Assembly: GCF_024223415.1 (NCBI RefSeq) | Contig: NZ_CP100500.1 | Length of the DNA stretch: 64,000 nt | Source: Escherichia coli | Lineage (GTDB): Bacteria; Pseudomonadota; Gammaproteobacteria; Enterobacterales; Enterobacteriaceae | Reading direction: 5' to 3' (one strand) | Part shown: in pieces, positions 1 to 64,000 of the stretch | Numbering within the stretch: position 1 is the stretch's first letter | Layout: every line of letters begins with the position of its first letter | Made by a program: the position numbers and the translations under genes | Notes under the pieces: generated by a model | What the model saw: the letters and a program-made list of their open reading frames with translations, nothing else | What the model was told of the DNA's origin: nothing | Database searches by the model: none

Positions 1-158
1 GAGAATAGCATAGCGAAGCGCATTATAGAGCCGTTTGTGCAGAAGTTTATCCTGCTCCTGACCCATTCTGAACAGCAGCAGATCGCCTATGAATGCCCTC
101 AACTGGATCCCTCAGATAATCAAAATTGGTACTCGATTATAGTGCCATCGCCTGCCTA
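1..158 (+). CDS. 3' end of an upstream gene running off the window (about 52 codons, stop at 156-158); product unknown
   Basis: Open frame from position 1 (ENSIAKRIIEPFVQKF...IVPSPA*); no start in window, not in the ORF track. Confidence 0.25.
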
Positions 159-220
159 AATAAACAACACAGCGTCTCATTTGTTGCAGTTAAGTGACAT
201 ATTTAACAGGAGAGTCGGGA

Positions 221-1486
221 ATGAAAAATTCTGAACTGAATCATCGTCGCCAGCAGGCGACTCCCCGTGGTGTGGGGGTAATGTGTGACTACTTTGTCGG
301 GAAAGCGGAGAACGCCACGCTGTGGGATGTGGAAGGCAATGAAGTTATCGACTTTGCCGCCGGTATTGCCGTACTGAACACCGGCCATCGGCATCCAAAA
401 ATTGTGGCGGCGGTAGAGCAGCAGTTGCAGTCGTTTACCCATACCGCTTATCAGATTGTCCCTTATGAGAGTTACGTTTCGCTTGCAGAACGTATTAATG
501 CTGTCGCCCCTGTCGATGGACCTGCCAAAACGGCATTTTTTACCACCGGTGCCGAAGCAGTTGAAAATGCGGTGAAAATTGCGCGCGCATACACCGGTCG
601 TCCGGGGATTATTACTTTTGGCGGTGGGTTCCATGGTCGTACATTCATGACCATGGCACTCACGGGCAAAGTCGCTCCCTACAAAACAGGGTTTGGCCCG
701 TTCCCGGGCTCAGTTTACCACGCCGTCTATCCTAATGATGCCCATGGCATTTCCGTTGATGATGCTCTCAGGAGTCTTGATCGTATCTTTAAAGCAGATA
801 TTCCTGCTGATCAGGTCGCCGCGATTGTACTGGAGCCCGTTCAGGGAGAAGGCGGGTTCAATGTCGCTCCGGCCGCTTTTATGCAGGCATTGCGTGAGTT
901 GTGCGATACACACGGGATCCTGCTGGTTGCCGACGAAGTACAGACCGGTTTTGCCCGTACTGGCAGGCTATTTGCGATGCAGCACTACGCTGTGAAAGCC
1001 GATCTGATAACAATGGCGAAAAGTCTGGCTGGCGGCTTCCCGTTATCGGGGGTTGTGGGGCGTGCCGAAGTCATGGATGCCCCGGCTCCGGGAGGACTGG
1101 GAGGTACTTATGCCGGTAATCCGCTGGCAGTAGCTGCTGCGCATGCGGTGCTGGATATCATTGAAGAAGAACAGCTCTGCCAGCGTGCCGATCAACTTGG
1201 CGAACATCTGAAAGAGGTGCTCAGTCAGGCCCGGGCAGGATGTCCGGCAATTGCGGATGTGCGTGGACTGGGTTCAATGGTGGCAGTGGAGTTTAACAAT
1301 CCGCAAAGCGGTGAGCCGTCGGCGGAATATGCACGACAGGTACAGCACAAAGCCCGGGAAAACGGCCTGCTGCTGTTGAACTGTGGTATCTACGGTAACG
1401 TTATCCGTTTTCTCTACCCTTTAACAATCCCGGATGCTCAGTTCAGCAAAGCGCTGAATATTCTGACCCGAATTCTGCGTACCTGA
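221..1486 (+). CDS. Class-III PLP aminotransferase, 4-aminobutyrate aminotransferase family (GabT/PuuE-like)
   Basis: Full-length similarity by eye to E. coli GabT/PuuE (…GIAVLNTGHRHP…, …TGFARTG…); start moved to ATG 221, which follows AGGAGA. Confidence 0.85.
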   Translation: MKNSELNHRRQQATPRGVGVMCDYFVGKAENATLWDVEGNEVIDFAAGIAVLNTGHRHPKIVAAVEQQLQSFTHTAYQIVPYESYVSLAERINAVAPVDGPAKTAFFTTGAEAVENAVKIARAYTGRPGIITFGGGFHGRTFMTMALTGKVAPYKTGFGPFPGSVYHAVYPNDAHGISVDDALRSLDRIFKADIPADQVAAIVLEPVQGEGGFNVAPAAFMQALRELCDTHGILLVADEVQTGFARTGRLFAMQHYAVKADLITMAKSLAGGFPLSGVVGRAEVMDAPAPGGLGGTYAGNPLAVAAAHAVLDIIEEEQLCQRADQLGEHLKEVLSQARAGCPAIADVRGLGSMVAVEFNNPQSGEPSAEYARQVQHKARENGLLLLNCGIYGNVIRFLYPLTIPDAQFSKALNILTRILRT

Positions 1487-1620
1487 TATGCACGGAAAAT
1501 TGCCACAACGGCAGGGAAGCCTTTCTTTCCCACGTGTCGTTTGTGCCAGGCGTGAGTGATTTATTCCTGATATCACCTTTTTCCGGCGGCAATAGTCGCC
1601 GGTGTAATACGGAATCTGTT

Positions 1621-2865
1621 ATGTCTGAAAATGCCACCTTTTCCCCTGAACAGTCATGCCGCAAACATACCGCTGCGCCGGCGAAATCCCTGAGTTTCGT
1701 TGAAGGTGTGTCGATGATTGTCGGCACGAACATTGGCGCAGGTGTACTGTCTGTGGCCTACGCCTCCGGTAAAGCCGGTTTTCTGCCGCTGTTATTCTGG
1801 CTCGTGCTGGTCGGGAGCCTGACCACCATAACCATGCTGTATGTGGCTGAATCGACTTTACGTACCCGTAAACATTTGCAGTTAAGCGGATTGTCACATC
1901 GTTATGTCGGACGCTGTGGCGCGCTGATAATGTTCCTTTCCGTCTGTGTGAACAGCGTTGGCGCTCTGATTGCATATATGAGCGGAAGCGGTAAGCTGCT
2001 GCACTCACTGCTGGGCATTTCTCCAGCTCTGGGTAGCATGTTATTTTTCATTCCCGCCGCAGGAGTGCTTTATCTCGGCCTGAAAGCGATAGGTCGCGGG
2101 GAAAAATTTATAAGTATCGGTATGGTGGTGATGCTCACTATCCTTATCGTCGCCACAATGCTGAAAGACACAACACAAATGCGTTACCTGCTGGATGGCA
2201 ACTGGCTGTATATGGTGCCGGTCTTTAACGTTGTGGCATTTTGTTTCTCGGCACAATATATTGTTCCGGAAATGGCGCGCGGTTTTTCTGATAAACCAGA
2301 AAAATTGCCGAAGGCAATTATGGTCGGGATGGGAATTACCTTCATTCTGCTGGCTCTGGTGCCTATGTCTGTCATAGCACTCAACGGGCTGGACAATATT
2401 TCTGATGTGGCGACCATTTCCTGGGGACGTGCGCTGGGTGAGTGGGCCTTTTTCTCTGCGAATCTGTTTGCTCTTTGCGCGATGCTGACTTCTTACTGGG
2501 GACTTGGTGGCAGTTTTCTGACCAATATCGTTGACCAGTTCAGTCCGGGCGATGACAGCCAGCCTCTAAGACGCTTTCTGTTACTGCTGATCGTTGTCAT
2601 ACCACCGTTTATTCTTGCTTATAGCGGCATGGTATCGTTTGTAAATGCGCTTTATTTTGCGGGGGTCTTCAGTGGCGTGGTCCTGTCTGTTATGCCCATT
2701 CTGATACTGAAAGGGGCGCGCCAGCACGGTGACCTGACACCTGGCTGGACGTGTCCTGCACTCATTATTCATCCGCTACTCCAGAGCTTTATTGTGTTGT
2801 TATATCTCTGTAGCGCTGCGTATGCAATTGCTTCTGCGCTGGGCCATCTCCCGGCAGGCTGGTAA
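1621..2865 (+). CDS. Amino acid permease, hydroxy/aromatic amino acid permease family (TyrP/Mtr/TnaB-like)
   Basis: Polytopic hydrophobic protein with the TyrP-like N-terminal motif (IVGTNIGAGVL); start chosen at internal ATG 1621. Confidence 0.7.
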   Translation: MSENATFSPEQSCRKHTAAPAKSLSFVEGVSMIVGTNIGAGVLSVAYASGKAGFLPLLFWLVLVGSLTTITMLYVAESTLRTRKHLQLSGLSHRYVGRCGALIMFLSVCVNSVGALIAYMSGSGKLLHSLLGISPALGSMLFFIPAAGVLYLGLKAIGRGEKFISIGMVVMLTILIVATMLKDTTQMRYLLDGNWLYMVPVFNVVAFCFSAQYIVPEMARGFSDKPEKLPKAIMVGMGITFILLALVPMSVIALNGLDNISDVATISWGRALGEWAFFSANLFALCAMLTSYWGLGGSFLTNIVDQFSPGDDSQPLRRFLLLLIVVIPPFILAYSGMVSFVNALYFAGVFSGVVLSVMPILILKGARQHGDLTPGWTCPALIIHPLLQSFIVLLYLCSAAYAIASALGHLPAGW

Positions 2866-3424
2866 ACATAAAGGAAAAGTATTATCGACCTCCTGTATAT
2901 TAAAATTGAGTTAGCATAGTGACGAACAGATTTGGCAGGGCATATGTAGCCTGCTCCCCTCCGGGGTTTAAAGCTCTTTTTGTAAGCAACGGGCGCATGT
3001 GCTGACCCACTCATTTGACATCATGACGGTTTATCTGTACGTCACCATAACGCATTTTATAAGAATGTTTTTTGTCCCATAACAGGTGTCCACTGGTTAA
3101 AAAGGTGGGCACCTGTCGTTACCAGTACTGGCTTAATTGCTACATACGGCTGTCGGTTTACGCTTACTTTCAACTTGTGGGTAAGGGGATGGAGTGCGAA
3201 TAAATGATCGAGCTTCGTGCGAATCACTGATCGAATACATCGGAATGCGCACTCTGAAGCAAACTTAAAACATCTCTGCACCATTCCATGCACGCATAAA
3301 AGTCATTCCGGCATTTCATTTTACATAACATAAACAGAACAATAATAATTACAACAACATTCACACCAGCATTACAGAACACACTCTGTCTGTTGTTATC
3401 ACCAGAAATATCAGGAGTATTTAA

Positions 3425-4591
3425 ATGATTATTTCCTCACCTGCAGATTACAGGGACGCCGCAAAACACAGACTGCCACGCTTTCTTTTTGATTACATAG
3501 ACGGCGGGGCTGTTACTGAAAAAACCATGCATGAAAATATGACCTCTTTATCTTCGGTCAGCCTCCGGCAGCAGGTGCTTTGTGGCGCCGGAGCCCCCGA
3601 ACTGAACACCACCATCCTTGATTCAGAATGGGCCATGCCTGTTGCTCTGGGCCCCGTCGGTGCCACTGGCATGTACGCCCGTCGTGGAGAGGTGCAGGCA
3701 GCCAGAGCGGCCTCAGCAATGAACATCCCTTATACTCTCTCAACCGTCTCCGTCTGCCCGATCGAAGAGGTCGCCGGACACGCTGACGGGCAACTGTGGT
3801 CCCAGTTATACGTCCTTCGGGATCGTGGTTATATGCAAAACGCACTTGAACGCGCCTGGACTGCAGGTATGAAAACCCTGGTATTTACCGTCGACATGCC
3901 TGTGCCGGGCTCCCGGTACAGGGATAACCATTCAGGGATGTCAGGTCCCCACGCCACACTGCGTCAGTATCTTCAGGCCGTTCTTCATCCCCGCTGGGCG
4001 CTGGATGTGGGAATTGCCGGTCGTCCTCTGTCATTTGGTAACATCGAAACGTACACCGGGCATAAAATGTCGATGGATGACTATATGGGCTTTATCAGCA
4101 AAAACTTTGATCCCTCTATTGCATGGAACGATCTCGAATGGATCCGTGATGGCTGGAAAGGTAAACTGATAATAAAAGGGATCCTTGTTCCGGAAGATGC
4201 AAAAAATGCTGTACGGCTTGGCGCGGATGGCATCATTGTCTCCAATCATGGCGGACGTCAGCTTGATGGTGCCATCCCCACGGCCAGGGCATTACCGGCG
4301 ATAGCAGATGCAGTGGGTGATGACATCACGGTACTGGCGGATTCAGGTATTCGTTCCGGTGTGGATGTGGTCCGGATGCTTGCTCTGGGGGCAAAAGGTG
4401 TGCTGCTGGGAAGAGCGTATATTTACGCACTTGCCGCTGCGGGAAAAAAAGGCGTTGAGCACCTGCTCAGACTTTATGCTGAAGATATGAAAGTCACCAT
4501 GACGCTGATCGGCGCTTCTTCTCCCGCTGATATCAGCAGCAGAAATCTTGAATATCTGGAAAAAGAATTCTCCCGACATTCATCATCCTGA
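3425..4591 (+). CDS. FMN-dependent alpha-hydroxy-acid dehydrogenase, L-lactate dehydrogenase (LldD) paralogue
   Basis: Collinear with E. coli LldD as recalled (…[12 protein letters not shown]…, …[11 protein letters not shown]…). Confidence 0.85.
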
Positions 4592-4667
4592 CCAAAGTAA
4601 ACCAGGCACATATCCTCCATGCTCCCGGGACAACAGAGCGCAGTTCGGGCACTACAGCCTTACTGGT

Positions 4668-4958
4668 TTACCAGTATGGTCTGCATTCAGAAGGGACCGA
4701 CAACAACTCAGCCAGCTCCGCCACAAGGCGGTTGGTTTCCAGTAATTTCCGCAGTCTCACCGAAAAATAGCCTTGTGCCACATCGTGATTTTCACAGGCT
4801 TCCCTGCGCGTCAGCCCCAGAACAAAATAATCCCTCAGCGCCAGGATAACCTTTTTACTGTTAACGGGAGAAAGCGCTGCAAGTATTTCAAAATGTGCAT
4901 CTGACATGCTTCCGGGCGTGTCATATATCCCGGCAACACGACTGTGATATATCCCCAC
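4668..4958 (-). CDS. PapB/FocB-family small transcriptional regulator (fimbrial-switch type)
   Basis: PGSMSDAHFEILAAL…VILALRDYFVLGLTRREACENHDVAQGYFSVRLRKL matches the PapB core; long AT-rich region upstream. Confidence 0.6.
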   Translation of the reverse strand: MGIYHSRVAGIYDTPGSMSDAHFEILAALSPVNSKKVILALRDYFVLGLTRREACENHDVAQGYFSVRLRKLLETNRLVAELAELLSVPSECRPYW

Positions 4959-5839
4959 GGATACCCCCTGATTACCGCCTGCCCTTATTCCCCGGGAGAC
5001 TGAGAACAGGCTGAGATATAAGTATATTTATATAATATTATATTTCGGATTATTCGCAGAATACTGAAAAAACCGGTCGGGTCAACCGCAGGAAAACAGA
5101 AAGAGCCTGTAATAACGCATAGAAACGATATTTAAAACCAGAACAACCATCAAAAACAGAACATAAAGTCACAAAAACCGTCAAAAACGACCAGGTACTG
5201 CATTTTTAACACCTTTTTTAAATTTTGGTATCTTTACAAAAAACACCACCTGAAAATCATTTATTTAATTAAATAAAGTAAATTGCTTAGCCTGATAAAT
5301 ATTGTTCTGCAACACTCCGGTTCAGGCAGAATGTATTTTCATGGCTTACCCATTCAGGCGTAAATGCGATATTCCGCACATGACAGAGACCACACAAAGA
5401 AAAACAGGCGCAGACAGCCGGATACAGGATAAATTAACACTTCACAATCCGGCATTATTACGCTACAACATTCACGGGCAACTGCCCTTGTAACGAAAAC
5501 TTCCTTAATTTGGGTATTTGTGTGCCGTACGTCTGTGGTGTACGGCTTTTTTTCATTTTTTTATAATTTCTATAAATAAAGATATAATCAATACGTATAT
5601 ACCGTCGTATAAGATCCTTCTTCACCTTTCATTAAAAAGATCCGGAACAAAACAGACGATGAGATTGTGGTACTACCAGATTTACACCCTTACTCCGGAT
5701 AATTCACAAATCCTGAAATTACGACCTTCCTCCCGTTGCCGGACTGAAACAATATGCAGACACTCTGACGGACATGTCAGCAATGCACTCGCTCTCTGCT
5801 GTACAGGTATTACACCATACTTCACCAGGAGGTCTGTTC

Positions 5840-7483
5840 ATGGATATCTGGTCACAGGACTATGATCCCGTCGGAAATATCTGGCTGTCCAGCCTGACAG
5901 CATCGCTTCCCATTCTGTTTTTTTTCTTTGCCCTGATTAAGCTGAAGCTTAAAGGCCATGTTGCTGCCACATGGACTGTCATTATCGCGCTCATCGTGGC
6001 CCTTCTTTTTTATAAGATGCCTCTCACAGCCGCACTCGCTTCCGTGCTCTATGGTTTCTTCTATGGCCTGTGGCCCATTGCCTGGATAATTATTGCCGCA
6101 GTTTTTGTTTATAAAATTTCTGTAAAAACCGGACAGTTCGATATCATTCGCGCTTCAGTGCTGTCCGTTACGCCTGATCAGCGTATTCAGATGCTGATTG
6201 TGGGGTTTGCCTTTGGTGCCTTTCTCGAAGGGGCCGCCGGTTTTGGAGCACCTGTGGCCATAACAGCAGCACTGCTCGTGGTGCTTGGGTTCAGACCACT
6301 TTACGCGGCCGGGTTGTGTCTGATCGTCAATACAGCTCCCGTGGCCTTTGGTGCGATGGGGATCCCCATTCTCGTCGCAGGCCAGGTTACCGGGCTGGAC
6401 AGCTTTGAAATCGGTCAGATGGTTGGTCGTCAGTTACCCTTCCTGACCATTATTGTGTTGTTCTGGATCATGGCAATTATGGATGGCCTGCGTGGCATTA
6501 AGGAAACCTGGCCCGCCGTTCTGGTTGCCGGAGGTTCCTTCGCCATAGCCCAGTTTCTCAGTTCCAACTTTCTGGGCCCGGAGCTCCCGGACATCATATC
6601 ATCACTGGTGTCGCTGGTTTGTCTGACGCTTTTCCTGAAACGCTGGCAGCCTGTACATATTTTTCGCTTTGACAACACCCCGTACCAGAATACGGACTCA
6701 TCACCACTGAGCCGTTCACAGGTGATACGGGCATGGTCGCCATTTCTGTTTCTGACTGCCACGGTGACACTCTGGAGTCTTCCTCCCTTTAAAACACTGT
6801 TCGCACCGGGCGGTACACTGCATGACCTGGTGATTACTGTTCCTGTGCCGTATCTTGATAAACTCATTGCACGTATGCCTCCGGTAGTCAGCGAAGCCAC
6901 TGCTTATGCCGCGGTGTTTAAGTTTGACTGGTTCTCTGCCACCGGTACCGCCATCCTGTTTGCAGCATTGCTCTCTGTGATCTGGCTGAAGATGAAACCG
7001 TCAGATGCTGTCAGCACCTTTGGCAGTACACTGAAAGAACTTGCCCTGCCCGTCTATTCCATCGGCATGGTGCTGGCTTTCGCCTTTATCTCTAATTATT
7101 CGGGGCTTTCATCCACACTTGCCCTGGCTCTGGCACAGACAGGCAGCGCCTTTACGTTCTTCTCACCGTTTCTGGGCTGGCTGGGCGTATTTCTGACGGG
7201 ATCAGATACCTCATCCAATGCATTATTTGCATCACTCCAGGCAACGGCAGCTCATCAGATCGGGGTCTCCGATATTCTGATGGTTGCCGCCAACACCACA
7301 GGGGGAGTAACCGGCAAAATGATTTCTCCACAGTCCATTGCCATCGCCTGCGCAGCAACCGGACTTGTTGGCAAAGAATCAGAACTCTTTCGTTTTACTG
7401 TTAAACACAGCCTGATCTTCACCTGTATTGTGGGAGTCATCACCTCTCTCCAGGCATGGGTATTCACCTGGATGATCCCATGA
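5840..7483 (+). CDS. L-lactate permease (LctP family), LldP paralogue
   Basis: Near-collinear with E. coli LldP from [10 protein letters not shown]; start at ATG 5840. Confidence 0.85.
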
Positions 7484-7658
7484 AATATTTGTTGTGCCGG
7501 ATCTTTTCCGGCATGATGATGTGTGTTACAGCCTCTGGCTTATAACACTCTGCAGTAGTGCTGGCTGACGTGACTGCCGGATATTCTGGTTTTCTTAAGT
7601 CACGGATATACTGACGACAGGGTTTCACATTCAATATTCAACTGACAGGTATGTTTAT

Positions 7659-8951
7659 ATGGCACACCGCTACCTGACACGACAGGATCACAGGACCTTA
7701 TCTCTGGCTGCGCTCGGAGGCGCACTTGAATTCTATGACTTCATCATTTTTGTTTTTTTCGCCGCCGTCATTGCTGAGCTCTTTTTCCCGCCGGATATAC
7801 CGGAATGGCTCCGTCAGCTCCAGGCATTTGGTATATTTGCTGCCGGGTACCTGGCACGACCTCTCGGCGGAATAATTCTGGCCCATTTTGGCGATATACT
7901 TGGGCGAAAGAAAATGTTCACCCTGAGTATTTTGCTTATGGCAGTACCGACACTTGTTATCGGTATTTTGCCAACCTACAGCTCTGTGGGTACCCTGGCT
8001 CCTGTGCTGCTTCTTCTGATGCGTCTGCTTCAGGGCGCAGCGATTGGCGGTGAAGTGCCCGGTGCCTGGGTTTTTGTTGCTGAGCATGTACCGGAGCGCC
8101 GAACCGGTATTGCATGCGGAACACTGACAGCAGGTTTAACCGCCGGGATCCTGCTTGGTTCAGTGGTTGCCACACTTGTCAATTCAGTATTGTCTCAGGA
8201 TATTGTTTACGATTACGGCTGGCGATTCCCCTTCCTTCTTGGTGGTGTTTTTGGCCTGGCAGCAATGTACCTGCGCCGCTGGCTGGAGGAAACTCCGGTA
8301 TTTCTGGAAATGAAAGCCAGAAAAAAACTGGCTCAGGAATTACCGGTAAAAGCTGTCGTTTTAAGACATAAAAAAGCTGTTGTGATTTCCATGCTGTTGA
8401 CATGGCTGATATCCGCAGGGATTATTGTGGTGATACTGATGGCACCGGTCTGGTTACAGAAACAGTATGACTTTTCGCCGACAGTCACCTTACAGGCTAA
8501 CAGCATTGCAACTATTATGCTGAGTCTGGGATGCCTGCTGGCCGGTATGGCCATTGATTCTTTTGGTGCCGGAAAAACCTTTATATCAGGCAGTATTCTG
8601 CTTGGATGTTCAGGATGGCTGTTCTATCACACTGTCGGTGAGTATCCTGAAATGTTGTTCTGGCTGTATGGGCTAGCGGGATTCAGTGTGGGCATTGTCG
8701 GGGCCGTCCCTTATGTTCTCGTGCGTATTTTCCCCGCAGAGGTCAGGTTTACCGGCATTTCATTCTCTTACAATGTCGCTTATGCAGTGGTGGGGGGACT
8801 GACTCCTGTTGTGGTCACGATGTTAACGGAAATCTCCCCGATGGCTCCAGCATGGTATGTTATGCTGTTATCACTTGTGGGATCAGGACTGGGAATATGG
8901 TTCTGCAGGGATCCCCGTCTTTTTATCTGTCACGCAGACAAAGACAAATAA
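7659..8951 (+). CDS. MFS transporter, metabolite:H+ symporter family
   Basis: 12-TM-like hydrophobic profile with MFS motifs (GDILGRKK). Confidence 0.8.
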   Translation: MAHRYLTRQDHRTLSLAALGGALEFYDFIIFVFFAAVIAELFFPPDIPEWLRQLQAFGIFAAGYLARPLGGIILAHFGDILGRKKMFTLSILLMAVPTLVIGILPTYSSVGTLAPVLLLLMRLLQGAAIGGEVPGAWVFVAEHVPERRTGIACGTLTAGLTAGILLGSVVATLVNSVLSQDIVYDYGWRFPFLLGGVFGLAAMYLRRWLEETPVFLEMKARKKLAQELPVKAVVLRHKKAVVISMLLTWLISAGIIVVILMAPVWLQKQYDFSPTVTLQANSIATIMLSLGCLLAGMAIDSFGAGKTFISGSILLGCSGWLFYHTVGEYPEMLFWLYGLAGFSVGIVGAVPYVLVRIFPAEVRFTGISFSYNVAYAVVGGLTPVVVTMLTEISPMAPAWYVMLLSLVGSGLGIWFCRDPRLFICHADKDK

Positions 8952-8992
8952 TGTTTCACCGTTATATAACGGTATCATTCAGTTTTTAAAAA

Positions 8993-9016
8993 TGGCGACA
9001 GGTTAACCTGTCGCCA
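8993..9016. terminator. GC-rich hairpin (TGGCGACAGG-TTAA-CCTGTCGCCA) after the MFS gene
   Basis: Perfect 10-bp inverted repeat; T-run lies on the minus-strand side. Confidence 0.4.
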
Positions 9017-9585
9017 TCCGGTCAGATGCTCACCAGACCGCGCCCCCCATCAGTCTCCATATCCTCCCCCTTGCCCTGCCGGATGATAGCGCCACGCGAC
9101 ATCACCAGGTAGTGGTCCGCCGTAATGTTCCGGTGAAATCGTCCTGACACGTTTCCGGGCTCGTTATCAGCGGTTTTTGCGAATGATCGCCGCCCTGCGA
9201 TGGTTGATTTATTTTATTGCGCCCCGGCGTCTGCCTTGCCAGGTACCGGAGGCGGGCTCTGAAGTACTGAGTAGGGTGAGCGCGTCAGGCCACGAAGTAC
9301 TGACACGGGAGTTTGTGGCAGGCAGTGAAGTCCTGACCAGGGTAAGGGAGGGGCTGACGTGCATGCCCTGACTGTCAGCCAGGGCGCGTGGTGACTGACT
9401 TTCTCAATAACCCGCTGTCAGGCGCTCAACGCCCGACAGCAGGCCATGGCCCGGTGTGCAAAGACCTGACGGCAGGCCTTGTGTCACCCGGATAAGGTAA
9501 ATCCCTCAAGAGGCAGCAACTCAGCCAGTCGGTCCTCAGGCCACTCCGGCAGGCGCGTCAGTACGTCCGTCAGCCAGGCATGTTG

Positions 9586-11300
9586 CAAAATCGCATCGTG
9601 TTCGATCGCCGATTCGCATCGTACTCGATCGCTGATTCGCATTGTCCGATCATTGATTCGCATCCTGCAGTCACTCCTGGAATTAACTTTTCTGCATAGT
9701 CTCTACTGCTGAATTTTCTTCTCAGTAGAGGTCTTGATGGCTAAAAAGAAAATCTCCCGGAGTTCTATGGAAACCTGTTTAAAAATTCTCCAACTTAAGT
9801 TCGAGCAGCATCAGACAAACCGGACTATCGCACTTACACTGAACATCAGTCCCTCGACTGTTTCCGATGTATTGTCCCGCTTTAAGAACACGTCAATATC
9901 GTGGCCTTTGCCTGAATCGATGACAACTCAACGTCTTGAGGTGCTTATCTTTCCTGGCAAGCAAGCCCCGGAAATGACGCCGGCACTGCCTGACTGGCTC
10001 TACATTGATACCGAACTACGTCGTGTGGGAGTCACTCGTCAGCTCTTATGGATGGAATACAAACATCAGGCTGGTGAATATGCTCTGGGATACTCACAGT
10101 TCTGTCGTCGTTATCTGCACTGGAAAAAAAGCGTGCGTTACTCCATGCGGCAGGAACATCGTGCTGGTGAAAAACTCTTTATCGACTTCTGTGGTCCTAC
10201 AGTCCCTGTTGTTAATCCGGAAACCGGAGAAGAACGCAGAGTGGCCATCTTTGTAGCCGTGATGGGAGCATCTAACTATACCTATGTTGAAGCGTGCGAA
10301 GGTCAGGATCTGATGTCGTGGCTAAACGCCAACAGCCGATGTCTGACCTTCCTTGGTGGTGTACCAAAACTGCTGATCCCGGATAACCTTAAAAGTGCTG
10401 TCAAAAAAGTCGATCGCTACGAACCGGTCATCAATGAGAGTTACCAAGCATTCGCAGAGCACTACAATACAGTGATACTCCCAGCAAGACCAAGAAAACC
10501 AAAGGATAAAGCGAAAGCCGAAACGGCTGTACTTATCGTCGAACGATGGCTGCTTGCCCGCATTCGCAACGAGACCTTCTTTACACTCAGGAGCCTGAAC
10601 AGTCGTCTACGCGAGTTGTTGGTAGAGCTGAATAACCGTCCCATGAAAGGATACGGCAACCAGACGCGTGCAGAGCGTTTTGCCCTGCTGGATGCCCCTG
10701 CATTATCAGCCCTGCCAGTATCAGAGTATGAGTTCGCTGAATACAAAACGGTGAAAGTTGCACCTGATTACCATGTTGAATACGCCCACCACTGGTACTC
10801 AGTACCTCATGAACTGATCGGACAACGGTTATCCCTGAAAGCCACTCAGACAGTGATCCAACTCTGGCATCAGGGGCAATGCGTGGCACAACATCCGCGC
10901 AGCCTCCATGAGTACAAGCACACGACCAACCCTCTACACATGCCTGCAGCACATCAGGCACACAGCAGATGGACACCGGAAAGTCTTCAGGAAGCAGCCA
11001 GAAAGATAGATCCTTATACAGCAATGACAGTGGATAGCATGCTGAACAGTAAACGTCATCCTGAACAGGCTTACCGGACAGTCCTGGGGCTGCTGAGCCT
11101 GAAAAAACACTATGGTCGTGAGCGTCTGGAAAAAGCCTGTCATGTTGCCCGGGAGTGCAGAACGTCGGAAAGAAGGTTCATCGAAAACCTTCTGCGTAAT
11201 AACAGGGAAAACCTTTCCCTCCGGAAAAAGAGAGGCAGACGGAGGGAAACGTATCAAAAATCCAGTTAATACGCGTGATGACTGCCTGCATCACGTTTTC
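9586..11300 (+). mobile_element. IS21-family element remnant (istA only; boundaries approximate)
   Basis: Tandem ~21-bp repeats at 9586-9670 upstream of istA; element truncated before istB. Confidence 0.45.
9734..11269 (+). CDS. istA: IS21-family transposase IstA (cognate istB absent)
   Basis: N-terminal HTH plus catalytic core typical of IstA; no IstB-like ORF follows. Confidence 0.8.
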   Translation: MMAKKKISRSSMETCLKILQLKFEQHQTNRTIALTLNISPSTVSDVLSRFKNTSISWPLPESMTTQRLEVLIFPGKQAPEMTPALPDWLYIDTELRRVGVTRQLLWMEYKHQAGEYALGYSQFCRRYLHWKKSVRYSMRQEHRAGEKLFIDFCGPTVPVVNPETGEERRVAIFVAVMGASNYTYVEACEGQDLMSWLNANSRCLTFLGGVPKLLIPDNLKSAVKKVDRYEPVINESYQAFAEHYNTVILPARPRKPKDKAKAETAVLIVERWLLARIRNETFFTLRSLNSRLRELLVELNNRPMKGYGNQTRAERFALLDAPALSALPVSEYEFAEYKTVKVAPDYHVEYAHHWYSVPHELIGQRLSLKATQTVIQLWHQGQCVAQHPRSLHEYKHTTNPLHMPAAHQAHSRWTPESLQEAARKIDPYTAMTVDSMLNSKRHPEQAYRTVLGLLSLKKHYGRERLEKACHVARECRTSERRFIENLLRNNRENLSLRKKRGRRRETYQKSS

Positions 11301-11395
11301 ACCCGTCATGATTTTCTTTTTCACGGCCTCTCCGTCATCTTCAGTTCACACCTTTGTATAAAAAACAGGGCGTGATACACATCACGCCCTGCGCT

Positions 11396-12391
11396 TCAGT
11401 GGCTGATTTTTTTCAGCTGTTCTTCACTCAGCCCCGTAATTTTCATGATTGTCTGGAAACCCATCCCTTCAGCCAGCATATTACGCGCGGTTTCCAGTTT
11501 GCCTTCCAGTTGTCCTTCGAGTCGACCTTCGGCACGGCCTTCCATTCTGCCTTCCATTCTGCCTTCCAGCTTACCACGCTCCATACCCTGCGCCATGCCC
11601 AGCGCAATGCCTTCCTCGCGTCCGCTCTGCTTCAGTTGTTCAGCCAGTGTCATTATGTTGCCCTCGTGCTGTGGCAGCCGCTCCGCCAGCGTCTGCAAAA
11701 ACCTTACCGTCACATGTTCACTGCCGTTCAGCAGATAGTGGAACAGAACCTGCGCCAGCTCTTCATTCAGCGAAGTCTGTATCAGCTGAACCAGCCTGTC
11801 CATCTGCAGCATGATGTCGCGGCTGCGGCTGTGTTTCATCAGCAGCGTCAGTGCCCCCATACGACGGTGCTGCATTATTTCATCGTCATCCAGTACCGTC
11901 ACGTCCACCAGGTGGAACGGTCTGGTGTAGATTTTAGCAGCAAGTTCCGGATTTCTGAAACACTCCAGCCAGTTCATGCTGTACGGGTACGGACTCCGCT
12001 CACCGTGGTAGAATAACAGCGGGATCACCAGCGGCAGCTCATGGTGCTGTTCAAAGTGACGCTGCATCGCCGCCACCGCATATCTGAGCATCCTGAACGC
12101 CATAAACGCGTTTTCCGTGCTCTGGTGTTCCGCGAGGCAATAAATATACCCCTCCTCACCGCTGACGGTCTTCATGCTGAACAGCGCATCGCACGCATAC
12201 TGTTTCAGATCCTGGTCCACAAAGGTACAGGGCTCCAGCCGCAGCGTTGACAGATCACACAGCTGCCGGTATTCCGCCGGAAGATGCAGTTCAACAAAAT
12301 CACGGGCCACCTCTGCGGAGGCCATAAACGCCCTGAAGGCAGCATCATGCGGCGTGGGGGTATTTTTCTCTTTCCTGCTGCTCACCGTCAT
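11396..12391 (-). CDS. Rpn-family recombination-promoting nuclease (YhgA-like putative transposase)
   Basis: Rpn/YhgA-like N-terminus and the characteristic C-terminal EGR(M/L)EG repeat tail; hairpin 11368-11393 just downstream. Confidence 0.75.
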   Translation of the reverse strand: MTVSSRKEKNTPTPHDAAFRAFMASAEVARDFVELHLPAEYRQLCDLSTLRLEPCTFVDQDLKQYACDALFSMKTVSGEEGYIYCLAEHQSTENAFMAFRMLRYAVAAMQRHFEQHHELPLVIPLLFYHGERSPYPYSMNWLECFRNPELAAKIYTRPFHLVDVTVLDDDEIMQHRRMGALTLLMKHSRSRDIMLQMDRLVQLIQTSLNEELAQVLFHYLLNGSEHVTVRFLQTLAERLPQHEGNIMTLAEQLKQSGREEGIALGMAQGMERGKLEGRMEGRMEGRAEGRLEGQLEGKLETARNMLAEGMGFQTIMKITGLSEEQLKKISH

Positions 12392-12506
12392 CCACTCAAC
12401 TGTCCGGTATCACTCTTTTTTGCAATCATACCAGCCGTAACCATTTCAGTCACCGGTGCAGCCTCCGCCTGAAACCTGTACCGGAGAGAATAACATCGCG
12501 AATGGC

Positions 12507-13079
12507 TTAGCGGATGATGCCGGCCATCACAGGCCAGGATAACGAAAGGCACGCGTTTCTGAATGCCCTGAGTGGCTCAGCGCCTTCAGGTGTGGCTGCA
12601 CGCACCACCCTGTAACAGCATACCACCGTACACTGCCCTTCTGGTGTGAGTGTGGTGCCGGCCTGTTGCAGTAACGCCACCAGGAGCGAATCAGCTGTTA
12701 GGCCGGATCCCGGTGGGCAAATGAGATCCTGGCTGATCAGCAACAGACAACGTATCCCGGTGCTGTCTGTCGTTTCCCGCAGCCAGCGTAACACCACCGG
12801 CAGTAACGGATATCCGGCATGGCTTCGCTGATTCAGCTGTCTGTAAAATGCCCGGTAAAACGCATGAATCTGCCCCCCGTCACGATTTCCTCCTGTTGAA
12901 TGAAGTGTGAACTGAACGGCCAGCAGACGCGGCCAGTGATCCACCGCCTGCTGAATAAAACGCCGGATTTCCACCGGCTCTGAAAGTACGGTTTCGGTTA
13001 TCTGCACGATTTGCTCTCTTTGAATGTTTCTGAACCGGTGTCGGTGCACAGGGAAACGCATACCCACACCACCACGCAT
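12507..13079 (-). CDS. YagK/YfjJ (inovirus Gp2-like) family paralogue with degenerate HUH motif
   Basis: Aligns by eye with ORF 14155-14748, but the HYHLLLL position reads IRCLLLI. Confidence 0.45.
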   Translation of the reverse strand: MRGGVGMRFPVHRHRFRNIQREQIVQITETVLSEPVEIRRFIQQAVDHWPRLLAVQFTLHSTGGNRDGGQIHAFYRAFYRQLNQRSHAGYPLLPVVLRWLRETTDSTGIRCLLLISQDLICPPGSGLTADSLLVALLQQAGTTLTPEGQCTVVCCYRVVRAATPEGAEPLRAFRNACLSLSWPVMAGIIR

Positions 13080-13125
13080 ACCCGGTCACAGCGTCACCGC
13101 CGTAAACTGCGACCGGGAACGCGCA

Positions 13126-13548
13126 TTACAGCAACGAATTGTCCGTCCCGGTATCTTCCATCAGGGGCTCCCGGCGTTCCCTGCTGTACAGCCCGCTTCC
13201 ACACCCCGGGCAGACCTTTTCTCCTTCATAGCTTTCATCACACATCACACAAAACCACCTTCTTACCTTCACCGCATAATCAGGCACCAGCATGCCCTGC
13301 AGATACACACGACGGGATTCTTTCTCTGCCGGGTCAAGCCAGGTACATCGCAGGAGAACTTTCTCAGAGACCGTCATCTGGTCATGTTCAAACCACGGTG
13401 GTTGTCCGTCCGTGCCCCGCTTAAGCGTTAACGGGCAACCACAGGACACACAGCACAAAACGTCCTGGCGGTTGTGCTCCGCAGCTTCTTTCGCGGTGAC
13501 AAAATGGCCCTTGCTGTCATTCGCCATATAGCAGTTCAGAATTCGCAT
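13126..13548 (-). CDS. Cys-rich zinc-ribbon protein, prophage-associated
   Basis: CxxC pairs and a PWFEH motif; start moved to internal ATG to remove overlap with the neighbour. Confidence 0.5.
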   Translation of the reverse strand: MRILNCYMANDSKGHFVTAKEAAEHNRQDVLCCVSCGCPLTLKRGTDGQPPWFEHDQMTVSEKVLLRCTWLDPAEKESRRVYLQGMLVPDYAVKVRRWFCVMCDESYEGEKVCPGCGSGLYSRERREPLMEDTGTDNSLL

Positions 13549-13562
13549 ATCCCCCCCTGAGC

Positions 13563-13949
13563 TTAAGCTGTCCGGGAAATACTGAAGCGCCCGGTCCGGC
13601 AGTGTGTGCAGTACTGCTCCCCATAATAATCGTGGTGACATTGTCTGCAGTGCCGGCTGGCTTTACGCACCACGGGTAAGGCATCCGGTACAAACTGCCG
13701 TAAGCGTTTAATCAGTTGCACCTCCCTGCGCTCAGGCTGTACGTAAGGACACTGCTGACCGTGCTCCGTCAGCCCTTCGTCAGTGTGTTCAAACCAGGGG
13801 CGTTCAGTGTTGTATTGCGGGTGGTATCTGAGCGCACTGCCGCAAAGGTGGCAGGTGTAGCGGTCGTAAGGTGCAGTCTGTGCGGTACGGGCACCGGTCA
13901 GACGTCCGTTGCCATCAAACGCGAGAAAAGATTTTGCGTACATCGTCAT
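13563..13949 (-). CDS. Cys-rich zinc-ribbon protein, paralogue of 13126-13548
   Basis: Shares CxxC…PWFEH with the neighbour; second CxxC cluster at the C-terminus. Confidence 0.5.
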   Translation of the reverse strand: MTMYAKSFLAFDGNGRLTGARTAQTAPYDRYTCHLCGSALRYHPQYNTERPWFEHTDEGLTEHGQQCPYVQPERREVQLIKRLRQFVPDALPVVRKASRHCRQCHHDYYGEQYCTHCRTGRFSISRTA

Positions 13950-14154
13950 ACTCCGGGGCCGCCAGACGACACGCAGGCGTCAGCCGTCCCTTTACGGGCA
14001 GCGTGGACAGAGTGTGAATGGCGGTACAGTTAAGGGTGGAAAATGGGTGGGCTGTTGTTACAGCACTGTGGGTGTCACATCATGGTGTACCAACGTAAAA
14101 AATAATCAGCAGGATGTCGCCGGACATCAGCCCGTCCTGCTGGTTTTGCCGGGC

Positions 14155-14748
14155 TCAGCCCCGACTGCAGCCGAAATTACGTTCACCGGTGCCACAGGCT
14201 TTGGTATGCTCCTTCGCCAGATAGTCAGCCCGTTCCAGTAGCTGCTGAAAGCCGGCGTCATCATCACGCGTCAGCCACAGTGCGGGATGTTCCGGAAAGG
14301 TCGCCAGCGTGGCATGGTATCCGGCATCCACACCCAGGGCACTGCACCACGCCTGTTTAATCATCCCGGCCAGTGACCCCGGAACGCGGTAATCGCCGGC
14401 ACGGCACCAGGTATCCCGGTTGACCAGCAACAGCAGGTGATAATGTTTTTTACCTTTACGCTCCCCGAACTCCCGGGCCCAGGCGTAATGCAGGGTTGTG
14501 GGATGTACGCGTTTACCTTCACGGCGCCTGCGTTTCTGGTAAGCGTAAATTCGGGCTTTCAGGGCATTGACGAAGCGGGATATCACCGCAGCATCGGTCT
14601 CTGCGGGGTGCTCCGGCAGACGCAGATCCACCTGGAGCGCTGTCAGGCGGGGATGCACCGCCAGTGCCTGCTGCACCGTCTCACGGATACGCTTCTGCCA
14701 GAAGCTGTTGTACTTGTGTATCATGGTTGAATCTCCTCCGTGACTCAC
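14155..14748 (-). CDS. YagK/YfjJ-family protein (inovirus Gp2-like, HUH-motif replication-initiator-like)
   Basis: HYHLLLL HUH-type motif; resembles CP4-type prophage YagK/YfjJ proteins. Confidence 0.65.
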   Translation of the reverse strand: MSHGGDSTMIHKYNSFWQKRIRETVQQALAVHPRLTALQVDLRLPEHPAETDAAVISRFVNALKARIYAYQKRRRREGKRVHPTTLHYAWAREFGERKGKKHYHLLLLVNRDTWCRAGDYRVPGSLAGMIKQAWCSALGVDAGYHATLATFPEHPALWLTRDDDAGFQQLLERADYLAKEHTKACGTGERNFGCSRG

Positions 14749-15167
14749 AGACGTTACTTAAGGAAGAAGATGAGCAACAGGCTACACGTACGATAAAAGA
14801 CATTTGGGTCATGAATACACGATCTGGATGGACGACATAAAGGTGATGATCTGCTCAAACCAACCAGCGTTTATGATCGATGCGACAGACAGAAGGAATG
14901 AACTACTACAATAAATAAAATCTGTCGCTGTGTGGCAAGGAAGATTTTCTTCAGGAGTGCTGGCTTATTGGGATTTTTAACACAATTTAGAGTGAGTTCA
15001 ATCAGCCACAAATCTGGATTCCTATGTCCGGATTTTTACCACAATCCCCTTATTGATTTTTATTAATCATTCACAATCTGTGATCTAGCTCGATTGCGAT
15101 TTGTATTTGACTTAATATAATCACCATGATTGTATTAAATCAAATTATAACAACAGGCGTAAAAACC

Positions 15168-16121
15168 ATGAACATTAAAAAATCAATAGAACGAGTACCC
15201 GGCGGTATGATGGTTGTACCACTGGTGATTGGCGCCATTATCAATACCTTTTCACCACAAGTGCTGGAGATCGGCGGGTTCACCACCGCGTTGTTCAAAA
15301 ACGGCGCTGCTCCTCTGATTGGTGCCTTCCTGCTCTGTATGGGAGCAGGGATCAGCGTGAAAGCCGCACCTCGGGCGTTGTTTCAGGGGGGGGCAATAAC
15401 CCTGACCAAACTGCTTGTCGCCATTGCGATTGGCCTAGGTGTTGAGCATCTGTTCGGTCAGGAAGGTATCTTCGGATTGAGCGGCGTGGCAATCATTGCG
15501 GCAATGAGTAACTCAAACGGCGGACTTTACGCGGCGCTAGTGGGAGAGTTTGGCAACGAACGCGATGTCGGCGCTATTTCAATTCTATCTCTGAATGATG
15601 GACCGTTCTTTACAATGATCGCGCTGGGAGCTGCTGGTATGGCGAACATACCAATCATAGCGCTGGTCGCAGTGCTGATTCCGCTGGTGATAGGGATGCT
15701 CCTCGGTAACCTTGATCCCAACATGCGTGACTTCCTGACCAAAGGTGGACCACTATTGATCCCGTTCTTCGCGTTTGCGCTGGGTGCGGGGATCAACCTT
15801 GAAATGCTTCTGCAGGGTGGGCTGGCTGGGATTCTGCTTGGCGTACTGACCACCTTTATCGGCGGTTTCTTTAACATTCGCGCCGACCGTCTGGCTGGGG
15901 GAACCGGTATTGCCGGCGCGGCGGCTTCCAGCACAGCCGGAAATGCGGTAGCGACGCCGCTGGCGATTGCTCAGGCAGACCCTTCGCTGGCTGAAGTGGT
16001 TACCTCTGCCGCACCGCTGATTGCCGCATCGGTGATCACAACCGCAATTCTGACGCCAGTCCTAACCTCTCGGGTCGCCAAAAATCGGGCGCGTCAGATC
16101 TCTGAGGAGAAAAAAGTATGA
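15168..16121 (+). CDS. KdgT-family permease (2-keto-3-deoxygluconate transporter-like)
   Basis: MNIKKSIERVPGGMMVVPL matches the KdgT N-terminus; polytopic membrane protein. Confidence 0.75.
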   Translation: MNIKKSIERVPGGMMVVPLVIGAIINTFSPQVLEIGGFTTALFKNGAAPLIGAFLLCMGAGISVKAAPRALFQGGAITLTKLLVAIAIGLGVEHLFGQEGIFGLSGVAIIAAMSNSNGGLYAALVGEFGNERDVGAISILSLNDGPFFTMIALGAAGMANIPIIALVAVLIPLVIGMLLGNLDPNMRDFLTKGGPLLIPFFAFALGAGINLEMLLQGGLAGILLGVLTTFIGGFFNIRADRLAGGTGIAGAAASSTAGNAVATPLAIAQADPSLAEVVTSAAPLIAASVITTAILTPVLTSRVAKNRARQISEEKKV

Positions 16122-17389
16122 AGATGATCGTTATCGCCGACGACTTTACGGGTTCTAACGATACTGGCGTGCAGTTGGCGAAGAAAGGAGCTCGCACGGA
16201 AGTTTTGCTAACGCCGGAGCAAAAGCCTTCGCGTCGCACGGATGTACTGGTGCTCAACACTGAAAGTCGTGCGGTGCCGGCCGCACAGGCAGCGAAAGCG
16301 GTAACGCATGCTCTGGCTCCCTGGTGCAAAGGAGAGATGCTCCCGCTGGTATACAAGAAAATCGACTCCACATTTCGCGGCAACGTCGGCGCGGAAGTGA
16401 CGGCAGCGATGCGAGCCGCTAAACGGACTCTGGCAGTGATCGCTGCGGCGATCCCAGCTGCAGGACGCACAACCCGTAACGGATTATGCCTGGTCAACGG
16501 TACGCCTCTACTGGAAACCGAGTTTGCCAGCGATCCGAAAACGCCGGTTTTCTCCTCGCGCATTGCGGAACTGATCGCGCTACAAAGCGATATCCCGGTA
16601 CATGACGTGTCGCTTGATGACGTGCGACGCGGACAGCTCAGCGCCCTTCTTAAAGCTTTTGCAGCCCAGGGGGAATGCATGGTGGTAGTCGATGCGGTGG
16701 AAGATCACGACCTGTCTCTGATTACCCAGGCTATTTGTGAACAGGCTACATTTCCTCTACTGGTCGGTGCGGCAGGACTGGCGAATGCGCTACCGGTCAG
16801 AATGTTCATGCAGGAGAAGAAGGCTCTGCCAGTGCTAGTAGTTGCAGGATCGATGAGCGAAGCCACCCGGCGGCAGGTTGAAAAAGCGCTCACCCAGGCA
16901 CACGCCAACGTGGTGGACATTGATGTCTCACGACTGATTTCCTCGAAGGCCGAACAGGAAATAGCCTCTGTGGTGGAACAGGCCAGCGTGTTGCTCAGTC
17001 ACCAGAAACACACGATTCTTCGCACCAGCCGTAGTGCGGATGACCGACTGATGATCGATGCTCTGTGTACTGAAGCAGGCGTAGGCCGCCAACAGCTTGG
17101 CGAGATGCTCAGCCAATGTCTAGGGATCATTACACTGCGCATTATCGAACAGGCGCGTATTGGCGGCCTGTTCCTGACCGGAGGAGATATTGCCACTGCT
17201 GTTGCCAGTGCGCTTGGTGCTGAAGGCTATCGCATCCAGAACGAGGTCGCCCCATGCATTCCCTGCGGGATGTTTGTGAACAGCGAAATCGACGATCTTC
17301 CGGTGATCACGAAAGCTGGCGGATTCGGTTCAGACAGCACCCTTTGTGATGCACTTTATTTTATTGAGGAGATGTACAGTGGTAACTAA
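16118..17389 (+). CDS. Four-carbon acid sugar kinase, DUF1537 family (OtnK/DtnK-like)
   Basis: MKMIVIADDFTGSNDTG N-terminus typical of the family; overlaps the KdgT stop. Confidence 0.75.
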   Translation: MKMIVIADDFTGSNDTGVQLAKKGARTEVLLTPEQKPSRRTDVLVLNTESRAVPAAQAAKAVTHALAPWCKGEMLPLVYKKIDSTFRGNVGAEVTAAMRAAKRTLAVIAAAIPAAGRTTRNGLCLVNGTPLLETEFASDPKTPVFSSRIAELIALQSDIPVHDVSLDDVRRGQLSALLKAFAAQGECMVVVDAVEDHDLSLITQAICEQATFPLLVGAAGLANALPVRMFMQEKKALPVLVVAGSMSEATRRQVEKALTQAHANVVDIDVSRLISSKAEQEIASVVEQASVLLSHQKHTILRTSRSADDRLMIDALCTEAGVGRQQLGEMLSQCLGIITLRIIEQARIGGLFLTGGDIATAVASALGAEGYRIQNEVAPCIPCGMFVNSEIDDLPVITKAGGFGSDSTLCDALYFIEEMYSGN

Positions 17390-18362
17390 AACAATAGCGA
17401 TTACGATGGGCGATCCGGCAGGTATCGGTCCAGAAATAATTGTCAAGGCACTTTGTGAAAATGAACTTAGCGGCGCACCGCTGGTAGTGGTGGGATGCCT
17501 ACAGACCCTACAACGTTTGCAAACCAAAGGACTGGCAGAAGGAGTGACTTTTCGCGCAATTGACAATGTCACGCAGGCGCGATTTTCACAGGGCGTGATT
17601 CACGTAATCGATGAGCCGCTGGCACAGCCCCAAGCGCTGGAGCCAGGTAAAGTGCAGGCCGAGGCGGGAGATCTGGCCTACCGTTGCGTAAAACGTGCGA
17701 CGGAGTTGGCACTGAAAGGTGATGTACACGCCATCGCCACTGCGCCGCTGAATAAAGAAGCACTACATCAGGCGGGACATTATTATCCGGGACATACCGA
17801 ACTGCTGGCGACGTTGACCGGAAGCCGTGACTATGCGATGGTGCTTTACACCGACAAGCTGAAGGTGATTCACGTTTCGACCCATATTGCGTTACGCAAG
17901 TTTCTCGACACTCTCAACAGGCAACGCGTGGAGACTGTTATAGGCATCGCGGATCACTTCCTTAAGCGTATTGGCTTAGCCCAACCGCGCATCGCCGTAG
18001 CCGGGATCAATCCCCATGCAGGCGAAAACGGTCTGTTTGGCGATGAAGAAATTCGCATTGTATCGCCAGCCATTGAAAACATGAGGGCGAAAGGAACAGA
18101 CGTTTTCGGACCATGTCCACCGGATACCGTGTTTTTGCAGGCATACGAGGGTCATTATGACATGGTGGTGGCGATGTACCACGATCAGGGACATATTCCG
18201 CTCAAACTGCTTGGATTCTATGATGGCGTGAATATCACCGCCGGTCTGCCGTTTATTCGTACCTCTGCTGATCACGGGACTGCGTTTGATATTGCCTGGA
18301 CGGGCAAAGCAAAATCTGAGAGCATGGTCATATCGATTAAACTGGCAATGCAACTGGCATAA
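17379..18362 (+). CDS. PdxA-family NAD-dependent dehydrogenase (PdxA2-like 4-phospho-hydroxy-acid dehydrogenase)
   Basis: IAITMGDPAGIGPE plus MYHDQGH/ADHGTAFD motifs; GTG start overlapping the kinase stop. Confidence 0.75.
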   Translation: MVTKTIAITMGDPAGIGPEIIVKALCENELSGAPLVVVGCLQTLQRLQTKGLAEGVTFRAIDNVTQARFSQGVIHVIDEPLAQPQALEPGKVQAEAGDLAYRCVKRATELALKGDVHAIATAPLNKEALHQAGHYYPGHTELLATLTGSRDYAMVLYTDKLKVIHVSTHIALRKFLDTLNRQRVETVIGIADHFLKRIGLAQPRIAVAGINPHAGENGLFGDEEIRIVSPAIENMRAKGTDVFGPCPPDTVFLQAYEGHYDMVVAMYHDQGHIPLKLLGFYDGVNITAGLPFIRTSADHGTAFDIAWTGKAKSESMVISIKLAMQLA

Positions 18363-18371
18363 TTTCCTGTT

Positions 18372-19142
18372 ATGAAAGGACAACACCGTCTGGATAAAAT
18401 AGTGGCGTATTTGAAAAATCATACGCTGGCGACCGTGGAACAACTTGTAGATGTGGTAGAAGCATCGCCCGCGACGATCCGACGTGATCTGATCAAACTG
18501 AATAAACAGGGTGTGATCAGCCGCAGCCACGGAGGTGTTGCCCTGCGGCGTTTTGAACCCGCGCAACCCACAACCAATGAAAAGCAATTACGATCGCCTG
18601 CGGAAAAGCGGGCGATCGCGCGTTTTGCAGCCTCAATAGTACAGGCCGGCGACGCAGTGGTTTTGGACGCCGGCACCACCATGCTGGAGTTGGCTAAATG
18701 CCTGACTCATTTGCCACTCAGGGTGATCACGGTCGATCTGCATATCGCCCTGTTTTTGTCCGAATTTCCCCAGATTGAAGTCACCATTGTGGGTGGTCGT
18801 ATTGATGAAAGCAGTCAGTCCTGTATCGGCGACTTTGGTCGCAAAATGTTACGTAGCGTCTACCCTGATATCGCATTCATGAGCTGTAACACCTGGAGTA
18901 TGGAAAAAGGTGTCACAACTCCGACGGAGGACAAAGCAGGACTCAAGCAGGAGATTATCGCTAACGCCCAACGTAAGGTTCTACTGGCCGACAGCAGCAA
19001 ATATGGCGCGCATTCGCTGTTCAACGTAACGCCGCTGAGCAGTTTTACCGATGTTGTGACCGATGTGCATCTGCCACGCCCTGTCCAGGCAGAGCTGGAA
19101 GCCCACTCCATTGCCCTTACGCTAGTCCAGCCTGGATTTTAA
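18372..19142 (+). CDS. DeoR-family transcriptional regulator
   Basis: N-terminal HTH ([22 protein letters not shown]) with DeoR-type C-terminal domain. Confidence 0.8.
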
Positions 19143-19429
19143 AGGGACCGTTCACAGTTATCAGGACGGACGGCATGTTGCGCCAACAGTCTTACCTGTG
19201 AACTGTATAGTGAACGTCTTTATGCTTATGGCAGTAAATCCACCAGTTGCAAACATCCCCCGCTGACCGGGGGAAAGTATTCATGTACCTGTTGTTGATT
19301 TACTGATGTCCATATCGGACATTCAGCATGATACGCGTTGTCATCCGGAACACGACTCTCTGTCGTATAAATATACCCCCGGATGAACGCTGTTTCGGAT
19401 GTGCGTACCTGGGGGCCTCAGGTGACAGC

Positions 19430-20464
19430 TCAGACGGTGGTCATATCAATAACGATTCTGCCGTTGATTTTTCCTGCGCGCATGCGGCCGAATACAGAGT
19501 TGATATTTTCCAGTGGCTCCGTGGTGACCTCTGCATGAACCTTGTGCTGACCGGTAAAGAAGAGAGCTTCCTGCAAATCCTTACGGGTCCCTACAATAGA
19601 ACCCCTCACAGTTATACCATCAAGCACCATATCGAATATCGACAAATCAAATTTCCCCGGCGGCAGACCGTTCAGTACCATCGTTCCGCCACGACGCATC
19701 ATACCTGTGGCCTGAGAAAATGCGGCTGGTGACACTGCCGTGACCAGTACACCATGTGCACCACCAGTTTCTGCATGAATGCGCTGTACCGGATTTTCAC
19801 GCACGGCGTTCACCACAACAGAGGCTCCAAGTCTGCAGGCCAGCTCCAGTTTACTGTCATCCACATCAACAGCCGCAACATTCATCCCCATCGCGGCGGC
19901 ATACTGAACGGCCAGATGTCCCAGTCCTCCGACACCGGAAATCACCACCCATTCCCCCGGGCGGGCTTCCGTCATTTTCAGTCCTTTGTAAACAGTCACG
20001 CCGGCGCAAAGCACGGGGGCTATATGGTGAAAATCAACATTATCCGGAAGAAGTCCGACATAATTCGCATCCGCAAGACAGTATTCCGCAAACGTGCCAT
20101 TCACCGAATAACCAGCATTTTGTTGGGAATGACACAGGGTTTCCCAGCCCCCCAGGCAATGCTCACAGTAGCCGCATGCAGAATACAGCCAGGGAACCCC
20201 TACCCGATCGCCTTCCCTGATATGTTTTACGCCGGCACCCACGGCCACCACGTGACCTACCCCTTCATGTCCCGGAATAAACGGCGGACGTGGTTTGACT
20301 GGCCAGTCACCATCTGCAGCATGAAGATCGGTATGGCATACCCCCGTGGCTGCTATTCTGACCAGAATTTTTCCGGGTTCAATGGCCGGCACGGTAACTT
20401 CATCAATAACCAGCGGTTTTCCAAATTCTGTGACAATAGCGGCTTTCATGGTTTTGAGTTGCAT
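19430..20464 (-). CDS. Zinc-dependent alcohol dehydrogenase (AdhP-like)
   Basis: GVCHTDLH and GHEGVG zinc-binding motifs, GLGGLG NAD-binding motif. Confidence 0.85.
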
Positions 20465-20494
20465 TTTTGATTCCTCTGTTAGCGAAAGACAAAA

Positions 20495-22015
20495 TCAGAA
20501 CAGACCAGCCGGTGATGTGTCATAACTGACCAGAATATTTTTAACCTGCTGATAGTGGCTGAGAGCCAGCTTATGTGTTTCCCTGCCAATACCAGAATTT
20601 TTATACCCTCCGAATGCGGCATGTGCCGGGTAATAATGGTAACAGTTTGTCCATATACGCCCGGCCTGGATCCCTTTTCCCATTCTCCATGCCCGGTTTA
20701 TATCTGTCGTCCACACACCCGCGCCAAGTCCGTATTCCGTATCGTTGGCGATACTGAGCGCCTCTTCTTCTGTCCTGAACGTGGTTATGCCAATGACAGG
20801 TCCGAAGATTTCCTCCCTGAAACATCGCATCTGATTATGGCCTTTGATCAGGGTCGGCTGAATGTAGAAGCCATTCTGTAAATGTCCCTCGTGGATGACA
20901 GGTGCACCACCGGTGAGTATTTCTCCGCCCTCATCCCTTGCTATGCGGATCCAGGAAAGGATCCTGTCATACTGTTCCCGGGAAGCCTGTGCACCTATCA
21001 TTGTGTCTGTATCAAACGGATCTCCACGGCGGATATTTTCGATTTTATGCAGAACCCGCTCCACAAAAGCCTGAAAGATCGTTTCCTGAACCAGGATACG
21101 TGAGGGACAGGTACAGACCTCCCCCTGATTAAAGAAGCCAAGTACAGCACCTTCAACCGCCTTTTCAAGGTAGCTGTCATCTCCGTTCATCACATCGTCA
21201 AAGAAAATATTGGGGGATTTACCGCCCAGTTCGACTGTACTGGGGATAATATTTTCAGCTGCGCAGGAGAGAATATGCCGCCCGACGGGCGTGGAGCCTG
21301 TGAATGCAATTTTATCGATACGACGGCTGCGGGCCAGAGCTTCACCAGCTTCCTGCCCGAAACCATGAACAACGTTAAGCACACCCGGCGGTAAAAGATC
21401 ACCGATTAATTCCAGCAGTACGCAAATACCCAGAGGGGTCTGTTCTGCGGGCTTCAGTACCACACAGTTTCCTGCCGCAAGTGCCGGTGCCAGTTTCCAG
21501 GCCGCCATCAGCAAAGGAAAATTCCATGGAATAATCTGACCGACCACTCCCACAGGTTCATAGATGTGCCATGCCATCATATCCCTGCCCACCTCTGCTG
21601 CACTGCCTTCCTGCGCCCGGAGACAGCCCGCAAAATAACGGAAGTGGTCAACTGCCAGTGGAATATCGGCCGCGAGTGTTTCGCGTACCGGCTTGCCGTT
21701 ATCCCAGGTTTCTGTCAGTGCCAGGATTTCTGTGTTCGCTTCAATACGATCGGCAATGGCAAGCAGTATATTCGCCCGCTCCGTGACCGGTGTTGCCCCC
21801 CATCGGGCTCTGGCCTCATGTGCCGCAGTGAGCGCGCTTTCAATATCCATCTCACCCGAACGTGGGAATTCAGCAATATTTTCTCCGGTAACAGGAGTGG
21901 TGCTGGTGAACCATCGCCCGCCGACAGGATCAACAAACTGACCGTTGATAAAGTTACCGTAGCGTTTTTTGAATGACACTTTTGAGCCGGGTAATCCCGG
22001 ATGTATGTATTTCAT
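20495..22015 (-). CDS. NAD-dependent aldehyde dehydrogenase (AldB-like)
   Basis: Collinear by eye with E. coli AldB; ELGGKSP and catalytic Cys context GEVCTCPSR. Confidence 0.9.
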   Translation of the reverse strand: MKYIHPGLPGSKVSFKKRYGNFINGQFVDPVGGRWFTSTTPVTGENIAEFPRSGEMDIESALTAAHEARARWGATPVTERANILLAIADRIEANTEILALTETWDNGKPVRETLAADIPLAVDHFRYFAGCLRAQEGSAAEVGRDMMAWHIYEPVGVVGQIIPWNFPLLMAAWKLAPALAAGNCVVLKPAEQTPLGICVLLELIGDLLPPGVLNVVHGFGQEAGEALARSRRIDKIAFTGSTPVGRHILSCAAENIIPSTVELGGKSPNIFFDDVMNGDDSYLEKAVEGAVLGFFNQGEVCTCPSRILVQETIFQAFVERVLHKIENIRRGDPFDTDTMIGAQASREQYDRILSWIRIARDEGGEILTGGAPVIHEGHLQNGFYIQPTLIKGHNQMRCFREEIFGPVIGITTFRTEEEALSIANDTEYGLGAGVWTTDINRAWRMGKGIQAGRIWTNCYHYYPAHAAFGGYKNSGIGRETHKLALSHYQQVKNILVSYDTSPAGLF

Positions 22016-22081
22016 GACATTCTCCCTGAGCGAAATTCAGTGTACGTTCATGCAGGAACAAAACTGTTGCAGATAACCTTA

Positions 22082-22098
22082 AGCAACACCCATGCCAC
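22082..22098 (-). promoter_or_regulatory. Candidate sigma-54 (-24/-12) promoter for the aldehyde/alcohol dehydrogenase operon
   Basis: Minus strand reads TGGCAT-N5-TTGCT with GG…GC spacing as in the TGGCAC-N5-TTGCW consensus, about 70 bp upstream of the ALDH start. Confidence 0.5.
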
Positions 22099-22256
22099 CA
22101 AGTTGTTACACACAGTTAACAACAACAAAAACAGCCTGTTAGCCCAAAAAACAGACAACCGAAAAAGAATCACCACAGGAAAATGTGAAGCAAATAAAAC
22201 ATTTTCGATACACAAATGATACAATCATGCAACACAACTGTTGCAAGGATTGAATT

Positions 22257-24017
22257 ATGTTACGTAAGAGATCTGCAACTGAGTATCAGAAAGAAAAAGC
22301 CACGCTTCCGGTACTCCTGAGTGCATCATGGCAACGATGTACCGGCTATCATCTCGAAAGAGACAGTGCGCCCTCAGTATGTGTTGAGCATGACCAGTTA
22401 CGGGATCTCCGGTCGCACAACGGCTGGTCAGATATCCTTAAACAACAGTTCCCTGAATCAGGCTCTGATTTTTTCAGTAAATCACTGGTACTGGTTATTG
22501 CTGATGCATCAGGCGTGATCCTTGACACCTGCGGTAACAGGAAATTTCTGAATAAAGCCGAAGGTTTTTTCCTTTCCCCCGGTCATATCTGGACCGAACA
22601 ACACTACGGCACAAATGCCATAGGTACAGCGCTGGCTGTACAGCAGGCATGTGAAGTGAGGGGGAGTGAACACTGGCTCAACAGAAATTCAGGACTCTGT
22701 TGTTCGGCATACCCGCTATTTTCACCTGAAGGTTATCTTGCCGGTATCCTGGATTTATCGTCACCGGCAGATTTACCATTCCGTGATGCACCGGTGATTA
22801 TCAGGCGGTTTGTTCAGCAAACCGAATATCTCTGGACAACAAAACGACTCAATGCAGAGAGATATCTGTTGCATCTCCGCCGGGAAAACAACGCAGACAT
22901 CAGTGACAGTAGTGAATTTTTACTGGTCATTGAAGGTGATGTGATTGTTGGTGCCAACAGGCTCGCTGTGAATGAATTTGGCCTTCTTCCACCTTATGAT
23001 TCCGTCACTCTGGATACTCTCTTTACCGGGGGTAACAGACAGTCTGATTTTCTGGAATCGTGCAGCGGACAACGTTATCTGCAGCGACGCACCCGCCCCC
23101 ACAGAGCTGCCGTGAATCTGTCACCCCGCCTCCGTTTTCCATCGCGGCGTGAAGCGGACAACGAAAAAAAGGAAAAAGCACAGCAGTTAATCAACCACGG
23201 AATATCGGTCTGTATTACAGGAGAAACCGGAACGGGGAAAGAATATCTGGCGCGGGAGCTTCACCGTAACAGTTGCCGGAAAAACGGCAACTTTGTTGCA
23301 ATTAACTGTGCTGCCCTGCCGGAACACCTGACAGAATCAGAGCTTTTCGGATACGCTCCGGGAGCATTTACCGGCGCGAATTCCAGAGGTTATCCCGGGA
23401 AAATCAGGGAAGCCAGTGGCGGGATCCTGTATCTTGATGAAATCGGCGATATGCCGGCAACACTTCAGACACGGTTATTACGTGTACTGCAGGACAAAAA
23501 AGTGATTCCTCTGGGTTCAAACACGCCTGTGGACGTTGACTTCGTACTGATATCAGCCACGCACCGTGATCTGGATAAGATGTGTGCAGAAGGGACTTTT
23601 CGGGATGATCTGTTATACCGAATACGGGAATTTCACCTGCATCTTCAGCCACTTCGGGAAAGAAGCGACCTGGGTAAACTGATAGTTAAACTCTGGGAAG
23701 AATCTGAACAGGAGATGAAAAAAACCGTCATGCTGGGCAGTGAAATTATTGAAGATTTAAAACGACATTCATGGCCGGGGAATGTACGTCAGTTGCTGAA
23801 TGTGCTCAGAGTTCTGATGGCGCTGGCACGACCTGGAGGAAGAATCACTCCAGGTGATCTCAGCGTAGTGTCTGAAGATATTTGTCATATCCATAATACC
23901 GTAAAGATAGTGACCGAAAGAAAAATAGTGGATGAGGCCGGAGGAAACATCAGCAGAGCGGCAAAAATGCTGGGTATTTCCCGAAGCACATTATACAGAC
24001 GACTGAAAAGTCTGTAA
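22257..24017 (+). CDS. Sigma-54-dependent transcriptional activator (AcoR-like)
   Basis: AAA+ Walker A GETGTGKE, GAFTGA signature, C-terminal HTH; divergent from the ALDH operon. Confidence 0.85.
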   Translation: MLRKRSATEYQKEKATLPVLLSASWQRCTGYHLERDSAPSVCVEHDQLRDLRSHNGWSDILKQQFPESGSDFFSKSLVLVIADASGVILDTCGNRKFLNKAEGFFLSPGHIWTEQHYGTNAIGTALAVQQACEVRGSEHWLNRNSGLCCSAYPLFSPEGYLAGILDLSSPADLPFRDAPVIIRRFVQQTEYLWTTKRLNAERYLLHLRRENNADISDSSEFLLVIEGDVIVGANRLAVNEFGLLPPYDSVTLDTLFTGGNRQSDFLESCSGQRYLQRRTRPHRAAVNLSPRLRFPSRREADNEKKEKAQQLINHGISVCITGETGTGKEYLARELHRNSCRKNGNFVAINCAALPEHLTESELFGYAPGAFTGANSRGYPGKIREASGGILYLDEIGDMPATLQTRLLRVLQDKKVIPLGSNTPVDVDFVLISATHRDLDKMCAEGTFRDDLLYRIREFHLHLQPLRERSDLGKLIVKLWEESEQEMKKTVMLGSEIIEDLKRHSWPGNVRQLLNVLRVLMALARPGGRITPGDLSVVSEDICHIHNTVKIVTERKIVDEAGGNISRAAKMLGISRSTLYRRLKSL

Positions 24018-24337
24018 GAACAACGTGCTGCCGGATACGTTATTTGCGGGAAATTCCTGTTCTGTAAAATATATCTCAGGTTGTTAAAACCCTGTCATTC
24101 TTCCATGTGAACAGTATGAGAAACATCACACGGGTATATTCACGGCCGGCACAACCACAGACATAAATGATATCCTGCGCATCATTTCCTGATGCTCTGA
24201 TACTGAGTTAACCACTTATTTACATCTGACGATAAATTGTTTATTCATTCTTCAGGGTAAATAAAGCCATAAGGAGTGTGATATTCACGATACGCTGAAA
24301 ATCGGTGAACTGAAAAATGGCAGTTACAGGGGGAAAT

Positions 24338-25822
24338 ATGAGTGATTTAATTAATTTTATTAATGGCATAATATGGAGCCCGGCACTGGTCTGGCTTTGT
24401 CTTGGAACAGGCCTCTGGTTTTCTGTCAGGGGACGCTTCCTGCAGCTCCGGCATATTAAAGAAATGCGCCGTCTGATATTCCGGAGTAAACAGAATGATG
24501 CGGGCGTTTCCTCTTTTCAGGCACTCACGATGACACTGGCCGGACGGGTCGGAACCGGTAATATTGCCGGTGTTGCCACGGCTATCACCTTTGGTGGTCC
24601 CGGTGCATTATTCTGGATGTGGGTGGTGGCATTTCTCGGCGCAAGCTCAGCCTTTGTCGAATCCACACTGGGGCAAATTTATAAGGAAAAAATTAACGGA
24701 GAATACCGGGGCGGACCCGCTTTTTACATAGAAAAAGGGCTTGGGTTACGATGGTACGCATGGCTGTTTGCTGTGGTGACGGTGCTTTCCTGTGGGCTGT
24801 TATTACCCGGTGTCCAGGCGAATTCGATAGGAAGCAGCCTGAACCTTGCATTCGGGATTAGCCCCAATGTGACGGCAGCATTTATCGCCCTCCTTCTTGG
24901 ATTCATCATCTTTGGTGGTGTAAAACGGATTGCTGTATTTACCAGTACTGTCGTGCCTTTCATGGCTCTCGGCTATATCATTGTCGCGTGTGTCATTGTT
25001 GCACTTCATATTGAAAAACTTCCCGGCGTGCTCCTCCTTGTCTGGCGCTCTGCTTTTGGACTGGATGCAGGTTTTGGTGCCATTGTCGGGCTTGCCATTT
25101 CATGGGGGGTCAAACGTGGTGTCTATTCCAATGAAGCCGCTCAGGGAACCGGACCTCACGCCTCTTCCGCTGCGGCAGTGACACATCCGGTTAAACAGGG
25201 ACTGGTGCAGGCCTTTTCTGTATATATCGACACGCTTTTTGTCTGTTCAGCTACGGGATTTATGCTTCTTGTTACCGGTCTGTATAATGTTCAGGGCCCC
25301 GGTGATGTTGCCTTATATACCGGTATCGCCGGTGTGGCAGCCGGGCCCGGCTATGTGCAGACAGCCATGGAAAGTATGATGCCGGGGTTTGGTAATTATT
25401 TTGTCGCAATCGCACTGTTCTTTTTCGCATTCACCACGATTGTTGCTTACTATTATATCGCAGAAACTAACATTGCCTGGATTTGCCGTAAAACAGCACG
25501 CCCCTGGCTTATGATTGTACTGAAGATTATGCTGATGGTTTCTGCGGTATACGGTACGGTCAAAACCGCAGATATGGCATGGGGACTGGGTGATATAGGG
25601 GTTGGTATGATGGCATGGCTTAATATCATCGCTATATTGCTTATGGGAGGGACTGCGTTTAATTGCCTCAGGGACTACGAAAAACAGATGTCACAGAATG
25701 CTGACCCGGTATTTGATCCCGAACGCCTCAGTCTGCAAAATGCTGATTACTGGACAGAACACCGTGATGAAGTTAAAAAATTGAGTGAGCCCGGGCCCAC
25801 ATTCCGGACAACGTCGTCGTAA
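24338..25822 (+). CDS. Alanine/glycine:cation symporter (AGCS family)
   Basis: Collinear with YaaJ-type carriers from MSDLINFINGIIW. Confidence 0.85.
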   Translation: MSDLINFINGIIWSPALVWLCLGTGLWFSVRGRFLQLRHIKEMRRLIFRSKQNDAGVSSFQALTMTLAGRVGTGNIAGVATAITFGGPGALFWMWVVAFLGASSAFVESTLGQIYKEKINGEYRGGPAFYIEKGLGLRWYAWLFAVVTVLSCGLLLPGVQANSIGSSLNLAFGISPNVTAAFIALLLGFIIFGGVKRIAVFTSTVVPFMALGYIIVACVIVALHIEKLPGVLLLVWRSAFGLDAGFGAIVGLAISWGVKRGVYSNEAAQGTGPHASSAAAVTHPVKQGLVQAFSVYIDTLFVCSATGFMLLVTGLYNVQGPGDVALYTGIAGVAAGPGYVQTAMESMMPGFGNYFVAIALFFFAFTTIVAYYYIAETNIAWICRKTARPWLMIVLKIMLMVSAVYGTVKTADMAWGLGDIGVGMMAWLNIIAILLMGGTAFNCLRDYEKQMSQNADPVFDPERLSLQNADYWTEHRDEVKKLSEPGPTFRTTSS

Positions 25823-26084
25823 ATCAGAAACATTTTCCCGTCAGATGCCCGACGTATTCTGACGGTTAAGGGGCTGCAGGAGACGATATGCTCATTCCTG
25901 CAGCCCTGATTATTTCCCCTCCCTCCACAGGAAAAACATGCTCCCCTGTATTTTATACCAGATATTTTTATCTTTATCGTCCGGCCACCTTATGGTATAA
26001 AATCCGCAAACGGCAAGGCTGAACAGTACCTCGTTCCGGGTGGTTTGAGACTTTTCTGCCTTAGCCGTTTTCTGATCTTCAACC

Positions 26085-26303
26085 GTGGTATCAAAAATGA
26101 AAACAAAACAGGACTGGTTATTTCAGTTACGGCGATGCTCCAGTATTGAAACCCTGGAAAAAGTTATTGAGAAAAATCATTACTGCCTGACCCCATCAGA
26201 AATGGAAACATTCAATTCAGCGGCAGATCACCGGCTTGCAGAACTTAAAATGAATAAGCTTTATGACAAAATTCCGCCGTCAGTCTGGAAATATGTTTAT
26301 TAA
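26085..26303 (+). CDS. Hha/YmoA-family nucleoid-associated modulator
   Basis: 72 aa, near-collinear with Hha (…LRRC…[11 protein letters not shown]…[20 protein letters not shown]…). Confidence 0.8.
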
Positions 26304-26585
26304 GTCTGCGCCACATACGGGACAAATTCCCGGGGATACGTGACATATGCCGGTAACACAATCACAAATATCGCGGTTGTATCAGCAATTGTTGATACAA
26401 CGAAAAATTTGCACCTGACAGCGGGCAGAAATGAACAGGAAGAATCAAAGCACAACAACTTATTACAAAACTCCGCACTGCCATATCCTGCTTTCAGGAC
26501 CATGCTGATTTTCATGACTGTTCCGGCAGGAACAGTCATTACGCAAAAAACTCCCCGGTAAAACCATTATCTGCCCTCCTGAAAA

Positions 26586-26774
26586 TCACTTCTTCGCAAG
26601 AGTACAACTGAGTTCAGGTATTTTGAGCTGAACACGCACTTTTTTCTGCGCCGGAAAAAATTTACGGTATTCCTCTTCCTTCAGCACTTCACCGGTATTG
26701 CGCCGCCAGATAAATGGTATGCCATCACTTTTCTGAATAACTGCATTAATCTGATAACAGCTCATTTTTCTCAC
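26586..26774 (-). CDS. Hypothetical small protein (62 aa)
   Basis: ORF only; overlaps the 3' end of the GrlA-like gene. Confidence 0.25.
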   Translation of the reverse strand: MRKMSCYQINAVIQKSDGIPFIWRRNTGEVLKEEEYRKFFPAQKKVRVQLKIPELSCTLAKK

Positions 26775-27195
26775 TTTGTTCCGGCGGCATTTCTCCTGCC
26801 CGACGCGAACACATCCAGCGACGCAGAGCCGTCAGCGTGTCTTCTTCCTGAACGCTGCAGGATTTTGGTGTGGCTGGCTGTGGAGCGGGTTGCCGGTAAC
26901 GTATCCCTGAGGCTGGCACAGACGTCACGCCCGGAGATACTGACAGGATCCGGATGGCACGGATTTTCTGACGGTGCGCATCAATCAGGTTAAGTACTTC
27001 GCTGTCAATGAACTCCCGCGCATCGCGGGTAATGAAAAGCAGAATATCGTGTGCCTCTGCCTGGCTGATGCCGAATGCACGCGCAACACAGATTTCGGTC
27101 AGCAATACTTTTTCTCTCAATCCCCACATGGCAACAGCGACATGCAGCGGAGCATGCTCAAAATCACAGACAATTCCCGGTAACATTTTTCTCAT
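26746..27195 (-). CDS. CaiF/GrlA-family transcriptional regulator
   Basis: PLHVAVAMWGLREKVLLTEICVARAFGIS fits the CaiF/GrlA winged-helix pattern. Confidence 0.5.
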   Translation of the reverse strand: MRKMLPGIVCDFEHAPLHVAVAMWGLREKVLLTEICVARAFGISQAEAHDILLFITRDAREFIDSEVLNLIDAHRQKIRAIRILSVSPGVTSVPASGIRYRQPAPQPATPKSCSVQEEDTLTALRRWMCSRRAGEMPPEQSEKNELLSD

Positions 27196-27603
27196 GCCAT
27201 CATCACCACACTAATCCCGCATGACTGGTAATACTTTAACTTCACACGCCATGGACGACAATATGCTGTAAAATCGCATCGTGCCGATCACTGATTCGCA
27301 TCGCATCATCCAGCACATTTACTTTTCCCGGTGTTGAAAGGAAGTATTTGTGGCAGCTTGTTGAAAATACAACTCCACCGGTCAATCCCCAGGATATAAA
27401 GACAGCAACGATAATGCAGGCCAGCCCCGGAGAATAACCTGCAAGAAAAAATGATCCCCCACCCGGTATTAAGGCTGTATGGGCAGGTTAACACGGTGAT
27501 TACTGTCAGTTAATACCATCACGCCGGCCCCAAAAACCTGTGGGCAAGGGGATGTCGTGCGGATCACTGAGCAAATTCATCGGAATGCGCAGCAAAGCAC
27601 TCC

Positions 27604-29955
27604 TCAGAATAACCCCCCTTCACCATCAGCCACAATCCTGTATCCCATCGCCTTATAACCCCGCTGGCGTTTATCCCACATTCTGAGCAGCACAGGATAC
27701 GCTTTATCCACAAAATCAATGATCCTGACATCGCTTTTACCGGTATACTGTCTGTGCAGACGCCCTGCATACTGCTGTAACGTCCCTTTCCATGACACCG
27801 GCATCGCCAGAATCAGCGTATCCAGCGGTGGGTGGTCAAATCCCTCACCAATAAGTTTACCGGTTGACAACAGAATGCGGGGAGAATCCTGAGGAAGCGC
27901 ATTTAACTCAGAAATCAGCATTGTACGCTTTTTTTTCGATAACCGGCCATGAAGCACAAAGGGTGACAGGTTCAGTGAATGCATTACTGATGCTATATCA
28001 TCCAGATGCTCTTTTCGTTCAGTCAGTACCAGAACTTTACGTCCCTGCGCGAATGCCTTCATGGCTTCTTCAGCTATCGCCACAGTCCTGTCATGATCAA
28101 GCGCAATTTCTCTGAAAATATCCTGGATCCCCGCATCCGATGGTAAATGTCCGGATGTAAAACGGAAACGGAGCTGCACTTCCAGATTATGCGGACTTTC
28201 CTTCGGGCTGGCCGCTGTGTGACGAAGGGCACCACAGTACATAAAAATGATGGGATGCAGACCATCCCGTCGGACAGGCGTTGCCGTCAGTCCCAAAAGA
28301 TATCTGGCATTCGTTTCCTTCAGAACAGCAGAAAATGAAAACGCTCCAGCATGATGGCACTCATCAACTATGACTTGCCCGTAATTCCTGACCACAGGTG
28401 CAACTTTGCCATGCCTGAACAGAGACTGCACAACAGCAATATCAATATTGCCAGAGGGGTTATGTTTGCCCCCTCCGATAATACCAATACCGTCACTGGT
28501 CTGCAGAAATACCCCAAGCCGCTCCTGCCATTGCTTTAATAACTCAGTCCGGTGTACCAGTACAAGTGTATTAACTCTCCGTCGTGCAATCACAGCCGCG
28601 GCGGTAACCGTCTTACCAAAAGCCGTTGGCGCACAAAGTACACCAGAATCATAACGGAGCAATACCGAAACAGCCTCTTCCTGATCCGCTCTGAGGTTTC
28701 CCGTGAACACAGCATGACATTCTGTACCTGCAAATCGTTCATCGATGATTTCTGCAGCAATATTGTTGTCACTGAGGAAGGATAATGCGCTGTCCAGACA
28801 TCCACGGGGTAACGCAATGTGTTGCGGATAATTTTCCGCACAACCTGTAACCCGGGGTTTATTCCAGACAGACATTCTCATGGCCTGAGCCTTATAAAAC
28901 ACAGGATTAGGAAACGCAGCCAGTCGAATAAGCCGGTTGGCCAGCGGCTGAGGTAATTGCGCTTTTTCGAAATAGATCTGGTTTGCCAGCGTGATTCTCA
29001 GCGGCTCAGCAACAGAAACCGTCAGTTTGTTTTCTGATGATGTTTTCCACGGCGTGCTCAGGTCTTCGTCGGTAAAGTTCACATCCAGTGGATGAATACT
29101 TCCTGTAGCCCGTAATATTGTCGGTTCTATATCCTGCACATTCATCGGGATCACCGATGCCAGGAATGCCCACTGATCAGGATAAGGCTGAAAATTCATA
29201 TCAACAAAAACACTGCCTCCCGATTCACGCGGTCTTTTTTGCAGAGGTAACGCGATGAGATTGCCGAATCCCCCTTTTGGCATGGTATCCTGATTAGGAA
29301 ATAATCGGTCATAAGAACTCAACCGCAGTTGCCGGGAACGGCTACACGTATGGCTGATAACGGCTGTCCCCAGTCGGCGTGCATCACGGGCCGAAACCCG
29401 GGAAGCAAAAAATATCCAGACATGCGCCCCCTGACGTGAGCGGGATATTTCCAGCGCTGCGGGTATCCCCAGCTCATCACAGGATCGCATGAATGCGGAT
29501 GCATCCTTCTGCCATTCAGCATCATCAAAATCAACAGCCAGAAAATAACAGGAATCGTCTTCCAGCAGCGGATATACCCCGACTGTATGGTAGCCTGCGA
29601 GATGACGGTAAATGACAGGATCGGATACAGGTAGCAACTGACGGTGTGCGCAGTCACCGCATTTTATCCCGGGCTTACCGCAGATTCCCGGCTTCCATTC
29701 GTTAGCACAGGCCGGCGAATACCCTGATTTACCACTGACCTGACTTTCCCAGCGAAGGGCCCATACATCATCACGCCCACGAAACAACCGACGAAATAAT
29801 GAAACCTTCTGTTCAGCAGATAATGCGGAAACATGATGTACAGAACGCTGCGGTTTACGTCGCCATTCAATCCCGTGAGCTTCAAGTAATGAGGCCAGAC
29901 GGGCATTTTCTGCCCTCAGTGCAGCTAATTCGTCGTTATCAGATTGACACACCAT
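27604..29955 (-). CDS. Putative primase-polymerase / SF2 (DEAD/DEAH-type) helicase fusion protein
   Basis: C-terminal helicase motifs I AFGKT, II DECHH, III TAT, VI QYAGRLHR; N-terminal zinc ribbon CGKPGIKCGDCAHRQ and acidic DFDD motif. Confidence 0.75.
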   Translation of the reverse strand: MVCQSDNDELAALRAENARLASLLEAHGIEWRRKPQRSVHHVSALSAEQKVSLFRRLFRGRDDVWALRWESQVSGKSGYSPACANEWKPGICGKPGIKCGDCAHRQLLPVSDPVIYRHLAGYHTVGVYPLLEDDSCYFLAVDFDDAEWQKDASAFMRSCDELGIPAALEISRSRQGAHVWIFFASRVSARDARRLGTAVISHTCSRSRQLRLSSYDRLFPNQDTMPKGGFGNLIALPLQKRPRESGGSVFVDMNFQPYPDQWAFLASVIPMNVQDIEPTILRATGSIHPLDVNFTDEDLSTPWKTSSENKLTVSVAEPLRITLANQIYFEKAQLPQPLANRLIRLAAFPNPVFYKAQAMRMSVWNKPRVTGCAENYPQHIALPRGCLDSALSFLSDNNIAAEIIDERFAGTECHAVFTGNLRADQEEAVSVLLRYDSGVLCAPTAFGKTVTAAAVIARRRVNTLVLVHRTELLKQWQERLGVFLQTSDGIGIIGGGKHNPSGNIDIAVVQSLFRHGKVAPVVRNYGQVIVDECHHAGAFSFSAVLKETNARYLLGLTATPVRRDGLHPIIFMYCGALRHTAASPKESPHNLEVQLRFRFTSGHLPSDAGIQDIFREIALDHDRTVAIAEEAMKAFAQGRKVLVLTERKEHLDDIASVMHSLNLSPFVLHGRLSKKKRTMLISELNALPQDSPRILLSTGKLIGEGFDHPPLDTLILAMPVSWKGTLQQYAGRLHRQYTGKSDVRIIDFVDKAYPVLLRMWDKRQRGYKAMGYRIVADGEGGLF

Positions 29956-30115
29956 ACCCTGAATCCATATTTCTTATAACCTGCCCCGGGATACTGCGCT
30001 GCACACGACAGAAACTCGTGTCGTCCCCCGGCACTGACAGCTCCCCGTACCTTACGATACATTAACGTTATCCCCTCACGATCCCTTACGGCAATCTTGC
30101 TTTATTCTCCCCCTT

Positions 30116-30679
30116 TCAGTTGTGTCGCGGTCGGCCGCGGTTACTTTTTTCAGGTAGTCTGCTACGCATCAGAATAATACCGTGTTCTTTCTGATCCTGT
30201 TTAGCCAGGTAGCTAAGGGCGTAACGTAAGTCATCTACCGCAGATTTATTACTATAGCGAATTACGTGATCAATACGCACCGGGTATTTATCTTTAGCCC
30301 GGCACAGGTGAAAATAACCATCCCCTTCCGTGATCCGCCTCCAGATATCTCCCAGCAGCCTGGATATCCGGTAAGATTTCTTGTGCCGTTGTCCATCCAG
30401 ATAGCCGATAAAATGAATATGAAGTCCCTTGTTTTGTGTATATTCCATAACCCAGTAATATCCTGCCAGAATCGTTTGGGTTTCGCTAAGTAAGCGCTGC
30501 ATCTCAATACACATACTGTGCTTACAGGAATGACCGAAACTGGGCGTGTCTTTCCTGTAGGCAAAATCAATTCTGAAAGGTAACAGTTTAGAAAAACGTT
30601 GAAACATACCTTCCATGTGTTTATTCACGTCTTTCAGAATCGTGAAATTCATTTCGTAATTGGGATTGGCATTGTACAT
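30116..30679 (-). CDS. HUH-motif protein, inovirus Gp2-like / YfjJ-YagK family
   Basis: GLHIHFIGYLD HUH-type motif; alignable with ORF 14155-14748. Confidence 0.65.
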   Translation of the reverse strand: MYNANPNYEMNFTILKDVNKHMEGMFQRFSKLLPFRIDFAYRKDTPSFGHSCKHSMCIEMQRLLSETQTILAGYYWVMEYTQNKGLHIHFIGYLDGQRHKKSYRISRLLGDIWRRITEGDGYFHLCRAKDKYPVRIDHVIRYSNKSAVDDLRYALSYLAKQDQKEHGIILMRSRLPEKSNRGRPRHN

Positions 30680-31628
30680 TTCATAGTCCTTACTTTATGA
30701 AGGTTGCAGGAAGAAGGAATTACGTAAATACTGAGGGCACAGAAAGGCCGTACCACGGCATTAATAAAAGAGATAACCAGCAGCACAGACAACCTGATAA
30801 AAATGTTTTGTATTACCTCATTACAGCAACGAGGTAATATTTCAGAATACAGTGAGACTCTCTTAAACTGAGGACCAGTACGACTTACAACGGTAAAAAC
30901 ACACCTCATATAATTGAGTTTCAGGAAGCACCATTCAATTACTGTCTCCCTGACATTCACAAAAGTCAGTATCGGGTAGCTACAGGCAACATCGCTATTG
31001 ATACTCCCGCACCATTAAATAAAAACAGAGACTCTGCAGAGAGAGCCTACAGATATTTAACCTCTCCACATAAGAATAATGGTATACAGTCCCCACACCA
31101 TCAAAAGATTGCTTCAGGATAATATTTCCTCATACCTGTAAACAGTACTGAGCCATAACACCAAAACTGAAGATAACATGCACTGATACGTACTTAACAT
31201 CAGTTACGTATCAGACACACATCAGTGGATTAGCTCCCTCAACATCACAGCGAACATTATAATTTATCGCACTACTAAACACTCTCTGGCTGTATGAAGG
31301 CACATGCATTACGCATCTACGGAATGGTCAGCATACAGAGGAGTGACATTGTAAACAGATAACAGATAACATAACTCCCATTAATAATACTAATTAACCT
31401 AAATTATTTATTGAATACGAGAACAATGAGGGAACCTCCTCATCCAGGACTAATGCCAGCAATATCCTGAGCAACACTCTATCCAATAGTAAATAATGGT
31501 TATAACTGTTATATTTACTGACTGACCTGTACCAGCGTTCTGTAATACAACAACGCTGAGATGCTAATGGCATAAGTCTCCTCCGCTATTTACGGAGGAG
31601 ACTATATGTTACTCAACGATTAAGTCAT

Positions 31629-33062
31629 TCAGAGGTCAAAGTTAGGTGCGACATACCACGTTTTATCGTCCATAAGCTGTACAACTCTGTTTTGCTCATA
31701 CAGTAAATCCAGTAACCAGTTGAGTTTATCTTTTTTACGGAAACGATTCGGGCCACGCTGTAAAATGTCATTTTTTTTCATACAGGGAACCCCCTTCTCA
31801 ATGCAATAGCTTTTTATCCAGTTAAAAAGTTCAAGCTCCTCCGGAATGAGTCGCATAGTTACGGTCTGGGCAGAGTTTTCAAACGTTAACGGACTGGATA
31901 ACCGAATATACTCATTACCGTACCATATTGCTAATTCTCTCGCCATTTCAGCTGTGTAGGGGGAAATGTCACCTTCCTCACCGCTGACATGGTGAATAAG
32001 CCCAGCCAGTCTTGCCATATACTCTGCATTTTTAGCAGCATATTCTCTGAAGTCTCTTAAAGGCCCCAGAACCGCCATCTTCGATTCCACATCGTTGTAA
32101 TAGTCCGTCCAGATTCTGGCTGCCTGAGGAGAAAAGTGAAGGCAACGTCGCTCTCCCCTCATAGCCAGGCTTTCATCAATAAGTTCATTGATCCTCTTGT
32201 CAAATAACTCCTGATACTGTGATGAATAATTATCTCCGGTTATTATCCTTGTCCCCTGCGTTGATGTTGGTTGACACATCAAAAACCGTGCATGATGTCC
32301 TGATGTCTTCACCAGTTCTTTTTTTCGTGTACAAAAACCTTTGTGGTAAACATCAGGCTGAATCATCACCGATATCGTCAGTCTTGGGTCCTTCAAAAAA
32401 ATCCCGGGAGATGATTTCCTGTCGATGAAAAGGGAACTACCATCCCATAAAGAGTTAAGTATTCCCAGTTTGCTCATTGCCCGGCTGTCAAAAATCACCC
32501 CGCCCTCACTGGATACAAGAGCAAAAGAGCGATTGCTGTCGGAATAATATTTAAACATTCCCTCTGTCGTCGTATCATTAAAAATTGTCCGATTTATCTG
32601 CGGTGGAACAGGACAACTATTCAGATGCATTCTGAGCTCTGATTCTGTTGCTTCATACTCTTTACCGGCACGAATCTCTTTATGAAGTTTTGACTCCAGT
32701 GCCTTTTGTTTTTGCTCCCATATTTCCTTTTCTGCACTGTAATTCTCAACCAGTTTCGCATATTCTTCCGCAAGAGTTTCATCCCTGAGATAAAATGCTT
32801 TCATAAAAACTTTATCCACGGTCGTTTTCCTTTCGCCGGAATCAGCCAGAATCATAGCGTAAAGATTAGAGGGGCCACGTAAATTACCAGGTCTGCACAC
32901 ATCAATCTGATTCTGACAGGCAACTGACACCGCTGTTAATGCTGCTGTTGCAACCAGAGCCCCGGGCGCCTGTGTATTTTGCTGAGTTTCAATTATTGCA
33001 TTTCTCACCAGAGATGTTAATGCATTTATCGGAAAAGGGGCTTCCTGTTCAAGTAAGGACAT
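31629..33062 (-). CDS. DUF3987-type protein (YfjI-like)
   Basis: Position and composition match CP4-57 YfjI; start set at internal ATG 33062 (GAGG RBS); hairpin 31576-31606 downstream. Confidence 0.7.
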   Translation of the reverse strand: MSLLEQEAPFPINALTSLVRNAIIETQQNTQAPGALVATAALTAVSVACQNQIDVCRPGNLRGPSNLYAMILADSGERKTTVDKVFMKAFYLRDETLAEEYAKLVENYSAEKEIWEQKQKALESKLHKEIRAGKEYEATESELRMHLNSCPVPPQINRTIFNDTTTEGMFKYYSDSNRSFALVSSEGGVIFDSRAMSKLGILNSLWDGSSLFIDRKSSPGIFLKDPRLTISVMIQPDVYHKGFCTRKKELVKTSGHHARFLMCQPTSTQGTRIITGDNYSSQYQELFDKRINELIDESLAMRGERRCLHFSPQAARIWTDYYNDVESKMAVLGPLRDFREYAAKNAEYMARLAGLIHHVSGEEGDISPYTAEMARELAIWYGNEYIRLSSPLTFENSAQTVTMRLIPEELELFNWIKSYCIEKGVPCMKKNDILQRGPNRFRKKDKLNWLLDLLYEQNRVVQLMDDKTWYVAPNFDL

Positions 33063-33321
33063 AAATACCTCAATTTTAGTTAATAAATCAGTAAAGTAGC
33101 AGATATTCCCGCTATAATAGCCAAAATAGCTGCTATGCATAGCCGATATGTTCTGAAAAATACAGTAATCGGGCATACCTGATGTTGAACAAAACGATAA
33201 GGTTGATTCAATTCAGCCTGTATTATTAGCTACGTAACATCATTCACATTGCTCACTCCTGACATCTTCTGATGATTATTTCAACGACGCCTTATTCATG
33301 GTCGTTTTCCTTTTTCATGAA

Positions 33322-33543
33322 TCAAAAAACAACCATAGTGTAAATATTCATGGGTTCACGAAAATTATCTAATCTGCACACATTAGTCAGATCCTGACGG
33401 GAAATTGACATATCTGTTAATACTGGCATTGCCATCAGAGTCAGAGGTACTTGTTTATTATATTGAGCTTTAATCATTGCCTTTCCCATCATTAATGATC
33501 GCGCATATACTGAATACGGCGTATCCGGTTTTATGTAAGACAT
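33322..33543 (-). pseudogene. Truncated tandem duplicate of the YfjI-like N-terminus (73 aa)
   Basis: DNA and protein alignable with the first ~90 codons of 31629-33062 (…VCR..N.R.P.N.Y.M…), then frame break and stop. Confidence 0.5.
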
Positions 33544-33718
33544 AAATGCTTCCTTTGTCGTAATGCGTGTCGGTTATAGCAGCAATTACCGCTACAATAG
33601 CGACAATAGCTGCTCTTTCAACAATGAATGCTGGAAATTCTGTTTATCAATTAAACTTCTGGCTAAATTATTCTTATGCTTCTTTTTCCTCCTGAGGTGA
33701 TCACGTGATGACAAAAAC

Positions 33719-34015
33719 TTATCTGCTCATGGTCATATCTGAAGAAAGCGTATGTCGCACTTCGTCATTAACACCTTTTACTGCTGATCTGGCTGGTACA
33801 GTATGTAAAGTAAGCCATTCGTCAATAGCTGATGAACGCCAGCCCACAGAACCACTACCAAGACGTACCGGCCTTGGGAAGGTTGCATCGTAATATTTCG
33901 ATAACGGATTCATTTTTTCGTAAATTGTCGAACGAGATATACCTAACAATTGGCTCAGTTCAGGCATCCGTAAGATGCGTGAAGGAGTCCAGCAGTGTCC
34001 GGATTGATCTGGCAT
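33719..34015 (-). CDS. alpA: AlpA-family phage regulatory protein
   Basis: …ILRMPELSQLLGISRSTIYEKMNPLSKYYDATFPRPVRLGSGSVGWRSSAIDEWL… matches the AlpA fold; start at internal ATG. Confidence 0.7.
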   Translation of the reverse strand: MPDQSGHCWTPSRILRMPELSQLLGISRSTIYEKMNPLSKYYDATFPRPVRLGSGSVGWRSSAIDEWLTLHTVPARSAVKGVNDEVRHTLSSDMTMSR

Positions 34016-34223
34016 TTTATCCCCCTTAGTGTGGTGAACTGTCGTTACAGTTTGTATTCCTCGGGTAAATTTTTCTGCGTAAAAAAATGGGTTGAGCAAA
34101 AAGACAATAAACAACTAAAAATCAATATGATAGGAAACAACAGCATTATTGTTATTTTACTTTTCCCTTATCGCTGTCGATTCTCATTATCATTCATGGC
34201 AAAAAAACAGTAAAAGAGGCCCT

Positions 34224-34971
34224 AGTAATGACTCCGGTCAGTAGTACATGTGCTTCGATAAATGAACCAATGGCTTTTCGTTAATTTCCACGGAGCGTGA
34301 AAAGCAAATCGTTTTCAGGGATGGGAGTTTGATGTGAGTACGAAGTATCAGATTGTTGCGCTCAATGCGCCGGGTAAATATCCTGCCGACAGGATGCTTA
34401 TCCTGTGGTACTTCTCTGGTATAACTGCACCAGTTTTCACTGGTTATCATGCCTGAGGAGAATGGCTTCAGAAGTTCCGGCAACTCACTACATGTTTCAT
34501 CAGTACGAGGACCAAAAGTGTAAGCCCGCACACCGCCAGATTTGGTGTTATACGCATACCAGAGCCAGTGCTGACGAGCTTTGTTTCCGACAAAGCTCCA
34601 TTGTTCATCAAGTTCGCATATAAGCGCCACATCGGCACTGGCGACTGGAGATGTGGTTACTTTGCATGGTGAGCGTTTTTTAAAGTGCGAATGACTGTGT
34701 TGATACCCACCTTCAGTGTTCTGGAGGTATCGCGAACCCCGGTTCCGTTATGAGCCATTTCAACGATTTGCTCTTTAACACTTGGTTTTCGGGCTTCGCA
34801 GGTGTAATTCAGTTGAAATACACGTTTGCAGGAGCGGCACTGGAAACAGTGCTGTGACCGTGACGGTACACTTTATCGGAATTACAGCGGGGACAATGTA
34901 CGGTAACTGTTGCCATATGGACTCCGGATACCAACAGAATACCCCATTAATCTGCCCCCGGAAGTCATCCC
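34224..34971 (-). mobile_element. IS1-family insertion sequence, divergent copy with frameshifted insA
   Basis: Terminus AGTAATGACTCC at 34224-34235; InsA-like start at 34916; A6C frameshift motif before insB'. Confidence 0.7.
34238..34630 (-). CDS. insB: IS1 transposase InsB' segment
   Basis: ICELDEQWSFVGNKARQHWLWYAYN…RTHIKLPSLKTICFSRSVEINEK matches IS1 InsB. Confidence 0.75.
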   Translation of the reverse strand: MALICELDEQWSFVGNKARQHWLWYAYNTKSGGVRAYTFGPRTDETCSELPELLKPFSSGMITSENWCSYTREVPQDKHPVGRIFTRRIERNNLILRTHIKLPSLKTICFSRSVEINEKPLVHLSKHMYY

Positions 34972-35111
34972 GGTGCCTTCTGACATAATCTGTTAATACA
35001 TGAATTATTGCCCTGTTCAGAAAATATTAATTAAAAAATGAAAACCAGTTAACAGAAAAGCCACATGACATAATGTTAAAATTTTATATCGTGCAATAAA
35101 AGGAGAATGTT

Positions 35112-36938
35112 ATGTACAATTTTATCACTATAATGTATGATGTCTTTTCATGTTTTGGTGTTCTGGCTAAAAACCAGAATATCCGTGACATCCGAAATAT
35201 TAAAAACTTTTCCTCACATCAACATTCACTGGCCGACATGTTTGATGAATTAACATACATTATTGACAAAGAACAGGTACTGAGCACAGAACAACGAAAA
35301 GTTATATTCAGGAGATATGAAGATCTGTATGTTAAACTCATGCACTATTCTGTTTTTACAGACAAAACACATCAAATAATAAAACAAAAATATTTTAATG
35401 ATGTTGTTCCAATGATTCTCGCGCTCGACATCAGGAACACATATCGCCCGGATAATGAGATGGCATTTTACTATCATATCCATTCTTTTCTCACTCAGAT
35501 ACCGGATAATGAGGATGATATATATCATGCTGTAAGGACATATATGAGAAATTATGTTAAGTTATGTTTATCCGGATACACACCAACGAATGCGCATTTC
35601 AAAAATATCTTTGATGGAGTATATGAATTCATTCGTAATATTCGCAAAAACAGTACACCCGGAAAAACAAAACTTATTGCAGCTATCAACATATGCAAAG
35701 AAGCCTGTAAATATCTGCTTTGTTTAAGTGATAAAGACAAGGAAATAATATTTTCCGACTTAGATAAAATTCAGGTTGCATGTTATTCTCTCACTATATT
35801 ACTGGCTTTCGAAAGACGAACATCATTAACAAGTAACCTGGCAACTTTATATAAAATGCTGATAAACGAAAGAGAAGTTTCAGAATATGAATGTCAGCAA
35901 TTATATTTAATCAACCCAATAGATGTAATGAATATACTGAACAAATACATATATTACTTCCCTGGTGAGAATTCACCTCTTTATACACTGAAAATTGACA
36001 GTGCATTATCGTGGGATGCCATTGATGCAATACGAGACTATAGTATTTCTGATATTTATCTTTATCCTGAACAAAAAACAATAAATTGTATCGTTGAGAT
36101 TGAAAACATTGTCTTTGGCGGTTACATTTATACATTGAGCGACGGCGTCACATTACAAAATATGGAAAACACTTTAAAAGATTCCTCATGTCATTATGTA
36201 TTAAATGGCTATACAGAATTTGTTAACTGTTTAAGACAACTTACTTCAGGAAAGACTGAAAGTGTTCAGCGTACCATTAATAAACTGGAGTACGAAAAAT
36301 TACCTTTTGGATTTATCATTGCCGCGTTTGCTATATTAAAAATAGCATTTAAGATAAAGTTCAGTAAAAATCATGTAAATACCAGGGCATTATTAAATGA
36401 CATCAGTTATTTTATGACTTATCAGGGCGAGTCCATTAATCTTATTTCACTGGATCATGAATATCCAGAGTTCCGTCTTCAAAATGACACAAATACATAT
36501 TTATTGGGAAGGATGATATTTCTATATAACTCAATGATCTATAAATTCAGAAACTGCCAGGAACATGAAACCAATAACATTAACTCAGTTATGATAAATA
36601 ACCTATTACAGGAAGTTGATATAGCCCTTGGTAAAATAAATGACATTATAGACAGCAGAAACATATCAGTCCCCCATGAACTGGCAAATATTCTTATCCA
36701 CGAAAAAATACTTACAACACGTGAAAAAAAAGGAAACCTGATAAGCCTGTTTGATGGATTCACTTTATTCCATTGTGTTGGAATGATAACCTTTCTTATC
36801 CATTACCTCAGAACTCCTGAAGAAAAAGTAGAAAATGTATTTATGTTATATGGTGCAGATAAAAACAATAAACTACGCAGAAGACTGATTTATGATGCAC
36901 TAGAAATAATTCAGTCTCAGCAGGAGATGAAACCTTAA
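35112..36938 (+). CDS. Hypothetical protein, 608 aa, AT-rich orphan (no recognisable domain)
   Basis: AAGGAG six nt upstream of the ATG; composition far more AT-rich than flanks; hairpin 36962-36986 downstream. Confidence 0.8.
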   Translation: MYNFITIMYDVFSCFGVLAKNQNIRDIRNIKNFSSHQHSLADMFDELTYIIDKEQVLSTEQRKVIFRRYEDLYVKLMHYSVFTDKTHQIIKQKYFNDVVPMILALDIRNTYRPDNEMAFYYHIHSFLTQIPDNEDDIYHAVRTYMRNYVKLCLSGYTPTNAHFKNIFDGVYEFIRNIRKNSTPGKTKLIAAINICKEACKYLLCLSDKDKEIIFSDLDKIQVACYSLTILLAFERRTSLTSNLATLYKMLINEREVSEYECQQLYLINPIDVMNILNKYIYYFPGENSPLYTLKIDSALSWDAIDAIRDYSISDIYLYPEQKTINCIVEIENIVFGGYIYTLSDGVTLQNMENTLKDSSCHYVLNGYTEFVNCLRQLTSGKTESVQRTINKLEYEKLPFGFIIAAFAILKIAFKIKFSKNHVNTRALLNDISYFMTYQGESINLISLDHEYPEFRLQNDTNTYLLGRMIFLYNSMIYKFRNCQEHETNNINSVMINNLLQEVDIALGKINDIIDSRNISVPHELANILIHEKILTTREKKGNLISLFDGFTLFHCVGMITFLIHYLRTPEEKVENVFMLYGADKNNKLRRRLIYDALEIIQSQQEMKP

Positions 36939-36961
36939 ACAGGAAAATTATTTTTTATAAA

Positions 36962-36986
36962 CAGGGGATTATTGAGTAATCCCCTG
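36962..36986. terminator. Hairpin CAGGGGATTA-N5-TAATCCCCTG between the convergent 608-aa ORF and int
   Basis: Perfect 10-bp inverted repeat; T-run on the minus-strand side. Confidence 0.5.
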
Positions 36987-37122
36987 CTCATCAAAACCCA
37001 CTTTCCTGACAATCTGATAACTATCAGCTCAATACATTTGACATAAAAGAGATCCCTTAATTATTACCGTTACGGTCACAATCACATATCAAATCATGAT
37101 TGTACAATATACATTTTCACTA

Positions 37123-38325
37123 TTATTTATTCATAATCTGAGACATCACATAATCCGCCCATGCCTGCATCATCGGTACACGCTGCTCCAGTAGATCAGT
37201 ACGATGATATGCCGCCTCAACCTTATTTTTCAGCGTATGAGCGAGCGCCCTTTCAGCCAGATCCCGCGAATACCCCTGCTCACTACACCAGTCCCTGAAT
37301 GTTGAACGAAAACCATGTGCCGTGGCGACTCGCCCCGGAATATCACTGACGGCTTTCTTTTTACGCAGAAAACTGGTCAACACCATATCTGAAAGGATCT
37401 GCTGCTTTCTGGGTGAAGGAAACACCAGTTCATCATGCAGACCACGTATATTTTCCAGAATGTAAATAGCCTGTCGGGATAAAGGAACACGATGCTGTAC
37501 CCTGGCTTTCATTCTTTCTGCTGGTATCGTCCATATCTGCTTATGAAAATCAATTTCAGTCCAGCGCATTCCCCTGGCTTCACCCGAGCGGGTTGCTGTA
37601 AGTATCACCATTAATAACAATGCGCGGGTAACATTATAGGGTTCATCGGTATACACACTGGTCGCCACAAAAAGCGGTAACTGCCTCCATGGCATTGCGG
37701 GTTGGTGTTCATCACGTCCTCTTGTCTGCTGGGGAAGCAAATGATCAACCACATCCACAGGATTTGCCACACAAAAACCATGTGCCCATCCCCACTGCAT
37801 AACAACATGAATGCGCTGTTTAACCCGGCTTGCCGTTTCTGACAAAGTTAACCAGACTGGCCGCAGTGTTTCTGCCACGTCCGCAGCCGTAATCGAATCC
37901 AGCGTTTTCGCTCCCAGTTGAGGAAAGGCGTAATTCTCAAGCGTCGATAACCACTGCCGGACATGCTTTGGATTTTCCCATCCAGGAGACAGTTCTGCAT
38001 GTACACGTCTGGCTGCATCGGCAAATGTTGGGATAACAACTTTTTCAGCCTCAGCCTTTTTAATCTCCAGAGGATCATCACCAGCAGCAAGTTGCTCTCG
38101 CATTATCCGGGCAGTACGTGCAGCTTCAGCAATGCTGATCTCAGGGTAAGTTCCCAATCCAGCATTACGCCTTTTTTGTGTCACCGGACTTACATAACGA
38201 AAAACCCATTTACCCCGACCCTTTACTGAAGAAGGATGAAGGGTCAGTCCTGTAATTCCCCCATGGGGCAATGGTTTGTCATCAGGTTTGATATGCCTTG
38301 CTTTCGTATCCGTCAATACTGCCAT
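37123..38325 (-). CDS. int: Tyrosine-type site-specific integrase (P4/CP4-57 IntA-like)
   Basis: IntA-like N-terminus and C-terminal catalytic region (…HGFRSTFRDW…, …LAHTLKNKVEAAYHR…). Confidence 0.9.
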   Translation of the reverse strand: MAVLTDTKARHIKPDDKPLPHGGITGLTLHPSSVKGRGKWVFRYVSPVTQKRRNAGLGTYPEISIAEAARTARIMREQLAAGDDPLEIKKAEAEKVVIPTFADAARRVHAELSPGWENPKHVRQWLSTLENYAFPQLGAKTLDSITAADVAETLRPVWLTLSETASRVKQRIHVVMQWGWAHGFCVANPVDVVDHLLPQQTRGRDEHQPAMPWRQLPLFVATSVYTDEPYNVTRALLLMVILTATRSGEARGMRWTEIDFHKQIWTIPAERMKARVQHRVPLSRQAIYILENIRGLHDELVFPSPRKQQILSDMVLTSFLRKKKAVSDIPGRVATAHGFRSTFRDWCSEQGYSRDLAERALAHTLKNKVEAAYHRTDLLEQRVPMMQAWADYVMSQIMNK

Positions 38326-38343
38326 ACGCTAATTCCTGTTACT

Positions 38344-38367
38344 CTGGTATGCCATCTGGTATGCCAT
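38344..38367. repeat. Tandem 12-bp direct repeat CTGGTATGCCAT x2 upstream of int
   Basis: Two exact adjacent copies; possible integrase arm-type or promoter element. Confidence 0.5.
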
Positions 38368-38485
38368 TATCTTCACGCTTCAGTCAGAATACAGTAGATG
38401 ACATCAGACAGTAAAATATGCAATATACTGTTTATAATCAAATTTTATGACACAACAGGACTCATTCAGATTCATTTCAGGCGGT

Positions 38486-38499
38486 CCCCCTCACCGCCA
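38486..38499 (+). other. 3' remnant of tRNA-Ser (serW-type att core)
   Basis: CCCCCTCACCGCCA matches the last 14 nt of E. coli tRNA-Ser(GGA); the remainder of the tRNA is absent upstream. Confidence 0.5.
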
Positions 38500-38500
38500 T

Positions 38501-38540
38501 ATTTAAAGAAGAGCTCGTACGAAAGTGCGAGCTTTTTTTT
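38501..38540 (+). terminator. Rho-independent terminator after the tRNA remnant
   Basis: GAGCTCG-N10-CGAGC followed by a nine-T run. Confidence 0.6.
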
Positions 38541-38543
38541 TCG

Positions 38544-38692
38544 CATTTTATCTGCCTGTACGGCAGTGAACATGGTGGGCGGGTGGAGTATGTTACCAGT
38601 GAATTTCTAAGCTGCCTGTACGGCAGTGAACGTTTGCTGCAACCGCTAGCCAAGACGGTAGGTTTTTCTAAGCTGCCTGTACGGCAGTGAAC
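38544..38692 (-). CRISPR. Orphan type I-F CRISPR mini-array (3 repeats, 2 spacers, no cas genes in window)
   Basis: Two exact copies of TTTCTAAGCTGCCTGTACGGCAGTGAAC (38604-38631, 38665-38692) plus a degenerate copy ending at 38571; spacers of 32-33 bp. Confidence 0.8.
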
Positions 38693-38850
38693 TCAAATAC
38701 TACACGTTTAGCCCGTTGTTAATAAAGCAAAACCATCCCATTCTCCTGCAGCACCCTTTTTTATCCTTACCTTCCAGCAGCACTAATTATCAACAACTTA
38801 CCTTCACCTCCAAAAATAGGGTTTTCACCGTTCCACCCCATAAATAAAAA

Positions 38851-38878
38851 GTCCGTAACCTCTTTCGAGATTACGGAC
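38851..38878 (-). terminator. clpA rho-independent terminator
   Basis: GTCCGTAA…TTACGGAC hairpin just downstream of the clpA stop, with a T-run on the minus strand. Confidence 0.6.
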
Positions 38879-38903
38879 TTCACCAACCTACCTGACAATC
38901 AGA

Positions 38904-41180
38904 TTAATGCGCTGCTTCCGCCTTGTGCTTTTGTGCACTCTGAAATCCGTAAGTCAGCTCATTTTTCTCTTTATCCAGCGCGACGGTGACCTGACCGCCG
39001 TCCACCAGCGAACCAAACAGCAGTTCGTTGGCAAGCGGTTTTTTCAGGTTGTCCTGGATGACACGCGCCATCGGACGAGCGCCCATTGCCCGGTCGTAAC
39101 CTTTCTCGGCCAGCCAGTTACGCGCTTCCTGGCTCACTTCCAGAGAAACACCTTTCTGATCCAGCTGAACCTGCAACTCGACGATGAATTTATCCACCAC
39201 CTGATGGATCACGTCAGTTGACAGATGATCGAACCAGATAATGTTGTCGAGACGGTTACGGAATTCCGGTGTAAAGATCTTCTTGATCTCTTCCATCGCA
39301 TCGGTGCTGTTATCCTGGTGGATAAGACCAATGGATTTGCGCTCAGTTTCCCGTACCCCGGCGTTAGTGGTCATCACCAGTACCACGTTACGGAAGTCCG
39401 CTTTGCGTCCGTTGTTATCGGTCAGCGTACCGTTGTCCATCACCTGCAACAGAATATTGAACACGTCCGGATGCGCTTTCTCGATTTCGTCCAGCAGCAG
39501 CACCGCATGTGGATGCTTGATGACCGCATCAGTCAGCAAACCGCCCTGATCAAAACCAACGTATCCCGGAGGCGCACCAATCAGACGGCTGACGGTATGG
39601 CGTTCCATATACTCGGACATATCAAAGCGCAGAAGCTCAATGCCCAAAGCTTTCGAAAGCTGTACCGTCACCTCTGTTTTCCCGACCCCGGTAGGACCGG
39701 CAAACAGGAACGAACCGACCGGTTTATGTTCGTGACCTAAACCTGCACGCGCCATCTTAATGGCTTCAGTCAGCGCCTCAATGGCTTTATCCTGACCGAA
39801 GACCAGCATTTTCAGGCGATCGCCGAGGTTTTTCAGGGTATCGCGGTCACTCTGAGAAACACTCTTCTCTGGAATGCGTGCAATACGGGCCACCACGGAC
39901 TCAATATCCGCCACATTAACGGTTTTCTTGCGTTTGCTTACCGGCATCAGGCGTGCGCGAGCGCCCGCTTCGTCGATAACATCAATCGCTTTATCCGGCA
40001 GATGACGATCGTTAATGTATTTCACCGCCAGCTCTACCGCCGCACGCACCGCTTTTGCGGTATAACGCACGTCGTGGTGCGCTTCATACTTCGGTTTCAG
40101 GCCATTGATGATTTGAACAGTTTCTTCGATCGACGGTTCAGTAATATCAATTTTCTGGAAGCGACGCGCCAGAGCACGGTCTTTCTCGAAAATGTTGCTG
40201 AACTCCTGATAGGTTGTCGAACCAATTACGCGAATTTTACCGCTGGAGAGCAACGGTTTGATTAGGTTAGCCGCATCGACCTGACCACCAGACGCTGCAC
40301 CCGCACCGATAATGGTGTGGATCTCATCAATAAACAGGATGCTGTTAGTGTCCTGCTCCAGCTGCTTGAGCAACGCTTTAAAACGTTTTTCAAAGTCGCC
40401 GCGATATTTTGTGCCCGCTAACAGAGAACCGATATCGAGAGAGTAAATCGTACAGTCAGCCATCACTTCCGGCACATCGCCCTGAACAATTCGCCAGGCA
40501 AGACCTTCTGCAATCGCGGTTTTACCGACACCAGATTCCCCCACTAGCAGCGGGTTGTTTTTACGGCGACGGCAGAGAACCTGAATAGCACGCTCCAGCT
40601 CCTTCTCACGACCAATCAGTGGGTCGATTCCGCCCACGCGCGCAAGCTGATTCAGGTTCGTCGTGAAATTCTCCATACGTTCCTCCCCACCAGCTTGTTC
40701 TTCGCTGTTTGGCTGGCTGCCAGGATCAGAAGACTGTGTCGGCTCGTCTTTACGCGTGCCATGAGAGATAAAGTTCACCACATCGAGACGGCTGACTTCA
40801 TGTTTACGCAACAGATATGCCGCCTGCGACTCCTGTTCGCTAAAGATAGCGACCAGAACGTTTGCACCGGTAACCTCATTGCGACCGGAGGACTGGACAT
40901 GGAAGACCGCACGTTGCAGTACACGCTGAAAACTCAGCGTCGGCTGTGTGTCGCGCTCCTCTTCACTGGCAGGCAGAACGGGTGTGGTTTGTTCAATAAA
41001 GGCTTCCAGTTCCTGACGGAGCGCAACCAAATCCACAGAACACGCTTCCAGCGCCTCCCGGGCAGATGGGTTACTGAGCAGCGCCAGTAACAAGTGCTCG
41101 ACGGTCATAAACTCATGACGGTGCTCGCGCGCTCTGGCGAAAGCCATATTTAAACTGAGTTCCAGTTCTTGATTGAGCAT
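38904..41180 (-). CDS. clpA: ATP-dependent Clp protease ATP-binding subunit ClpA
   Basis: Matches E. coli ClpA throughout as recalled ([24 protein letters not shown]…); two AAA+ modules. Confidence 0.95.
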
Positions 41181-41210
41181 AGGCACCTCCCCCAATTTTT
41201 ATGCCTGCAT

Positions 41211-41531
41211 TCAGGCTTTTTCTAGCGTACACAGCAATGGATGCTCATTCTCCCTCGCGTACTTGTTCACCATCGCCACTTTGGTTTCTGCAACCTCGGC
41301 GGTAAAGACTCCGCAAATGGCCTTCCCCTGGTAGTGAACAGCGAGCATCAATTGCGTTGCACGTTCTACATCATAAGAAAAGAATTTTTGTAACACGTCA
41401 ATAACAAACTCCATCGGAGTGTAATCATCATTGACTAATATCACTTTATACATAGATGGCGGTTTTAGCGCGTCGCGAACTTTTTCTTCCGCCAGTTGAT
41501 CAAAGTCCAGCCAGTCGTTCGTTTTACCCAT
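41211..41531 (-). CDS. clpS: ClpS adaptor protein
   Basis: 106 aa matching E. coli ClpS ([43 protein letters not shown]…). Confidence 0.95.
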
Positions 41532-41615
41532 TGTCAGTTATCATCTTCGGTTACGGTTATCGGCAGAACGCCCTGCCGCTGACAAGAGCTTATTTGCCTG
41601 ACCAATCTACTCCAC

Positions 41616-41637
41616 ATGATAGATAACTATCATTTAT
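41616..41637. repeat. Left attachment-site direct repeat ATGATAGATAACTATCATTTAT
   Basis: Matches the right repeat at 52086-52107 at 20 of 22 positions. Confidence 0.6.
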
Positions 41638-42554
41638 ATCATTTAGTTAATTAGTCTTTATTTTTCATTATGTTGCAAATAACAAGCCCGTCAAAAACAG
41701 TGATATTAACTACACCATTAACTACACCGCTTCACGAACAATATCGAACAACCGCGAACAAAGATCAACACGCTTTAATCATTATCATTTTCCGGCTATC
41801 CGTCATGAAGCTGGTGGATGATCTGCGTGGTGATTTCCACCATTCAGAGCAGGTGCGGTCATCATGACCATGCCATAACAAAAACCCCATATTCGTGGTT
41901 TTTCTGTGTCGGGGCTATTCTGCTGTTGCCGTGCTGGTGGATATTCTCCGGTATGCGGCTCCCCATATCGGCATCAGGCCCACCAGCGTGAAGCGTTTTT
42001 CATTTTTCGCGGGTATAAAAAATCGATGGGGCGGGCAGTCCTGAAGACGTCAGGGTACAGAGATTTGACCCGCCCCTCCCTGTGCATGAGCACAATAAGT
42101 AACCGAAGGCGGAATTCCGCCCTCGGTACTTACATATGAGAAACGATATTTCTTCCACCGATACCCTTTATTTGGGTATCGCGAGTAAGCCCCAAAATCT
42201 GGGTGTTACTCTTACTACCCAAACTACGGGTAGTTTCCGTAGTTTCATGGTCGAGTTGCAAATCTGCAACTCACCCACCAGCCAGCGCAATGTCGCATTA
42301 TCAGTCCTCAGATGTGAGGGATGTAGCCAGCTTTTCCCCCAGTGGGGATTATCCAGTTACCGACGGTTTAACCGCCTGTACCAGCACAACGAAAGAATTT
42401 GCGGGTAGCTTTAAACTACTCACAACATCCCATCTTACAGGCCGTGCCTTTCTAACTTTTTACAATGCAATAAGTCAGGTAACGCTATGCGTTCCACCGT
42501 GTACACCGCGCCAGTAAAACCCCCGGATTCGTGGTTTTCCTGAATATCAGGAAT

Positions 42555-42929
42555 CTACCGCCGCAACCGTTCCGGCTTCTTCCACTGATAAGTGTTTTTC
42601 GCGCTCTCCCTCCGTTGTTGAGAACGGCGACGGTATGCCAGCAACTCAAGGACTCTGGTTCGTATGTTGCGCATATCCACGCCGTTAAGCTCAATACCAT
42701 CACGGCGCATCACCTCAGCAACAACACACGCGTAATTTTCGGCTATCACGCTGTCCGGCTGCGTGGCCTCCTGTTCGCCAGCCTGCTGGCTGATTCCGGT
42801 AATACTGCGGATTATCCCGAGCGCTTCGGTCTCGGTCATGGTCATGGCCTCCATAGTGATGGCGGGTCCTCCTTGTGGGGTGCCCTGCCACGGGGCGGGA
42901 GCATCGCGGAAAAAGGCTAGTTTTTGCAT
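42555..42929 (-). CDS. Hypothetical protein (PICI accessory end; start uncertain)
   Basis: ORF only; no motif recognised. Confidence 0.35.
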   Translation of the reverse strand: MQKLAFFRDAPAPWQGTPQGGPAITMEAMTMTETEALGIIRSITGISQQAGEQEATQPDSVIAENYACVVAEVMRRDGIELNGVDMRNIRTRVLELLAYRRRSQQRRESAKNTYQWKKPERLRR

Positions 42930-43090
42930 TTTTATTCGTTATCACCACCAATGCAATATATTGATATGACTTGATGTTTTATTTTTCGGTGTCGATTTCG
43001 ATTGTTTTTTGTTCATCACTGACGCATAACGCCCACCAGCGCAACGCTGAAAGCCAGTCAGTAAACTGGCTTCGGTCATTGTGCACTACG

Positions 43091-43618
43091 TTACTTGTCT
43101 TTATCCGGCTGAAACTTATCAGGCACATTTCCGGTAGTTTCCATCAGATAATCGGACAGCATTCGCGGGATGTTTTCATCAAGTTTTGTGCATGCGTTAC
43201 AGGCTCTGACAACTTCTTTTTTCAGGCCATCCAGCATGGCGGGGGTCATCTGTGGGAAGCTCCTTTGCATAGTAAGCGGGAGGCTGTCCATGATTGATGA
43301 AATCTGACTCGCCAGTTTTGAAAGCGCGTACATGCAAAACTCTGTATCAATCACGTCACCGCGATCGCGCTCGTTTTTAAGTTCCTGCGCCTCCGCCTGT
43401 GCTGTCAGTAATCTGATCCTGACTCGTAAAAGTTCATCATCGTCAATCTCGCCTTTGTCGTTTGTAATCTGGCTGATTGCATTGTTAACCCGATTATCTA
43501 TTACACTGGCGACATCATAAAACGTCTCACGGCCCTTACGCTCGACGGGAATCACTCCCCACTTATCGAACGCAGTGGCGCTTACTCGGCAGCTTTTCGC
43601 CATGTTTTTTTTATTCAT
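43091..43618 (-). CDS. Small-terminase (lambda Nu1-like) homologue, candidate packaging-redirecting protein
   Basis: Collinear with lambda Nu1 as recalled (N-terminal HTH region, then …LTAQAEAQELKNERD…DTEFCMYALSKLASQISSIMDSLPLTMQRSFP…). Confidence 0.8.
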   Translation of the reverse strand: MNKKNMAKSCRVSATAFDKWGVIPVERKGRETFYDVASVIDNRVNNAISQITNDKGEIDDDELLRVRIRLLTAQAEAQELKNERDRGDVIDTEFCMYALSKLASQISSIMDSLPLTMQRSFPQMTPAMLDGLKKEVVRACNACTKLDENIPRMLSDYLMETTGNVPDKFQPDKDK

Positions 43619-43699
43619 CAGGTGCGATTTCATCAATACCCCCACTTAATTAATGCTTCAGGTTGGTGTGTTGGTGTTATCTTTCCATTTTTATTCATA

Positions 43700-43840
43700 G
43701 AGATAGAGCGAACAACAAAACCACCACCAACCCGAAAAGGCTCATAAATAGCGAAAATCCGCAAGGTCGACGCCCCGTAACGGGTCCACATGCCGGAAAG
43801 GACCCATAAAAAATAAAGCCGGACTACTCCGGCTTCGTCT
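43700..43840 (-). other. Lambda-type cos site (cosQ-cosN-cosB-like)
   Basis: Minus strand reads GGGTCCTTTCCGG…GTTACGGGGCGTCGACCTTGCGGATTTTCGCTATTTATGA, near-identical to the lambda cos region as recalled. Confidence 0.7.
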
Positions 43841-43858
43841 CTTCATGTGGTCAGGGTT

Positions 43859-44443
43859 TTATGCTTTCCGTACGCCCGAGGAACTGGCATTTTTCAGAAT
43901 AATATTATGCCCTGCTGGTGGCTTACCGTTATGCTTATTTTCTGCCTTCATGTTTCTGCGCTCCTGCTGTTTTTTCTTCATCTCATCCAGTCGCTTCCCC
44001 GCGTTCAACTGGTGCTCCTGTGTCACCTCCCCGCACGGATGGCCTTTCAGGTCGTAACGCACGCCACCAGCCATCAGGGAACGGTAATATCGCACTGAAC
44101 TGACATAATACGCCAGCGTTGCGCGAAGCGCTCCCTGACCTAATGAAATACCTCTCGCAGTAATATCCTCCATCAGGTCATCAAATATGCCAACCTTAAG
44201 CGGTCTGGGCGATTCCTGGCTGAAAAGTTCAGGCCAGAGCGCGGCAAGGCGTTCAACGCGTCTGATATTTTTTTTCCGGCTCTTTTCTGATTTGCGTTTT
44301 GCTGCCGTCTTCTGTTGTGTTTTCTGCTCGCGGCTCTGCTTTTGCGCTGGTGTGGTTTTATCCGGCTGTTCAGCCTCCTGCGTCTTTTTCTGCGGTGTGC
44401 CGTATATGCCTTTTGGTTTTCGGTTAATGGTCAGCTTTGTCAT
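43859..44443 (-). CDS. ProQ/FinO-domain RNA-binding-like protein
   Basis: Basic Lys-rich N-terminus followed by LAALWPELFS…PLKVGIFDDL… typical of ProQ/FinO domains. Confidence 0.55.
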   Translation of the reverse strand: MTKLTINRKPKGIYGTPQKKTQEAEQPDKTTPAQKQSREQKTQQKTAAKRKSEKSRKKNIRRVERLAALWPELFSQESPRPLKVGIFDDLMEDITARGISLGQGALRATLAYYVSSVRYYRSLMAGGVRYDLKGHPCGEVTQEHQLNAGKRLDEMKKKQQERRNMKAENKHNGKPPAGHNIILKNASSSGVRKA

Positions 44444-44522
44444 GTTCTCCCCCTTTGTGCTGTTCCACCAGCGGCATCTGCTACCCCGTGTCGCTCCCGC
44501 TGGTGTCGTGTTTCCCCGCCTG

Positions 44523-44843
44523 TTAATAACCGTCATCATTTACGTTATCAGGGTAATCACGCCATATTTCATCAGTAAGCGACGGTAGCCCCATCTGTTG
44601 TATTGTCCTGTCTGCGGCCCTTCTGACTGCGTGAACATCATAACGGTTTTCAGGTATCGGGCGCTTTGCCTTCCTGATACATTCCCTTGCTCTCATTGCC
44701 GCAAGTTCTCTGTGCCTGTCTTCCTGAAGAGTAATCATCACATCCTGCCACCTTCTGGCAGCCCGTCGCCACAGTCCCCTGCTCTCGAGTTCTTCTGCTG
44801 TCGCGTCGCTTATTGTCCGGTTCTTCGGTGTGCTGTTGTTCAT
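44523..44843 (-). CDS. PerC-family transcriptional activator-like protein
   Basis: …AEELESRGLWRRAARRWQDVM… PerC-like signature. Confidence 0.55.
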   Translation of the reverse strand: MNNSTPKNRTISDATAEELESRGLWRRAARRWQDVMITLQEDRHRELAAMRARECIRKAKRPIPENRYDVHAVRRAADRTIQQMGLPSLTDEIWRDYPDNVNDDGY

Positions 44844-44860
44844 GTTGCTCCCCGCCTGAT

Positions 44861-45271
44861 TCAGAAGGGTATATCATCTCCGTAGGGGTCATCGCCTCCC
44901 GCTGGTGGCTTATTCCCCTGTGCGCCTGTGGTTTTGCGTGTTTTTCCGCCCGGTCGCACTGTCCGCGCACTGATTACGCTGTCTGCGATAACCTGCCAGC
45001 CCTGCCGCGTTTCCCCGTTCTGTCCGGTCCACTGGCTCACCTGCATGTTACCCGCCACGCTCAGGAGTTCACCCTTGCGGTGCTTTGCCAGTGCTTCGGC
45101 CTGTCTGCCAAACGCCAGCACAGATAACCACATCGTCGCCGTTCCGTCATCTGCCTGGCTGCACGGAAGGGGGACCGCCATACTCGCCATCGCCATTTGT
45201 GTCCCCTTGCTGGTGGTCTTTAACTGCGGGTCAGCCACCAGCCGCCCGTAAGCCGCTATCTGTGCTGTCAT
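44861..45271 (-). CDS. ssb: Single-stranded DNA-binding protein (SSB-like)
   Basis: OB-fold-like N-terminus and Gly/Pro-rich tail ending in the acidic DDIPF motif. Confidence 0.75.
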   Translation of the reverse strand: MTAQIAAYGRLVADPQLKTTSKGTQMAMASMAVPLPCSQADDGTATMWLSVLAFGRQAEALAKHRKGELLSVAGNMQVSQWTGQNGETRQGWQVIADSVISARTVRPGGKTRKTTGAQGNKPPAGGDDPYGDDIPF

Positions 45272-45525
45272 GCTGTATGCTCTCCGGTTTTAACGTTGAT
45301 GGTTGTCACCTGTTCCGCTCCGGCAATCTCCCGTTCTGTCAGCGTGGCAAAATTTGCCGCTACCGTTGTCATGAATGCGCTTATCAGTGCGGGATGTGCT
45401 TTCGCGTATCCTTCTCCCGCGCTGCGGTCGATAATTTTTATCGCCACCCTCAGCCAGTGCTCTGTAAGGTCAATGGCGCGGTTATGTGGTTTCTTCTGAT
45501 TATTAAGTTTTCCTGATGTGTGCAT
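45268..45525 (-). CDS. Hypothetical protein (85 aa)
   Basis: ORF coupled by overlap to ssb. Confidence 0.4.
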   Translation of the reverse strand: MHTSGKLNNQKKPHNRAIDLTEHWLRVAIKIIDRSAGEGYAKAHPALISAFMTTVAANFATLTEREIAGAEQVTTINVKTGEHTA

Positions 45526-45569
45526 TTTTATTTTTACCCCCTCGTTTAAAAAGTTTTGTGTTGTGGTGC

Positions 45570-45805
45570 ACCTCCTCTACCTCTCTACACAATCATCTTT
45601 CAGGTCAGTAATGGCGCGGCTTTCAGCGGGGTAGAGGGCTTTTTTGGCCCTCTACCTGCCATCTACCACCCCCTCACAAATGCCCTGAATTATGGTAGAG
45701 GGTGTAGAGGGCTTTTAAGTACCTTCTACCTGCCATCTACCCAATCTATCAACATGAAATATATGTAATTATTTTCTTAAGGTAGAAGGGGTAGAGGGCT
45801 TTTGT
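45570..45805. repeat. Iteron cluster, candidate replication origin of the island
   Basis: GTAGAGGGCTTTT x3 (45631, 45704, 45790) and CT(C/T)CTACCTGCCATCTACC x2 (45651, 45724), directly downstream of the replication gene. Confidence 0.6.
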
Positions 45806-45811
45806 CTAAAA

Positions 45812-47560
45812 CTATAAAAACGCGTCGCAGTCGTCTGTTGTTGTCACGTTGGTTTGCGTAACCCCTTTAATCCTGCGCGTTATATATTCATGTCCGTAAA
45901 CTTTCGCCGCTGGCTTCATGGCCTTGCTGAACTCAGCCACGTTCAGCGGTTTGCTCCTGCCTGCATACGCCATAAACGCCAGATAGACGCGGTAAAGGCT
46001 GTTTCTGGTCGTGTACTTCACGGAATCGCCACCGCCCCCCATCATCAGGCCACGTGCTTCCTCCAGAAAATTCAGGAACTGGCAAAACTCAATAACCGGA
46101 TCCGTTTGCTGCTTTATCGCCAGTGCTTCATCACCGTCACGCTGTTCCAGTAGTAAAGCCCGCGCCTTTTCAGGGTCTGCAAAGTTCGCCAGTAATCGGC
46201 GGATAATGACGGGGATTTCAGCCGCAATCCTTTCCGGTAGCTCCCTGTCTTTTTCAGCCTCACTGACGATATTGTCGAAACGAAAAATCACGCGACGACG
46301 TGCCACACCTCCGGCCCGTTCGGTGAATATCATCGGGTTATTGTTGGTCGCCAGCACCACCGCCCTGATTACAGCCGTGAAACGCTTTTCGTATTTCGGG
46401 TTAATTTCCACGGGGTCACCGCCCGTGATTTTCTTGATGCCCGTTCCTTCGCCTGTATATTTCGGCTGGTCTGCCAGGACGATAAGACGACTCCCGACAA
46501 CCTGCGCACGCCCACCAGCATCATCAAGCGATGTCATCTCAGCGCTTACCGTGTTCTGTTTCCCTGCCAGAAGGCTGGCTATGTGCGTGAATGTACTTTT
46601 ACCGCTCCCGCCGTCTCCGGTGGCCTCAATAAACATCTGCCAGTCGTACCGGTTCGCCATAATCATGTACAGCGCGGCACATATACGCATCATCTTGCGC
46701 GGGTCTTTTCCGGCTGCGTGCTCAAGCCATTTATGAAAGTTTGGCGCGTTATCGCGGATGTTCTCCCCAGGTGCTGGTGGCGTGTACTCAATGCCATTGT
46801 GCGTGGTGATCCAGTTCTCCGGCGTGTGCGGGGAAAATTCCCCCGTTTTCAGGTCAAGCGCACCATTGGCGAACGGCAGCAAATCGCCGGACGGCTCGCC
46901 CATTGGTTCGGCAATAACTTTTAACGCTTCCACGGCGTTATTGATTACGCGCTTGCTGAAAGTGGCCCTGTGCTCTGAATAGATCGCCACCATTTCGCGG
47001 CTCAGTTCCATTGTGCTGACCGGACACCATACCCCGCCGCGCCATACGTGAACGATTTCACTTTCCGGATGCACACAAACGCCATCAAATCGACCAGCAA
47101 GCATCTGTGCGCGCTCACTGTCTGCCATTTGTGCCAGTTGCGTATTTTTCTGCTCCGGCATGGTAAGCCCTGCAGCAATATTTTCACGCTCAGCATTCAG
47201 ATAACGCCGCCAGTTTTCACACTTCTGACCGTGCATTCCTTCGGGGTAAAAATTTGCGTCCTGTACGCCAGCCGCCGCCAGCTTCTGACCAATCGCCTTT
47301 ATCATTACTGGCGCAAGATATCCGGCCCTGAATATACGCACGGATTTTCTGCCTTCCGGCACAATTTGCAGCTTATCCAGTTCGGATAACTGCTGCTCCC
47401 CAAGCCACACAGGAGGCTCATTATCTCCGGCCATACGCGCGTCATGTTCCTGCCATTGTTTCGCGTGTGCCCAGGCATCACTACCCGCAAAAATAATGAC
47501 TTCAGTTCCTTTGTGTTTTATGCCGCGTGACTGCAGTTTTACGTTCGGTGCCAGTTTCAT
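45812..47560 (-). CDS. Replication protein with SF3-type helicase domain (P4-alpha/D5-like primase C-terminal region)
   Basis: Walker A ATGDGGSGKST and Walker B-like RLIVLAD in the C-terminal half. Confidence 0.8.
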   Translation of the reverse strand: MKLAPNVKLQSRGIKHKGTEVIIFAGSDAWAHAKQWQEHDARMAGDNEPPVWLGEQQLSELDKLQIVPEGRKSVRIFRAGYLAPVMIKAIGQKLAAAGVQDANFYPEGMHGQKCENWRRYLNAERENIAAGLTMPEQKNTQLAQMADSERAQMLAGRFDGVCVHPESEIVHVWRGGVWCPVSTMELSREMVAIYSEHRATFSKRVINNAVEALKVIAEPMGEPSGDLLPFANGALDLKTGEFSPHTPENWITTHNGIEYTPPAPGENIRDNAPNFHKWLEHAAGKDPRKMMRICAALYMIMANRYDWQMFIEATGDGGSGKSTFTHIASLLAGKQNTVSAEMTSLDDAGGRAQVVGSRLIVLADQPKYTGEGTGIKKITGGDPVEINPKYEKRFTAVIRAVVLATNNNPMIFTERAGGVARRRVIFRFDNIVSEAEKDRELPERIAAEIPVIIRRLLANFADPEKARALLLEQRDGDEALAIKQQTDPVIEFCQFLNFLEEARGLMMGGGGDSVKYTTRNSLYRVYLAFMAYAGRSKPLNVAEFSKAMKPAAKVYGHEYITRRIKGVTQTNVTTTDDCDAFL

Positions 47561-47856
47561 TTTTTACCCCTGAATCCGTTAATCATGGTTTTCATCTTCT
47601 GAATATTGGCGCGTGCTTTCTCCCTGCTGGTGGGCACGTTACGCGGTACGGCCTGCACAAGAGAAAAATCACGCACAAACTGATAAACAGGCATCACGCA
47701 ATCATATTCGTAACCTTCATGGCGGTAGGTGATGCGCCGTTCTGCCACGCCTTTAATCGTTACCGTACCGCCGTAGTTATCACGGAAAATATCGCCGGGA
47801 CGGATTTCAGGCCGAGTGAGGCCGCTGGCAGTAAAGCCAGAATTTTTCTTTTTCAT
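47557..47856 (-). CDS. Hypothetical protein (99 aa), overlap-coupled to the replication gene
   Basis: ORF with 4-bp overlap to the downstream gene. Confidence 0.45.
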   Translation of the reverse strand: MKKKNSGFTASGLTRPEIRPGDIFRDNYGGTVTIKGVAERRITYRHEGYEYDCVMPVYQFVRDFSLVQAVPRNVPTSREKARANIQKMKTMINGFRGKK

Positions 47857-48052
47857 GGTTTTATTTTCCTGTCAGTGATTCCGGCTTTATTCCGGCGCGA
47901 ATACAGGCTTCAGAAAAAAAGCCAGAGAACCAATAACCTCATTATTTCTAAGGCGGCATTGCGATTTCACTTTCCCTTTATCCAGGAATATCAAAACGCG
48001 CCCCGTATAATCAGATGGCACATTAAGCACTACAGGTAAGTGCGCTTCATGA

Positions 48053-48340
48053 TTATTCATGGCTAACCACCTCCTGGAATTTTCTTCTGTAACGCGCCTC
48101 TGCCACATATTCAGCATAGTCCGACGCAATATTGAGAATATCGCTACCCGTTCCTGAATGTTCGGCGGTTTCCAGTAAAAAACATGCAGCTTTTACCATG
48201 TCAGCAACACATAACAGCGCAATATCTGTATCTTCCGGTGTGCCATCAAATTCCTGTTTCAGGGCATTAAAACGATCATCACGCATAACCCCATATTCAC
48301 AATCAGCAATCAGGATGGCTTTGGCCTCATTCAGTGCCAT
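48053..48340 (-). CDS. Hypothetical protein (~95 aa; only plausible part of the long ORF 48053-50041)
   Basis: C-terminal segment reads like protein while the rest of the 662-aa frame is low-complexity; start at ATG 48340 assumed. Confidence 0.35.
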   Translation of the reverse strand: MALNEAKAILIADCEYGVMRDDRFNALKQEFDGTPEDTDIALLCVADMVKAACFLLETAEHSGTGSDILNIASDYAEYVAEARYRRKFQEVVSHE

Positions 48341-49381
48341 ATCAGCGGTAAGCTGTGCGTAGGCCAGCAAATGCGGGATTATTGCCCCTGTATATTCCGG
48401 CTCTCTGATAATGTGGTCGGATGTGTTGATTAAATAGTTTGTGCGAAAAATGCACCTGTAACCATCAGTTAACAACGGATATACAGGGGGGACCATGAAT
48501 GATAAGGGGGTGCCGTTTGATGTGCTCCTGCAAAAGCTGAATGCTGCACGCGCCGCAAGGGAACGTGAGCGCATGAGTAATAACCCTGTCCCTCCTGAAT
48601 TACCTCGCCCTGAACATTTTCCGCTTGAGGATTTCATCAGGGGACGAATCCGAACAAAACGATAACCGCCGCCGTGATATGAGGCATCACGACGCAATGC
48701 ATTACAGGTGAGCACCATGAACAAATCCATATTATCCCCCACAGTTCTGGACGTAAACACAAAGCAGCGACAGATATTATTACGCGCCGTCATTAAAGCC
48801 AGACACGAGAAATTAAACCAAATCTTAAAATAAGATACGCCGCTACCGCTGTAAGTCTTCATCAGAAACAGAAAACGCCAGAGCAGATGAGCACGGAGGT
48901 AACTCTTTATGAAAATAAACGAATCAGGGGAAATTACCGAAGCCAGCGTGGTACGCCAGCGGAGGCGGGAACGACGGGTACGGCCCCCCGCGCCATCCGA
49001 TAATTTCCCGCTTGAGCGCTTCATCAGTGAACGGCCCCGCATACGCTGGAACGGCACAACCCCATACCCCGAGGAGAGACAGACAAAAAACAAACAGCGA
49101 TGATGAAATCTGGAGGCCAATACCATCACCCAGCCAGTCGGGGATTGCTGGCGGGCTTCCTGTTCGCTGGTGGCCCCGATGGTAATAACGCGTGGTTGTG
49201 CTGTGCTCAGGGCGATAAAACGCCAGATGTATTTATTCAGGTTGTGCGGGTCCCGCCCTTGCGGGTGTGTGGTATGATTTAACATAGCTACCTCGATACG
49301 CTTTCTATCGTTGGTGGTTAGAAGCCCCGTTACTGCTCCAACAGTGCGGGGTTTCGTCGTTTCTGCACCTTTCATCAACAA

Positions 49382-49435
49382 GGTGTTGAACACCAATTTA
49401 AGCCTAGGTGTTAAACACGCCAAGTGTTGAACACT
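49382..49435. promoter_or_regulatory. Three operator-like palindromes (GGTGTTGAACACC / GGTGTTAAACACG / AGTGTTGAACACT)
   Basis: Three 13-bp near-identical inverted repeats within 55 bp, in the regulatory region downstream of alpA. Confidence 0.5.
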
Positions 49436-50051
49436 TATTTTTTTTCCTGCATACTGCATTTGTTTTTTGTAAGGGGTACACAACATGGCGACAAAAGCAG
49501 TAAACGCAAAATCACAAACAGTTGCGGCAAGGGTTCCGCATGAAGTTATGAACAATGTTGAGGCGGTAAAAATGCCTGGTGAAAGTACAGGGCAGTTTGT
49601 AACAGCAGCATTAAAGCGAGAAGTTGAATACCGCCAGCGCCGCAAGGCCAAAGAATCAGAATAATCACTATCAGCGCCGTGGTGTGAGGTACTGCGGCGC
49701 ATTGTTTTAAAGGTGATAATTATGAATAACCAGGAACTACAAAATAAAGCATTATCAATTATCATGCGCCAGCGTGAGAAAACCCGCAGGGAAATAAATA
49801 AGGCATTAACCCGTACTGAAAATCTTAAAGTTCCTGATAAGTTCGCCCTTGATCCTTTTGTCGAGAAATACCCTCGGCGCTTAAAAGCAAACAAAAACCG
49901 CCCACCTGGCTGACAATCCACCAGCAAGCCACCACACTGGACACATTGCCCACCAGCCAGCAAATCGCTATGATGTTCGGGCTTATGTTTAGTGTTTTCC
50001 CATTGGCGACCGCCCCCGGTCGCCTTTGTTTTATGTGTCATATACTCCCCT

Positions 50052-50348
50052 TTACGCTGCCTTGCCTGAATTAATGCGATCCCGGCTTTTAACCCATTCC
50101 ATAACCTCGGACAGCAGCCAACCTACAGAACGCCCACCAAGATTACGGCGAGACGGAAAGCTCCCTTTTTTCTCCAGTTCGTAGCGTGTAGTGCGACACA
50201 CTCCAGTTAACTTACGACATTCATCCTCACGGATTACGCGATCTTCATTTATTTCACGCATACAAAAACCTACATAAAAATTACGTATATAAACTTTTCT
50301 CTTAGCTGTAGATATATGAGATCGGATATTACTTAGATTCTTTTTCAC
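50052..50348 (-). CDS. alpA: AlpA-family regulator/excisionase-like protein (start uncertain)
   Basis: …RKLTGVCRTTRYELEKKGSFPSRRNLGGRSVGWLLSEVMEWV… AlpA signature; the 50348 start is GTG. Confidence 0.6.
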   Translation of the reverse strand: MKKNLSNIRSHISTAKRKVYIRNFYVGFCMREINEDRVIREDECRKLTGVCRTTRYELEKKGSFPSRRNLGGRSVGWLLSEVMEWVKSRDRINSGKAA

Positions 50349-50680
50349 CTCTTAAATTAAAAACACAACCATGCTAAAGGCTTTGTTCGCTAAGGTTCGT
50401 AGAAGCTCGTTAGTGTTTAAAATCGTGTCACGAGTTTTTAAGCGACGCAACAAAAAATGTCGTCATTTGGCATGTCACCTGAATTACCTCATTAAAAACA
50501 AATAGATAAACCATCAGATGTTGGAACAATCAAGAAACAGAGAATAAGAACTCAGAAGAAGACATTTCAATTTTTTTCGATAGTTGACACATATAAAGAG
50601 AAGATATTTGCAGATATTCCCCGATATTCTAAGATCTATTCACGGCTGTAATCTCTTAAAGAAAAAACAGCCGTAATTTG

Positions 50681-51919
50681 TCAAGAATTTTGGGGGTAAA
50701 TTCGCGGGGTCATAACAACGATTTTTTCATCATTGTTCTGGAGAAGCTCGAGACGGTCTACCCATAGATTAAGAGCGTCACGCTTTGCATCGAGATAACG
50801 GGAGTGGTTATAGACGCGTTGCATTCCTGGCATCTGGTGGGCAGTAAGCTGTTCAACAATATGCGGATCCACGCCTAAATCGTTCAGCATGGTTGTAAAT
50901 GTGTGCCGGATGTCGTGCAACGACCAGGGGGCTTGATTAATGCGTCTGTGTGCCGTTCTTCCGTACTCTGCTACGGATGATTGCCCTTTCAGTTCTCCAA
51001 GCAATAAGCCCGTGTGCCTGTTCTGCTCCACCAGCTTCATGACGAACGGCAAGATCGCTTCCGGTATTGGCCTGAATATTGCTACCTTCGTTTTGCTGTG
51101 TTCTTTCGGCACAGTCCAGAGCATTTCTTTAAAATCCCATTCCCGAACCTCGGAGCGTCTTAGCTCAGTGGTACGGCATCCGAAGACAATCAGAAGGCGA
51201 ATTAAAGCGCTGTAGTACGGCGGGAAAATTTTTTCATCCAGTGCGCGGAGTAGCTCGCCAAGCTCCTTGTTTGTTAGCACTCGCTCGCTTATTTCTGCTT
51301 TTTTTCCCACATCACCTACGACCATATCATCAAGAACGTTACTGACGGCGTAGCGACGTTTACGGCAGTACTTAAGCGCCTGTTTGCATACCTGCAACAA
51401 AAAGCCGGCTGATACCGGATTACGCTTAGCAAGCTGGTCAAAACAGGCCAGCCAGTGGCGTAGCTCGCATTTATCCAGCGGCATAGCACCAATCTGGCTG
51501 ATTATGTGCTTATTGATACGGCTTTTCAGTGATTCGTGGTCAGTGCGCTTTTCCTTCGCATACGACTCAAGCCAGTAAGTGAGCGCGTCCTTAACCGTCA
51601 CGGGGGCTAACGCTTCCTGCACTGTGTGATTAAGCTCATGGCGTGGATTTTTCCCCTCCGCCAGCCAGGCGCGACACTGTGCCGCTTTTTCCCTGGCTGC
51701 TTTCAGGCTCAGATCGGGATAGTTGCCCAGTCTCAGGCGTTCCGGTGATACCTGCCTGCCAGTTCCGGCCCTGTAAGTGAAATACCAGGTTAACAGGCCG
51801 CTGGTGGAATGTCTTACGCTAAGATTGCCACCGTCATTAAAAAAGGCGTTTTTTGTGGTTGGTGATCCGCTTAATTTTCGTAAAAGAGTGTCGCTAAGTC
51901 TATGAATTGCGCTGCTCAT
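50681..51919 (-). CDS. int: Tyrosine-type site-specific integrase
   Basis: C-terminal catalytic region with …LHDIRHTFTTML… and …VYNHSRYLD…; hairpin 50644-50676 downstream. Confidence 0.9.
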   Translation of the reverse strand: MSSAIHRLSDTLLRKLSGSPTTKNAFFNDGGNLSVRHSTSGLLTWYFTYRAGTGRQVSPERLRLGNYPDLSLKAAREKAAQCRAWLAEGKNPRHELNHTVQEALAPVTVKDALTYWLESYAKEKRTDHESLKSRINKHIISQIGAMPLDKCELRHWLACFDQLAKRNPVSAGFLLQVCKQALKYCRKRRYAVSNVLDDMVVGDVGKKAEISERVLTNKELGELLRALDEKIFPPYYSALIRLLIVFGCRTTELRRSEVREWDFKEMLWTVPKEHSKTKVAIFRPIPEAILPFVMKLVEQNRHTGLLLGELKGQSSVAEYGRTAHRRINQAPWSLHDIRHTFTTMLNDLGVDPHIVEQLTAHQMPGMQRVYNHSRYLDAKRDALNLWVDRLELLQNNDEKIVVMTPRIYPQNS

Positions 51920-52085
51920 GTTTCGCGTTTCCGGTCATCAAAATTAACTACACCATTGACTACACCGTGCATCGTACAAGGGCAAACCGTGACGAACAAG
52001 AGCGAACAAGTAAAACAAAATTTTCCTTTATAATCATAGCGATGAATGCACACAAAACACTACCACGAACACCCGCGAACACTAG

Positions 52086-52107
52086 ATGATAAATAACTAT
52101 CATCTAT
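52086..52107. repeat. Right attachment-site direct repeat ATGATAAATAACTATCATCTAT
   Basis: Pairs with 41616-41637. Confidence 0.6.
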
Positions 52108-52323
52108 CGTTGGCATCAGCGACATCTGTCACATTCCTGTCAATAGCGTTAACTGCTTCAAATTTTTGATTCATACCTGCCCCCTGTCCCCTGTCAAATG
52201 CTTGACGGCTCGCCCTAATTCTCTAAATTGTATTTCTAGAGTTGGCGAGGTTTTGAACAGCCCCCTCTCTGACCCCGGTTTATTCCATCTTACTTGTATA
52301 AGATTTGCGAAGGATGTCGAAGC

Positions 52324-52548
52324 ATGGAAAAGGGTACTGTTAAGTGGTTCAACAATGCCAAAGGGTTTGGTTTCATCTGCCCTGAAGGCGGCGGCGAAGA
52401 TATTTTCGCTCATTATTCCACCATTCAGATGGATGGTTACAGAACGCTAAAAGCTGGACAATCCGTTCAGTTTGATGTCCACCAGGGGCCAAAAGGCAAT
52501 CACGCCAGTGTTATTGTGCCCGTCGAAGTAGAAGCGGCAGTCGCATAG
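52324..52548 (+). CDS. cspD: Cold-shock-domain protein CspD
   Basis: MEKGTVKWFNNAKGFGFICPEGGGEDIFAHYSTIQMDGYRTLKAGQSVQFDVHQGPKGNHASVIVP matches CspD. Confidence 0.9.
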   Translation: MEKGTVKWFNNAKGFGFICPEGGGEDIFAHYSTIQMDGYRTLKAGQSVQFDVHQGPKGNHASVIVPVEVEAAVA

Positions 52549-52620
52549 CTCTTCTGTCTCATTGTGTACATCCTAAAGGCAAAATGCCAGCCCGATCGGC
52601 TGGCATTTTTATCTCAAAAA

Positions 52621-54567
52621 TTACTCTCGTGCCAGAGCATCTACTGGATCCAGTCGTGCCGCATTTCGTGCGGGTAACCAGCCAAATAAAATCCCGGTGA
52701 CCGTCGAGCAGAGAAACGCCAGCAGCAGTACCAACGGTGAAAAACCAATCTCCCAGCCGGGTAAGAAAAGCTGCAAGGTGAAAGCAATTAACAGTGACAG
52801 TGTTATTCCCAACGCGCCACCGACCAGGCAAACCAGTACGGCTTCGATCAGGAACTGTTGCAAAACATCGCTTGCTCGCGCACCTACAGCCATGCGAATG
52901 CCAATTTCCCGCGTCCGCTCGGTCACTGACACCAGCATAATATTCATTACACCAATACCGCCCACTACCAGCGAAATCACCGCCACCAGCGTCAGAAACA
53001 GTTGTAAAGTACGTGTGGTCTTTTCAACGGTTTTCAAGACGCCGTCCATGTTCCAGGTAAAGAAATCCTTCTTACCGTGGCGCAGTGAAAGTAAACGCGT
53101 GAGTTGCTGTTCCGCCTCGGCGCTGTCAAATCCTTCTTTCACCCTGACAGTAATGGAGTTCAGCCACGACTGGCCCATAACTCGCCCGGACATCGTGCTG
53201 TAAGGTAGCCAGACACGCAGCACTTTACTGCTACCAAACATCGACTGTTTTTCTTCCGCCACACCAATGACTCTGGCGGGCATATTGCCGACCAGAATCA
53301 CCTCGCCAACCACATCTGCTTTATGGGGGAAAAGCTGGCGGCGAGTATTACTGTCGAGAACCACGACCTGCGCACGACCGTTCAGCTGTTCCTGATTAAA
53401 GGTGTTTCCTTCACTGAAGGTCATGCCATAGACATTAAAATAATCGCCGCTCACGCCATTGGCACTGGCAGCAACATCAACATTGTTGTAACGCAGGCGC
53501 AGGTTTTGCGAGACGGCAGGTGTGGCTGAAGCGACCCACGGTTGTTTTTGGATGGCGATTAAGTCATCGTACTTCAGCGCCTGCTGATATTGCGGATCGT
53601 CATCGCCAAAATCTTTCCCGGGATAGACATCAATAGTATTCGTACCAATAGAACGAATATCCGCCAACACCATTTGTTTGGCGGCGTCGCCCACCACGAC
53701 AATGGAAACCACCGACGCAATACCGATTATAATCCCCAGCATGGTCAGTAAAGTACGCATTTTATTCGCTGCCAGCGCCCGCCATGCCATCGTCAGCGCC
53801 TCGTTAAAACCGCTGACAAACTGCCGCCAGCCAGACACCGTGTTGACAACAGGTTCCGTCCCGCCAGCAACATTCACTTTTTCAATGGCGGGAGGATTGC
53901 GCACAATTTCGCCGTCGCGAATTTCGATCACCCGCTCGGCCTGAGCAGCGACCTGCGGATCGTGGGTGACGATAATCACCGTATGTCCGCGATCGCGCAG
54001 CTGATGCAGGATCGCCATCACCTCTTCGCCAGAATGGCTGTCCAGTGCGCCGGTTGGTTCATCGGCAAGAATTACCTGACCGCCGTTCATCAATGCCCGC
54101 GCGATGCTGACGCGCTGTTGCTGACCGCCCGAAAGCTGTGCCGGATAATACTCTGTACGGTCTTCCAGCCCCAGCCGTTGCAGCAACTCCTGGGCGCGAA
54201 GCAGCCGCTGTTTCCGCTCAAGACCGGCATAGACGGCGGGTACTTCAACGTTCTGCTCGGCGGTTAAATGCGAAAGCAAATGGTAACGCTGGAAAATAAA
54301 GCCGAAATGCTCGCGGCGCAGTTGCGCCAGCGCATCGGCGTCCAGCGTGGCAACATCCTGACCGGCGACGCGATAGGTGCCGCTGGTGGCCTTATCCAGA
54401 CAGCCGAGAATATTCATCAGGGTCGATTTACCGGAACCCGAAGCGCCAACAATCGCCACCATCTCACCAGCATAAATATCGAGGGTGATGCCCTTCAGCA
54501 CCTCAACCTGCTCATCACCGGCAGGATAGCTGCGACGAATATCCTTTAATTCGAGCAAAGGCGTCAT
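52621..54567 (-). CDS. macB: Macrolide export ABC transporter ATP-binding/permease MacB
   Basis: 648 aa matching E. coli MacB as recalled; Walker [13 protein letters not shown] signature LSGGQQQR. Confidence 0.95.
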
Positions 54568-55679
54568 TGTGCAGCTCCTGGTTTGGCCTCACCAATCACC
54601 ACTTCATCGCCCGCTTCCAGCCCTTTGACAATCTCAACATCGGTATCGTTACGTGCGCCAATCGTCACTTCACGCTCACGTGTTTCACCATTACGCAACA
54701 ATTTGACTTTATAACGATTATCGCCAACCGGATCGCCTAACGCCGACAGAGGGATCGTCAGCACATTTTTCACATCGGTGAGCTGAATATGCACTTGCGC
54801 AGTCATATCCAGCCGCAGCAAACCATTGGGGTTGGGGACTTCAAAACGGGCGTAATAGAAAATAGCGTCGTTAACCTTTTCCGGCGTCGGTAGTACATCC
54901 TTGATTTGCCCCTCGTAGCGCGTCAGTGGATCGCCAAGTACCGTAAACCAGGCTTTTTGCCCCGGCTTCAGGTGGATTACATCCGCTTCAGAAACCTGCG
55001 CTTTTACCAGCATGGTGCTCATATCTGCCAGCGTCAGAATGTTCGGTGCTTGTTGTGCGGCAATCACCGTCTGGCCTTGCAGAGTGGTGATTTGCGTGAC
55101 TTCCCCGGCCATCGGGGCAACGATGCGAGTGTAATCGAGATTGGTTTTAGCCGTATCGAGAGAAGCCTGATTGCGCTTGATTTGCGCGTCAATGGTGCCA
55201 ATTTGCGCCTGTTTCACAGCCATCTCCGTCGCGGCGGTGTCGAGATCCTGCTGTGAAACCGCCTGCGTTTGTGCCAGACGTTGCTGACGGGAATACGTCA
55301 CCCGCGCCAGTTTCAGCTCCGCTTCCGCCTGCTGCCGCTGCGCGCGTAGCTCCATCAGCGTTGCTTCGACCTCCTTGATCTGGTTTTCAGCCTGTTCAGG
55401 ATCAATGGCCCCTAAAAGCTGGTCTTTTTTTACTTTATCGCCAATCGCCACCGACAGCGTTTTCAACTGACCGCTGACCTGCGCGCCCACATCAACCTTA
55501 CGCAGCGCGTCCAGCTTTCCGGTCGCCAGCACGCTTTGCTGTAAATCACCGGGGCGCACAATCAGTGTCTGATAAGTCGGCACGGGTGCGTTAAGAATTC
55601 TCCATAACGTAATCAGTCCGGCGATGACTATCACCAGCGCAATAACGTAACGCTTCTTCACGGTTTTCCGCTTTTTCAT
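54564..55679 (-). CDS. macA: Macrolide efflux periplasmic adaptor MacA
   Basis: [26 protein letters not shown]… matches MacA; overlaps macB. Confidence 0.95.
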
Positions 55680-55793
55680 AAATATTCTGAATACTCCATA
55701 TGCCAATCCGGGTCATTAACTTCAACGAAATATCAACAAAACCCTAAAATTTACGTTAGTAATCACACTATTGATGTTTGGTTAAGATACGCA

Positions 55794-56786
55794 ATGGTGA
55801 AATCGACGTCATGTACAACCATTGATTTCATGAATATGTCGCAGCTAACTGAACGGACCTTTACGCCATCTGAATCTCTCAGCAGCCTGTCACTTTTTCT
55901 TAGTCTGGCACGTGGACAGTGTCGGCCGGGTAAATTCTGGCATCGCCGTAGTTTTCGCCAGAAATTTTTGCTGCGCTCGTTGATTATGCCGCGTTTAAGC
56001 GTTGAGTGGATGAACGAACTTTCCCACTGGCCTAATCTCAATGTGTTGTTAACGCGCCAGCCGCGACTGCCTGTACGTCTGCATCGCCCTTACCTTGCGG
56101 CGAATCTTAGCCGTAAGCAATTGCTGGAGGCGTTACGTTACCATTATGCGTTACTCCGCGGGTGTATGTCGGCGGAAGAATTCAGCTTATATTTGAATAC
56201 CCCCGGGCTGCAACTGGCGAAGCTGGAAGGCAAAAACGGCGAGCAGTTCACGCTTGAGCTGACCATGATGATCTCAATGGATAAAGAAGGTGACAGCACA
56301 ATCCTGTTCCGCAACAGCGAAGGTATTCCTCTGGCAGAAATCACGTTTACCCTGTGTGAATATCAGGGGAAAAGAACGATGTTTATTGGAGGACTGCAAG
56401 GCGCAAAATGGGAAATTCCACATCAGGAAATCCAGAATGCGACGAAAGCCTGCCACGGGCTATTTCCCAAACGCCTCGTGATGGAAGCGGCCTGTCTGTT
56501 TGCCCAACGTTTGCAGGTAGAGCAGATTATTGCCGTCAGCAATGAAACGCATATTTACCGCAGCCTGCGTTATCGCGATAAAGAAGGCAAGATCCATGCC
56601 GATTACAACGCTTTCTGGGAATCGGTTGGCGGCGTATGTGATGCTGAACGCCATTACCGCCTTCCAGCACAGATAGCACGAAAAGAGATTGCCGAAATCG
56701 CCAGTAAAAAACGGGCTGAATACCGTCGGCGCTATGAGATGCTCGACGCTATTCAGCCACAAATGGCCACGATGTTTCGCGGTTAA
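55794..56786 (+). CDS. ybjX: VirK/YbjX-family protein (DUF535)
   Basis: Position between macA and ybjD as in E. coli; 330 aa. Confidence 0.75.
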   Translation: MVKSTSCTTIDFMNMSQLTERTFTPSESLSSLSLFLSLARGQCRPGKFWHRRSFRQKFLLRSLIMPRLSVEWMNELSHWPNLNVLLTRQPRLPVRLHRPYLAANLSRKQLLEALRYHYALLRGCMSAEEFSLYLNTPGLQLAKLEGKNGEQFTLELTMMISMDKEGDSTILFRNSEGIPLAEITFTLCEYQGKRTMFIGGLQGAKWEIPHQEIQNATKACHGLFPKRLVMEAACLFAQRLQVEQIIAVSNETHIYRSLRYRDKEGKIHADYNAFWESVGGVCDAERHYRLPAQIARKEIAEIASKKRAEYRRRYEMLDAIQPQMATMFRG

Positions 56787-58441
56787 TCCGCGCGACCGCG
56801 CGCCAGCCACAGCACGCGTGAGAACATTTTTTTCAGCAGCGTCGGTACGGAGTCCACACCACGACGTCCGGCCTCCATTGCCACTTCAATGGCAAGATCG
56901 GGTTTGGAAGAGCGATGGATCGCTTTCGAGATAATTTTGCGCAGATTCATCGGGACATTTTCCGGGATTTGCGCCACGCGGTGGAACACATCGGAAAATC
57001 CCTGGCGATACATAAAATGTTCCATATCCAGCGCCGGTAACGCCGTTAAATGTTCTCGTTCGGCTTCCCGATCATTATTCAACAGGCTGCGTACCGTAGC
57101 GGCATATTTCTTCCCTGCTTCATCGCCATCGACCAGTACATGCCATTCAATCCCCATTCGGCGGGCAAATTTAACCAGTGGCTTTAGCCCGGACTGGGCA
57201 AACTCAATGACCTTGATCCCTTCGGCATCAAAATGATGTCCGCACTGACGCGCCAGTTCATTGATAACCCAGGTTTCCGTTTCCCCTTCCACCAGCAACC
57301 AGCAGCGAGCAAACAGCGATGACGGACGATTAAAACGAATGTGAAAAGAGATGCGGCGGCTGTCTTCGGTGCTCAAGCCACTTGGCCCCAGACGCCAGGC
57401 GGCAACACGAGAAGATTCACGCACCAGGCGGCAAACATGTTCCACTGGAGTTAACGAAAGCAGCTCGCCAGAGTTGGTGGTAGCAATACGTTGTAAAGGC
57501 AAAAGATTCAACAGATGCCAGGCAACTGAAAGCATAATGGGGTGTAAACGCGTTTCTGGATCTTCGATCAGCAACAATGGACGGGCGTCTTTATCCAGTC
57601 GCAATGTGCCTTTTGCCTGCAATAAAGTAGCAAACAGGCCGAGCAAAATAACCCGATACGAGCGCCCTCCAGGTCGGTCAATCATCCGGTTGATGATGTC
57701 CAGATAGCGCCAGCTTCGTTGCTCATTGCTGGCCCGCCGCCGCATTAAACGATATCGCGCCTGTCCAGCCCCCTGCTCAGAGAAATAATGCTCAAGCAAC
57801 TGCACCATTGCGGAAAGTCCCTGACGAATCTGTCCATCAGAGAGATTTTGCGGATGTGAGGACAACTCACGGGCGAGGAAATCGAGCTGGCGCGCGGTGA
57901 CTTCCACATTGGGGACATTTGGCACCGTGCCGTTACGAATACGGCGCATAAAACGGGCATCACGCAAGCGCAGCACCGGCATTAAACGCACCAGATGGCG
58001 TGCCTGATCGTTAATATCCTCAACATCAATCGGATGTCCGTCTTTATCGAGAAAACTGCGCAGTGTCATCACGCTGCCGTCTTCCGCACTCTCCCCTTCC
58101 AGACGATAAAAAATACGGTGATAGCCATCGGTGCATGGCGTCCAGCACGCTTCCAGCGGCCGATAACGGCGAACCCGATGTCGGCCTGGCAGCGATTCGC
58201 GGAAGGTCAAAATAATATGCAGATGATGTTCTCGCCCGTTGATATCTCCCGGCGGGAACCAGAAATCGTCGCGCTCAAAATGGTAGAGATCTGATTCTGG
58301 CGATAGCAGCAGGGTTAAGGCGTCCAACAAGCTGGATTTACCCCACGCGTTCTCCCCAATCAGGACGTTGTTTTGTTCCAGCATCAACGACAAACGGTTG
58401 ATACCGCGAAAACCCACAATTTCAACGCGCTCAAGAATCAT
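56783..58441 (-). CDS. ybjD: OLD-family ATP-dependent endonuclease YbjD
   Basis: N-terminal ABC-type ATPase (GENAWGKSSLLDAL) with C-terminal Toprim-like region; matches YbjD. Confidence 0.9.
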   Translation of the reverse strand: MILERVEIVGFRGINRLSLMLEQNNVLIGENAWGKSSLLDALTLLLSPESDLYHFERDDFWFPPGDINGREHHLHIILTFRESLPGRHRVRRYRPLEACWTPCTDGYHRIFYRLEGESAEDGSVMTLRSFLDKDGHPIDVEDINDQARHLVRLMPVLRLRDARFMRRIRNGTVPNVPNVEVTARQLDFLARELSSHPQNLSDGQIRQGLSAMVQLLEHYFSEQGAGQARYRLMRRRASNEQRSWRYLDIINRMIDRPGGRSYRVILLGLFATLLQAKGTLRLDKDARPLLLIEDPETRLHPIMLSVAWHLLNLLPLQRIATTNSGELLSLTPVEHVCRLVRESSRVAAWRLGPSGLSTEDSRRISFHIRFNRPSSLFARCWLLVEGETETWVINELARQCGHHFDAEGIKVIEFAQSGLKPLVKFARRMGIEWHVLVDGDEAGKKYAATVRSLLNNDREAEREHLTALPALDMEHFMYRQGFSDVFHRVAQIPENVPMNLRKIISKAIHRSSKPDLAIEVAMEAGRRGVDSVPTLLKKMFSRVLWLARGRAD

Positions 58442-58866
58442 ATCCCCTCCAGAAATATGTGACTTATCCTTTACGCTGGCAGTATAACGGGAAAGGCCTT
58501 GCTAATACGTGATGACATCACATTTAAGCATGGCAAATGTCTGAAAAATGAGCGAATAATCGCGTTATACTCCCTCTTGCTGATAAGTCTGCAAAAACAA
58601 CAAAATCAAATAATTAGCATGATAAATTATTTTTTATTACGCCTAAAGGATTAAATCTTTTGCTTGCACTACACTGTCAATCAGACAAATGACTATATGG
58701 GGCAACCCGCTGTTGCCCTAAATCAAATTTACTGGATTTATTTATCTGGTGAATGACTCGCCTTCGTTTTTAAAATAGCCGCGCATTATTTCCGTCGTCA
58801 CTTTTTTACGACGACCCTATAAAACGACCATATTTTTCACAGGGTCAATTTTTAATTGAGGTGGAT

Positions 58867-59562
58867 ATGTTCAGAAAATTAGCAGCTGAATGTTTTGGTA
58901 CTTTCTGGCTTGTTTTTGGTGGCTGTGGTAGTGCTGTACTGGCCGCAGGCTTCCCGGAATTAGGCATTGGTTTTGCCGGCGTGGCGCTGGCATTCGGTTT
59001 GACCGTTCTGACGATGGCCTTTGCTGTTGGTCATATTTCTGGTGGTCATTTTAACCCGGCGGTCACTATTGGTTTATGGGCTGGCGGACGTTTTCCGGCA
59101 AAAGAAGTCGTTGGCTACGTAATTGCCCAGGTTGTCGGCGGTATTGTTGCAGCGGCGCTGCTGTATTTAATTGCCAGTGGTAAAACGGGTTTTGACGCGG
59201 CAGCCAGCGGTTTTGCTTCTAACGGTTATGGCGAGCATTCACCAGGCGGTTATTCCATGCTTTCCGCGCTGGTAGTTGAACTGGTATTGAGTGCAGGTTT
59301 CCTGTTGGTGATCCACGGCGCAACCGACAAATTCGCTCCGGCAGGTTTTGCGCCGATCGCTATTGGTCTGGCCTTAACCCTGATTCACTTAATCAGTATT
59401 CCGGTGACTAACACTTCTGTTAACCCGGCGCGCAGCACCGCGGTTGCCATCTTCCAGGGCGGCTGGGCATTAGAACAACTGTGGTTCTTCTGGGTGGTGC
59501 CAATTGTCGGCGGCATTATCGGTGGTCTGATTTACCGGACCCTGCTGGAAAAACGTAATTAA
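58867..59562 (+). CDS. aqpZ: Aquaporin Z
   Basis: Two NPA motifs ([14 protein letters not shown]); matches AqpZ. Confidence 0.95.
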
Positions 59563-60019
59563 TTAGCATTGGCATTTTATCTGCCCTGGTTGTTTTATCT
59601 TCGACGTTACAAACCGCACGGGTGTTGGTGGCGTCAAAATCGCTGAAGCGTTCCCCGAAGGCCGGGGCAGCCCACATGGATGTGGGCTGAGGGCGCGTCT
59701 TACAGGACGTTACCTCGCGCCCGACCCGGTAGCAGAAGGGGATAAGCTGAAGGTACCGCGCAGCGGCGATTTTTTTCGCCAGAGCCCGGGGGGGCAGGGG
59801 GCGGCGGCGACTGGCCGCCCCCTGCGCGCTCCCTGCGCCAGTGGCTTTATATGGCATTGCACATGAAAGGAGCGCAACAATGCTAAACACTCATATAGAA
59901 TTAAAAATCCCCCTCTGATGCATAACATTTCCTTTTAATTGCAACTTTACTCGTCCTTCCGCTTTCAGTAGTGTGACATCGCGCATTTCGACTTCTTTCT
60001 TTGCAAGGGCTGGGTTTTC

Positions 60020-60919
60020 ATGTTTTCTGGGCTGTTAATCATTCTGGTTCCCCTGATTGTGGGTTACCTCATTCCGCTTCGCCAAAAAGCTGCATTAAGA
60101 GTTATTAATCAGCTATTAAGCTGGATGGTTTACCTTATTCTCTTTTTTATGGGTATCAGTCTGGCGTTTCTCGATAACCTCGCCAGTAACCTGTTGGCGA
60201 TTCTGCATTATTCTGCCGTCAGTATTACCGTTATTTTACTGTGTAATATTGCCGCCCTTATGTGGCTGGAGCGCGGTCTGCCGTGGCGCAACCACCATCA
60301 GCAAGAAAAACTCCCGTCGCGTATTGCGATGGCGCTTGAGTCGCTAAAACTGTGCGGCGTAGTAGTGATTGGTTTTGCCATTGGCCTGAGTGGACTGGCT
60401 TTCTTACAACACGCGACCGAAGCCAGTGAATACACCTTAATTCTGCTACTTTTCCTCGTCGGTATTCAGTTGCGCAATAATGGCATGACCTTAAAGCAGA
60501 TTGTCCTTAATCGCCGGGGAATGATTGTCGCCGTGGTGGTGGTTGCCAGTTCATTAATTGGTGGTTTAATTAACGCCTTTATTCTTGATCTACCCATCAA
60601 TACCGCGCTGGCAATGGCCTCTGGTTTCGGCTGGTATTCTCTTTCCGGTATTTTATTGACCGAATCTTTTGGTCCGGTAATCGGGAGCGCGGCGTTTTTT
60701 AATGATCTGGCCCGTGAGCTGATTGCAATTATGTTGATCCCTGGGCTGATTCGCCGCAGCCGCTCTACCGCACTGGGCTTATGCGGTGCGACGTCGATGG
60801 ATTTCACCCTGCCCGTTCTTCAACGTACTGGCGGGCTGGATATGGTCCCGGCGGCAATTGTTCACGGTTTTATTCTTAGCCTGTTAGTGCCGATCCTCAT
60901 GGCCTTTTTCTCTGCGTAA
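60020..60919 (+). CDS. lysO: Lysine exporter LysO (YbjE)
   Basis: 299-aa polytopic membrane protein in the conserved aqpZ-ybjE-hcp position. Confidence 0.85.
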   Translation: MFSGLLIILVPLIVGYLIPLRQKAALRVINQLLSWMVYLILFFMGISLAFLDNLASNLLAILHYSAVSITVILLCNIAALMWLERGLPWRNHHQQEKLPSRIAMALESLKLCGVVVIGFAIGLSGLAFLQHATEASEYTLILLLFLVGIQLRNNGMTLKQIVLNRRGMIVAVVVVASSLIGGLINAFILDLPINTALAMASGFGWYSLSGILLTESFGPVIGSAAFFNDLARELIAIMLIPGLIRRSRSTALGLCGATSMDFTLPVLQRTGGLDMVPAAIVHGFILSLLVPILMAFFSA

Positions 60920-61062
60920 TACCTCTCTGGCGGTAGATCCCTGCCGCCAAAATTGCGCTAAATCAATCTCCCTTAAAGTTGCATGAAAAATCCCTTTTAT
61001 CCCCGCGTTAAGCGTCTTAACCTTAAACATGTATATTAAATATAACTTTAAAAGGTGTGATC

Positions 61063-62715
61063 ATGTTTTGTGTGCAATGTGAACAAACTATCCGTACTCC
61101 GGCAGGAAACGGCTGCTCATACGCGCAGGGGATGTGTGGTAAAACGGCGGAAACCTCTGACCTTCAGGATTTACTCATCGCGGCGCTGCAAGGGCTTTCT
61201 GCCTGGGCGGTAAAAGCGCGTGAATACGGCATCATCAACCACGATGTCGACAGCTTCGCGCCACGCGCCTTTTTCTCAACCCTGACCAACGTTAACTTCG
61301 ATTCTCCGCGTATTGTCGGCTACGCTCGTGAAGCGATTGCCTTGCGCGAGGCGCTGAAAGCACAATGCCTGGCTGTAGATGCCAACGCCCGCGTCGATAA
61401 CCCGATGGCTGACCTGCAACTGGTGAGCGACGATCTCGGCGAACTGCAACGTCAGGCAGCAGAATTTACCCCTAACAAAGATAAAGCGGCGATTGGCGAA
61501 AACATTCTCGGCCTGCGTCTGCTGTGCCTGTATGGCCTGAAAGGTGCGGCGGCCTATATGGAACACGCACACGTTCTCGGTCAATACGACAACGATATTT
61601 ATGCCCAGTATCATAAAATCATGGCGTGGCTGGGGACCTGGCCTGCCGATATGAACGCGCTTCTTGAGTGTTCAATGGAAATCGGCCAGATGAACTTCAA
61701 AGTGATGAGCATTCTGGATGCAGGCGAAACCGGTAAATACGGTCACCCGACGCCAACCCAGGTCAACGTCAAAGCGACGGCGGGTAAATGCATCCTGATT
61801 TCCGGTCACGATCTCAAAGATCTCTACAACCTGCTGGAACAGACCGAAGGCACGGGCGTTAATGTCTACACCCACGGCGAAATGCTGCCTGCGCATGGCT
61901 ACCCGGAGCTGCGTAAATTCAAGCATCTGGTCGGTAACTACGGCAGCGGCTGGCAGAATCAGCAAGTGGAGTTCGCTCGTTTCCCTGGCCCCATCGTGAT
62001 GACCTCGAACTGCATCATCGACCCAACCGTAGGCGCTTATGACGATCGTATCTGGACCCGCAGCATCGTTGGCTGGCCTGGCGTGCGTCATCTGGATGGC
62101 GAAGATTTCTCTGAGGTCATCGCCCAGGCGCAACAAATGGCGGGCTTCCCGTACAGCGAAATTCCGCACCTGATCACCGTGGGCTTTGGCCGCCAGACGC
62201 TGCTTGGCGCAGCGGATACGCTGATTGATCTGGTGAGCCGTGAAAAACTGCGTCATATCTTCCTGCTTGGTGGCTGTGACGGCGCACGCGGCGAACGTCA
62301 CTACTTCACCGATTTCGCCACCAGCGTGCCGGATGACTGCCTGATCCTGACTCTCGCCTGTGGTAAATATCGCTTTAACAAACTTGAGTTTGGCGATATC
62401 GAAGGTCTGCCTCGTCTGGTGGATGCCGGTCAGTGTAACGATGCTTACTCAGCAATTATTCTGGCGGTTACGCTGGCAGAAAAACTGGGCTGCGGTGTCA
62501 ACGATCTGCCGCTGTCGCTGGTGCTCTCCTGGTTTGAACAGAAAGCGATTGTCATTCTGCTGACGCTGCTTTCTCTGGGCGTGAAAAATATCGTCACCGG
62601 CCCGACTGCACCTGGTTTCCTGACACCAGATCTGCTGGCGGTGCTGAACGAGAAATTCGGCCTGCGTTCTATCACCACTGTTGAAGAAGACATGAAGCAA
62701 CTGTTGAGCGCGTAA
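61063..62715 (+). CDS. hcp: Hybrid-cluster protein (hydroxylamine reductase) Hcp
   Basis: N-terminal Cys cluster MFCVQCEQT…[11 protein letters not shown]; matches Hcp. Confidence 0.95.
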
Positions 62716-62726
62716 GGAGTTAGCAG

Positions 62727-63695
62727 ATGACGATGCCAACGAATCAATGCCCGTGGCGGATGCAGGTTCATCACATTAAGCAAGAAACGCCGGATGTGTG
62801 GACGATTTCCCTGATTTGCCACGATTACTACCCATATCGCGCCGGGCAATATGCACTGGTCAGCGTGCGAAACTCAGCGGAAACGCTGCGTGCTTACACC
62901 ATTTCCTCCACGCCAGGAGTGAGTGAATATATCACCCTGACCGTGCGGCGGATTGATGACGGTGTAGGCTCCCAGTGGCTGACGCGCGATGTAAAACGCG
63001 GTGATTATCTCTGGCTTTCGGACGCGATGGGGGAATTTACCTGCGACGATAAAGCAGAAGATAAATTCCTGTTGCTGGCGGCAGGCTGCGGCGTCACGCC
63101 GATTATGTCGATGCGTCGCTGGCTGGCGAAGAACCGTCCACAGGCCGATGTACAGGTGATCTACAACGTGCGTACGCCGCAGGATGTTATTTTCGCCGAT
63201 GAGTGGCGTAACTATCCGGTAACGCTGGTGGCGGAAAATAACGTTACCGAAGGCTTTATCACTGGTCGTCTCACTCGCGAACTCCTGACTCGCGTTCCTG
63301 ACTTAGCTTCACGTACCGTGATGACCTGCGGCCCGGCTCCGTATATGGATTGGGTAGAGCAGGAAGTGAAAGCGCTCGGCGTGACGCGTTTCTTTAAAGA
63401 GAAATTCTTCACCCCAGTAGCGGAAGCGGCGACCAGCGGTCTGAAATTCACCAAACTGCAACCGGCGCAAGAATTTTACGCTCCGGTTGGCACCACGCTG
63501 CTGGAGGCGCTGGAAAGCAATAAAGTTCCGGTTGTCGCCGCCTGCCGCGCGGGTGTTTGCGGCTGCTGTAAGACGAAAGTGGTTTCCGGTGAATATACGG
63601 TGAGCAGTACAATGACGCTGACCGACGCCGAAATCGCTGAAGGTTACGTACTGGCCTGCTCCTGCCATCCGCAGGGGGATTTGGTTCTCGCATAA
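62727..63695 (+). CDS. hcr: NADH oxidoreductase Hcr (FAD/2Fe-2S partner of Hcp)
   Basis: Flavin reductase-like N-terminus and C-terminal 2Fe-2S motif CRAGVCGCC. Confidence 0.95.
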   Translation: MTMPTNQCPWRMQVHHIKQETPDVWTISLICHDYYPYRAGQYALVSVRNSAETLRAYTISSTPGVSEYITLTVRRIDDGVGSQWLTRDVKRGDYLWLSDAMGEFTCDDKAEDKFLLLAAGCGVTPIMSMRRWLAKNRPQADVQVIYNVRTPQDVIFADEWRNYPVTLVAENNVTEGFITGRLTRELLTRVPDLASRTVMTCGPAPYMDWVEQEVKALGVTRFFKEKFFTPVAEAATSGLKFTKLQPAQEFYAPVGTTLLEALESNKVPVVAACRAGVCGCCKTKVVSGEYTVSSTMTLTDAEIAEGYVLACSCHPQGDLVLA

Positions 63696-63827
63696 TCGCC
63701 TTATGCCCGATGATATTCCTTTCATCGGGCTATTTAACCGTTAGTGCCTCCTTTCTCTCCCATCCCTTCCCCCTCCGTCAGATGAACTAAACTTGTTACC
63801 GTTATCACATTCAGGAGATGGAGAACC

Positions 63828-64000
63828 ATGAAACAAACGGTTGCAGCTTATATCGCCAAAACACTCGAATCGGCAGGCGTGAAACGCATCTGGGGAGTCA
63901 CGGGCGACTCTCTGAACGGTCTTAGCGACAGTCTTAATCGCATGGGCACCATCGAGTGGATGTCCACCCGCCATGAAGAAGTGGCGGCGTTTGCCGCTGG
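63828..64000 (+). CDS. poxB: Pyruvate oxidase PoxB, 5' part (runs off window)
   Basis: [57 protein letters not shown] matches the PoxB N-terminus. Confidence 0.85.

Follow-up and report, generated by a model that had tools for sequence, protein, structure and literature searches.

Why does a gene of the PapB/FocB family of fimbrial regulators lie between lactate dehydrogenase and lactate permease paralogs in an Escherichia coli genomic island, and what might it control there? The question arises from a 64-kb window (the whole stretch of DNA analyzed) of assembly GCF_024223415.1, contig NZ_CP100500.1, in which an earlier note had described the block at 221-8951 as second copies of core catabolic genes, extra transporters, and an orphan PapB-type regulator. 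Profile searches and RefSeq annotation recovered all of the named genes where that note had placed them (Table 1). The block is a rare, horizontally acquired metabolic islet within a large genomic island between clpA and serW/infA, carried by 11 of 5426 complete E. coli genomes; judged by sequence, it is not a single unit but a mosaic whose modules were derived independently. The window diverges from the arrangement in strain TUM1886, which carries an identical island, from position 9742 onward. Several features go beyond the earlier note, specifically the mosaic build, the regulator of the first module, an IS scar, and a swapped 3′ end of the papB-like gene, as well as the rarity of the block, its frequent IS hits, and a second orphan copy of the papB-like gene in another metabolic island.

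Table 1. Features of the islet and its right flank, in window positions.
Feature	Position	Strand	Evidence
MocR/GabR-type PLP-dependent regulator, 5′ end (first 34 codons)	1..102	-	RefSeq, identical DNA in TUM1886
PuuE/GabT-like class-III 4-aminobutyrate (omega-amino acid) aminotransferase	221..1486	+	Pfam Aminotran_3, E 2e-133
HAAAP (Trp_Tyr_perm) permease, final gene of GabR-type module	1621..2865	+	Pfam PF03222, E 5e-30
IS (transposase) remnant at module junction	3064..3184		Matches annotated transposase genes of hundreds of plasmids at 83% nt identity
LldD paralog, FMN-dependent 2-hydroxy-acid/L-lactate dehydrogenase	3425..4591	+	Pfam FMN_dh, E 4e-126
Orphan PapB/FocB-family HTH regulator, 96 aa	4668..4958	-	PF03333
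Divergent AT-rich intergenic region, papB-like gene/lldP paralog, candidate regulatory target	4959..5839		881 bp, 39% GC
Intrinsic-terminator-like hairpin and T-run	5524..5553	+	10-bp stem, 6 GC pairs, TTTTTTT tail
Best sigma-70-like promoter match upstream of lldP paralog	5560..5588	+	TTTATA-17-TATAAT, 10/12; consensus match only
LldP paralog, lactate/glycolate permease family	5840..7483	+	Pfam Lactate_perm, E 8e-227
MFS metabolite:H+ symporter-family carrier	7659..8951	+	TIGR00883, 297 bits, under model cut-off
Gene fragments	9022-9120 and 9484-9582		RefSeq annotation
Transposase ORF	9734..11269	+	Pfam rve and Mu-transpos_C_2 (Mu-transposase C-terminal domain)

The left part of the islet is a three-gene module in which a MocR/GabR-type gene is divergent from a class-III aminotransferase gene and its linked permease, an arrangement found here and conserved across genera. 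The regulator gene, which encodes GntR and Aminotran_1_2 domains, extends leftward beyond the window (TUM1886 coordinates L001 18609-20102), and its product shares 85% amino acid identity with its Citrobacter sedlakii counterpart. The aminotransferase scored 842 bits against NCBIfam PRK06777 and was 75% identical to K-12 PuuE, 57% to GabT, and 88% to the C. sedlakii ortholog, and orthologs of the permease (89% identity in C. sedlakii, 86% in K. pneumoniae, and 80% in Serratia) always adjoined MocR and aminotransferase genes. The island version keeps the three-gene order known from GabR(MocR)-gabT(-gabD)-permease modules in Klebsiella, Citrobacter, and Serratia. It is colinear with Citrobacter and Klebsiella chromosomes, in the case of C. 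sedlakii over 4.25 kb (78% nucleotide identity; 85-89% at the amino acid level) with the homology ending exactly at 2865, but it now occupies a genomic island of E. coli, where it is a transplant. On these identities, the GABA/omega-amino-acid module appears native to Citrobacter and Klebsiella chromosomes. Only the Serratia module includes a linked succinate-semialdehyde dehydrogenase gene, which was absent from those of the island, Citrobacter, and Klebsiella; in E. coli, the core genes gabD and sad could supply the missing function. The permease also differs in family from that of the E. coli gab operon, which is a GabP-type APC transporter.

An IS scar separates this module from the stand-alone lldD, papB-like, and lldP-MFS genes; this IS remnant accounts for a sub-threshold Rfam match to AfaR at 3088-3182. 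Like the core lldPRD locus, the islet provides an LldP-like protein (86% amino acid identity to K-12 LldP; about 77% at the nucleotide level to core lldP) and an LldD-like protein (63% to K-12 LldD) that pass the respective NCBIfam models, specifically PRK10420 (1089 bits against a cut-off of 918) and L_lactate_LldD (596 against 550). In contrast to the core locus, the order is reversed and interrupted, running lldD, the papB-like gene on the opposite strand, and lldP; neither a GntR/FadR-type LldR nor the lldP-lldR-lldD order was found at the islet locus, and homology to the core locus is confined to coding sequences, that of lldP beginning just 15 nt upstream of the ATG. The closest relative of the islet lldD is a stand-alone K. 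pneumoniae gene (81% identity) in an unrelated context, and since lldD and lldP differ greatly in divergence and closest relatives, they did not arrive together as one inherited operon. The MFS carrier is 76-79% identical to core-chromosome MFS proteins of Citrobacter, Cronobacter, and Kluyvera and 30% to K-12 YhjE, and by sequence similarity it is orthologous to the core Citrobacter gene.

Extra copies were assessed as the number of places per genome matching a concatenated gabT+lldD+lldP query. The median genome had 4 such places; among the island genomes, 5 were found in nine of the 11, 4 in MS 119-7, and 6 in one genome, where the island is split. In line with the earlier note, these counts and the K-12 identities suggest that the genes for the aminotransferase, LldD, and LldP are extra copies, now diverged, and the 11 carriers appear to keep their core lld, puuE, and gabT loci. 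Extra transporters are present as well, but neither the HAAAP permease nor the MFS carrier is a close paralog of a K-12 gene.

The product of the regulator gene matched positions 18-89 of the 91-position PF03333 profile at 94.1 bits (E 5e-27), well above the gathering score of 29.4, and RefSeq names it a PapB/FocB family fimbrial expression transcriptional regulator, either as WP_000513495.1 or as the 79-aa WP_001278172.1, translation from GTG 4958 giving 96 aa and from an alternative ATG 4907 giving 79 aa. A phmmer search of the PDB retrieved FocB (3m8j, E 6e-14), and the AF2 model was all-helical and FocB-like (pLDDT 88.4, confident through residue 87), with chains A and B of 3m8j as the top Foldseek matches (TM 0.73-0.82) and the next matches at E above 0.05. 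R51 and C55, which 75 and 78 of the 81 relatives, respectively, also have, are equivalent to PapB R61 and C65, at which Ala substitutions abolish DNA binding (Xia & Uhlin 1999, as cited in PMC7734786); the equivalent of PapB L82 is also kept. The 13 codons at the 3′ end (4668-4708) bear no relationship to the family, and DNA homology with the sister copy stops at 4709; because of this swap, Leu85-Leu86 replace the C-terminal aromatic-Tyr motif that closes the last helix, where 62 of the 81 relatives have Tyr or Phe at the first position and 63 have Tyr at the second. Activity of the protein could be impaired by the replaced C-terminus, although with its FocB fold, DNA-binding Arg and Cys, and record of purifying selection the protein looks functional. 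It falls in its own 50%-identity cluster, and its clade is small and E. coli-only.

The gene is also an orphan in the sense of the earlier note. It lies between the LldD and LldP paralogs, convergent with lldD (76 bp downstream) and divergent from lldP, and is monocistronic; no chaperone, usher, or pilin genes (PapD, PapC, and Fimbrial domains) were found in the 64-kb window, nor chaperone-usher genes in the 20 kb left of the identical island in TUM1886. It thus fits the definition of the pMB2 type, in which a PapB-family gene lies on acquired DNA but has no cognate adhesin cluster (PMC7734786). The second orphan copy lies between a LysR/CoA-transferase/3-hydroxybutyrate cluster and yebF, and the two copies share only a 271-bp patch of coding sequence (4709-4978 in the window) with unrelated flanks.

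These observations bear on whether the gene is an inert relic, the 5′ remnant of a fimbrial operon that has decayed, carried along in the island without present function. Four of the five nearest relatives head chaperone-usher operons, the 3′ end has been replaced with loss of the aromatic-Tyr motif, the native promoter region is not common to both copies, and the whole block is confined to the 11 carriers. In some carriers IS elements have struck the papB-like gene (L004), the intergenic region (strain 673), or lldD (GF60), which indicates that the islet is not under strong selection in every genome; disruption of the papB-like gene by IS66 in some genomes and a frameshifted variant fit the same picture. 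Set against decay, the gene has an unbroken reading frame whose GTG start follows a Shine-Dalgarno-like GGGGG at a distance of 5 nt, the Pfam domain is covered to position 89 of 91, the fold prediction is confident through residue 87, the key DNA-binding residues are retained, and the two copies differ by 7 synonymous and 1 non-synonymous changes (dN/dS 0.043, p 3e-4). This ratio shows that the gene has been under purifying selection, a signal that, as read from codon changes, records its history since the two copies split and not necessarily the present. We consider an inert relic unlikely.

If the protein is active, its nearest candidate target is the DNA upstream of its own gene. The roughly 800 bp of AT-rich DNA reported there proved to be the 881-bp intergenic region, which is present only in the 11 island genomes, has nothing annotated in it, and falls to 34.5% GC in 400-bp windows; long AT-rich upstream regions (27-39% GC) are typical of the PapB family across five contexts. 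It contains 8 promoter-like sites against 3.0 expected, a segment (5241-5556) with a folding z of -2.74, and a W-triplet periodicity of 9-10 bp (z about 4.3), a phasing that is generic to curved AT-rich DNA and not PapB-specific. A PapI-like gene was sought in the two longest intergenic ORFs, neither of which gave any Pfam match, and the only GATC sites, at 5613 and 5639, are 26 bp apart and do not form a pap-like pair. The pap GATC sites are 102 bp apart.

Alternatively, the gene may have been co-opted as a dedicated local metabolic regulator of the flanking lldD, lldP, and MFS genes, either in the place of LldR or as an island-encoded anti-silencer. It sits between lactate permease and dehydrogenase genes where no lldR is present and shares the AT-rich divergent region with lldP; the only other copy is likewise in a catabolic island, and the pMB2 orphan too lies among nutrient-acquisition genes (PMC7734786). 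Against this, the unrelated flanks of the two copies leave no conserved regulator-target pair, and no ligand-binding domain that could sense lactate is known in the PapB family. The gene order also differs from lldP-lldR-lldD, with parts of different origins, and the association with lldP is known from one clonal lineage only, at 100% identity, and so lends no comparative support to a functional link. A dedicated role of this kind is quite improbable. Its broader form, in which an E. coli-only clade of the family left adhesin control and became an anti-silencer or local regulator of the acquired lldP-MFS genes (perhaps also lldD) in the slot of LldR, builds on the occurrence of both known copies inside acquired catabolic gene clusters and is just as improbable.

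The protein can also be compared with known systems. With PapB, FocB, and SfaB it shares the Pfam family, the FocB 3m8j fold, the conserved DY(L/F)V, Arg, and Cys positions, and a long AT-rich upstream region, at about 38% identity to PapB-named relatives (by alignment) and about 36-37% to FocB (by structural alignment); unlike the pap, foc, and sfa loci, the island locus has no downstream pilin, chaperone, or usher gene, no divergent PapI-type gene among the two ORFs scanned, and no pap-like GATC pair (Dam/Lrp switch), and its protein lacks the aromatic-Tyr motif. The island gene resembles OrfG of pMB2 and the IncF relatives of that gene in lying on acquired, low-GC DNA among nutrient-acquisition and mobility genes, with no adhesin cluster beside it (PMC7734786), but it is chromosomal, and its product has Arg instead of Lys at the PapB-61 position and a replaced C-terminal tail; no plasmid match exceeded 60% identity. 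TosR, the regulator of the non-fimbrial adhesin operon tosRCBDA, is likewise genomic-island-encoded and not tied to fimbriae, and its binding to AT-rich DNA is accompanied by interplay with H-NS and Lrp (PMC12388093, PMC5956150); TosR still heads an adhesin/secretion operon under its own control, whereas the island gene is monocistronic.

From such precedents, the protein may act purely in trans, as the earlier note had suggested, with no local target, adjusting fimbrial or adhesin programs elsewhere (inhibition of FimB switching, or pap/foc/sfa) and thus coupling island carriage to the adhesion state of the host. The pMB2 orphan papB/pefB paralog suffices to dampen fim-dependent autoaggregation (PMC7734786), and a pMB2-type plasmid gene aligns with the island protein at 42% identity over 65 residues. 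The fim system is a target of PapB, SfaB, and PefB, whereas TosR affects pap and flagella (PMC12388093, PMC10392849). The retained equivalents of R61, C65, and L82 are consistent with such activity. However, many paralogs (DaaA, FaeB, FanA/B, and ClpB) show no fim cross-talk (reviewed in PMC12388093), and the C-terminal region, whose extreme end is replaced here, matters for switching (Holden et al., as cited in PMC7734786). A role confined to trans action would be unusual in a family whose members normally bind the DNA upstream of the genes that encode them, and nothing in the sequence points specifically to pap, foc, or sfa. An exclusively trans role is somewhat unlikely.

The reading we prefer, at a probability of roughly one half, is a mosaic islet whose PapB-like protein autoregulates and modulates the 881-bp lldP-MFS region and maybe also acts in trans on fim. 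Under this reading the core genome would gain from the islet a GabR(MocR)-controlled module for omega-amino-acid/GABA uptake and transamination, together with an extra FMN-dependent L-lactate/2-hydroxy-acid dehydrogenase and a lactate-family permease with an MFS carrier. The papB-like gene would descend from regulators heading chaperone-usher operons, its original context having been lost. By analogy with PapB, FocB, and TosR, its product would oligomerize on AT-rich, curved, and probably H-NS-silenced DNA; as the nearest such DNA is the intergenic region shared with the divergent lldP-MFS genes, autoregulation and modulation of the promoter region are proposed. Once made, the protein may in addition reach other AT-rich sites that respond to PapB, the fim switch region for example, and act there in trans in the manner of the pMB2 orphan paralog.

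Stray PapB-type regulators are already known, with the pMB2 paralog and TosR as precedents, and the finding is real but fairly ordinary; given known families, described orphan paralogs, and a very rare, partly decaying block, its practical significance is limited. Should the clade indeed have left adhesin control, no earlier case would exist of a catabolic locus regulated by a PapB/FocB-family protein. In the gut or urine, where both substrates are present, a niche advantage could come from the additional GABA and lactate genes. If the regulator is active, acquisition of a metabolic island would also import a small protein that binds AT-rich DNA and could either reprogram the phase variation of adhesins (fim, pap) or free the island's genes from H-NS silencing, and nutrient-use islands would thereby be linked to colonization behavior.

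Open reading frame mapping and family scans recovered all the genes that the earlier note had named in the block at window positions 221–8951, and the RefSeq annotation of the identical DNA in strain TUM1886 agrees; RefSeq likewise annotates a 79-aa form of the PapB-family protein that starts at an internal ATG. The observation in that note is real and its reading correct in outline: the 64-kb window and, in TUM1886, the 20 kb on its left contained no chaperone, usher, or pilin genes, and the AT-rich DNA described upstream of the regulator is present. The papB-like gene is a true orphan, divergent from the lldP paralogue across this AT-rich DNA.

Features of the block and of the island end next to clpA (window coordinates)
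Feature	Position	Strand	Evidence or property
Class-III aminotransferase	221-1486	+	NCBIfam PRK06777, 842 bits
Trp_Tyr_perm/HAAAP permease	1621-2865	+	Family scan
FMN-dependent LldD-type dehydrogenase	3425-4591	+	596 bits (cut-off 550)
PapB-family protein, 96 aa	4668-4958	-	PF03333, 94 bits (cut-off 29.4)
Intergenic (AT-rich) region, 881 bp	4959-5839		39% GC, minimum 34.5% (400-bp windows)
LldP-type permease	5840-7483	+	1089 bits
MFS metabolite:H+ symporter-family carrier	7659-8951	+	
Island integrase	37123-38325		
clpA	38904-41195		

The island aminotransferase, LldD, and LldP genes appear to be additional to the core copies, as had been proposed. The aminotransferase shares 75% identity with PuuE of K-12 and 57% with GabT, and the LldD and LldP paralogues are 63% and 86% identical to their K-12 counterparts; the HAAAP permease matches TyrP weakly, and the MFS carrier is 30% identical to YhjE (one K-12 MFS transporter compared). 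Of 5426 complete E. coli genomes, only 11 carry the block with at least 99% identity, and more than 5300 have core lldP matches at ∼77% nucleotide identity. Run in sensitive mode, a gabT+lldD+lldP concatenate matched a median of four places per genome; among the island genomes, whose core lld, puuE, and gabT loci were represented by these counts, nine had five places, one had four (MS 119-7), and one had six because its island is split. By this indirect count, the island genes are therefore apparent extra copies and not the strain's only copies of these functions.

Judged from its sequence relationships, the block is a mosaic and not a conserved operon. Its metabolic genes are members of well-known families, and one module, consisting of the aminotransferase, the permease, and a MocR/GabR-type regulator (first 34 codons at window 1–102, minus strand), is a known conserved unit of neighbouring genera. 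This three-gene unit is colinear with the Citrobacter sedlakii chromosome over 4.25 kb (78% nucleotide and 85–89% amino acid identity), lies between rpoH and the liv genes in K. pneumoniae, and is accompanied by an aldehyde dehydrogenase in Serratia; the homology runs precisely to the permease stop codon (2865) and no further. To the left of the window, TUM1886 has, immediately beside the module (12626–18467 of L001, the identical island DNA), genes for a LysR regulator, pxpA, a biotin carboxyl carrier, and a biotin carboxylase, together with pxpB/pxpC-like genes and one for DUF1097; speculatively, these might form an ATP/biotin-dependent lactam-opening system supplying an omega-amino acid to the aminotransferase.

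A 120-bp transposase remnant at window ∼3064–3184 forms an IS scar and accounts for a sub-threshold AfaR-like Rfam match at 3088–3182. The nearest relative of the lldD paralogue outside E. coli is a stand-alone K. pneumoniae gene (81%) beside TetR and RND-efflux genes; a scan of genome contigs for LldD returned only this non-E. coli locus, and because its context is unrelated, conservation of the whole block was rejected. Homology of the lldP paralogue to core lldP extends only from 15 nt before the start codon to the stop codon, and relatives of the MFS carrier (76–79%) are core genes in Citrobacter, Cronobacter, and Kluyvera, the orthologous C. rodentium gene sitting between mog and satP. 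Gene fragments and a transposase gene mark the right boundary, and individual strains carry IS insertions in lldD, the permease–lldD gap, the AT-rich region, or the papB-like gene.

The island is inserted between clpA and serW/infA, a site that carries infA, tRNA-Ser, RtT, and clpA in an island-free strain; ARAGORN found no border tRNA in the window, serW lying outside, past the left end. The remainder of the window contains IS elements, further catabolic clusters, a TOTE defence gene, and a P4-like element, followed by core genes. The additional accessory catabolic clusters of the island (window 15126–19142 and 19430–25822) comprise one with a KdgT permease, DUF1537-type kinase, PdxA-like dehydrogenase, and DeoR regulator, and another with a zinc alcohol dehydrogenase, aldehyde dehydrogenase, sigma-54 activator, and Na:alanine symporter. 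The TOTE conflict-system primase-helicase gene (27604–29955, minus strand) adjoins an inovirus Gp2-type/YagK-YfjJ gene and a DUF3987 gene (30116–33176), which are typical of CP4-57-like island backbones. Two type I-F CRISPR direct repeats with one spacer (38604–38631 and 38665–38692, minus strand; Rfam CRISPR-DR4, 50 bits each), located between the integrase of the island and clpA, form a minimal orphan array at the clpA–infA CRISPR site. The P4-like satellite (∼42000–52000) interrupts the clpS–cspD interval; its products include an integrase and a DNA primase, an Icd-like protein, members of the PerC (regulator) and ProQ/FinO families, and a terminase small subunit.

The papB-like gene is intact and, as its sequence and structural model both indicate, encodes a predicted DNA-binding protein of the PapB/FocB fold. 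The protein matches FocB (PDB 3m8j; E 6e-14), and its AlphaFold model (pLDDT 88), with four core helices and a short low-confidence N-terminal helix, has FocB as its sole significant structural match (TM 0.77–0.82). According to the passage of PMC7734786 that cites Xia & Uhlin (1999), alanine substitutions at PapB Arg61 and Cys65 abolish DNA binding; the equivalents in the window protein are R51 and C55, at positions conserved in 75 and 78, respectively, of the 81 sequences in the family alignment. In an exhaustive HMMER search across 1.84 billion representatives, the protein fell into a 50%-identity cluster of its own, the next relatives being 57%, 52%, and 49% identical and the close relatives all from E. 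coli. Four of the five nearest clusters head chaperone-usher operons and the fifth is another orphan; the ancestral context is therefore fimbrial, and the orphan state arose secondarily. That other orphan, in the nearest cluster (57%; loci L005–L007, gene 7001–7261), lies in an island, flanked by an Hha-family gene and that of a large autotransporter; a conserved 159–163 aa ORF unassigned to a family follows. A plasmid origin of the regulator was rejected, as no plasmid match exceeded 60% identity.

A PapB of a fimbrial operon heads the operon and has a PapI partner and a Dam/Lrp switch, whereas the papB-like gene is without all three, and the conserved C-terminal motif of the family is also absent from it. 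The AT-rich region matches the 11 island genomes only, has no annotation within it, and shows no relatives in the DNA preceding lldP in K-12 or preceding related papB genes. Its two longest ORFs had no Pfam match as PapI candidates, and its two GATC sites, 26 bp apart, do not form a pap-like pair. Promoter-like sites number eight against 3.0 expected, the best (5560–5588) pointing to lldP. A strong terminator-like hairpin occupies 5524–5553 on the plus strand, and the 316 nt up to it (5241–5556) have a fold z of -2.74. On the same strand, promoter-like sites at 5206–5260 precede the hairpin by ∼300 nt, and 5241–5556 contains a 50–63 aa ORF that lacks a Pfam match and shows no Shine-Dalgarno sequence by eye; as a lead, this stretch is possibly a small independent transcription unit. 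Rfam sRNA families gave only sub-threshold matches, a 26-nt CsrC-like one being a hairpin. A/T triplets recur with a 9–10 bp period (z about 4.3), judged non-specific as a signal of PapB-type 9-bp repeats; such phasing is typical of curved, H-NS-prone DNA and would be compatible with PapB-type binding without being diagnostic. All five family members examined have long AT-rich DNA (27–39% GC) upstream.

Strain 23CRST013 carries, besides the island block, a second, likewise orphan copy of the regulator in a different acquired catabolic cluster (L019, NZ_AP045773.1 1792063–1792398), between a LysR/CoA-transferase/thiolase/3-hydroxybutyrate dehydrogenase set and yebF, with an alpha-glucoside PTS in the same island. 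Homology between the copies is confined to 271 bp (94% identity; window 4709–4978), which span the ribosome-binding site and codons 1–83 and have unrelated flanks. Changes within the shared codons comprise seven synonymous and one non-synonymous (dN/dS 0.043, Fisher p 3e-4), and the protein was therefore apparently kept by purifying selection in the past, which argues against the gene being simply a decaying relic. The final 13 codons of the window copy read ELLSVPSECRPYW in place of the family-typical tail (VYYQ... in the second copy), which puts Leu-Leu at the family aromatic-Tyr positions, occupied in relatives by Tyr or Phe in 62 of 81 and by Tyr in 63 of 81; the last helix of the window copy is still predicted to extend to residue 87.

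PapB, FocB, and TosR each bind AT-rich DNA that precedes their own genes, with interplay with H-NS and Lrp (PMC12388093, PMC5956150), and from this family behaviour we infer that the protein would bind the 4959–5839 region, would autoregulate, and may modulate lldP–MFS transcription. It may also affect fim or further adhesin loci in trans, as the orphan pMB2 paralogue does (PMC7734786); the gene of a pMB2-type IncF plasmid used for this comparison is 42% identical to the island protein. One rival explanation is cross-talk exclusively in trans, another casts the protein as a dedicated metabolic regulator taking the place of LldR, and a third regards the gene as an inert relic. An improbable reading, drawn from two contexts only, is that the PapB clade has come to serve catabolic loci on acquired DNA. 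The papB-like gene fits among the orphan or non-fimbrial paralogues of PapB already described, to which it adds one more member, a finding of modest significance.

Follow-up and report, generated by a model that had tools for sequence, protein, structure and literature searches.

A probable 3′-truncated remnant of an IS21-family element beside an rpn gene in an Escherichia coli accessory island

An open reading frame (ORF) annotated as 'IS21 family transposase' and seemingly of full length lies close to an rpn gene in the 64-kb stretch of E. coli chromosomal DNA analysed here (the window). How much of the element is left, whether it can still move and how it came to adjoin rpn are the questions raised by this locus. 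Several complete E. coli genomes match stretches of the window at 99.9-100% identity, and the locus sits inside an E. coli accessory genomic island (Table 1). The original prediction had placed an Rpn nuclease next to the element, and the neighbouring gene could indeed be recognized, by its PF04754 domain, as one that would encode an Rpn/YhgA-like protein; RefSeq annotates its homologues as Rpn family. No tRNA gene was found by ARAGORN in the window, so that the attachment site of the island is not obvious, and an Rfam scan gave no match in or near the IS21-family remnant.

Table 1. Features of the locus and of the surrounding island (window coordinates)
Feature	Position	Strand	Basis or remark
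Island, left part			In order: extra lldD, papB-like gene, lldP, MFS transporter, then a stack of IS remnants
Solo IS21-like right end	~3170-3251	+	Terminus ...CATCGGAATGCGCA at 3251; two or three GTGCGAAT..GATCGA units
IS66-family right-end remnant	9122-9583	-	IR GTAATGTTCCGG... at 9122; 3′ non-coding region; tnpC end
tnpC, last ~33 codons	9484-9583	-	PF13817 (IS66 C-terminal element), 4.3e-08
Left terminal inverted repeat (L-TIR)	9584-9675	+	Terminus TGCAAAATCGCATCG, then four direct repeats
istA′ ORF	9737-11269	+	510 aa from ATG at 9737; TTG at 9734; GAGG Shine-Dalgarno at 9728-9731
Truncation/fusion junction between istA 3′ end and ibrA-like fragment	11202-11216	.	Two homologies overlapping
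ibrA/ybdN-like PAPS-reductase (PP-loop) gene, 5′ fragment	11202-11309	-	32 codons, MTGENVMQAVITRINWIFDTFPSVCLSFSGGK; translation and homology
Upstream DNA of the ibrA-like fragment	11310-11368	-	Abuts rpn terminator
rpn intrinsic terminator	11365-11392	-	12-bp stem and T-run
rpn	11396-12391	-	PF04754 (PD-(D/E)XK YhgA-like), E=6.5e-74, residues 13-209; start of the right accessory block
Island, right part			rpn, then CP4/P4-like genes (UCP030791, DUF7828/Zn-ribbon, YagK/YfjJ)
Genes beside rpn	12507-14748	-	UCP030791-like ORF, DUF7828 pair, YagK/YfjJ ORF
Two tandem overlapping DUF7828/Zn_ribbon_11 ORFs	13126-13641 and 13563-13949	-	
YagK/YfjJ (inovirus Gp2-like) ORF	14155-14748	-	
Island, farther right			TOTE conflict-system gene, P4-type integrase
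IS21-like left-end fragment (L1+L2)	27267-27306	+	40 bp; 88% identical to 9584-9621
IS21-like right-end fragment	27530-27591	+	Terminus abuts start of homology to TOTE locus
TOTE conflict-system protein	27604-29955	-	Archaeo-eukaryotic primase and helicase domains (PF22548 5.8e-99, ResIII, Helicase_C)
Gp2/REP-like ORF	30116-30679		Adjoins TOTE gene
DUF3987 protein	31629-33176		Adjoins TOTE gene
P4-type integrase gene	37123-38325		
Two CRISPR-DR4 (type I-F-like) direct repeats	38604-38692	-	Rfam RF01317, 50 bits each; just past the integrase gene

The left end and the interrupted IS66-family remnant

The ~23-bp tandem units that occupy 9584-9670 are the own left TIR of the IS21-family element, which starts at 9584 with TGCAAAAT. 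From this position the TIR reads TGCAAAATCGCATCGTGT / TCGATCGCCGATTCGCATCGTAC / TCGATCGCTGATTCGCATTGTCC / GATCATTGATTCGCATCC, with a start-to-start spacing of 23, 23 and 21 bp between its TCGATC..GATTCGCAT units. Tandem Repeats Finder returned a period-23 array (9591-9664, 3.3 copies), a repeat search gave three 22-nt units (at 9599, 9622 and 9643) and the ATTCGCAT core was present in four copies (9589, 9612, 9635 and 9656). The 20-mer given in the original prediction had 3 matches in the window with no more than three mismatches, compared with 0.01 expected. Three tandem ~21-bp units had been described there as lying upstream of the element (9586-9670); the repeats are real, but they form its left end rather than upstream extras, and their period is ~23 bp.

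In IS21, the TIRs consist of multiple direct repeats (L1/L2 and R1/R2) that are 23 bp apart and bound by the HTH domains of IstA; two boxes are conserved in every repeat and are recognized by the two HTH domains, and integration depends on the terminal CA and on no fewer than two repeats (PMC10122671). By likeness to this layout, the 23-bp tandem repeats of the window copy are presumably the IstA-binding repeats L1-L4 of its own left end. Direct repeats ~23 bp apart within a 5′-TG...CA-3′ end, which characterize the family, were present on the left and the right end was absent. ISSso4 (L002), a relative on a Salmonella plasmid (L003) and a metagenomic relative (L022) begin likewise with a TGCAAAAT-type terminus, after which TCGATC..GATT(C/G)GCAT units recur every ~23 bp. 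Inverted copies of the repeats are present at the right end of the first two, and the contig of the third breaks off within its right-end repeats. Since the equivalent termini of ISSso4 are flanked by a 7-bp target duplication (CTCAGGC), the placement of the left terminus at 9584 could be validated.

To the left of this terminus, where the flank reads ...GGCATGT, lies the remnant of an IS66-family element. It is assigned to that family by the signature at the C-terminus of the DDE transposase TnpC and by a terminal IR of the GTAA type. It has lost tnpA, tnpB and most of tnpC and retains the final 462 bp, of which 9130-9583 is ~76% identical to complete IS66-family elements on plasmids. With the ISEc23-like relatives and the complete, plasmid-borne element L009, it shares the IR (which in L009 is common to both ends), the GAAGTACTGA motifs and the C-terminus of tnpC; it differs from them in its shortness and in its ~76% identity to the L009 type, and it is the target of the IS21 insertion and not part of the IS21-like element. 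In the related copies of strains AR_0085 (L004), GF60 (L019) and CM2 (L021) and in L009, tnpC runs unbroken past the equivalent of 9583 (...CAGGCATGT/GGCTCCAG...). Thus, it appears that the IS21-like element was inserted into an IS66-family tnpC.

The GAAGTACTGA motifs, located at 9261 and 9294 (exact) and 9327 (one mismatch) with a spacing of exactly 33 bp, fall in the 3′ non-coding region of the IS66-family remnant, and two or three of them are kept at the same positions in L009. They belong to this remnant and are unconnected with the IS21-like element. The original prediction of three such copies upstream, at 9270-9340, was right as to the copies, slightly off in the range and mistaken in not separating them as part of another IS. 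It is possible that the motifs (9261-9336) are candidate subterminal transposase-binding sites of this IS66 subgroup.

The 3′ border of istA′ and the missing right part of the element

The istA′ product matched PF22483 (7.5e-20) and the HTH_28/23/38 families, and its match to PF00665 (rve; 6.3e-07, 30.0 bits) was slightly below the 32.6 cutoff. Residues 1 to ~494 are IstA, with the HTH, DDE core and β-barrel regions in place; the DDE triad (D150, D216 and E262) aligns with D124/D187/E233 of IS5376 IstA, and the amino acid identity to IstA of the ISSso4 group is 72-77%. Judged by sequence, it would be a transposase of the IS21 type, which has HTH domains, a DDE/rve core and a Mu-type C-terminal β-barrel. 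These domains and identities, together with the layout of the left TIR, bear out the assignment to the IS21 family that had originally been made.

On the other hand, the view that IstA is full length could not be maintained, as its homology stops at about residue 494 (nt 11213-11221) and the conserved tail is replaced by 17 unrelated codons. Homology in tblastn spans 9767-11221, at the DNA level the match to ISSso4 and the Salmonella element extends no farther than 11213-11215, and protein homology to ISSso4 and five other relatives breaks off after ...RRFIENLLRNNREN (after ...NLLRNNREN in the alignment with ISSso4), that is, at about codon 494. The relatives run 23-33 residues further, to a conserved EHENLRGPxYYH, whereas the window reads SLRKKRGRRRETYQKSS and then a stop. 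The last 17 codons (~11216-11266) run antisense through the ibrA-like fragment. The ORF is chimeric, leaving the IS and continuing in antisense ibrA′ as far as a chance stop, and the length of 511 codons which it shares with the istA of ISSso4 is a coincidence. What carries the annotation of an IS21-family transposase is really such a read-through of a 3′-truncated IS, which keeps ~97% of istA and has lost ~25-30 native C-terminal residues (the last 75-100 nt).

At the junction, IS21 homology extends to 11213-11215 and ibrA homology begins at 11202, with a 1-nt indel at ~11216. The overlap of ~14 bp (11202-11215) may represent microhomology and would fit a microhomology-mediated illegitimate join; the right breakpoint is placed to ±7 nt only, being set by relatives of 72-77% identity. 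Because no intact copy of this lineage was found, the native istA 3′ end, istB and right TIR have likewise been deduced from these relatives. The ibrA-like fragment is identical at 23 of 31 residues (74%) to the N-terminus of proteins annotated as PAPS reductase, the match reaching precisely as far as SFSGGK and breaking off there, within the SGGKDS PP-loop motif. At the nucleotide level, ~75% identity was seen to the 5′ end of genes with that annotation in 1323 E. coli genomes. These genes adjoin IbrB-like genes, and we take PAPS-reductase genes in such a position to be of the ibrA/ybdN type.

Two other explanations of this interval were tried and rejected. The region 11216-11368 as divergent native IS sequence or as the start of istB is at odds with the PAPS-reductase-like N-terminus encoded on its opposite strand. 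The boundary at 11369, where homology to other E. coli rpn loci starts, was considered as a recurrent Rpn-associated breakpoint; since these other loci without exception belong to a single relE-rpn type, one event is enough to account for it.

As had been claimed, no IstB-like ATPase gene follows istA′. Tblastn with the ISSso4 and Salmonella IstB proteins revealed no istB anywhere in the window, and alternative gene calling, by which an istB immediately downstream might have come to light, found none and left the earlier reading standing. The only tblastn match was weak (23130-23351, 29% identity) and corresponds to the AAA+ domain of a sigma-54 activator. Directly downstream of istA, where members of the IS21 family carry the gene for the AAA+ helper ATPase (PF01695), the window has the antisense ibrA-like fragment and then rpn. 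The absence of istB comes from truncation, and the copy is a remnant rather than an intact member of the family. Among the IS21-like end fragments of the window, none pairs with the 9584 end as its right TIR. Integration of IS21 needs IstB and two TIRs (PMC11208146; PMC10122671). Having one end only and no IstB AAA+ helper, the copy is therefore immobile, and the original prediction of a truncated, immobile element was correct: a left end and most of istA are present, without istB or a right end.

One of the closest known relatives is ISSso4, found on Shigella sonnei pINV and on plasmids of E. coli and E. albertii. The two share 72% identity in IstA and ~72% nucleotide identity over 9603-11215, the left terminus and repeat units described above, and a start context of M-x-KK-x-K-S-R-S-x-METC. 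However, ISSso4 is complete (2638 bp, with istB 17 nt after istA, and with a right TIR and a TSD of 7 bp) and the window copy stops at about codon 494; the latter has four left repeats compared with about six in ISSso4, and the two are too divergent to be the same IS. With IS21 and IS5376, the structurally characterized IstA-IstB system, the remnant shares the domain order (HTH, DDE, β-barrel), an aligned DDE triad and TIR direct repeats 23 bp apart with terminal TG/CA (PMC10122671; PMC11208146). It differs from them in that the similarity over the DDE core and β-barrel is distant (E ~3e-13), the window protein is ~110 aa longer and IstB and a second end are lacking. We put at about 0.93 the probability that 9584-~11215 is the left ~62% of an IS21-family element of the ISSso4 subgroup, truncated at its 3′ end and surviving as an immobile remnant.

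Recurrence of the junction and decay of istA′

Hundreds of E. coli assemblies share the istA′/rpn junction. In the assembly index, 553 blocks list the exact IstA′ protein, 48 of which have only contigs below 2 kb. The gene adjoins rpn without istB in each of the eight loci shown. Other ISs have struck the remnant repeatedly. An ISEc23 copy flanked by an 8-bp duplication has entered at 9735-9742 in six of the eight loci (followed in TUM1886 by a deletion) and cuts the istA′ ORF off from its Shine-Dalgarno and promoter region. IS1 lies within the TIR at ~9651-9660 in one of the eight, and an IS3-family element was found at ~11190-11194 in three loci of a separate look-up. Such repeated insertions are a pattern of neutral decay and not of retained function.

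This pattern bears on the possibility that IstA′ has been domesticated or is still functional. The reading frame has stayed open, with an intact DDE triad and with its own four-repeat binding site alongside, and the protein is identical or nearly so in many E. coli assemblies; judged from these features, some residual DNA binding or activity in trans is conceivable. IstA′ could have been kept by selection as a DNA-binding regulator or recombination factor, or could act with IstB of resident IS21-family elements (ISSso4, IS100) in trans on the IS21-like ends at 3251, 9584, 27267 and 27591. If true, this cooperation would drive island rearrangements beside a recombination-promoting Rpn nuclease. 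We regard either role, retained by selection or in trans, as highly unlikely. The identity of the protein fits recent common descent, the draft genome L011 having the same arrangement and 99.97% identity across 6.3 kb spanning the istA′ locus, non-coding DNA included. Moreover, the promoter region has been split from the ORF in most of the loci listed, IS1 or an IS3-family element interrupts the remnant elsewhere, and the window contains no IstB.

The intact parent of the remnant was not found: among 5.8 billion protein sequences, no IstA has an amino acid identity between 77% and 100%, the nearest other IstA being 77% identical. Of the 52 members of the 90% cluster of IstA′, 40 were read and 15 are listed; all 15 are fragments, have the same chimeric C-terminus or represent a shorter, IS3-interrupted version. 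One member (P0122) was labelled 'transposase for ISEc12' by its submitter. ISEc12 is an active E. coli IS of the IS21 family with a 5-bp TSD (PMC10711316). Complete E. coli genomes, including ST131 genomes that are reported in the literature to carry ISEc12, contain no DNA more than ~76% identical to the window istA besides the truncated locus, and the label seems to have been taken from a best hit. Either the parent IS has died out or it is unsampled.

Scattered IS21-like ends and the proposed history

Three further IS21-like ends are present in the window (Table 1). The solo right end at 3170-3251 is 82% identical to the right TIR of ISSso4, lies just upstream of the island lldD with no adjoining istB, and is 100% conserved in the 10-11 complete E. 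coli genomes that have this island. The left- and right-end fragments at 27.3-27.6 kb are 225 bp apart with unrelated DNA between them, and homology to a TOTE locus found in 685 E. coli genomes begins right after 27591. Both right-end fragments were considered as the missing right TIR and rejected, because their flanks give no 5-8-bp duplication with the flank of 9584 (nothing matching GGCATGT was found at 3252 or 27592) and neither of them continues the IS66 tnpC; elements of the IS21 family have a short target-site duplication (4-8 bp) on either side. A miniature (MITE-like) IS21 derivative at 27267-27591 was also unsupported: there is no TSD, and what matches the interior (27308-27555) is unrelated DNA that carries an IS4-family or hypothetical annotation. 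It should be noted that the two right-end fragments have in common the internal point from which their homology starts (AACYTGTGGGYAAGGGGATG), which may be the istB stop region. The scattered ends show that this IS lineage was repeatedly active in the history of the island, and that every trace of it in the window is now dead.

A large composite mobile unit might also be imagined between the left TIR at 9584 and the fragment ending at 27591, in which case a segment of 18 kb might be movable once provided with IstA and IstB. Both ends are correctly oriented for this (TG... at 9584 and ...CA at 27591), and homology to the common TOTE locus starts directly beyond the second one. However, no target-site duplication is shared (GGCATGT / CATGT on the left, GCAAAGC on the right), the R2 repeat of 27530-27591 is degenerate in both conserved boxes and istB is lacking. 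The left TIR sits in the IS66 tnpC, whose continuation is not found past 27591, and the 9584-27591 block flanked by a 5-8-bp duplication was absent from all contexts examined, which makes a unit of this kind extremely improbable. As IS copies often break or mis-join assemblies, the istA′/rpn junction might be a false one from a chimeric contig, the chance of which is practically negligible given the identical junction in independent assemblies, including Mb-scale chromosomes (L012, L013, L016 and L018) and L011.

For the truncated remnant, we infer an order of events and a mechanism of deletion as follows. First, an IS21-family element would have inserted into the tnpC of an IS66-family element already resident in the island. 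Later, an illegitimate deletion or recombination, possibly at short microhomology, would have removed istB and the right TIR entirely, together with the last 75-100 nt of istA. The same event would have fused the stump to a 167-bp ibrA/ybdN-like piece, comprising the 5′ end of the gene and its upstream region and abutting the rpn terminator. The outcome would be a fixed, vertically inherited scar that has since been struck again by other ISs.

The proposal that the element marks a junction between accessory blocks was also supported. In other E. coli, the junction between the left block (lldD-papB-like-lldP-MFS-IS66′) and the right block (rpn-UCP030791-...) has another form, for example in AR_0085, where IS66′-relE′-rpn, with a longer IS66′ and a relE′, replaces IS21′ and ibrA′ between them. 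Judging from these arrangements, the interval between IS66′ and rpn appears to be a rearrangement-prone seam. The significance of the locus beyond annotation is small; it may serve as a lineage marker, being a nested IS scar (IS66′ cut by IS21′ and then by ISEc23, IS1 or an IS3-family element) at a variable lld/rpn island junction.

The IS66′-relE′-rpn arrangement of AR_0085 recurs in other strains at a sitA-sitB′ locus, as a paralogous module that AR_0085, GF60 and CM2 share, and strain 23CRST013 has a relE of intact length beside rpn. That AR_0085 joins this module to the lld/MFS flank suggests homologous recombination between two IS66′ copies, and AR_0085 may itself be recombinant rather than ancestral. 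Within the right block, other strains have AlpA and a 191-aa ORF where the window has the DUF7828 pair.

Follow-up and report, generated by a model that had tools for sequence, protein, structure and literature searches.

A block of HUH-fold and zinc-ribbon genes in Escherichia coli: probable backbone operon of CP4-57-type integrative islands

Four genes and their kinship

The window analysed here is a 64,000-nucleotide stretch of an Escherichia coli genome (contig NZ_CP100500.1, assembly GCF_024223415.1). Its list of open reading frames places four genes, A to D, all on the minus strand and at the coordinates of the initial annotation. They and their immediate surroundings are:

14155-14724 (ORF 14155-14748, likely start 14724), minus strand: gene A, 189 aa, YagK/YfjJ ("inovirus Gp2") HUH protein
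13563-13943 (ORF 13563-13949, likely start 13943), minus strand: gene B, 126 aa, protein with two zinc modules
13126-13548 (ORF 13126-13641, likely start 13548), minus strand: gene C, 140 aa, paralogue of B
12507-13007 (ORF 12507-13079, family start a GTG at 13007), minus strand: gene D, 166 aa, UCP030791/PF27752, paralogue of A with a predicted HUH fold
14725-14737: upstream breakpoint, where similarity to common E. coli copies stops 12 nt before the ATG of A
11396-12391, minus strand: Rpn-family PD-(D/E)XK nuclease (Transposase_31 6.5e-74, TIGR01784), directly downstream of D
9734-11269, plus strand: IS21-family istA (NF033546 1.1e-85)

A ribosome-binding site, GGAGGAG, lies ahead of the ATG of A at 14724, and 14 nt separate the stop codon of B from the start of C. 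The Rpn nuclease and the IS21 remnant reported beside the block are both there, the latter as istA with no ORF of istB size after it in the list of open reading frames. Scanning for promoters and terminators gave counts close to the shuffled expectation.

The reading of these co-directional genes as two paralogous pairs is borne out by pairwise alignment: BLASTP aligns B with C at 28% identity over 121 aa (E 2e-13) and A with D at 30% over 114 aa (E 3e-6); with the whole window as target, tblastn gives E 1e-10 and 6e-4, respectively. Profile comparison of A and D by hhalign (E 1.4e-4 to 3.3e-4, probability 38-53%) sets the intact HYHLLLL of A opposite the IRCLLLI of D, the correspondence that the initial annotation had proposed. 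The D-family HMM matches each of the 65 A-family proteins against which it was run (best E 6e-7), and proteins in the D position in other genera match the HMMs of both families. On these alignments the homology of B and C is strong, and that of A and D is moderate and consistent across methods.

Are the four genes, then, a duplicated two-gene module? That suggestion fails. That the genes arose recently, by tandem duplication of a two-gene unit, should be rejected on two counts: 1) the gene order is HUH-Zn-Zn-HUH' (X-Y-Y'-X'), not X-Y-X'-Y', no fewer than five other enterobacterial genera share it, and D also occurs without B and C; 2) the paralogues are more distant from each other than from orthologues elsewhere. 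Across orthologues from other genera, identities are 61-88% for B with B, 43-85% for C with C and 24-32% for B with C; A orthologues are 64-67% identical, as against ~30% over 114 aa for A with D. B and C constitute separate orthologous groups, and no recent duplication lies behind the four genes. A repeat search of the block returned just short chance-level repeats and a 21-nt echo between A and D at the LLL(V/I) motif.

Motifs and constraint in proteins A to D

Protein A matches Pfam PF11726 (YagK_YfjJ_C) at 153 bits (9.3e-45; the cut-off is 25.8) and REP_ORF2-G2P weakly (26.4 bits). Its sequence contains KKHYHLLLLVNRD and DYLAKEHTK; HYH occupies residues 94-96 and YLAK residues 168-171. The A-family alignments A2 and A5 show no variation at the residues H, H, Y, L, K and K, HxH and YLAK are constant across Enterobacterales, and Tyr168, in the invariant C-terminal motif YLAK..TK, is the candidate catalytic tyrosine (YxxK). 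The gene is constrained (dN/dS 0.11-0.22). In PHROGs the sole match for A is one family of unknown function, NCBIfam yields nothing for A-D, and PDB sequence profiles searched with the A family and the zinc-ribbon family give no match below E 0.2.

Proteins B and C both carry DUF7828 and Zn_ribbon_11 above cut-off (4.9e-31 and 1.2e-6 for B). B consists of an N-terminal CxxC...WFEH...C module and a C-terminal CxxC...CxxC ribbon; the CxxC...PWFEH signature said to be common to both proteins reads CHLCGS...RPWFEH in B and CVSCGC...PPWFEH in C. Alignment A4 shows no variation at Cys, His and Phe, and C33 (~90%), C36, H55, C68 (~90%), C100, C103, C113 and C116 are conserved across 38 relatives. Values of dN/dS are 0.05-0.29 for B and 0.08-0.27 for C. 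For C, the structural search turned up no relative pointing to DNA binding, at which a weak match to CoiA_N (E 0.015) is the sole hint.

Protein D belongs to UCP030791/PF27752 by precomputed annotation on the exact protein, and RefSeq uses the UCP030791 name, that of a putative phage-derived protein, for its homologue at locus L003. At 90% identity the D homologues form 99 clusters, all PF27752, and every cluster with a species name is Escherichia. D has no match in the local copy of Pfam, and its tie to the HUH family is at the profile level only. Its motif GIRCLLLISQD has IRC where A has HxH, and there is no YxxK; at the HxH position its relatives have RCLLL in Escherichia and CKM, YKI, RKI or YQM in other genera. 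Alignment with A breaks down over the C-terminal third of D, where no tyrosine is conserved. Loss of both catalytic motifs is common to all D members examined. A structure model of D, of moderate confidence, suggests a ferredoxin-like fold with SIRV1 Rep among the best matches, such fold matches being generic; Foldseek finds no match for the model at E <= 1e-3 among viral structures.

The initial annotation called one HUH copy degenerate. This is right as far as the HUH motif goes, and extends to YxxK, the loss of which it had not noted; it is wrong for the gene, which is not simply degenerate: intact copies are under purifying selection (dN/dS ~0.3; 0.15-0.35 at unsaturated distances), are found in at least six genera and conserve the motifs FxQQAVDHxPxL and P..LRW. 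The protein nevertheless evolves about three times faster than A (dN for the same element pairs 0.87-0.98 vs 0.27-0.29), and in several E. coli copies (L001, L009, L010) D is decayed or unannotated. Three features of UCP030791 emerge from this analysis: a link with the HUH fold, loss of the catalytic residues throughout the family, and fixed pairing with a Gp2-like gene; the database entry names no function.

Place in islands, and the stranded copy in the window

At least part of the block is matched by megablast in 3876 of 5426 complete E. coli genomes (~70%), the median genome having 2 such places. In Hafnia, Tenebrionibacter, Siccibacter, Superficieibacter and one Enterobacteriaceae MAG the order is A-(AlpA-like HTH, mini zinc ribbon)-B-C-D; the block is evidently old. 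E. coli also has a second ("type-2") arrangement, lacking B and C, in which a Gp2-like gene is followed by a 191-aa protein, an AlpA-like HTH, a mini zinc ribbon and then D. Plasmids rarely carry the block (matches in 28 of 72,556), and a phage collection of 50,697 records gave a single match, in a 4.5-kb low-coverage contig marked UNVERIFIED; this was discarded as a phage gene and is probably host DNA.

CP4-57-type islands typically comprise a P4-like integrase, AlpA, YfjI, a YfjJ/Gp2-like gene, cargo, and then GTPase, Ag43, RadC and CbtA genes. The neighbours of the block in related loci are these same backbone genes: YfjI, AlpA, Hha, GTPase, Ag43, RadC, CbtA. Wherever an inspected E. coli locus has its flanks intact, D lies on the downstream side of a Gp2-like gene, and the cargo that comes after D varies (Rpn, dnd, K88 fimbriae, sugar operons); in CP4-57 of K-12 yfjJ occupies the same backbone-to-cargo boundary. 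We consider it rather probable that the block belongs, as a conserved operon, to the backbone of CP4-57-type integrative islands in Enterobacterales, and is neither cargo nor the product of a local duplication. The Rpn gene is cargo outside the operon, because other D genes have dnd (L011-L013) or K88 fimbrial genes after them; D and Rpn are adjacent again in L002 and L003.

The copy in the window is a stranded remnant: the leader hairpin and native promoter are missing, and there is no adjacent AlpA, YfjI or integrase. The match given by megablast extends no further than query position 2337 (window 14736), and in alignments A6 and A7 the window diverges where other copies hold the leader hairpin. 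Next to A there is no tyrosine integrase, AlpA or YfjI, as there is in related loci and in the window's separate island; a KdgT operon lies beyond the breakpoint, so that the block sits between an unrelated sugar-acid operon and the Rpn/IS21 DNA. In the other copies (the window left out) the hairpin overlaps the Shine-Dalgarno sequence of A and is conserved with compensatory changes; specified manually, it has 85.7% of cells paired vs 27-50% in slid controls. RNAalifold predicts no structure from the A leader alignment with the window included. Overlapping the ribosome-binding site as it does, the hairpin may simply control translation.

The statement that no integrase is nearby holds locally; some 22 kb away, next to clpA, is a separate island with its own:

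27604-38325, minus strand: CP4-57-type island backbone
37123-38325: tyrosine integrase of this second island, ~22 kb from the block
33719-34114: AlpA-like HTH
31629-33176: YfjI
30116-30679: third Gp2-like gene, predicted to be active from its motifs
27604-29955: TOTE AEP primase-helicase

Both this second island and CP4-57 of K-12 have a Gp2-like gene without B, C and D; B, C and D are consequently dispensable for some islands.

The observation that opened this analysis is thus real but mostly ordinary. The counter-possibility raised with it, that the module is a common inert remnant with conserved flanking genes, comes close to what was found: the block occurs commonly in CP4-57-like islands, beside recurring neighbours (YfjI, AlpA, Hha, GTPase, Ag43). 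"Inert" fits poorly with the selective maintenance of D.

A part in island DNA processing, and its rivals

What might such an operon do? The literature on YfjJ, YagK, UCP030791, DUF7828 and Zn_ribbon_11 yielded no functional study. The most likely role is processing of the excised island's DNA by an HUH nickase with accessory or regulatory partners. Three other accounts have to be weighed.

One does without cleavage: the HUH-fold proteins and zinc ribbons would be DNA binders only, controlling excision or cargo expression together with AlpA. The AlpA-like HTH that other genera, and the type-2 arrangement of E. coli, have within the operon is what this account would lead one to expect, as is the operon's location at the boundary between backbone and cargo, and D suggests that the fold can be retained without catalysis. 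It is unlikely all the same: HxH and YLAK of A are invariant across genera, and a pure DNA binder has no need of them.

The second sees in D a duplicate of A undergoing decay, and in the block the remnant of a dead prophage-like element, with no function in any host. The window copy, shorn of leader, promoter and island partners, looks the part; D is fragmented in L001, L009 and L010 and under weaker constraint than A, and CP4-type elements have classically been termed cryptic prophages. As a general account this is also improbable, in view of the intact D genes of at least six genera with their conserved motifs and dN/dS of 0.15-0.35 at unsaturated distances, the dN/dS of 0.05-0.29 for A, B and C, and the uniform loss of HUH and YxxK over all D proteins examined, which random decay would have scattered.

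The third, suggested by the initial annotation, is a stand-alone conflict (anti-phage or anti-mobile-element) system, with an HUH nuclease effector restrained or guided by its dead paralogue and by zinc-ribbon sensors; defence-type neighbours (Rpn here, dnd in L011-L013, a TOTE AEP gene after the window's other Gp2 gene) and the rapid evolution of D, which would fit an arms race, speak for it, but it is very doubtful given that none of the four proteins matches a PADLOC-DB family at E <= 0.01, that the backbone position stays constant whatever the downstream cargo, that the genes are co-operonic with an AlpA-type excision regulator in other genera and occur in several copies per genome, as is typical of backbone genes, and that D is often decayed where A, B and C are still intact. 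What the window preserves is a piece of island backbone, left stranded where an old island junction once lay, rather than a new defence system.

For a backbone operon devoted to island DNA processing, we infer the following course of events, including the nicking and its substrate. After excision, A would act as a single-tyrosine HUH nickase: at a hairpin origin on the island circle it would cut one strand and join covalently to the 5' end through Tyr168; the nick would start rolling-circle replication or pass the strand on for transfer. B and C would serve as accessory or specificity factors, contacting DNA by way of their two zinc modules. D, which would keep the HUH fold but has neither metal-binding histidines nor tyrosine, could be a non-catalytic partner or a competitor of A, for instance as one half of a heterodimer that has a single active site, or as a regulator that occupies the origin. 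One can go further and imagine the four proteins as an undescribed island DNA-processing machine, in which A and D form an asymmetric complex with one active site or D titrates the origin of A, and the zinc-ribbon pair confers sequence specificity. This is a long shot; if true, the rapid change of D and C would set element-specific recognition, so that the two or more sibling islands of one cell would neither cross-activate nor exclude one another.

CP4-57-like islands are among the commonest accessory elements of E. coli and its relatives, with defence, adhesin and metabolic cargo. That their Gp2-like gene is often accompanied by two zinc-ribbon proteins and a selectively maintained dead paralogue offers a concrete four-protein unit for island replication or mobilisation, and gives an uncharacterised family, UCP030791, a probable fold and a context.

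Among known systems, the HUH Reps and RCR-type relaxases (phage gpII/gpA, plasmid Rep, integrative mobilizable elements) share with A an HUH motif and a single-tyrosine helix motif; they differ in that the block is nearly absent from phages and rare on plasmids. To our knowledge, no classical Rep system has been described as having a dead paralogue of its own or paired zinc-ribbon proteins. Rolling-circle initiators are reported to double as relaxases in integrative elements (PMC5714925, PMC5357655). Pseudomonas genomic islands of the int+AlpA type, moved by jumbo-phage transduction, have Gp2-like proteins among their reported core genes (PMC12595487); tyrosine integrase, AlpA, Gp2-like and RadC are frequent core there, as is variable, often defensive cargo. 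Hosts and integration sites are different, and zinc-ribbon partners and a dead Gp2 paralogue are not mentioned in that report. Also close are YfjJ and YagK of the K-12 elements CP4-57 and CP4-6, which fall in the same Pfam family as A and have the same HUH and YxxK motifs. YfjJ of CP4-57 also takes the backbone place of A, past AlpA and YfjI and ahead of the cargo; unlike A, it is followed directly by abpBA cargo, with no zinc-ribbon genes and no D, and is a protein of 208 aa rather than 189.

Two pairs of paralogous genes

The four open reading frames of the initial annotation are all confirmed on the minus strand at the positions it reported, as are its motifs: HYHLLLL in A, IRCLLLI in D and CxxC...PWFEH in both B and C. 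Their tight spacing gives the block the structure of an operon.

14155-14748, minus: A, Gp2-like (YagK/YfjJ-type) HUH protein; likely start ATG 14724 behind GGAGGAG, giving 189 aa
13563-13949, minus: B, zinc-ribbon protein, 126 aa as called
13126-13641, minus: C, zinc-ribbon protein; likely start 13548, 14 nt beyond the B stop codon, giving 140 aa
12507-13079, minus: D, HUH paralogue; GTG 13007, the family start, gives 166 aa

In Pfam, A matches YagK_YfjJ_C (9.3e-45) and, below threshold, REP_ORF2-G2P; B and C each contain DUF7828 and Zn_ribbon_11. D has no match in local Pfam or NCBIfam copies; precomputed annotation gives it the newer label PF27752 'UCP030791', and one of its homologues appears in RefSeq as 'UCP030791 family putative phage-derived protein'.

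Paralogy of B and C is clear (BLASTP E 2e-13; 1e-10 against the whole six-frame window). That of A and D is more distant, and the evidence is consistent: 30% identity over 114 aa (BLASTP E 3e-6; 6e-4 at window scale) and hhalign E-values of 1.4e-4 to 3.3e-4 in the same register, with IRCLLLI under HYHLLLL. The D-family HMM matches 65 of 65 A-family proteins (best E 6e-7), and D-position proteins of other genera match both the D-family (1e-12 to 1e-19) and A-family (4e-11 to 7e-8) HMMs. A "duplicated two-gene module", as first proposed, is nevertheless not what these genes form: the transcript order is HUH, Zn, Zn, HUH' rather than a tandem HUH-Zn repeat, and B and C are separate orthologous groups (B-B 61-88%, C-C 43-85%, B-C 24-32% identity).

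Residue loss, selection and gene order

In the A family, H94, H96, Y168, L169, K171 and K175 (189-aa numbering) do not vary across a range that takes in Escherichia, Edwardsiella, Serratia and Pectobacterium; A is a conserved HUH protein, apparently catalytically competent. No D-family member examined keeps either histidine or YxxK: the HxH positions read R-C in Escherichia, and CKM, YKI, RKI or YQM in Hafnia, Tenebrionibacter, Siccibacter, Superficieibacter and a MAG. The loss is thus ancient and shared by the whole family, rather than damage to the window copy. In protein sequence, D evolves about 3 times as fast as A. Its pairwise NG86 dN/dS is typically 0.25-0.35 (0.15-0.62 across all pairs), while A gives 0.11-0.22, B 0.05-0.29 and C 0.08-0.27; D also conserves motifs of its own (FxQQAVDHxPxL, P..LRW). 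The description of D as a "degenerate" HUH copy holds for the missing motifs, but D is not in neutral decay; judged from sequence, it is a conserved non-catalytic HUH-fold paralogue.

An A-family scan of one genome per species yielded 23 loci. Hafnia paralvei, Tenebrionibacter intestinalis, Siccibacter colletis, Superficieibacter and an Enterobacteriaceae MAG all show the order A - (AlpA-like HTH, mini zinc ribbon) - B - C - D, with partial versions at further loci. A second E. coli arrangement has a divergent Gp2-like gene, a 191-aa protein, an AlpA-like HTH and a Zn_ribbon_11-like ORF (~35-45 aa), then D. At all inspected loci with intact flanks, D has a Gp2-like gene upstream of it and variable cargo after it: the Rpn nuclease gene (window, L002, L003), dndB-E (L011-L013), K88-type fimbriae (L015-L018) or sugar operons (L001, L010). 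The mini zinc-ribbon ORF, ~35-45 aa and unannotated, reads W-x-C-x2-C-x3-Y-C-G-x3-C-P-x-C.

L002:12686-12919, minus: mini zinc-ribbon ORF
L016:5605-5841: mini zinc-ribbon ORF
L023:6881-7111: mini zinc-ribbon ORF
L020:6889-7197: mini zinc-ribbon ORF

It stands directly upstream of D or B where the operon lacks one or both full-length zinc-ribbon genes, so that a Zn_ribbon_11 module accompanies D in every arrangement inspected.

Directly 5' of A, other copies have a conserved hairpin whose 3' arm holds the Shine-Dalgarno GGAG.

L001:13493-13544, minus: leader hairpin
L021:5952-6003: leader hairpin
L022-L027, equivalent positions: leader hairpin

Pairing holds in 85.7% of cells, against 27-50% in slid controls; four pairs are altered on both sides, and compensatory changes (CCGGT/ACCGG vs CCAGT/ACTGG; GGTTAT/ATAACC vs CCGTATG/CATACGG) span genera. 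The hairpin may serve to control translation, or it may be the DNA on which the HUH protein acts.

Host islands and proposed mechanism

The E. coli relatives sit inside CP4-57-like islands, among YfjI, AlpA-type HTH, Hha, YfjP/YeeP-type GTPase, Ag43, DUF932, antirestriction, RadC and YeeU/CbtA genes. The canonical K-12 CP4-57 order is intA-yfjH-alpA-yfjI-yfjJ-cargo(abpBA, rnlAB)-yfjP...; that island has yfjJ but, unlike the block, lacks B, C and D. By megablast, 3876 of 5426 complete E. coli genomes resemble the block over at least some of its length (median two places per genome; best records A+B+C, 86.8% identity), and 2878 have D-like DNA. Phage records contain essentially none of the block (A finds one UNVERIFIED 4.5-kb contig, C none), and C is rare on plasmids (28 of 72,556 records, several megabase-sized). 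Independently, according to a 2025 paper, Gp2-like proteins belong to the core genes often present in Pseudomonas int+AlpA genomic islands (PMC12595487).

What might such an operon do? HUH enzymes nick ssDNA at hairpin origins, form a phosphotyrosine link and start rolling-circle replication or conjugative transfer. That chemistry, combined with the conserved gene set (an HUH protein, two two-zinc-module proteins, a non-catalytic paralogue), the backbone position and AlpA co-occurrence, suggests that A would process the excised island circle, that B and C may be DNA-binding accessory factors, and that D may be A's partner or competitor. The sole hint that B and C bind DNA is a weak CoiA_N match (E 0.015), and the confident structure model of C has no PDB relative. 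For context, integrative elements are reported to use rolling-circle initiators as relaxases too (PMC5714925, PMC5357655). Taken jointly, an island backbone operon of the HUH DNA-processing class is on balance probable; far less confidence attaches to the particular roles of B, C and D. A regulatory module acting by DNA binding alone is unlikely, since A keeps its catalytic residues. Inert junk is equally improbable: several E. coli copies (L001, L009, L010) have a D that is broken up or lacks annotation, but its family remains under selection. A defence system, which the pairing of active and inactive paralogues had suggested, is more doubtful still, the block having no match in PADLOC.

The A-D families are all catalogued and widely annotated already, and the window copy is another, truncated, instance. 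The literature searched does not mention the UCP030791-HUH fold link, family-wide catalytic-residue loss in UCP030791 under continuing selection, or its fixed pairing with Zn_ribbon_11 proteins and a Gp2-like gene. All three are testable and modestly interesting, neither surprising nor window-specific.

The window copy and a second island

Likeness to the common E. coli copies ends 12 nt upstream of A's ATG (megablast), and the hairpin has been lost (14725-14785). Past the breakpoint lies a KdgT / four-carbon acid kinase / PdxA / DeoR operon, to which megablast finds no counterpart in complete E. coli genomes. It belongs to an accessory metabolic cluster, 15126-24017 (KdgT-like permease, four-carbon acid sugar kinase, PdxA-like dehydrogenase, DeoR regulator, alcohol and aldehyde dehydrogenases, sigma-54 activator), of which the portion searched, 14900-18900, matched none of 5,426 complete E. 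coli genomes by megablast, although core genes in the window are E. coli-like. D and Rpn are 97.4% identical to E. coli AR_0085, where D stands in the second arrangement. The window block is thus a recombinant mosaic and, since the AR_0085 upstream genes differ, a recombination event is indicated inside D or a short way upstream of it. In the window, the block has no AlpA, YfjI or integrase gene next to it. The four genes recur with the same flanks on ten contigs of draft assemblies. These are most likely from E. coli, because that exact C protein and close relatives of D are on record as E. coli proteins. The Rpn-family nuclease (11396-12391, minus) has a repetitive C-terminal (EGR/KLEG)n stretch that draws spurious FliH matches.

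A separate and more complete CP4-57-type backbone (27604-38325) adjoins clpA.

37123-38325: integrase
33719-34114: AlpA-like HTH
31629-33176: YfjI
30116-30679: third Gp2-like gene, HIH and YLAK intact
27604-29955: TOTE conflict-system AEP primase-helicase, 783 aa (PADLOC PrimPol 8.9e-134)
35112-36938, plus: 608-aa ORF

By its motifs, the third Gp2-like gene is predicted to be the active form. The P4-type integrase abuts the clpA 3' end; in K-12, serW lies downstream of clpA, and ARAGORN finds no tRNA or tmRNA in the whole 64-kb window, 38326-38903 included. The 608-aa ORF, between the integrase and AlpA-like genes in a stretch of 31-32% GC, has no Pfam or PADLOC match; ETEC1716 (L008) has a homologous 605-aa 'hypothetical protein' at the same place, and the ORF is a candidate uncharacterised cargo or defence gene.

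Follow-up and report, generated by a model that had tools for sequence, protein, structure and literature searches.

The 64-kb window analysed here, a single stretch of 64,000 nucleotides from E. coli, carries an intact copy of a known four-gene D-threonate operon. Such operons are already known and this one is ordinary in itself; its sole unusual feature is that it is carried on an E. coli genomic island, apparently after leaving a Citrobacter-like chromosome. We are confident in reading kdgT-dtnK-pdxA2-deoR as an operon for D-threonate catabolism and as the orthologue of Salmonella STM0161–STM0164, and we further infer what its permease carries, how it is repressed, through which operator and by which inducer it is controlled, and that it is expressed in this E. 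coli. A check of the open reading frames found four intact genes, all on the plus strand, between 15168 and 19142 (Table 1). The first-pass annotation had described a KdgT-like permease, a DUF1537 kinase, a PdxA-family dehydrogenase and a DeoR regulator in this order, with the permease and the regulator flanking the enzyme pair, as a four-carbon acid sugar utilisation locus. The Pfam and NCBIfam matches agree with these identities, both flanking genes are present on the same strand, and the D-threonate enzyme models together with synteny with Salmonella support the proposed role. In the profile search the family matches of the four products had E-values of 1e-83 to 1e-199, which rules out chance.

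Table 1. Features of the D-threonate cassette, its control region and its borders, in window positions
Feature	Position	Strand	Size or make-up	Basis or remark
Decayed 3′ remnant of yacL (UPF0231)	14806–14986	+		Left end of the C. sedlakii-like block
Candidate operator O1	15054–15069	.	TGATTTTTATTAATCA	Perfect palindrome
Weak CRP-like site	15079–15094	.	TGTGA tctagc TCGAT	Centred at about −41.5 relative to the guessed transcription start
Predicted sigma-70 promoter	15094–15121	+	−35 TTGCGA, 16-nt spacer, −10 TATAAT (15116–15121)	
Candidate operator O2	15108–15123	.	TGACTTAATATAATCA	
Candidate operator O3	15127–15142	.	TGATTGTATTAAATCA	
KdgT-family permease	15168–16121	+	317 aa	Pfam KdgT PF03812
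dtnK, DUF1537-family D-threonate kinase	16118–17389	+	423 aa	NCBIfam NF047819, Pfam SBD_N + NBD_C
pdxA2, D-threonate 4-phosphate dehydrogenase	17379–18362	+	327 aa, GTG start	NCBIfam NF002891, Pfam PdxA
DeoR/GlpR-family regulator	18372–19142	+	256 aa	Pfam HTH_DeoR + DeoRC
Possible weak terminator	19146–19221	+	Long imperfect hairpin, then CUUUAUGCUUAU	RNA fold of 19130–19300, z-score only −1.65

Read from the sequence, the permease and kinase genes share a 4-nt overlap (ATGA) with GAGGAG upstream, the kinase and pdxA2 genes overlap by 11 nt with GAGGAG 6 nt ahead of the GTG, and a 9-nt gap separates pdxA2 from deoR. The kinase and dehydrogenase had been called translationally coupled; the overlap is real, and coupling is what this overlap suggests. 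The mechanical ORF start of pdxA2 at 17346 was rejected because the GTG at 17379 is used in the gene calls of other contigs and is conserved in three genera.

The kinase matched the NCBIfam D-threonate kinase model (NF047819) with 653.9 bits against a cut-off of 450, the match taking in residues 1–421 of the 422-position model, and Salmonella DtnK scored 663.4 bits against the same model. It has the two-domain DUF1537 architecture (SBD_N PF07005, 218 bits; NBD_C PF17042, 135 bits), its N-terminal ADDFTG and C-terminal TKAGGFG align with PDB 4XFM, and it is identical to P0135 and one residue off WP_097054251.1, 'D-threonate kinase [Escherichia coli]', the name that public databases already give to this exact protein. 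Salmonella DtnK shares 77.1% of its residues and the C. sedlakii protein 90.8%, and the gene stands next to a PdxA2-type dehydrogenase in a context syntenic with the Salmonella cassette. An OtnK (3-oxo-tetronate kinase) type was considered and set aside, as the score against that model was 170.6 bits, under the cut-off of 350, and no isomerase or decarboxylase genes adjoin. ATP-dependent phosphorylation of D-threonate, ahead of other tetronates, is the predicted activity of this protein, and DtnK has been characterised as a DUF1537 D-threonate kinase (PMC10971088).

The same pathway logic could in principle serve D-erythronate or another four-carbon acid sugar, through a DenK-type kinase and a 4-phospho-D-erythronate dehydrogenase. 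KEGG lists dtnK as D-threonate kinase and pdxA2 as 4-phospho-D-threonate 3-dehydrogenase, and it also groups dtnK with denK and has pdxA2 act on both 4-phospho-D-threonate and 4-phospho-D-erythronate (PMC13185595), so the two-enzyme architecture alone cannot separate the two sugars. The kinase also shares only 77% of its residues with its Salmonella counterpart. We nevertheless consider a substrate other than D-threonate very unlikely, given that the kinase scores 200 bits above the D-threonate kinase cut-off, much as its Salmonella orthologue does, that the cassette is gene-for-gene syntenic with Salmonella, and that among PDB entries the runner-up falls far below the top match of the kinase, 4XFM (134 vs 323 bits).

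For the dehydrogenase, the D-threonate 4-phosphate dehydrogenase model (NF002891) gave 661.7 bits with a cut-off of 583, the next-best model being the generic pdxA model TIGR00557 (382 bits, also passed), and Pfam PdxA gave 353.5 bits. The protein is 85% identical across 325 residues to PDB 2HI1 ('4-hydroxythreonine-4-phosphate dehydrogenase 2'), which we take to be Salmonella PdxA2, has the same NPHAGENG, YHDQGH and TSADHGTAFD stretches, and matches PDB 6E85 ('D-threonate 4-phosphate dehydrogenase') with 549 bits. Its predicted reaction is the NAD-dependent oxidative decarboxylation of 4-phospho-D-threonate to dihydroxyacetone phosphate (DHAP) (PMC10079672). The Salmonella STM0162 and STM0163 products are reportedly the enzymes assayed by Zhang et al. 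in PNAS in 2016, where PdxA2 is said to yield DHAP and CO2.

Passing TIGR00557 would also suit a pair that works mainly in vitamin B6 metabolism or detoxification, with the kinase acting on toxic 4-hydroxy-L-threonine and PdxA2 replacing PdxA on the way to PLP. STM0162 phosphorylates 4-hydroxy-L-threonine according to a passage in PMC10971088 that cites Thiaville et al. 2016, the PdxA reaction is catalysed by PdxA2 (PMC9997740), and Salmonella PLP auxotrophs were made by deleting both pdxA and STM0163 (PMC5951976). However, E. coli retains its own pdxA, and every genus examined has the two genes in one operon with a permease gene and a gene for a DeoR repressor of the sugar-acid type, which is the logic of a catabolic operon. 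We hold a main role in B6 metabolism to be very unlikely.

With D-threonate as the substrate, the KdgT-family permease would bring in the acid, DtnK would use ATP to turn it into 4-phospho-D-threonate, and PdxA2 would oxidise and decarboxylate this to DHAP and CO2, the DHAP passing into glycolysis. A D-threonate kinase and a 4-phospho-D-threonate dehydrogenase are known to take D-threonate to DHAP (PMC10079672). The first-pass annotation had pointed to the missing isomerase and decarboxylase and called the substrate uncertain. No isomerase or class II aldolase/decarboxylase gene was found in the cassette neighbourhood, nor were LtnD, OtnI or OtnC genes found near the cassette, but the kinase-first route needs DtnK and PdxA2 only, with neither an isomerase nor a separate decarboxylase. 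Both belong to the dehydrogenase-first LtnD/OtnI/OtnK/OtnC route (PMC12540250), so their absence leaves the substrate no less certain. Since both enzymes pass D-threonate equivalog models and the locus is syntenic with Salmonella, D-threonate is a well-supported substrate, with less doubt than the first-pass annotation allowed.

The permease is a member of the Pfam KdgT family (PF03812, 408.8 bits) but was rejected as a 2-keto-3-deoxygluconate transporter equivalog (TIGR00793, 281 bits, under the 453.8 cut-off), which is consistent with a substrate other than 2-keto-3-deoxygluconate. Its C. sedlakii orthologue is 93.1% identical and its Salmonella orthologue 91.8%, with a dN/dS of 0.10. Translation probably does not begin at the in-frame ATG further upstream, at 15126, as this codon is out of frame in Salmonella and the Pfam match opens at residue 3 of the 317-aa form. 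From its context and from the distant R. eutropha KdgT, we infer that the permease imports D-threonate: a KdgT permease was shown to import D-threonate into E. coli, and growth on D-threonate was seen only for E. coli also expressing it (PMC10079672). The same KdgT/kinase/dehydrogenase triad of Cupriavidus necator (R. eutropha) H16 is sufficient for E. coli growth on D-threonate (PMC10079672), but this is a distant betaproteobacterium.

The regulator gene stands last in the cassette in every genus examined, and its product has an N-terminal HTH_DeoR domain (PF08220, 59.4 bits) and a C-terminal DeoRC sensor domain (PF00455, 164 bits). Its top NCBIfam match is YgbI (NF040890), and at 169.7 bits, far under the cut-off of 400, it is not YgbI. 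In Salmonella, STM0162, STM0163 and STM0164 shift together in a microarray (PMC3139621). We expect the DeoR-family protein to be the repressor of the operon, most likely acting on a single upstream promoter, where it would bind three TGATT-N6-AATCA palindromes, two of them over the −10 box and transcription start, and from which D-threonate or its 4-phosphate would release it.

A consensus scan of 14700–19500 ranked the predicted promoter as the top promoter-like site (10/12 matches); its −10 TATAAT is invariant in all seven genera aligned, and the −35 hexamer is poorly conserved. O2 and O3 together make up a 41-bp hyphenated palindrome (15105–15145; 19-nt arms, 89% complementarity, 3-nt spacer) over the −10 box and the likely transcription start, and this is the most conserved non-coding block in the seven-genus alignment, which includes Cedecea, where the cassette is at another chromosomal site. 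O1, whose centre lies 54 bp upstream of that of O2, is identical in five of the seven genera, with one mismatch in Atlantibacter and no site in Cedecea; the whole window has just two perfect matches to TGATT-N6-AATCA, and O1 is one of them. Three palindromic sites fall inside 90 bp where ~0.005 would be expected by chance, and they likely form the operator. The weak CRP-like site, poorly conserved on the whole, with a largely conserved left half (TGTGA) and a poor right half across genera, could be a CRP site. No plus-strand intrinsic terminator was found in the consensus scan of 14700–19500; the long hairpin directly past the regulator stop codon, across the right-hand junction of the imported block, is possibly a weak terminator.

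Gene order, lengths and junctions are the same in Salmonella, C. sedlakii, K. michiganensis, Atlantibacter and Cedecea, and yacL and speD flank the cassette in Salmonella, Citrobacter, Klebsiella and Atlantibacter. At the Raoultella locus the permease and kinase are called at the same site, and no genes are called where pdxA2 and deoR are expected. A genome-neighbourhood comparison, which the first-pass annotation had proposed as a check, found the cassette syntenic with the Salmonella enterica locus holding DtnK (Q8ZRS5) and PdxA2 (P58718). STM0161–STM0164 match it gene by gene in order and length (317/423/327/255–256 aa), with the same 4-nt and 11-nt overlaps, 9-nt gap and GTG start for pdxA2, the promoter and palindrome block is conserved, and both enzymes pass the same equivalog models with near-equal scores. 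The two cassettes differ in sequence (77–92% protein identity) and in location, the Salmonella one being core chromosome at yacL-speD whereas the one here has been transplanted into an E. coli island with a decayed yacL fragment. The closest relative found outside E. coli is the chromosomal cassette of C. sedlakii (GCA_027270435.1), with 91–94% protein identity, which differs in being flanked by intact yacL and speD.

The E. coli ygbI-ygbJKLMN system (LtnD/OtnK/OtnC/OtnI) likewise has a DUF1537-family kinase and a DeoR-family repressor, handles four-carbon acid sugars and ends in DHAP (PMC12540250; PMC12506659), but its dehydrogenase-first route depends on an isomerase and on a decarboxylase of the class II aldolase type. 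The E. coli nagE-glnS locus (GR6 of strain BEN2908) holds a 'dtnK'/dehydrogenase/DeoR trio in the same order that passes the same NCBIfam models, but it is of another lineage, its kinase being only 41% and its DNA ~71% identical to the cassette here, and it has no KdgT permease and adjoins sialidase-family, DHDPS-family, Fe-ADH and SLC13 permease genes (PMC12928451). Complete E. coli genomes commonly carry this locus, whereas our cassette was absent from the complete RefSeq E. coli genomes (5,426 searched).

The block that holds the cassette is foreign to E. coli; neither this nor the E. coli host was recognised in the first-pass annotation. It extends over 4.4 kb (14806–19182) with 89.1% identity to C. 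sedlakii over 4,384 nt; the C. sedlakii homology stops at 19182, and homology to E. coli NCTC9699 begins at 19220. The yacL remnant aligns to nucleotides 177–358 of the 363-nt C. sedlakii yacL (79.8% identity, 3 gaps), its translation gives YacL peptides across two frames with stop codons, and in a distant search in E. coli its only match was the annotated yacL, at 69%. We read the remnant as a leftover of the cassette's original chromosomal position. A dS of ~0.3–0.4 relative to C. sedlakii rules this species out as the donor and points to a lineage that is either unsampled or older.

The cassette sits in an integrase-bearing island, bordered by mobile-element genes (IS transposase, Rpn nuclease, YagK/YfjJ) and, at its opposite end, by an adhP/aldehyde dehydrogenase/sigma-54 regulator module. 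The mobile-element surroundings, the decay of the co-transferred yacL fragment, a permease gene broken into 92-aa and 211-aa pieces in one E. coli assembly (L013) and the absence from complete genomes would all fit silent or decaying cargo of a mosaic island that has lost its function. We rate this very unlikely, as each of the four genes keeps its full length and a conserved start, dN/dS against C. sedlakii is ~0.10, and the promoter and operator block is intact. Several E. coli assemblies that are independent of one another also carry the cassette at 99.8–99.98% identity, and 533 blocks of the genome collection contain the exact kinase sequence. Taking the cassette as a working D-threonate operon, we lean slightly towards a recent lineage-specific gain that would open D-threonate, a compound K-12 cannot import, to some E. 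coli as a growth substrate. The integrase-bearing island next to clpA would have taken the operon up from between yacL and speD in a Citrobacter-like chromosome, and the DeoR-family repressor would control it through a three-site TGATT-N6-AATCA operator that has not been described so far.

Beyond annotation these results are of little importance: they assign the four genes to a defined substrate and route, from D-threonate to DHAP, and correct the view of the locus as incomplete for want of isomerase and decarboxylase genes. They also document the transfer of a catabolic cassette from the Citrobacter/Salmonella core chromosome to an E. coli island, where a yacL scar points back to the source site. 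The regulon could be defined with the help of the predicted operator. Strains with the cassette could be recognised by it as a lineage, or could gain a small niche advantage from it wherever D-threonate is available.

The first-pass annotation had placed a four-carbon acid sugar utilisation locus at 15168-19142, and its coordinates and gene description proved correct, with the ORF listing, the Pfam domains and the junctions read from the sequence all in agreement. Four co-directional ORFs fill the interval (see table). The permease stop and kinase start overlap as ATGA with GAGGAG upstream, the dehydrogenase GTG lies 11 nt within the kinase gene and 6 nt past a GAGGAG, and 9 nt separate the pdxA2 stop from the regulator start. 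A mechanical ORF call starting the dehydrogenase at 17346 was rejected in favour of the GTG, since gene calls in other contigs give 327 aa and the GTG start is kept in three genera. Likewise, a 331-aa permease from an in-frame ATG at 15126 was rejected because in Salmonella the equivalent ATG lies in another frame and the 317-aa form already aligns with Pfam KdgT from its residue 3 onwards. None of the four genes has internal stops, and dN/dS against orthologues is ~0.10 for each; these are intact genes that evolve under purifying selection.

Features of the window discussed in the text (window positions)
Feature	Coordinates	Strand	Description
IS21/Mu-like transposase ORF	9734-11269		At the first breakpoint
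Run of small island genes	12507-14748	-	Includes a YagK/YfjJ (REP_ORF2-G2P-like) protein
Block homologous to C. sedlakii	14806-19182
TGATT-N6-AATCA, third copy	15054		Perfect
Sigma-70-like site	15094-15121		Predicted; TTGCGA-16-TATAAT
Hyphenated palindrome	15105-15145		41 bp; TGATT-N6-AATCA copies at 15108 and 15127
Permease (kdgT-like)	15168-16121	+	Pfam KdgT, 408.8 bits
Kinase (dtnK)	16118-17389	+	Pfam SBD_N and NBD_C, formerly joined as DUF1537
Dehydrogenase (pdxA2)	17379-18362	+	GTG start; Pfam PdxA, 353.5 bits
Regulator (deoR-type)	18372-19142	+	Pfam HTH_DeoR and DeoRC
Terminator candidate	19146-19221		Weak, long imperfect hairpin
adhP/aldehyde dehydrogenase module	19430-25822
Primase-polymerase/helicase protein	27604-29955	-	783 aa
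Integrase-domain gene	37123-38325
CRISPR-DR4 (type I-F) repeats	38604-38692	-	Two, 50.1 bits each, 61 nt start to start
clpA	38904-41195
Second mobile element	43091-51919		Between the clpA side and macB

Against the NCBIfam models, the kinase scored 653.9 bits with NF047819 (D-threonate kinase, cut-off 450) and only 170.6 bits with the 3-oxo-tetronate kinase model (cut-off 350), while the dehydrogenase reached 661.7 bits with NF002891 (D-threonate 4-phosphate dehydrogenase, cut-off 583), far over every biosynthetic PdxA model. The permease fell under the equivalog cut-off for the 2-keto-3-deoxygluconate (KDG) transporter (281 vs 453.8), which marks it as a KdgT-family paralogue rather than a KDG transporter. 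The regulator's top match, YgbI, was far under its cut-off (169.7 bits against 400), so that it classifies as a generic DeoR/GlpR-family member. In the PDB, 2HI1 ('4-hydroxythreonine-4-phosphate dehydrogenase 2'), which we take to be Salmonella Typhimurium PdxA2, shares 85% identity with the dehydrogenase, and 6E85 ('D-threonate 4-phosphate dehydrogenase') scores 549 bits against it. The closest relative of the kinase there is 4XFM (323 bits), with the remaining DUF1537 structures at 134 bits or less. A literature search by the codes 4XFM, 4XGJ, 4XFR, 5DMH and 3DQQ yielded no relevant paper, and the organism and substrate of these structures were left out of the evidence. The kinase sequence is identical to P0135 and one residue off WP_097054251.1, already named 'D-threonate kinase [Escherichia coli]' in public databases; the public annotation of the locus is already correct.

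The neighbourhood comparison with characterised clusters that the first-pass annotation had proposed was run, and the Salmonella cassette matches in genes, lengths and junctions: the same four genes (317/423/327/255 aa), joined in the same way, lie between acnB-yacL and speD-speE. Citrobacter sedlakii, Klebsiella michiganensis and Atlantibacter share the Salmonella arrangement, and Cedecea has it at a different chromosomal site. At the same site in Raoultella, gene calls exist for the permease and kinase but not at the expected pdxA2 and deoR positions. Protein identity to Salmonella is 92% for the permease, 77% for the kinase and 84% for both the dehydrogenase and the regulator, and all four proteins are 91-94% identical to those of C. 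sedlakii. Salmonella DtnK (Q8ZRS5) and PdxA2 (P58718) served as reference proteins in a recent E. coli genome paper (PMC12928451). Between nagE and glnS, many complete E. coli genomes have a different kinase/dehydrogenase/DeoR trio; unlike the cassette here, it lacks a KdgT permease, and its kinase shares just 41% identity with that of the window. In E. coli 21AR0173 (locus L007, 6612-9589), PGAP also names this trio dtnK, D-threonate 4-phosphate dehydrogenase and DeoR, and it adjoins sialidase-family, DHDPS-family, Fe-ADH and SLC13 permease genes. The true substrate of that trio may not be D-threonate, although it passed the equivalog model.

The LtnD/OtnI/OtnK/OtnC route starts with the dehydrogenase and requires both an isomerase and a decarboxylase of the aldolase type (PMC12540250). 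The D-threonate route starts with the kinase, and in a growth assay E. coli grew on D-threonate only with the KdgT permease plus D-threonate kinase and dehydrogenase (PMC10079672). The first-pass annotation had rightly seen that neither an isomerase nor a decarboxylase is encoded here, but the doubt over the substrate that it drew from this absence does not hold, since the kinase-first route needs neither; judged by gene content, the cassette thus holds the whole known D-threonate pathway plus a regulator. A residual uncertainty is that D-erythronate is the substrate instead. DtnK and DenK are characterised DUF1537 kinases for D-threonate and D-erythronate, respectively (PMC10971088), and KEGG lists pdxA2 as 4-phospho-D-threonate/4-phospho-D-erythronate 3-dehydrogenase (PMC13185595). 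The equivalog scores and Salmonella orthology favour D-threonate. The original reading as a four-carbon acid sugar utilisation locus is supported. The Salmonella pair is reported to moonlight in phosphorylating 4-hydroxy-L-threonine and standing in for PdxA (PMC10971088, PMC9997740, PMC5951976), but the neighbouring permease and repressor genes suggest that this B6-type role is a side activity. On sequence grounds, the locus is an already characterised D-threonate catabolic operon, with the enzymology taken by secondary citation.

The top sigma-70-like site of the region is overlapped by a palindrome that spans its predicted -10 box and the probable start site (predicted near 15128) and consists of two TGATT-N6-AATCA copies, with a third copy further upstream. 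Only seven such sites with at most one mismatch occur in the 64-kb window; three of them, including both perfect ones, fall in this 90-bp promoter stretch. In an upstream alignment of seven genera, the palindrome block and TATAAT form the most conserved non-coding sequence, and this is true even of Cedecea, where the cassette is at another location. We propose that the DeoR-family protein would bind these candidate operators as a repressor, and that it would also repress its own gene because this gene closes the operon. A TGTGA half-site, with its centre ~41.5 bp ahead of the guessed start and a poor right half, could be a weak CRP site. STM0162, STM0163 and STM0164 of the Salmonella cassette shift together in a microarray (PMC3139621), which is consistent with one transcript. 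A consensus scan of the plus strand found no intrinsic terminator after deoR, and the sole candidate is a weak hairpin.

The window ends match E. coli chromosomes at 98.8-100%, by which the window is E. coli DNA. A widespread E. coli locus was rejected, as megablast found cassette matches in 0 of 5,426 complete E. coli genomes; a more distant search in E. coli returned only the unrelated nagE-glnS locus and housekeeping pdxA. Plasmid origin was rejected as well, the only plasmid match being a 72% partial one to pdxA2 and deoR on a Pantoea megaplasmid. The cassette-bearing block is collinear with C. sedlakii at 89.1% identity (blastn), and its first 180 nt are the decayed 3′ half of yacL, with frameshifts and stops. 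This remnant covers yacL positions 177-358 of 363 and is 79.8% identical to C. sedlakii yacL and only 69% to E. coli's own. Given the remnant and the collinearity, the block apparently originated between yacL and speD on a Citrobacter-like chromosome; a dS of 0.3-0.4 shows that C. sedlakii itself was not the donor. A search of both block ends for repeats, direct or inverted, as a sign of transposition or integration gave no more than a chance-level 9-mer, and the junctions carry no flanking repeats. Other E. coli assemblies carry the island segment at 99.8-99.98% identity, so the cassette is lineage-restricted and not strain-unique, and exactly this kinase sequence is found in 533 indexed blocks of the collection. 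Carriers of the cassette include GCA_974490245.1, GCA_044068535.1 and GCA_053151435.1. One such assembly (L013, GCA_958331505.1) has the permease called as 92- and 211-aa pieces (9050-10004) in an otherwise identical cassette, and the permease is likely inactivated in that strain.

To the left of the block are YagK/YfjJ, two DUF7828 zinc-ribbon genes, an Rpn nuclease and an IS transposase. The two tandem DUF7828 proteins overlap by ~80 nt in the ORF listing, and the same run encodes a 190-aa protein with no Pfam match (UCP030791 in precomputed annotations). An extra IS3 insertion lies near 11190 in other strains. To the right, from 19220, is a module of adhP, aldehyde dehydrogenase, a sigma-54 regulator (MimR_N/AcoR-like) and a Na:alanine symporter. 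E. coli NCTC9699 has this module at 99.3% without the D-threonate cassette, its symporter interrupted by IS1. A functional link between cassette and module was rejected because of this genome and the homology breakpoints between the two.

Flanks 1-9742 and 44000-64000, ~35 kb apart in the window, are separated by ~250 kb in complete genomes, for instance TUM9803 and GF60; the island region thus has a strongly mosaic make-up across strains. The primase-polymerase (N-terminal)/helicase (C-terminal) protein is annotated in matching E. coli genomes as 'TOTE conflict system archaeo-eukaryotic primase domain-containing protein', next to YfjI and YagK/YfjJ genes. It is a candidate for a defence gene and shares the island with the cassette. 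The CRISPR-DR4 pair forms a one-spacer orphan mini-array between the integrase-domain gene and clpA, with no cas genes seen nearby. The second mobile element holds a FinO/ProQ-like protein, a P4-family primase and an Icd-like protein, has a tyrosine recombinase annotated in matching genomes, and looks like a P4-like satellite. No tRNA genes were found in the whole window.

What this analysis adds is modest: a horizontal origin with a yacL scar, the lack of the cassette in complete E. coli genomes, and a three-site operator as a prediction.

Follow-up and report, generated by a model that had tools for sequence, protein, structure and literature searches.

In Phytobacter diazotrophicus, knockout of acoR lowers the level of aldB mRNA, and the helix-turn-helix (HTH) portion of AcoR shifts an EMSA probe containing the 17-mer ACGACACAGTTCGCGAA (Lin et al. 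2025, PMC12648084). The sigma-54 activator EatR (PA4021) of P. aeruginosa is encoded divergently from an ExaC-type aldehyde dehydrogenase (ALDH) gene; according to PMC5821096, citing Lundgren et al. 2016, it senses acetaldehyde, the substrate of the first enzyme of its operon PA4022-eat-eutBC, which begins with the ALDH gene behind a -24/-12 promoter. EatR and AcoR have a two-domain sensor in common, and acetaldehyde has been proposed as the signal for both (PMC8694187). In R. solanacearum, growth on ethanol requires rpoN1, and an acoR-exaC pair is present (PMC4676750).

A related locus was analysed here within a 64 kb stretch of E. coli DNA, referred to as the window. It consists of an ALDH gene and an adhP gene in an operon, and a divergent activator gene. 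The module is a horizontally acquired three-gene unit, rare in E. coli but common in other Enterobacterales, where it has been studied in part. In our preferred reading, to which we assign a probability of about 0.75, the operon is transcribed from a sigma-54 promoter under control of the divergent AcoR/EatR-type activator, which acts through an array of heptads, and expression is induced by aldehyde.

A three-gene module in a mosaic island

The first gene of the operon (20495–22015, minus strand) encodes an NAD+-dependent aldehyde (acetaldehyde) dehydrogenase of 506 aa. ExaC (NCBIfam NF050026) is by far its best family, with a score of 871.3 bits just below the equivalog cut-off of 900, so that “ExaC-like” is the safe choice of label. 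The protein matches PDB 9koi (NAD+ dependent aldehyde dehydrogenase ExaC) over its full length (878 bits), and shares 72–81% identity with its counterparts at eight related loci. The second gene (19430–20464, minus strand) encodes an AdhP-type Zn-dependent alcohol dehydrogenase of 344 aa, which scores above the cut-off of NCBIfam NF006940 (371.5 bits; cut-off 344), features the Pfam domains ADH_N and ADH_zinc_N with intact Zn-ligand and GxGxxG motifs, and is 77–83% identical to the alcohol dehydrogenases downstream of ALDH in Kosakonia, Salmonella and Cronobacter. The gene calls of an earlier note on this DNA, in which the operon was termed AldB-like/AdhP-like, hold for both enzymes, although the ALDH is better called ExaC-like. 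A terminator scan at the end of the operon gave nothing convincing.

The divergent gene (22257–24017, plus strand) encodes a protein of 586 aa with a sensor region (residues ~1–300), an AAA+ domain and a Fis-type HTH. The AAA+ domain (Pfam Sigma54_activat PF00158, 1.4e-60; AAA_lid_14 also present) features Walker A GETGTGK at 322, GAFTGA at 369 and YLDEIG, and matches the AAA+ structures of FleQ, NtrC and ZraR (1e-50 to 1e-62). The C-terminal HTH (HTH_8, PF02954, 2.7e-11) covers residues 560–584, and the MimR_N domain (PF26965) is recorded for a 99%-identical protein (P0001) and for all relatives. The AcoR-like activator proposed previously is upheld by these features, which define a bacterial sigma-54 enhancer-binding protein (NtrC-type AAA+) of the AcoR/MimR_N type (COG3284). 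The activator is only 43–50% identical to its relatives, with which it shares the invariant sensor-region motif GTNAIGTALA, the HTH recognition helix and the HTH motif SRSTLYR(R/K), SRSTLYR being invariant. A peptide-pattern scan of genome contigs, with patterns taken from non-conserved stretches of the activator, returned only two unrelated AAA+ matches. A homologue search seeded with a “Pseudomonas lundensis” protein, which is actually Serratia-like, returned only Enterobacterales.

For comparison, 10 intergenic regions from Kosakonia, Phytobacter, Yokenella, Salmonella, E. lignolyticus, Serratia, Cronobacter and Klebsiella were used. The divergent ALDH-activator pair is kept in all related loci while other neighbours vary, and AdhP is also present in 4 of 11 related loci. 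An AGCS (alanine/glycine:cation) symporter gene (24317–25822, plus strand; TIGR00835, 461 bits, cut-off 273), with a likelier start at 24338 (494 aa), follows the activator gene as stated earlier, but is outside the conserved module. A symporter is absent from this position in all related loci, no -24/-12 match was detected upstream of it, and in strain NCTC9699 it is truncated by IS1 with the three-gene core intact. On these grounds it was rejected as a member of the regulon.

The island around the locus is mosaic and also carries transposases and prophage-remnant genes; among 5426 complete E. coli genomes, the module was found in one. Both observations would also fit island cargo that is silent in E. 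coli, its regulatory elements being non-functional remnants. This is very improbable, however, given three intact open reading frames with catalytic and ATPase motifs kept, a promoter and heptads that fit the conserved pattern (see below), and the presence of rpoN in E. coli.

Sigma-54 promoter and leader of the ALDH gene

A predicted -24/-12 promoter, TGGCATGGGTGTTGCT, is located on the minus strand at 22082–22097, with GG at 22096/22095 and GC at 22084/22083. This is the element TGGCAT-N5-TTGCT reported in the earlier note, whose end at 22098 included one flanking base too many. It is the sole match without mismatch to TGGCAY-N5-TTGCW in a pattern scan of the 64 kb window, and fits 10 of 11 sigma-54 consensus positions (GG-N10-GC, in a TGGCAC-N5-TTGCW-like context). 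By itself the match is not significant, since ~0.35 matches per window are expected by chance and at least one was obtained in 31 of 100 shuffles. It becomes significant because of its correct orientation, its location in the 241-bp intergenic region adjoining the activator gene, and its conservation in relatives: a -24/-12 promoter is found 53–68 nt from the ALDH ATG in all 11 intergenic regions, this one included. Together with the binding site known from Phytobacter, conservation in 11 of 11 regions supports the previous proposal of a sigma-54 promoter driving the ALDH/ADH operon under a divergent activator, and to judge from its sequence the operon would be rpoN-dependent in this strain.

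As predicted from the -12 GC, transcription would start near 22071, 56 nt from the ALDH ATG, with the activator gene on the opposite side in divergent orientation. The corresponding leader of 56 nt (22016–22071, minus strand) features a ribosome binding site GGGAG at 22022–22026. Its predicted fold is no more stable than that of shuffled sequences (z = 0.96), and it matches no Rfam family. No IHF consensus with one mismatch or less was detected between the promoter and the upstream elements described below in this intergenic region; an IHF site is evident in 4 of 8 relatives, at the same aligned position.

Heptads upstream of and at the predicted start site

A block of about 50 bp made up of GNWACAY heptads (22184–22235) lies at about -113 to -164 relative to the predicted transcription start. 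It consists of U1 TGTGAAGC (22184–22191), degenerate in this strain, followed by U2 AAAACAT (22196–22202), U3 GATACAC (22207–22213), U4 GATACAA (22218–22224) and U5 GCAACAC (22229–22235), with 11 bp spacing from U2 to U5. Such a block adjoins the activator gene in 11 of 11 intergenic regions, and contains invariant columns in alignments of 9 (A1) and 11 (A4) of them. The pattern GMWACA-N5-GCAACA, derived from the relatives, has a single match in the window (22218–22234; 0.05 expected), 22 nt from the activator ATG, and one match per orthologous locus. The EMSA-tested 17-mer of Phytobacter is found exactly in the intergenic region of that organism, in the distal arm of the conserved block, at about -135 to -151 from the start predicted from its -24/-12 element. 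This disagrees with the published placement of the AcoR site at +24 of a transcriptome-derived start (PMC12648084). Of the whole block, it is this distal arm, the counterpart of the site bound in Phytobacter, that has degenerated most in the strain studied here.

The palindrome TGCAACACAACTGTTGCA, previously considered the candidate enhancer site, is present as reported at 22228–22245 (one match in the window, 0.00 expected), 131–163 bp upstream of the -24 element. It consists of two 7-bp arms, TGCAACA and TGTTGCA, separated by a 4-bp spacer, CAAC. It overlaps the 5′ region of the activator gene but not its coding start, as it ends 11 nt before the ATG at 22257. Its left arm is part of the conserved block, being the invariant U5. 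The right arm (U6, CTGTTGC, 22238–22244) falls in columns that are conserved in neither A1 nor A4, and is lineage-specific. Comparison of sequences hence supports the multi-heptad block at 22184–22235, rather than the palindrome, as the upstream enhancer. A published motif, ACNANACAGTTNGNGAN, was set aside as a model for the elements in the window, with which it has only the core ACAGTT in common.

The block ends at a fixed distance of 21–23 nt from the activator start codon across related regions, whereas its distance from the sigma-54 promoter differs by ~35 bp among them. With the array ending so close to the activator ATG, the bound activator would probably also autoregulate its own gene. 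Going further, the palindrome and proximal heptads (22218–22245) might serve mainly as the activator's own sigma-70 promoter and operator in negative autoregulation, with the ALDH enhancer located elsewhere or restricted to the distal elements. The sequence TGATACAAT (22217–22225) resembles an extended -10 element, and the EMSA site of Phytobacter corresponds to the distal arm rather than to the proximal heptads. Nevertheless, a sigma-70 scan revealed no convincing promoter for the activator gene here, no -35 element is conserved in alignment A4, and looping of DNA between enhancer and promoter tolerates a variable distance. Overlap of enhancer and autoregulatory sites is moreover usual in divergent activator-target pairs, so that the two roles are not exclusive. 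We favour the block as enhancer, and regard a role confined mainly to the activator's own promoter as improbable.

A second group of heptad-like sequences is found at the predicted start site. The half-site CTGTTGCAG (22064–22072) noted earlier is present; it is located, however, on the downstream side of the promoter, where transcription is predicted to start, and forms the tail of a duplicated element of 26–29 nt; the sequence TGTTGCA alone occurs at chance level in the window (16 matches, 15.9 expected). The element, TACGTTCATGCAGGAACAAAACTGTTGCA (22043–22071), covers the predicted transcription start and is an imperfect copy of the enhancer-proximal element. Alignment of 22043–22071 with 22220–22245 (29 and 26 nt) yields a gapped direct repeat in which 23 bases match and a single indel of 3 nt occurs, with a spacing of 174/177 for direct repeats D1 and D2. 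The alignment score of 16 compares with 7.6 +/- 1.6 in shuffled sequences, and a score of at least 16 was not obtained in any of 2000 shuffles. The copy retains the heptad-like GGAACAA and CTGTTGC, and in the promoter spacer a further heptad, GTGTTGC (22084–22090, at -18 to -12), is the reverse complement of U5. These sequences could constitute a second activator-binding region conferring dual control, as a repressor site or roadblock without inducer, or as a downstream enhancer. However, the leaders of relatives feature no equivalent of the copy, GTGTTGC necessarily includes the TTGC of the -12 element, and neutral duplication could have left the repeat as a scar. All four E. coli sequences with the locus have the copy in identical form, which is uninformative on selection because these sequences are ~99.5% identical overall. 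A second binding region is thus doubtful. That the activator binds over its own sigma-54 promoter and to either side of it, serving as an activator in the presence of aldehyde and as a repressor or anti-activator in its absence, or else acts from a natural downstream enhancer, appears quite improbable; either arrangement is, to our knowledge, rare for bacterial enhancer-binding proteins. A riboregulatory role for the duplicated element was rejected because the fold of the leader is unremarkable and no Rfam family matches it. Apart from this start-site duplication, no detail of the locus is unexplained.

Inducer, mode of action and relation to described systems

The inducer, listed as unknown in the earlier note, can now be narrowed: judging from homologous systems, EatR and AcoR among them, it is likely to be acetaldehyde or a different short aldehyde. 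Other signals or pathways have been considered, namely acetoin or 2,3-butanediol, longer aldehydes or amino-aldehydes from amine catabolism, and amino-acid-derived aldehydes tied to the adjoining AGCS symporter. Relatives of the activator often carry an annotation as regulators of acetoin catabolism, the identity of its sensor domain to that of the closest studied relative is only ~43%, and the ALDH falls just under the ExaC cut-off. Against this, neither acoABC nor eutBC nor amine oxidase genes are found in the locus, and no EutB or EutC was detected anywhere in 1–30 kb of the window; the invariant partner of the activator is the ExaC-type ALDH, joined by AdhP in some loci; and the symporter is neither conserved nor intact in NCTC9699. 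A different signal thus seems rather unlikely.

In the preferred reading of an aldehyde-induced module, the activator would bind the GNWACAY array at 22184–22235, and its N-terminal sensor would detect a short-chain aldehyde, most probably acetaldehyde. ATP hydrolysis and the GAFTGA loop would then open the sigma-54 closed complex at 22082–22097, so that transcription of the genes for the ExaC-like ALDH and AdhP starts near 22071. The enzymes may convert ethanol via acetaldehyde to acetate, or serve in aldehyde detoxification.

As island cargo, the module adds to the E. coli pan-genome a strain-specific sigma-54 activator of a thirteenth type together with its regulon, and could raise the capacity for acetaldehyde and ethanol oxidation in the rare gut E. 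coli that carry it. It could also be a candidate part for an aldehyde-responsive biosensor. For the widespread ALDH-AcoR module of Enterobacterales, a -24/-12 promoter with a multi-heptad enhancer provides a clearer cis-regulatory model, which reinterprets the position of the single published binding site. Conceptually, nothing here is new.

With AcoR of acetoin catabolism (Cupriavidus necator, B. subtilis, and PA4147 of P. aeruginosa) the activator has in common the COG3284/AcoR-type assignment, a GAF/PAS-like sensor and sigma-54 dependence. Acetoin AcoR targets the genes of acetoin dehydrogenase, acoABC, which the present locus lacks, and published AcoR sites, in the form quoted in the Phytobacter paper, do not resemble the GNWACAY array. 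The R. solanacearum pair Rsc3129 (acoR-like) and Rsc3128 (exaC) is similar in gene arrangement, with an ExaC gene, for which an RpoN promoter is predicted, adjoining the activator gene; unlike the present locus it is betaproteobacterial, and its regulator-target link is only predicted. The EatR system is likewise similar by gene layout, in that the activator is divergent from an ExaC-type ALDH behind a -24/-12 promoter. The ethanolamine regulon of EatR is defined by eat and eutBC, for an ethanolamine transporter and ethanolamine ammonia-lyase, after the ALDH gene, whereas the present operon consists of ALDH and then AdhP. The EatR sensor also appears ~40 aa longer, its second PAS domain ending at 344 (PMC8694187) compared to an AAA+ start at ~302 here. 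The Phytobacter AcoR-aldB locus that was examined differs in having no adhP, and the sensor regions of the two activators are only ~43% identical. In the window, the equivalent of the EMSA-tested distal element is degenerate, and two features are additional, namely an inverted heptad, by which the palindrome arises, and the start-site duplication; a -24/-12 promoter is part of the model proposed here and is not given in PMC12648084. Both loci nonetheless feature an ExaC-like ALDH gene divergent from that of a MimR_N-type activator, with the promoter in a like position and a heptad block.

Gene content and the conserved unit

The four open reading frames described in the earlier note (AdhP, aldehyde dehydrogenase, activator and AGCS symporter) agree with family and domain matches. 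The first (19430-20464, minus strand) matches the AdhP equivalog with 371 bits (cut-off 344). The 506-aa product of the second (20495-22015, minus strand), labelled AldB-like at first reading, is indeed an aldehyde dehydrogenase (ALDH), but ExaC-like is the more exact label: the ExaC acetaldehyde dehydrogenases are its best family (871 bits, slightly under the cut-off of 900), and the solved ExaC structure 9koi aligns to its whole length (878 bits). In the divergent sigma-54 activator (586 aa, 22257-24017, plus strand), a Walker A motif (GETGTGK at 322) and GAFTGA (at 369) are accompanied by a lid domain and a Fis-type HTH. Precomputed domains of a 99%-identical protein cluster (P0001) assign the first 300 residues of the activator to the MimR_N (PF26965) family of AcoR-type sensors. 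Within this sensor domain, Cys149 (in an N..GL.C motif) and a GTNAIGTALA motif are invariant in all nine aligned activators; as pure speculation, Cys149 would be a plausible aldehyde-reactive residue.

The next closest activators, from Kosakonia, Phytobacter, Yokenella, Salmonella, E. lignolyticus, Cronobacter, Serratia and Klebsiella, are only 43-51% identical to that of the window; the enzymes are 72-81% (ALDH) and 77-83% (ADH) identical to those of relatives. In all ten related loci compared, the 506-aa ALDH is the divergent neighbour of the activator, at a distance of 250-281 bp, and AdhP follows ALDH in four (Kosakonia, Salmonella, Cronobacter and metagenomic locus L015). Since this pairing is constant and all other neighbours vary, the conserved unit is ALDH(-AdhP) opposite the activator. 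One related locus (L013, labelled Pseudomonas lundensis, GCA_033447255.1) encodes an activator 83-90% identical to Serratia proteins and is syntenic with a Serratia marcescens locus (L011), which suggests that the assembly is mislabelled or contaminated, or that the locus was transferred recently.

The AGCS alanine/glycine:cation symporter gene downstream of the activator (24317-25822, plus strand) was considered as a further member of the unit. It is absent from the ten related loci, has no -24/-12 element 5' of it, and is truncated by IS1 in E. coli NCTC9699, where adhP, ALDH and activator are still intact. These observations rule out membership, and the symporter is thus a neighbour only. 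Shortly 3' of it lies a Hha-family gene (68 aa, 26097-26303, plus strand), preceded by a long hairpin (25870-25906), possibly the terminator of the symporter transcript.

Promoter, heptad array and start-site copy

The predicted -24/-12 promoter TGGCATGGGTGTTGCT lies upstream of ALDH (22082-22097, minus strand), as had been proposed, and is the sole place in the window where TGGCAY-N5-TTGCW is matched exactly. With about 0.35 matches expected per 64 kb, such a match is not significant by itself. An ALDH-directed -24/-12 promoter, typically of the form TGGCATAAGAACTGCT, is present in every intergenic region compared; the leaders predicted from it are 53-68 nt long, that of the window being 56 nt.

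Alignments of 9 and of 11 intergenic regions revealed a conserved block of about 50 bp (consensus TGTGTCGCAnATCGCAACACnCGnGACACnnTTATGCTACAnAATTGCAACAC) which terminates 21-23 nt 5' of the activator start codon. Within it, GNWACAY heptads form an array whose distal end carries a single inverted copy. The pattern GMWACA-N5-GCAACA, derived from the relatives alone and then searched in the 64-kb window, has one match there (22218-22234; 0.05 expected), and a single match at constant position in each orthologous locus of about 10 kb. The units in the window are U1 (TGTGAAGC, 22184-22191, degenerate), U2 (AAAACAT, 22196-22202), U3 (GATACAC, 22207-22213), U4 (GATACAA, 22218-22224), U5 (GCAACAC, 22229-22235) and the inverted U6 (CTGTTGC, 22238-22244), with U2 to U5 spaced by exactly 11 bp, or about one helical turn. 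The reverse complement of U5, GTGTTGC, also occurs inside the promoter at -18 to -12.

The earlier note had singled out a palindrome overlapping the activator start as candidate enhancer. This palindrome, TGCAACA-CAAC-TGTTGCA, is exact at 22228-22245 (0.00 expected) but stops 11 nt before the activator ATG, clear of the coding start, and by the heptad positions it corresponds to U5 and U6 together. The alignment columns under its left arm, within the conserved block, are invariant; its right arm is lineage-specific, and no counterpart of U6 was found in the intergenic alignments of relatives. The candidate enhancer is the multi-heptad block rather than the palindrome as such.

The half-site CTGTTGCAG reported with the palindrome is present at 22064-22072, downstream of the promoter and at the predicted start site. 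Its 7-mer TGTTGCA occurs at chance frequency (16 matches, 15.9 expected). The half-site is, however, the terminal part of an imperfect 29-nt copy (TACGTTCATGCAGGAACAAAACTGTTGCA, 22043-22071) of the 26-nt enhancer-proximal element at 22220-22245, with 23 matched bases and one 3-nt indel, and its alignment score of 16 was attained in none of 2000 shuffles. In the predicted transcript the copy extends from +1 to about +29; the leader RNA is unstructured, and no Rfam family matches it. Nothing similar is found in relatives. The repeat may be a neutral scar of duplication, and the other reading, a second binding region with dual control, appears improbable. Too few differences (2 SNPs in 241 bp, each outside any element) separate the four E. 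coli copies of this locus for selection to be demonstrable.

A mosaic island setting

The module sits in a mosaic island of the E. coli chromosome containing a Mu-like transposase, YhgA-like and YagK/YfjJ-type genes, a KdgT/four-carbon-acid kinase/PdxA/DeoR cluster, the Hha-like gene, a TOTE primase-helicase and an integrase adjoining clpA. Megablast, and sensitive blastn of the intergenic region and sensor domain, detected the module in a single one of 5426 complete E. coli genomes, NCTC9699, with flanks different from those in the window. It is a divergent, horizontally acquired member of a family widespread in Enterobacterales.

Several features of the surroundings deserve mention. Directly upstream, and convergent with adhP, the region 15126-19142 encodes a KdgT permease, a four-carbon acid sugar kinase (SBD_N/NBD_C), a PdxA-family dehydrogenase and a DeoR regulator, and resembles a threonate/erythronate-type catabolic cluster; these neighbours recur in two related loci (L004 and L005), not in NCTC9699. 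An accessory block at 1-9742 (GABA-type aminotransferase, aromatic amino-acid permease, LldD-like FMN dehydrogenase, L-lactate permease, MFS transporter), for which the E. coli collection has only about 11 records with at least 99% identity, is followed by a Mu-like transposase (9734-11269). On the other side, a 783-aa protein with a TOTE conflict-system archaeo-eukaryotic primase domain and a ResIII/DEAD helicase (27604-29955, minus strand) is followed by DUF3987 (31629-33176) and by DNA of low GC content (38-41% GC, 30-38 kb), an arrangement that resembles a defence or satellite-like segment within the same island. Three CRISPR-DR4 repeats (type I-F-like, 28-nt; 38544-38692), two of them above the Rfam gathering threshold, lie between the island integrase (37123-38325) and clpA (38904-41195). 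ARAGORN found no tRNA in the whole window.

Proposed regulation and comparison with studied systems

The anatomy and conservation described here are those of a real, well-formed and ordinary sigma-54 module; we infer its rpoN dependence, effector, transcription start and autoregulation. We give the following regulatory architecture a probability of roughly 0.75. The N-terminal domain of the activator would sense an aldehyde, most likely acetaldehyde, and the activator, on the heptad array (about -113 to -164), would remodel the sigma-54 holoenzyme at 22082-22097, with transcription from near 22071 through ALDH and adhP. The enzymes would convert ethanol via acetaldehyde to acetate, or serve in aldehyde detoxification. 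Autoregulation of the activator gene is likely, as the heptad array abuts its start. The inducer, left unspecified at first reading, may be predicted by analogy with EatR and AcoR, although acetaldehyde as the specific effector is about an even bet.

This family has already been studied in Phytobacter, Pseudomonas and Ralstonia. In Phytobacter diazotrophicus, Lin et al. 2025 (PMC12648084) report that aldB mRNA falls on acoR knockout, and that purified AcoR-HTH shifts a probe with ACGACACAGTTCGCGAA but not one without it. On P. diazotrophicus plasmid pTMTA97303, this 17-mer occurs without mismatch between the ALDH and activator genes (L016, 4370-4386), over the inverted heptad at the distal end of the conserved block. 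Relative to the start predicted from the canonical -24/-12 promoter of this plasmid locus (TGGCATAAGAGCTGCT, 4246-4261), a promoter not mentioned in the published passages on the AcoR site, it lies at about -135 to -151. By this placement ACGACACAGTTCGCGAA would be an ordinary upstream activating sequence, in conflict with the position at +24 of a transcriptome-derived start given in the paper. In P. aeruginosa, EatR is described (PMC5821096) as a sigma-54 activator encoded divergently from the eat-eutBC operon, which is headed by an ExaC-type ALDH gene, with acetaldehyde, not ethanolamine, as effector; EatR and AcoR have a common two-domain sensor, and a response to acetaldehyde was proposed for both (PMC8694187). 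R. solanacearum has an acoR-exaC pair, and its growth on ethanol requires rpoN1 (PMC4676750). The Phytobacter, Pseudomonas EatR and Ralstonia systems follow the same logic as the module described here.
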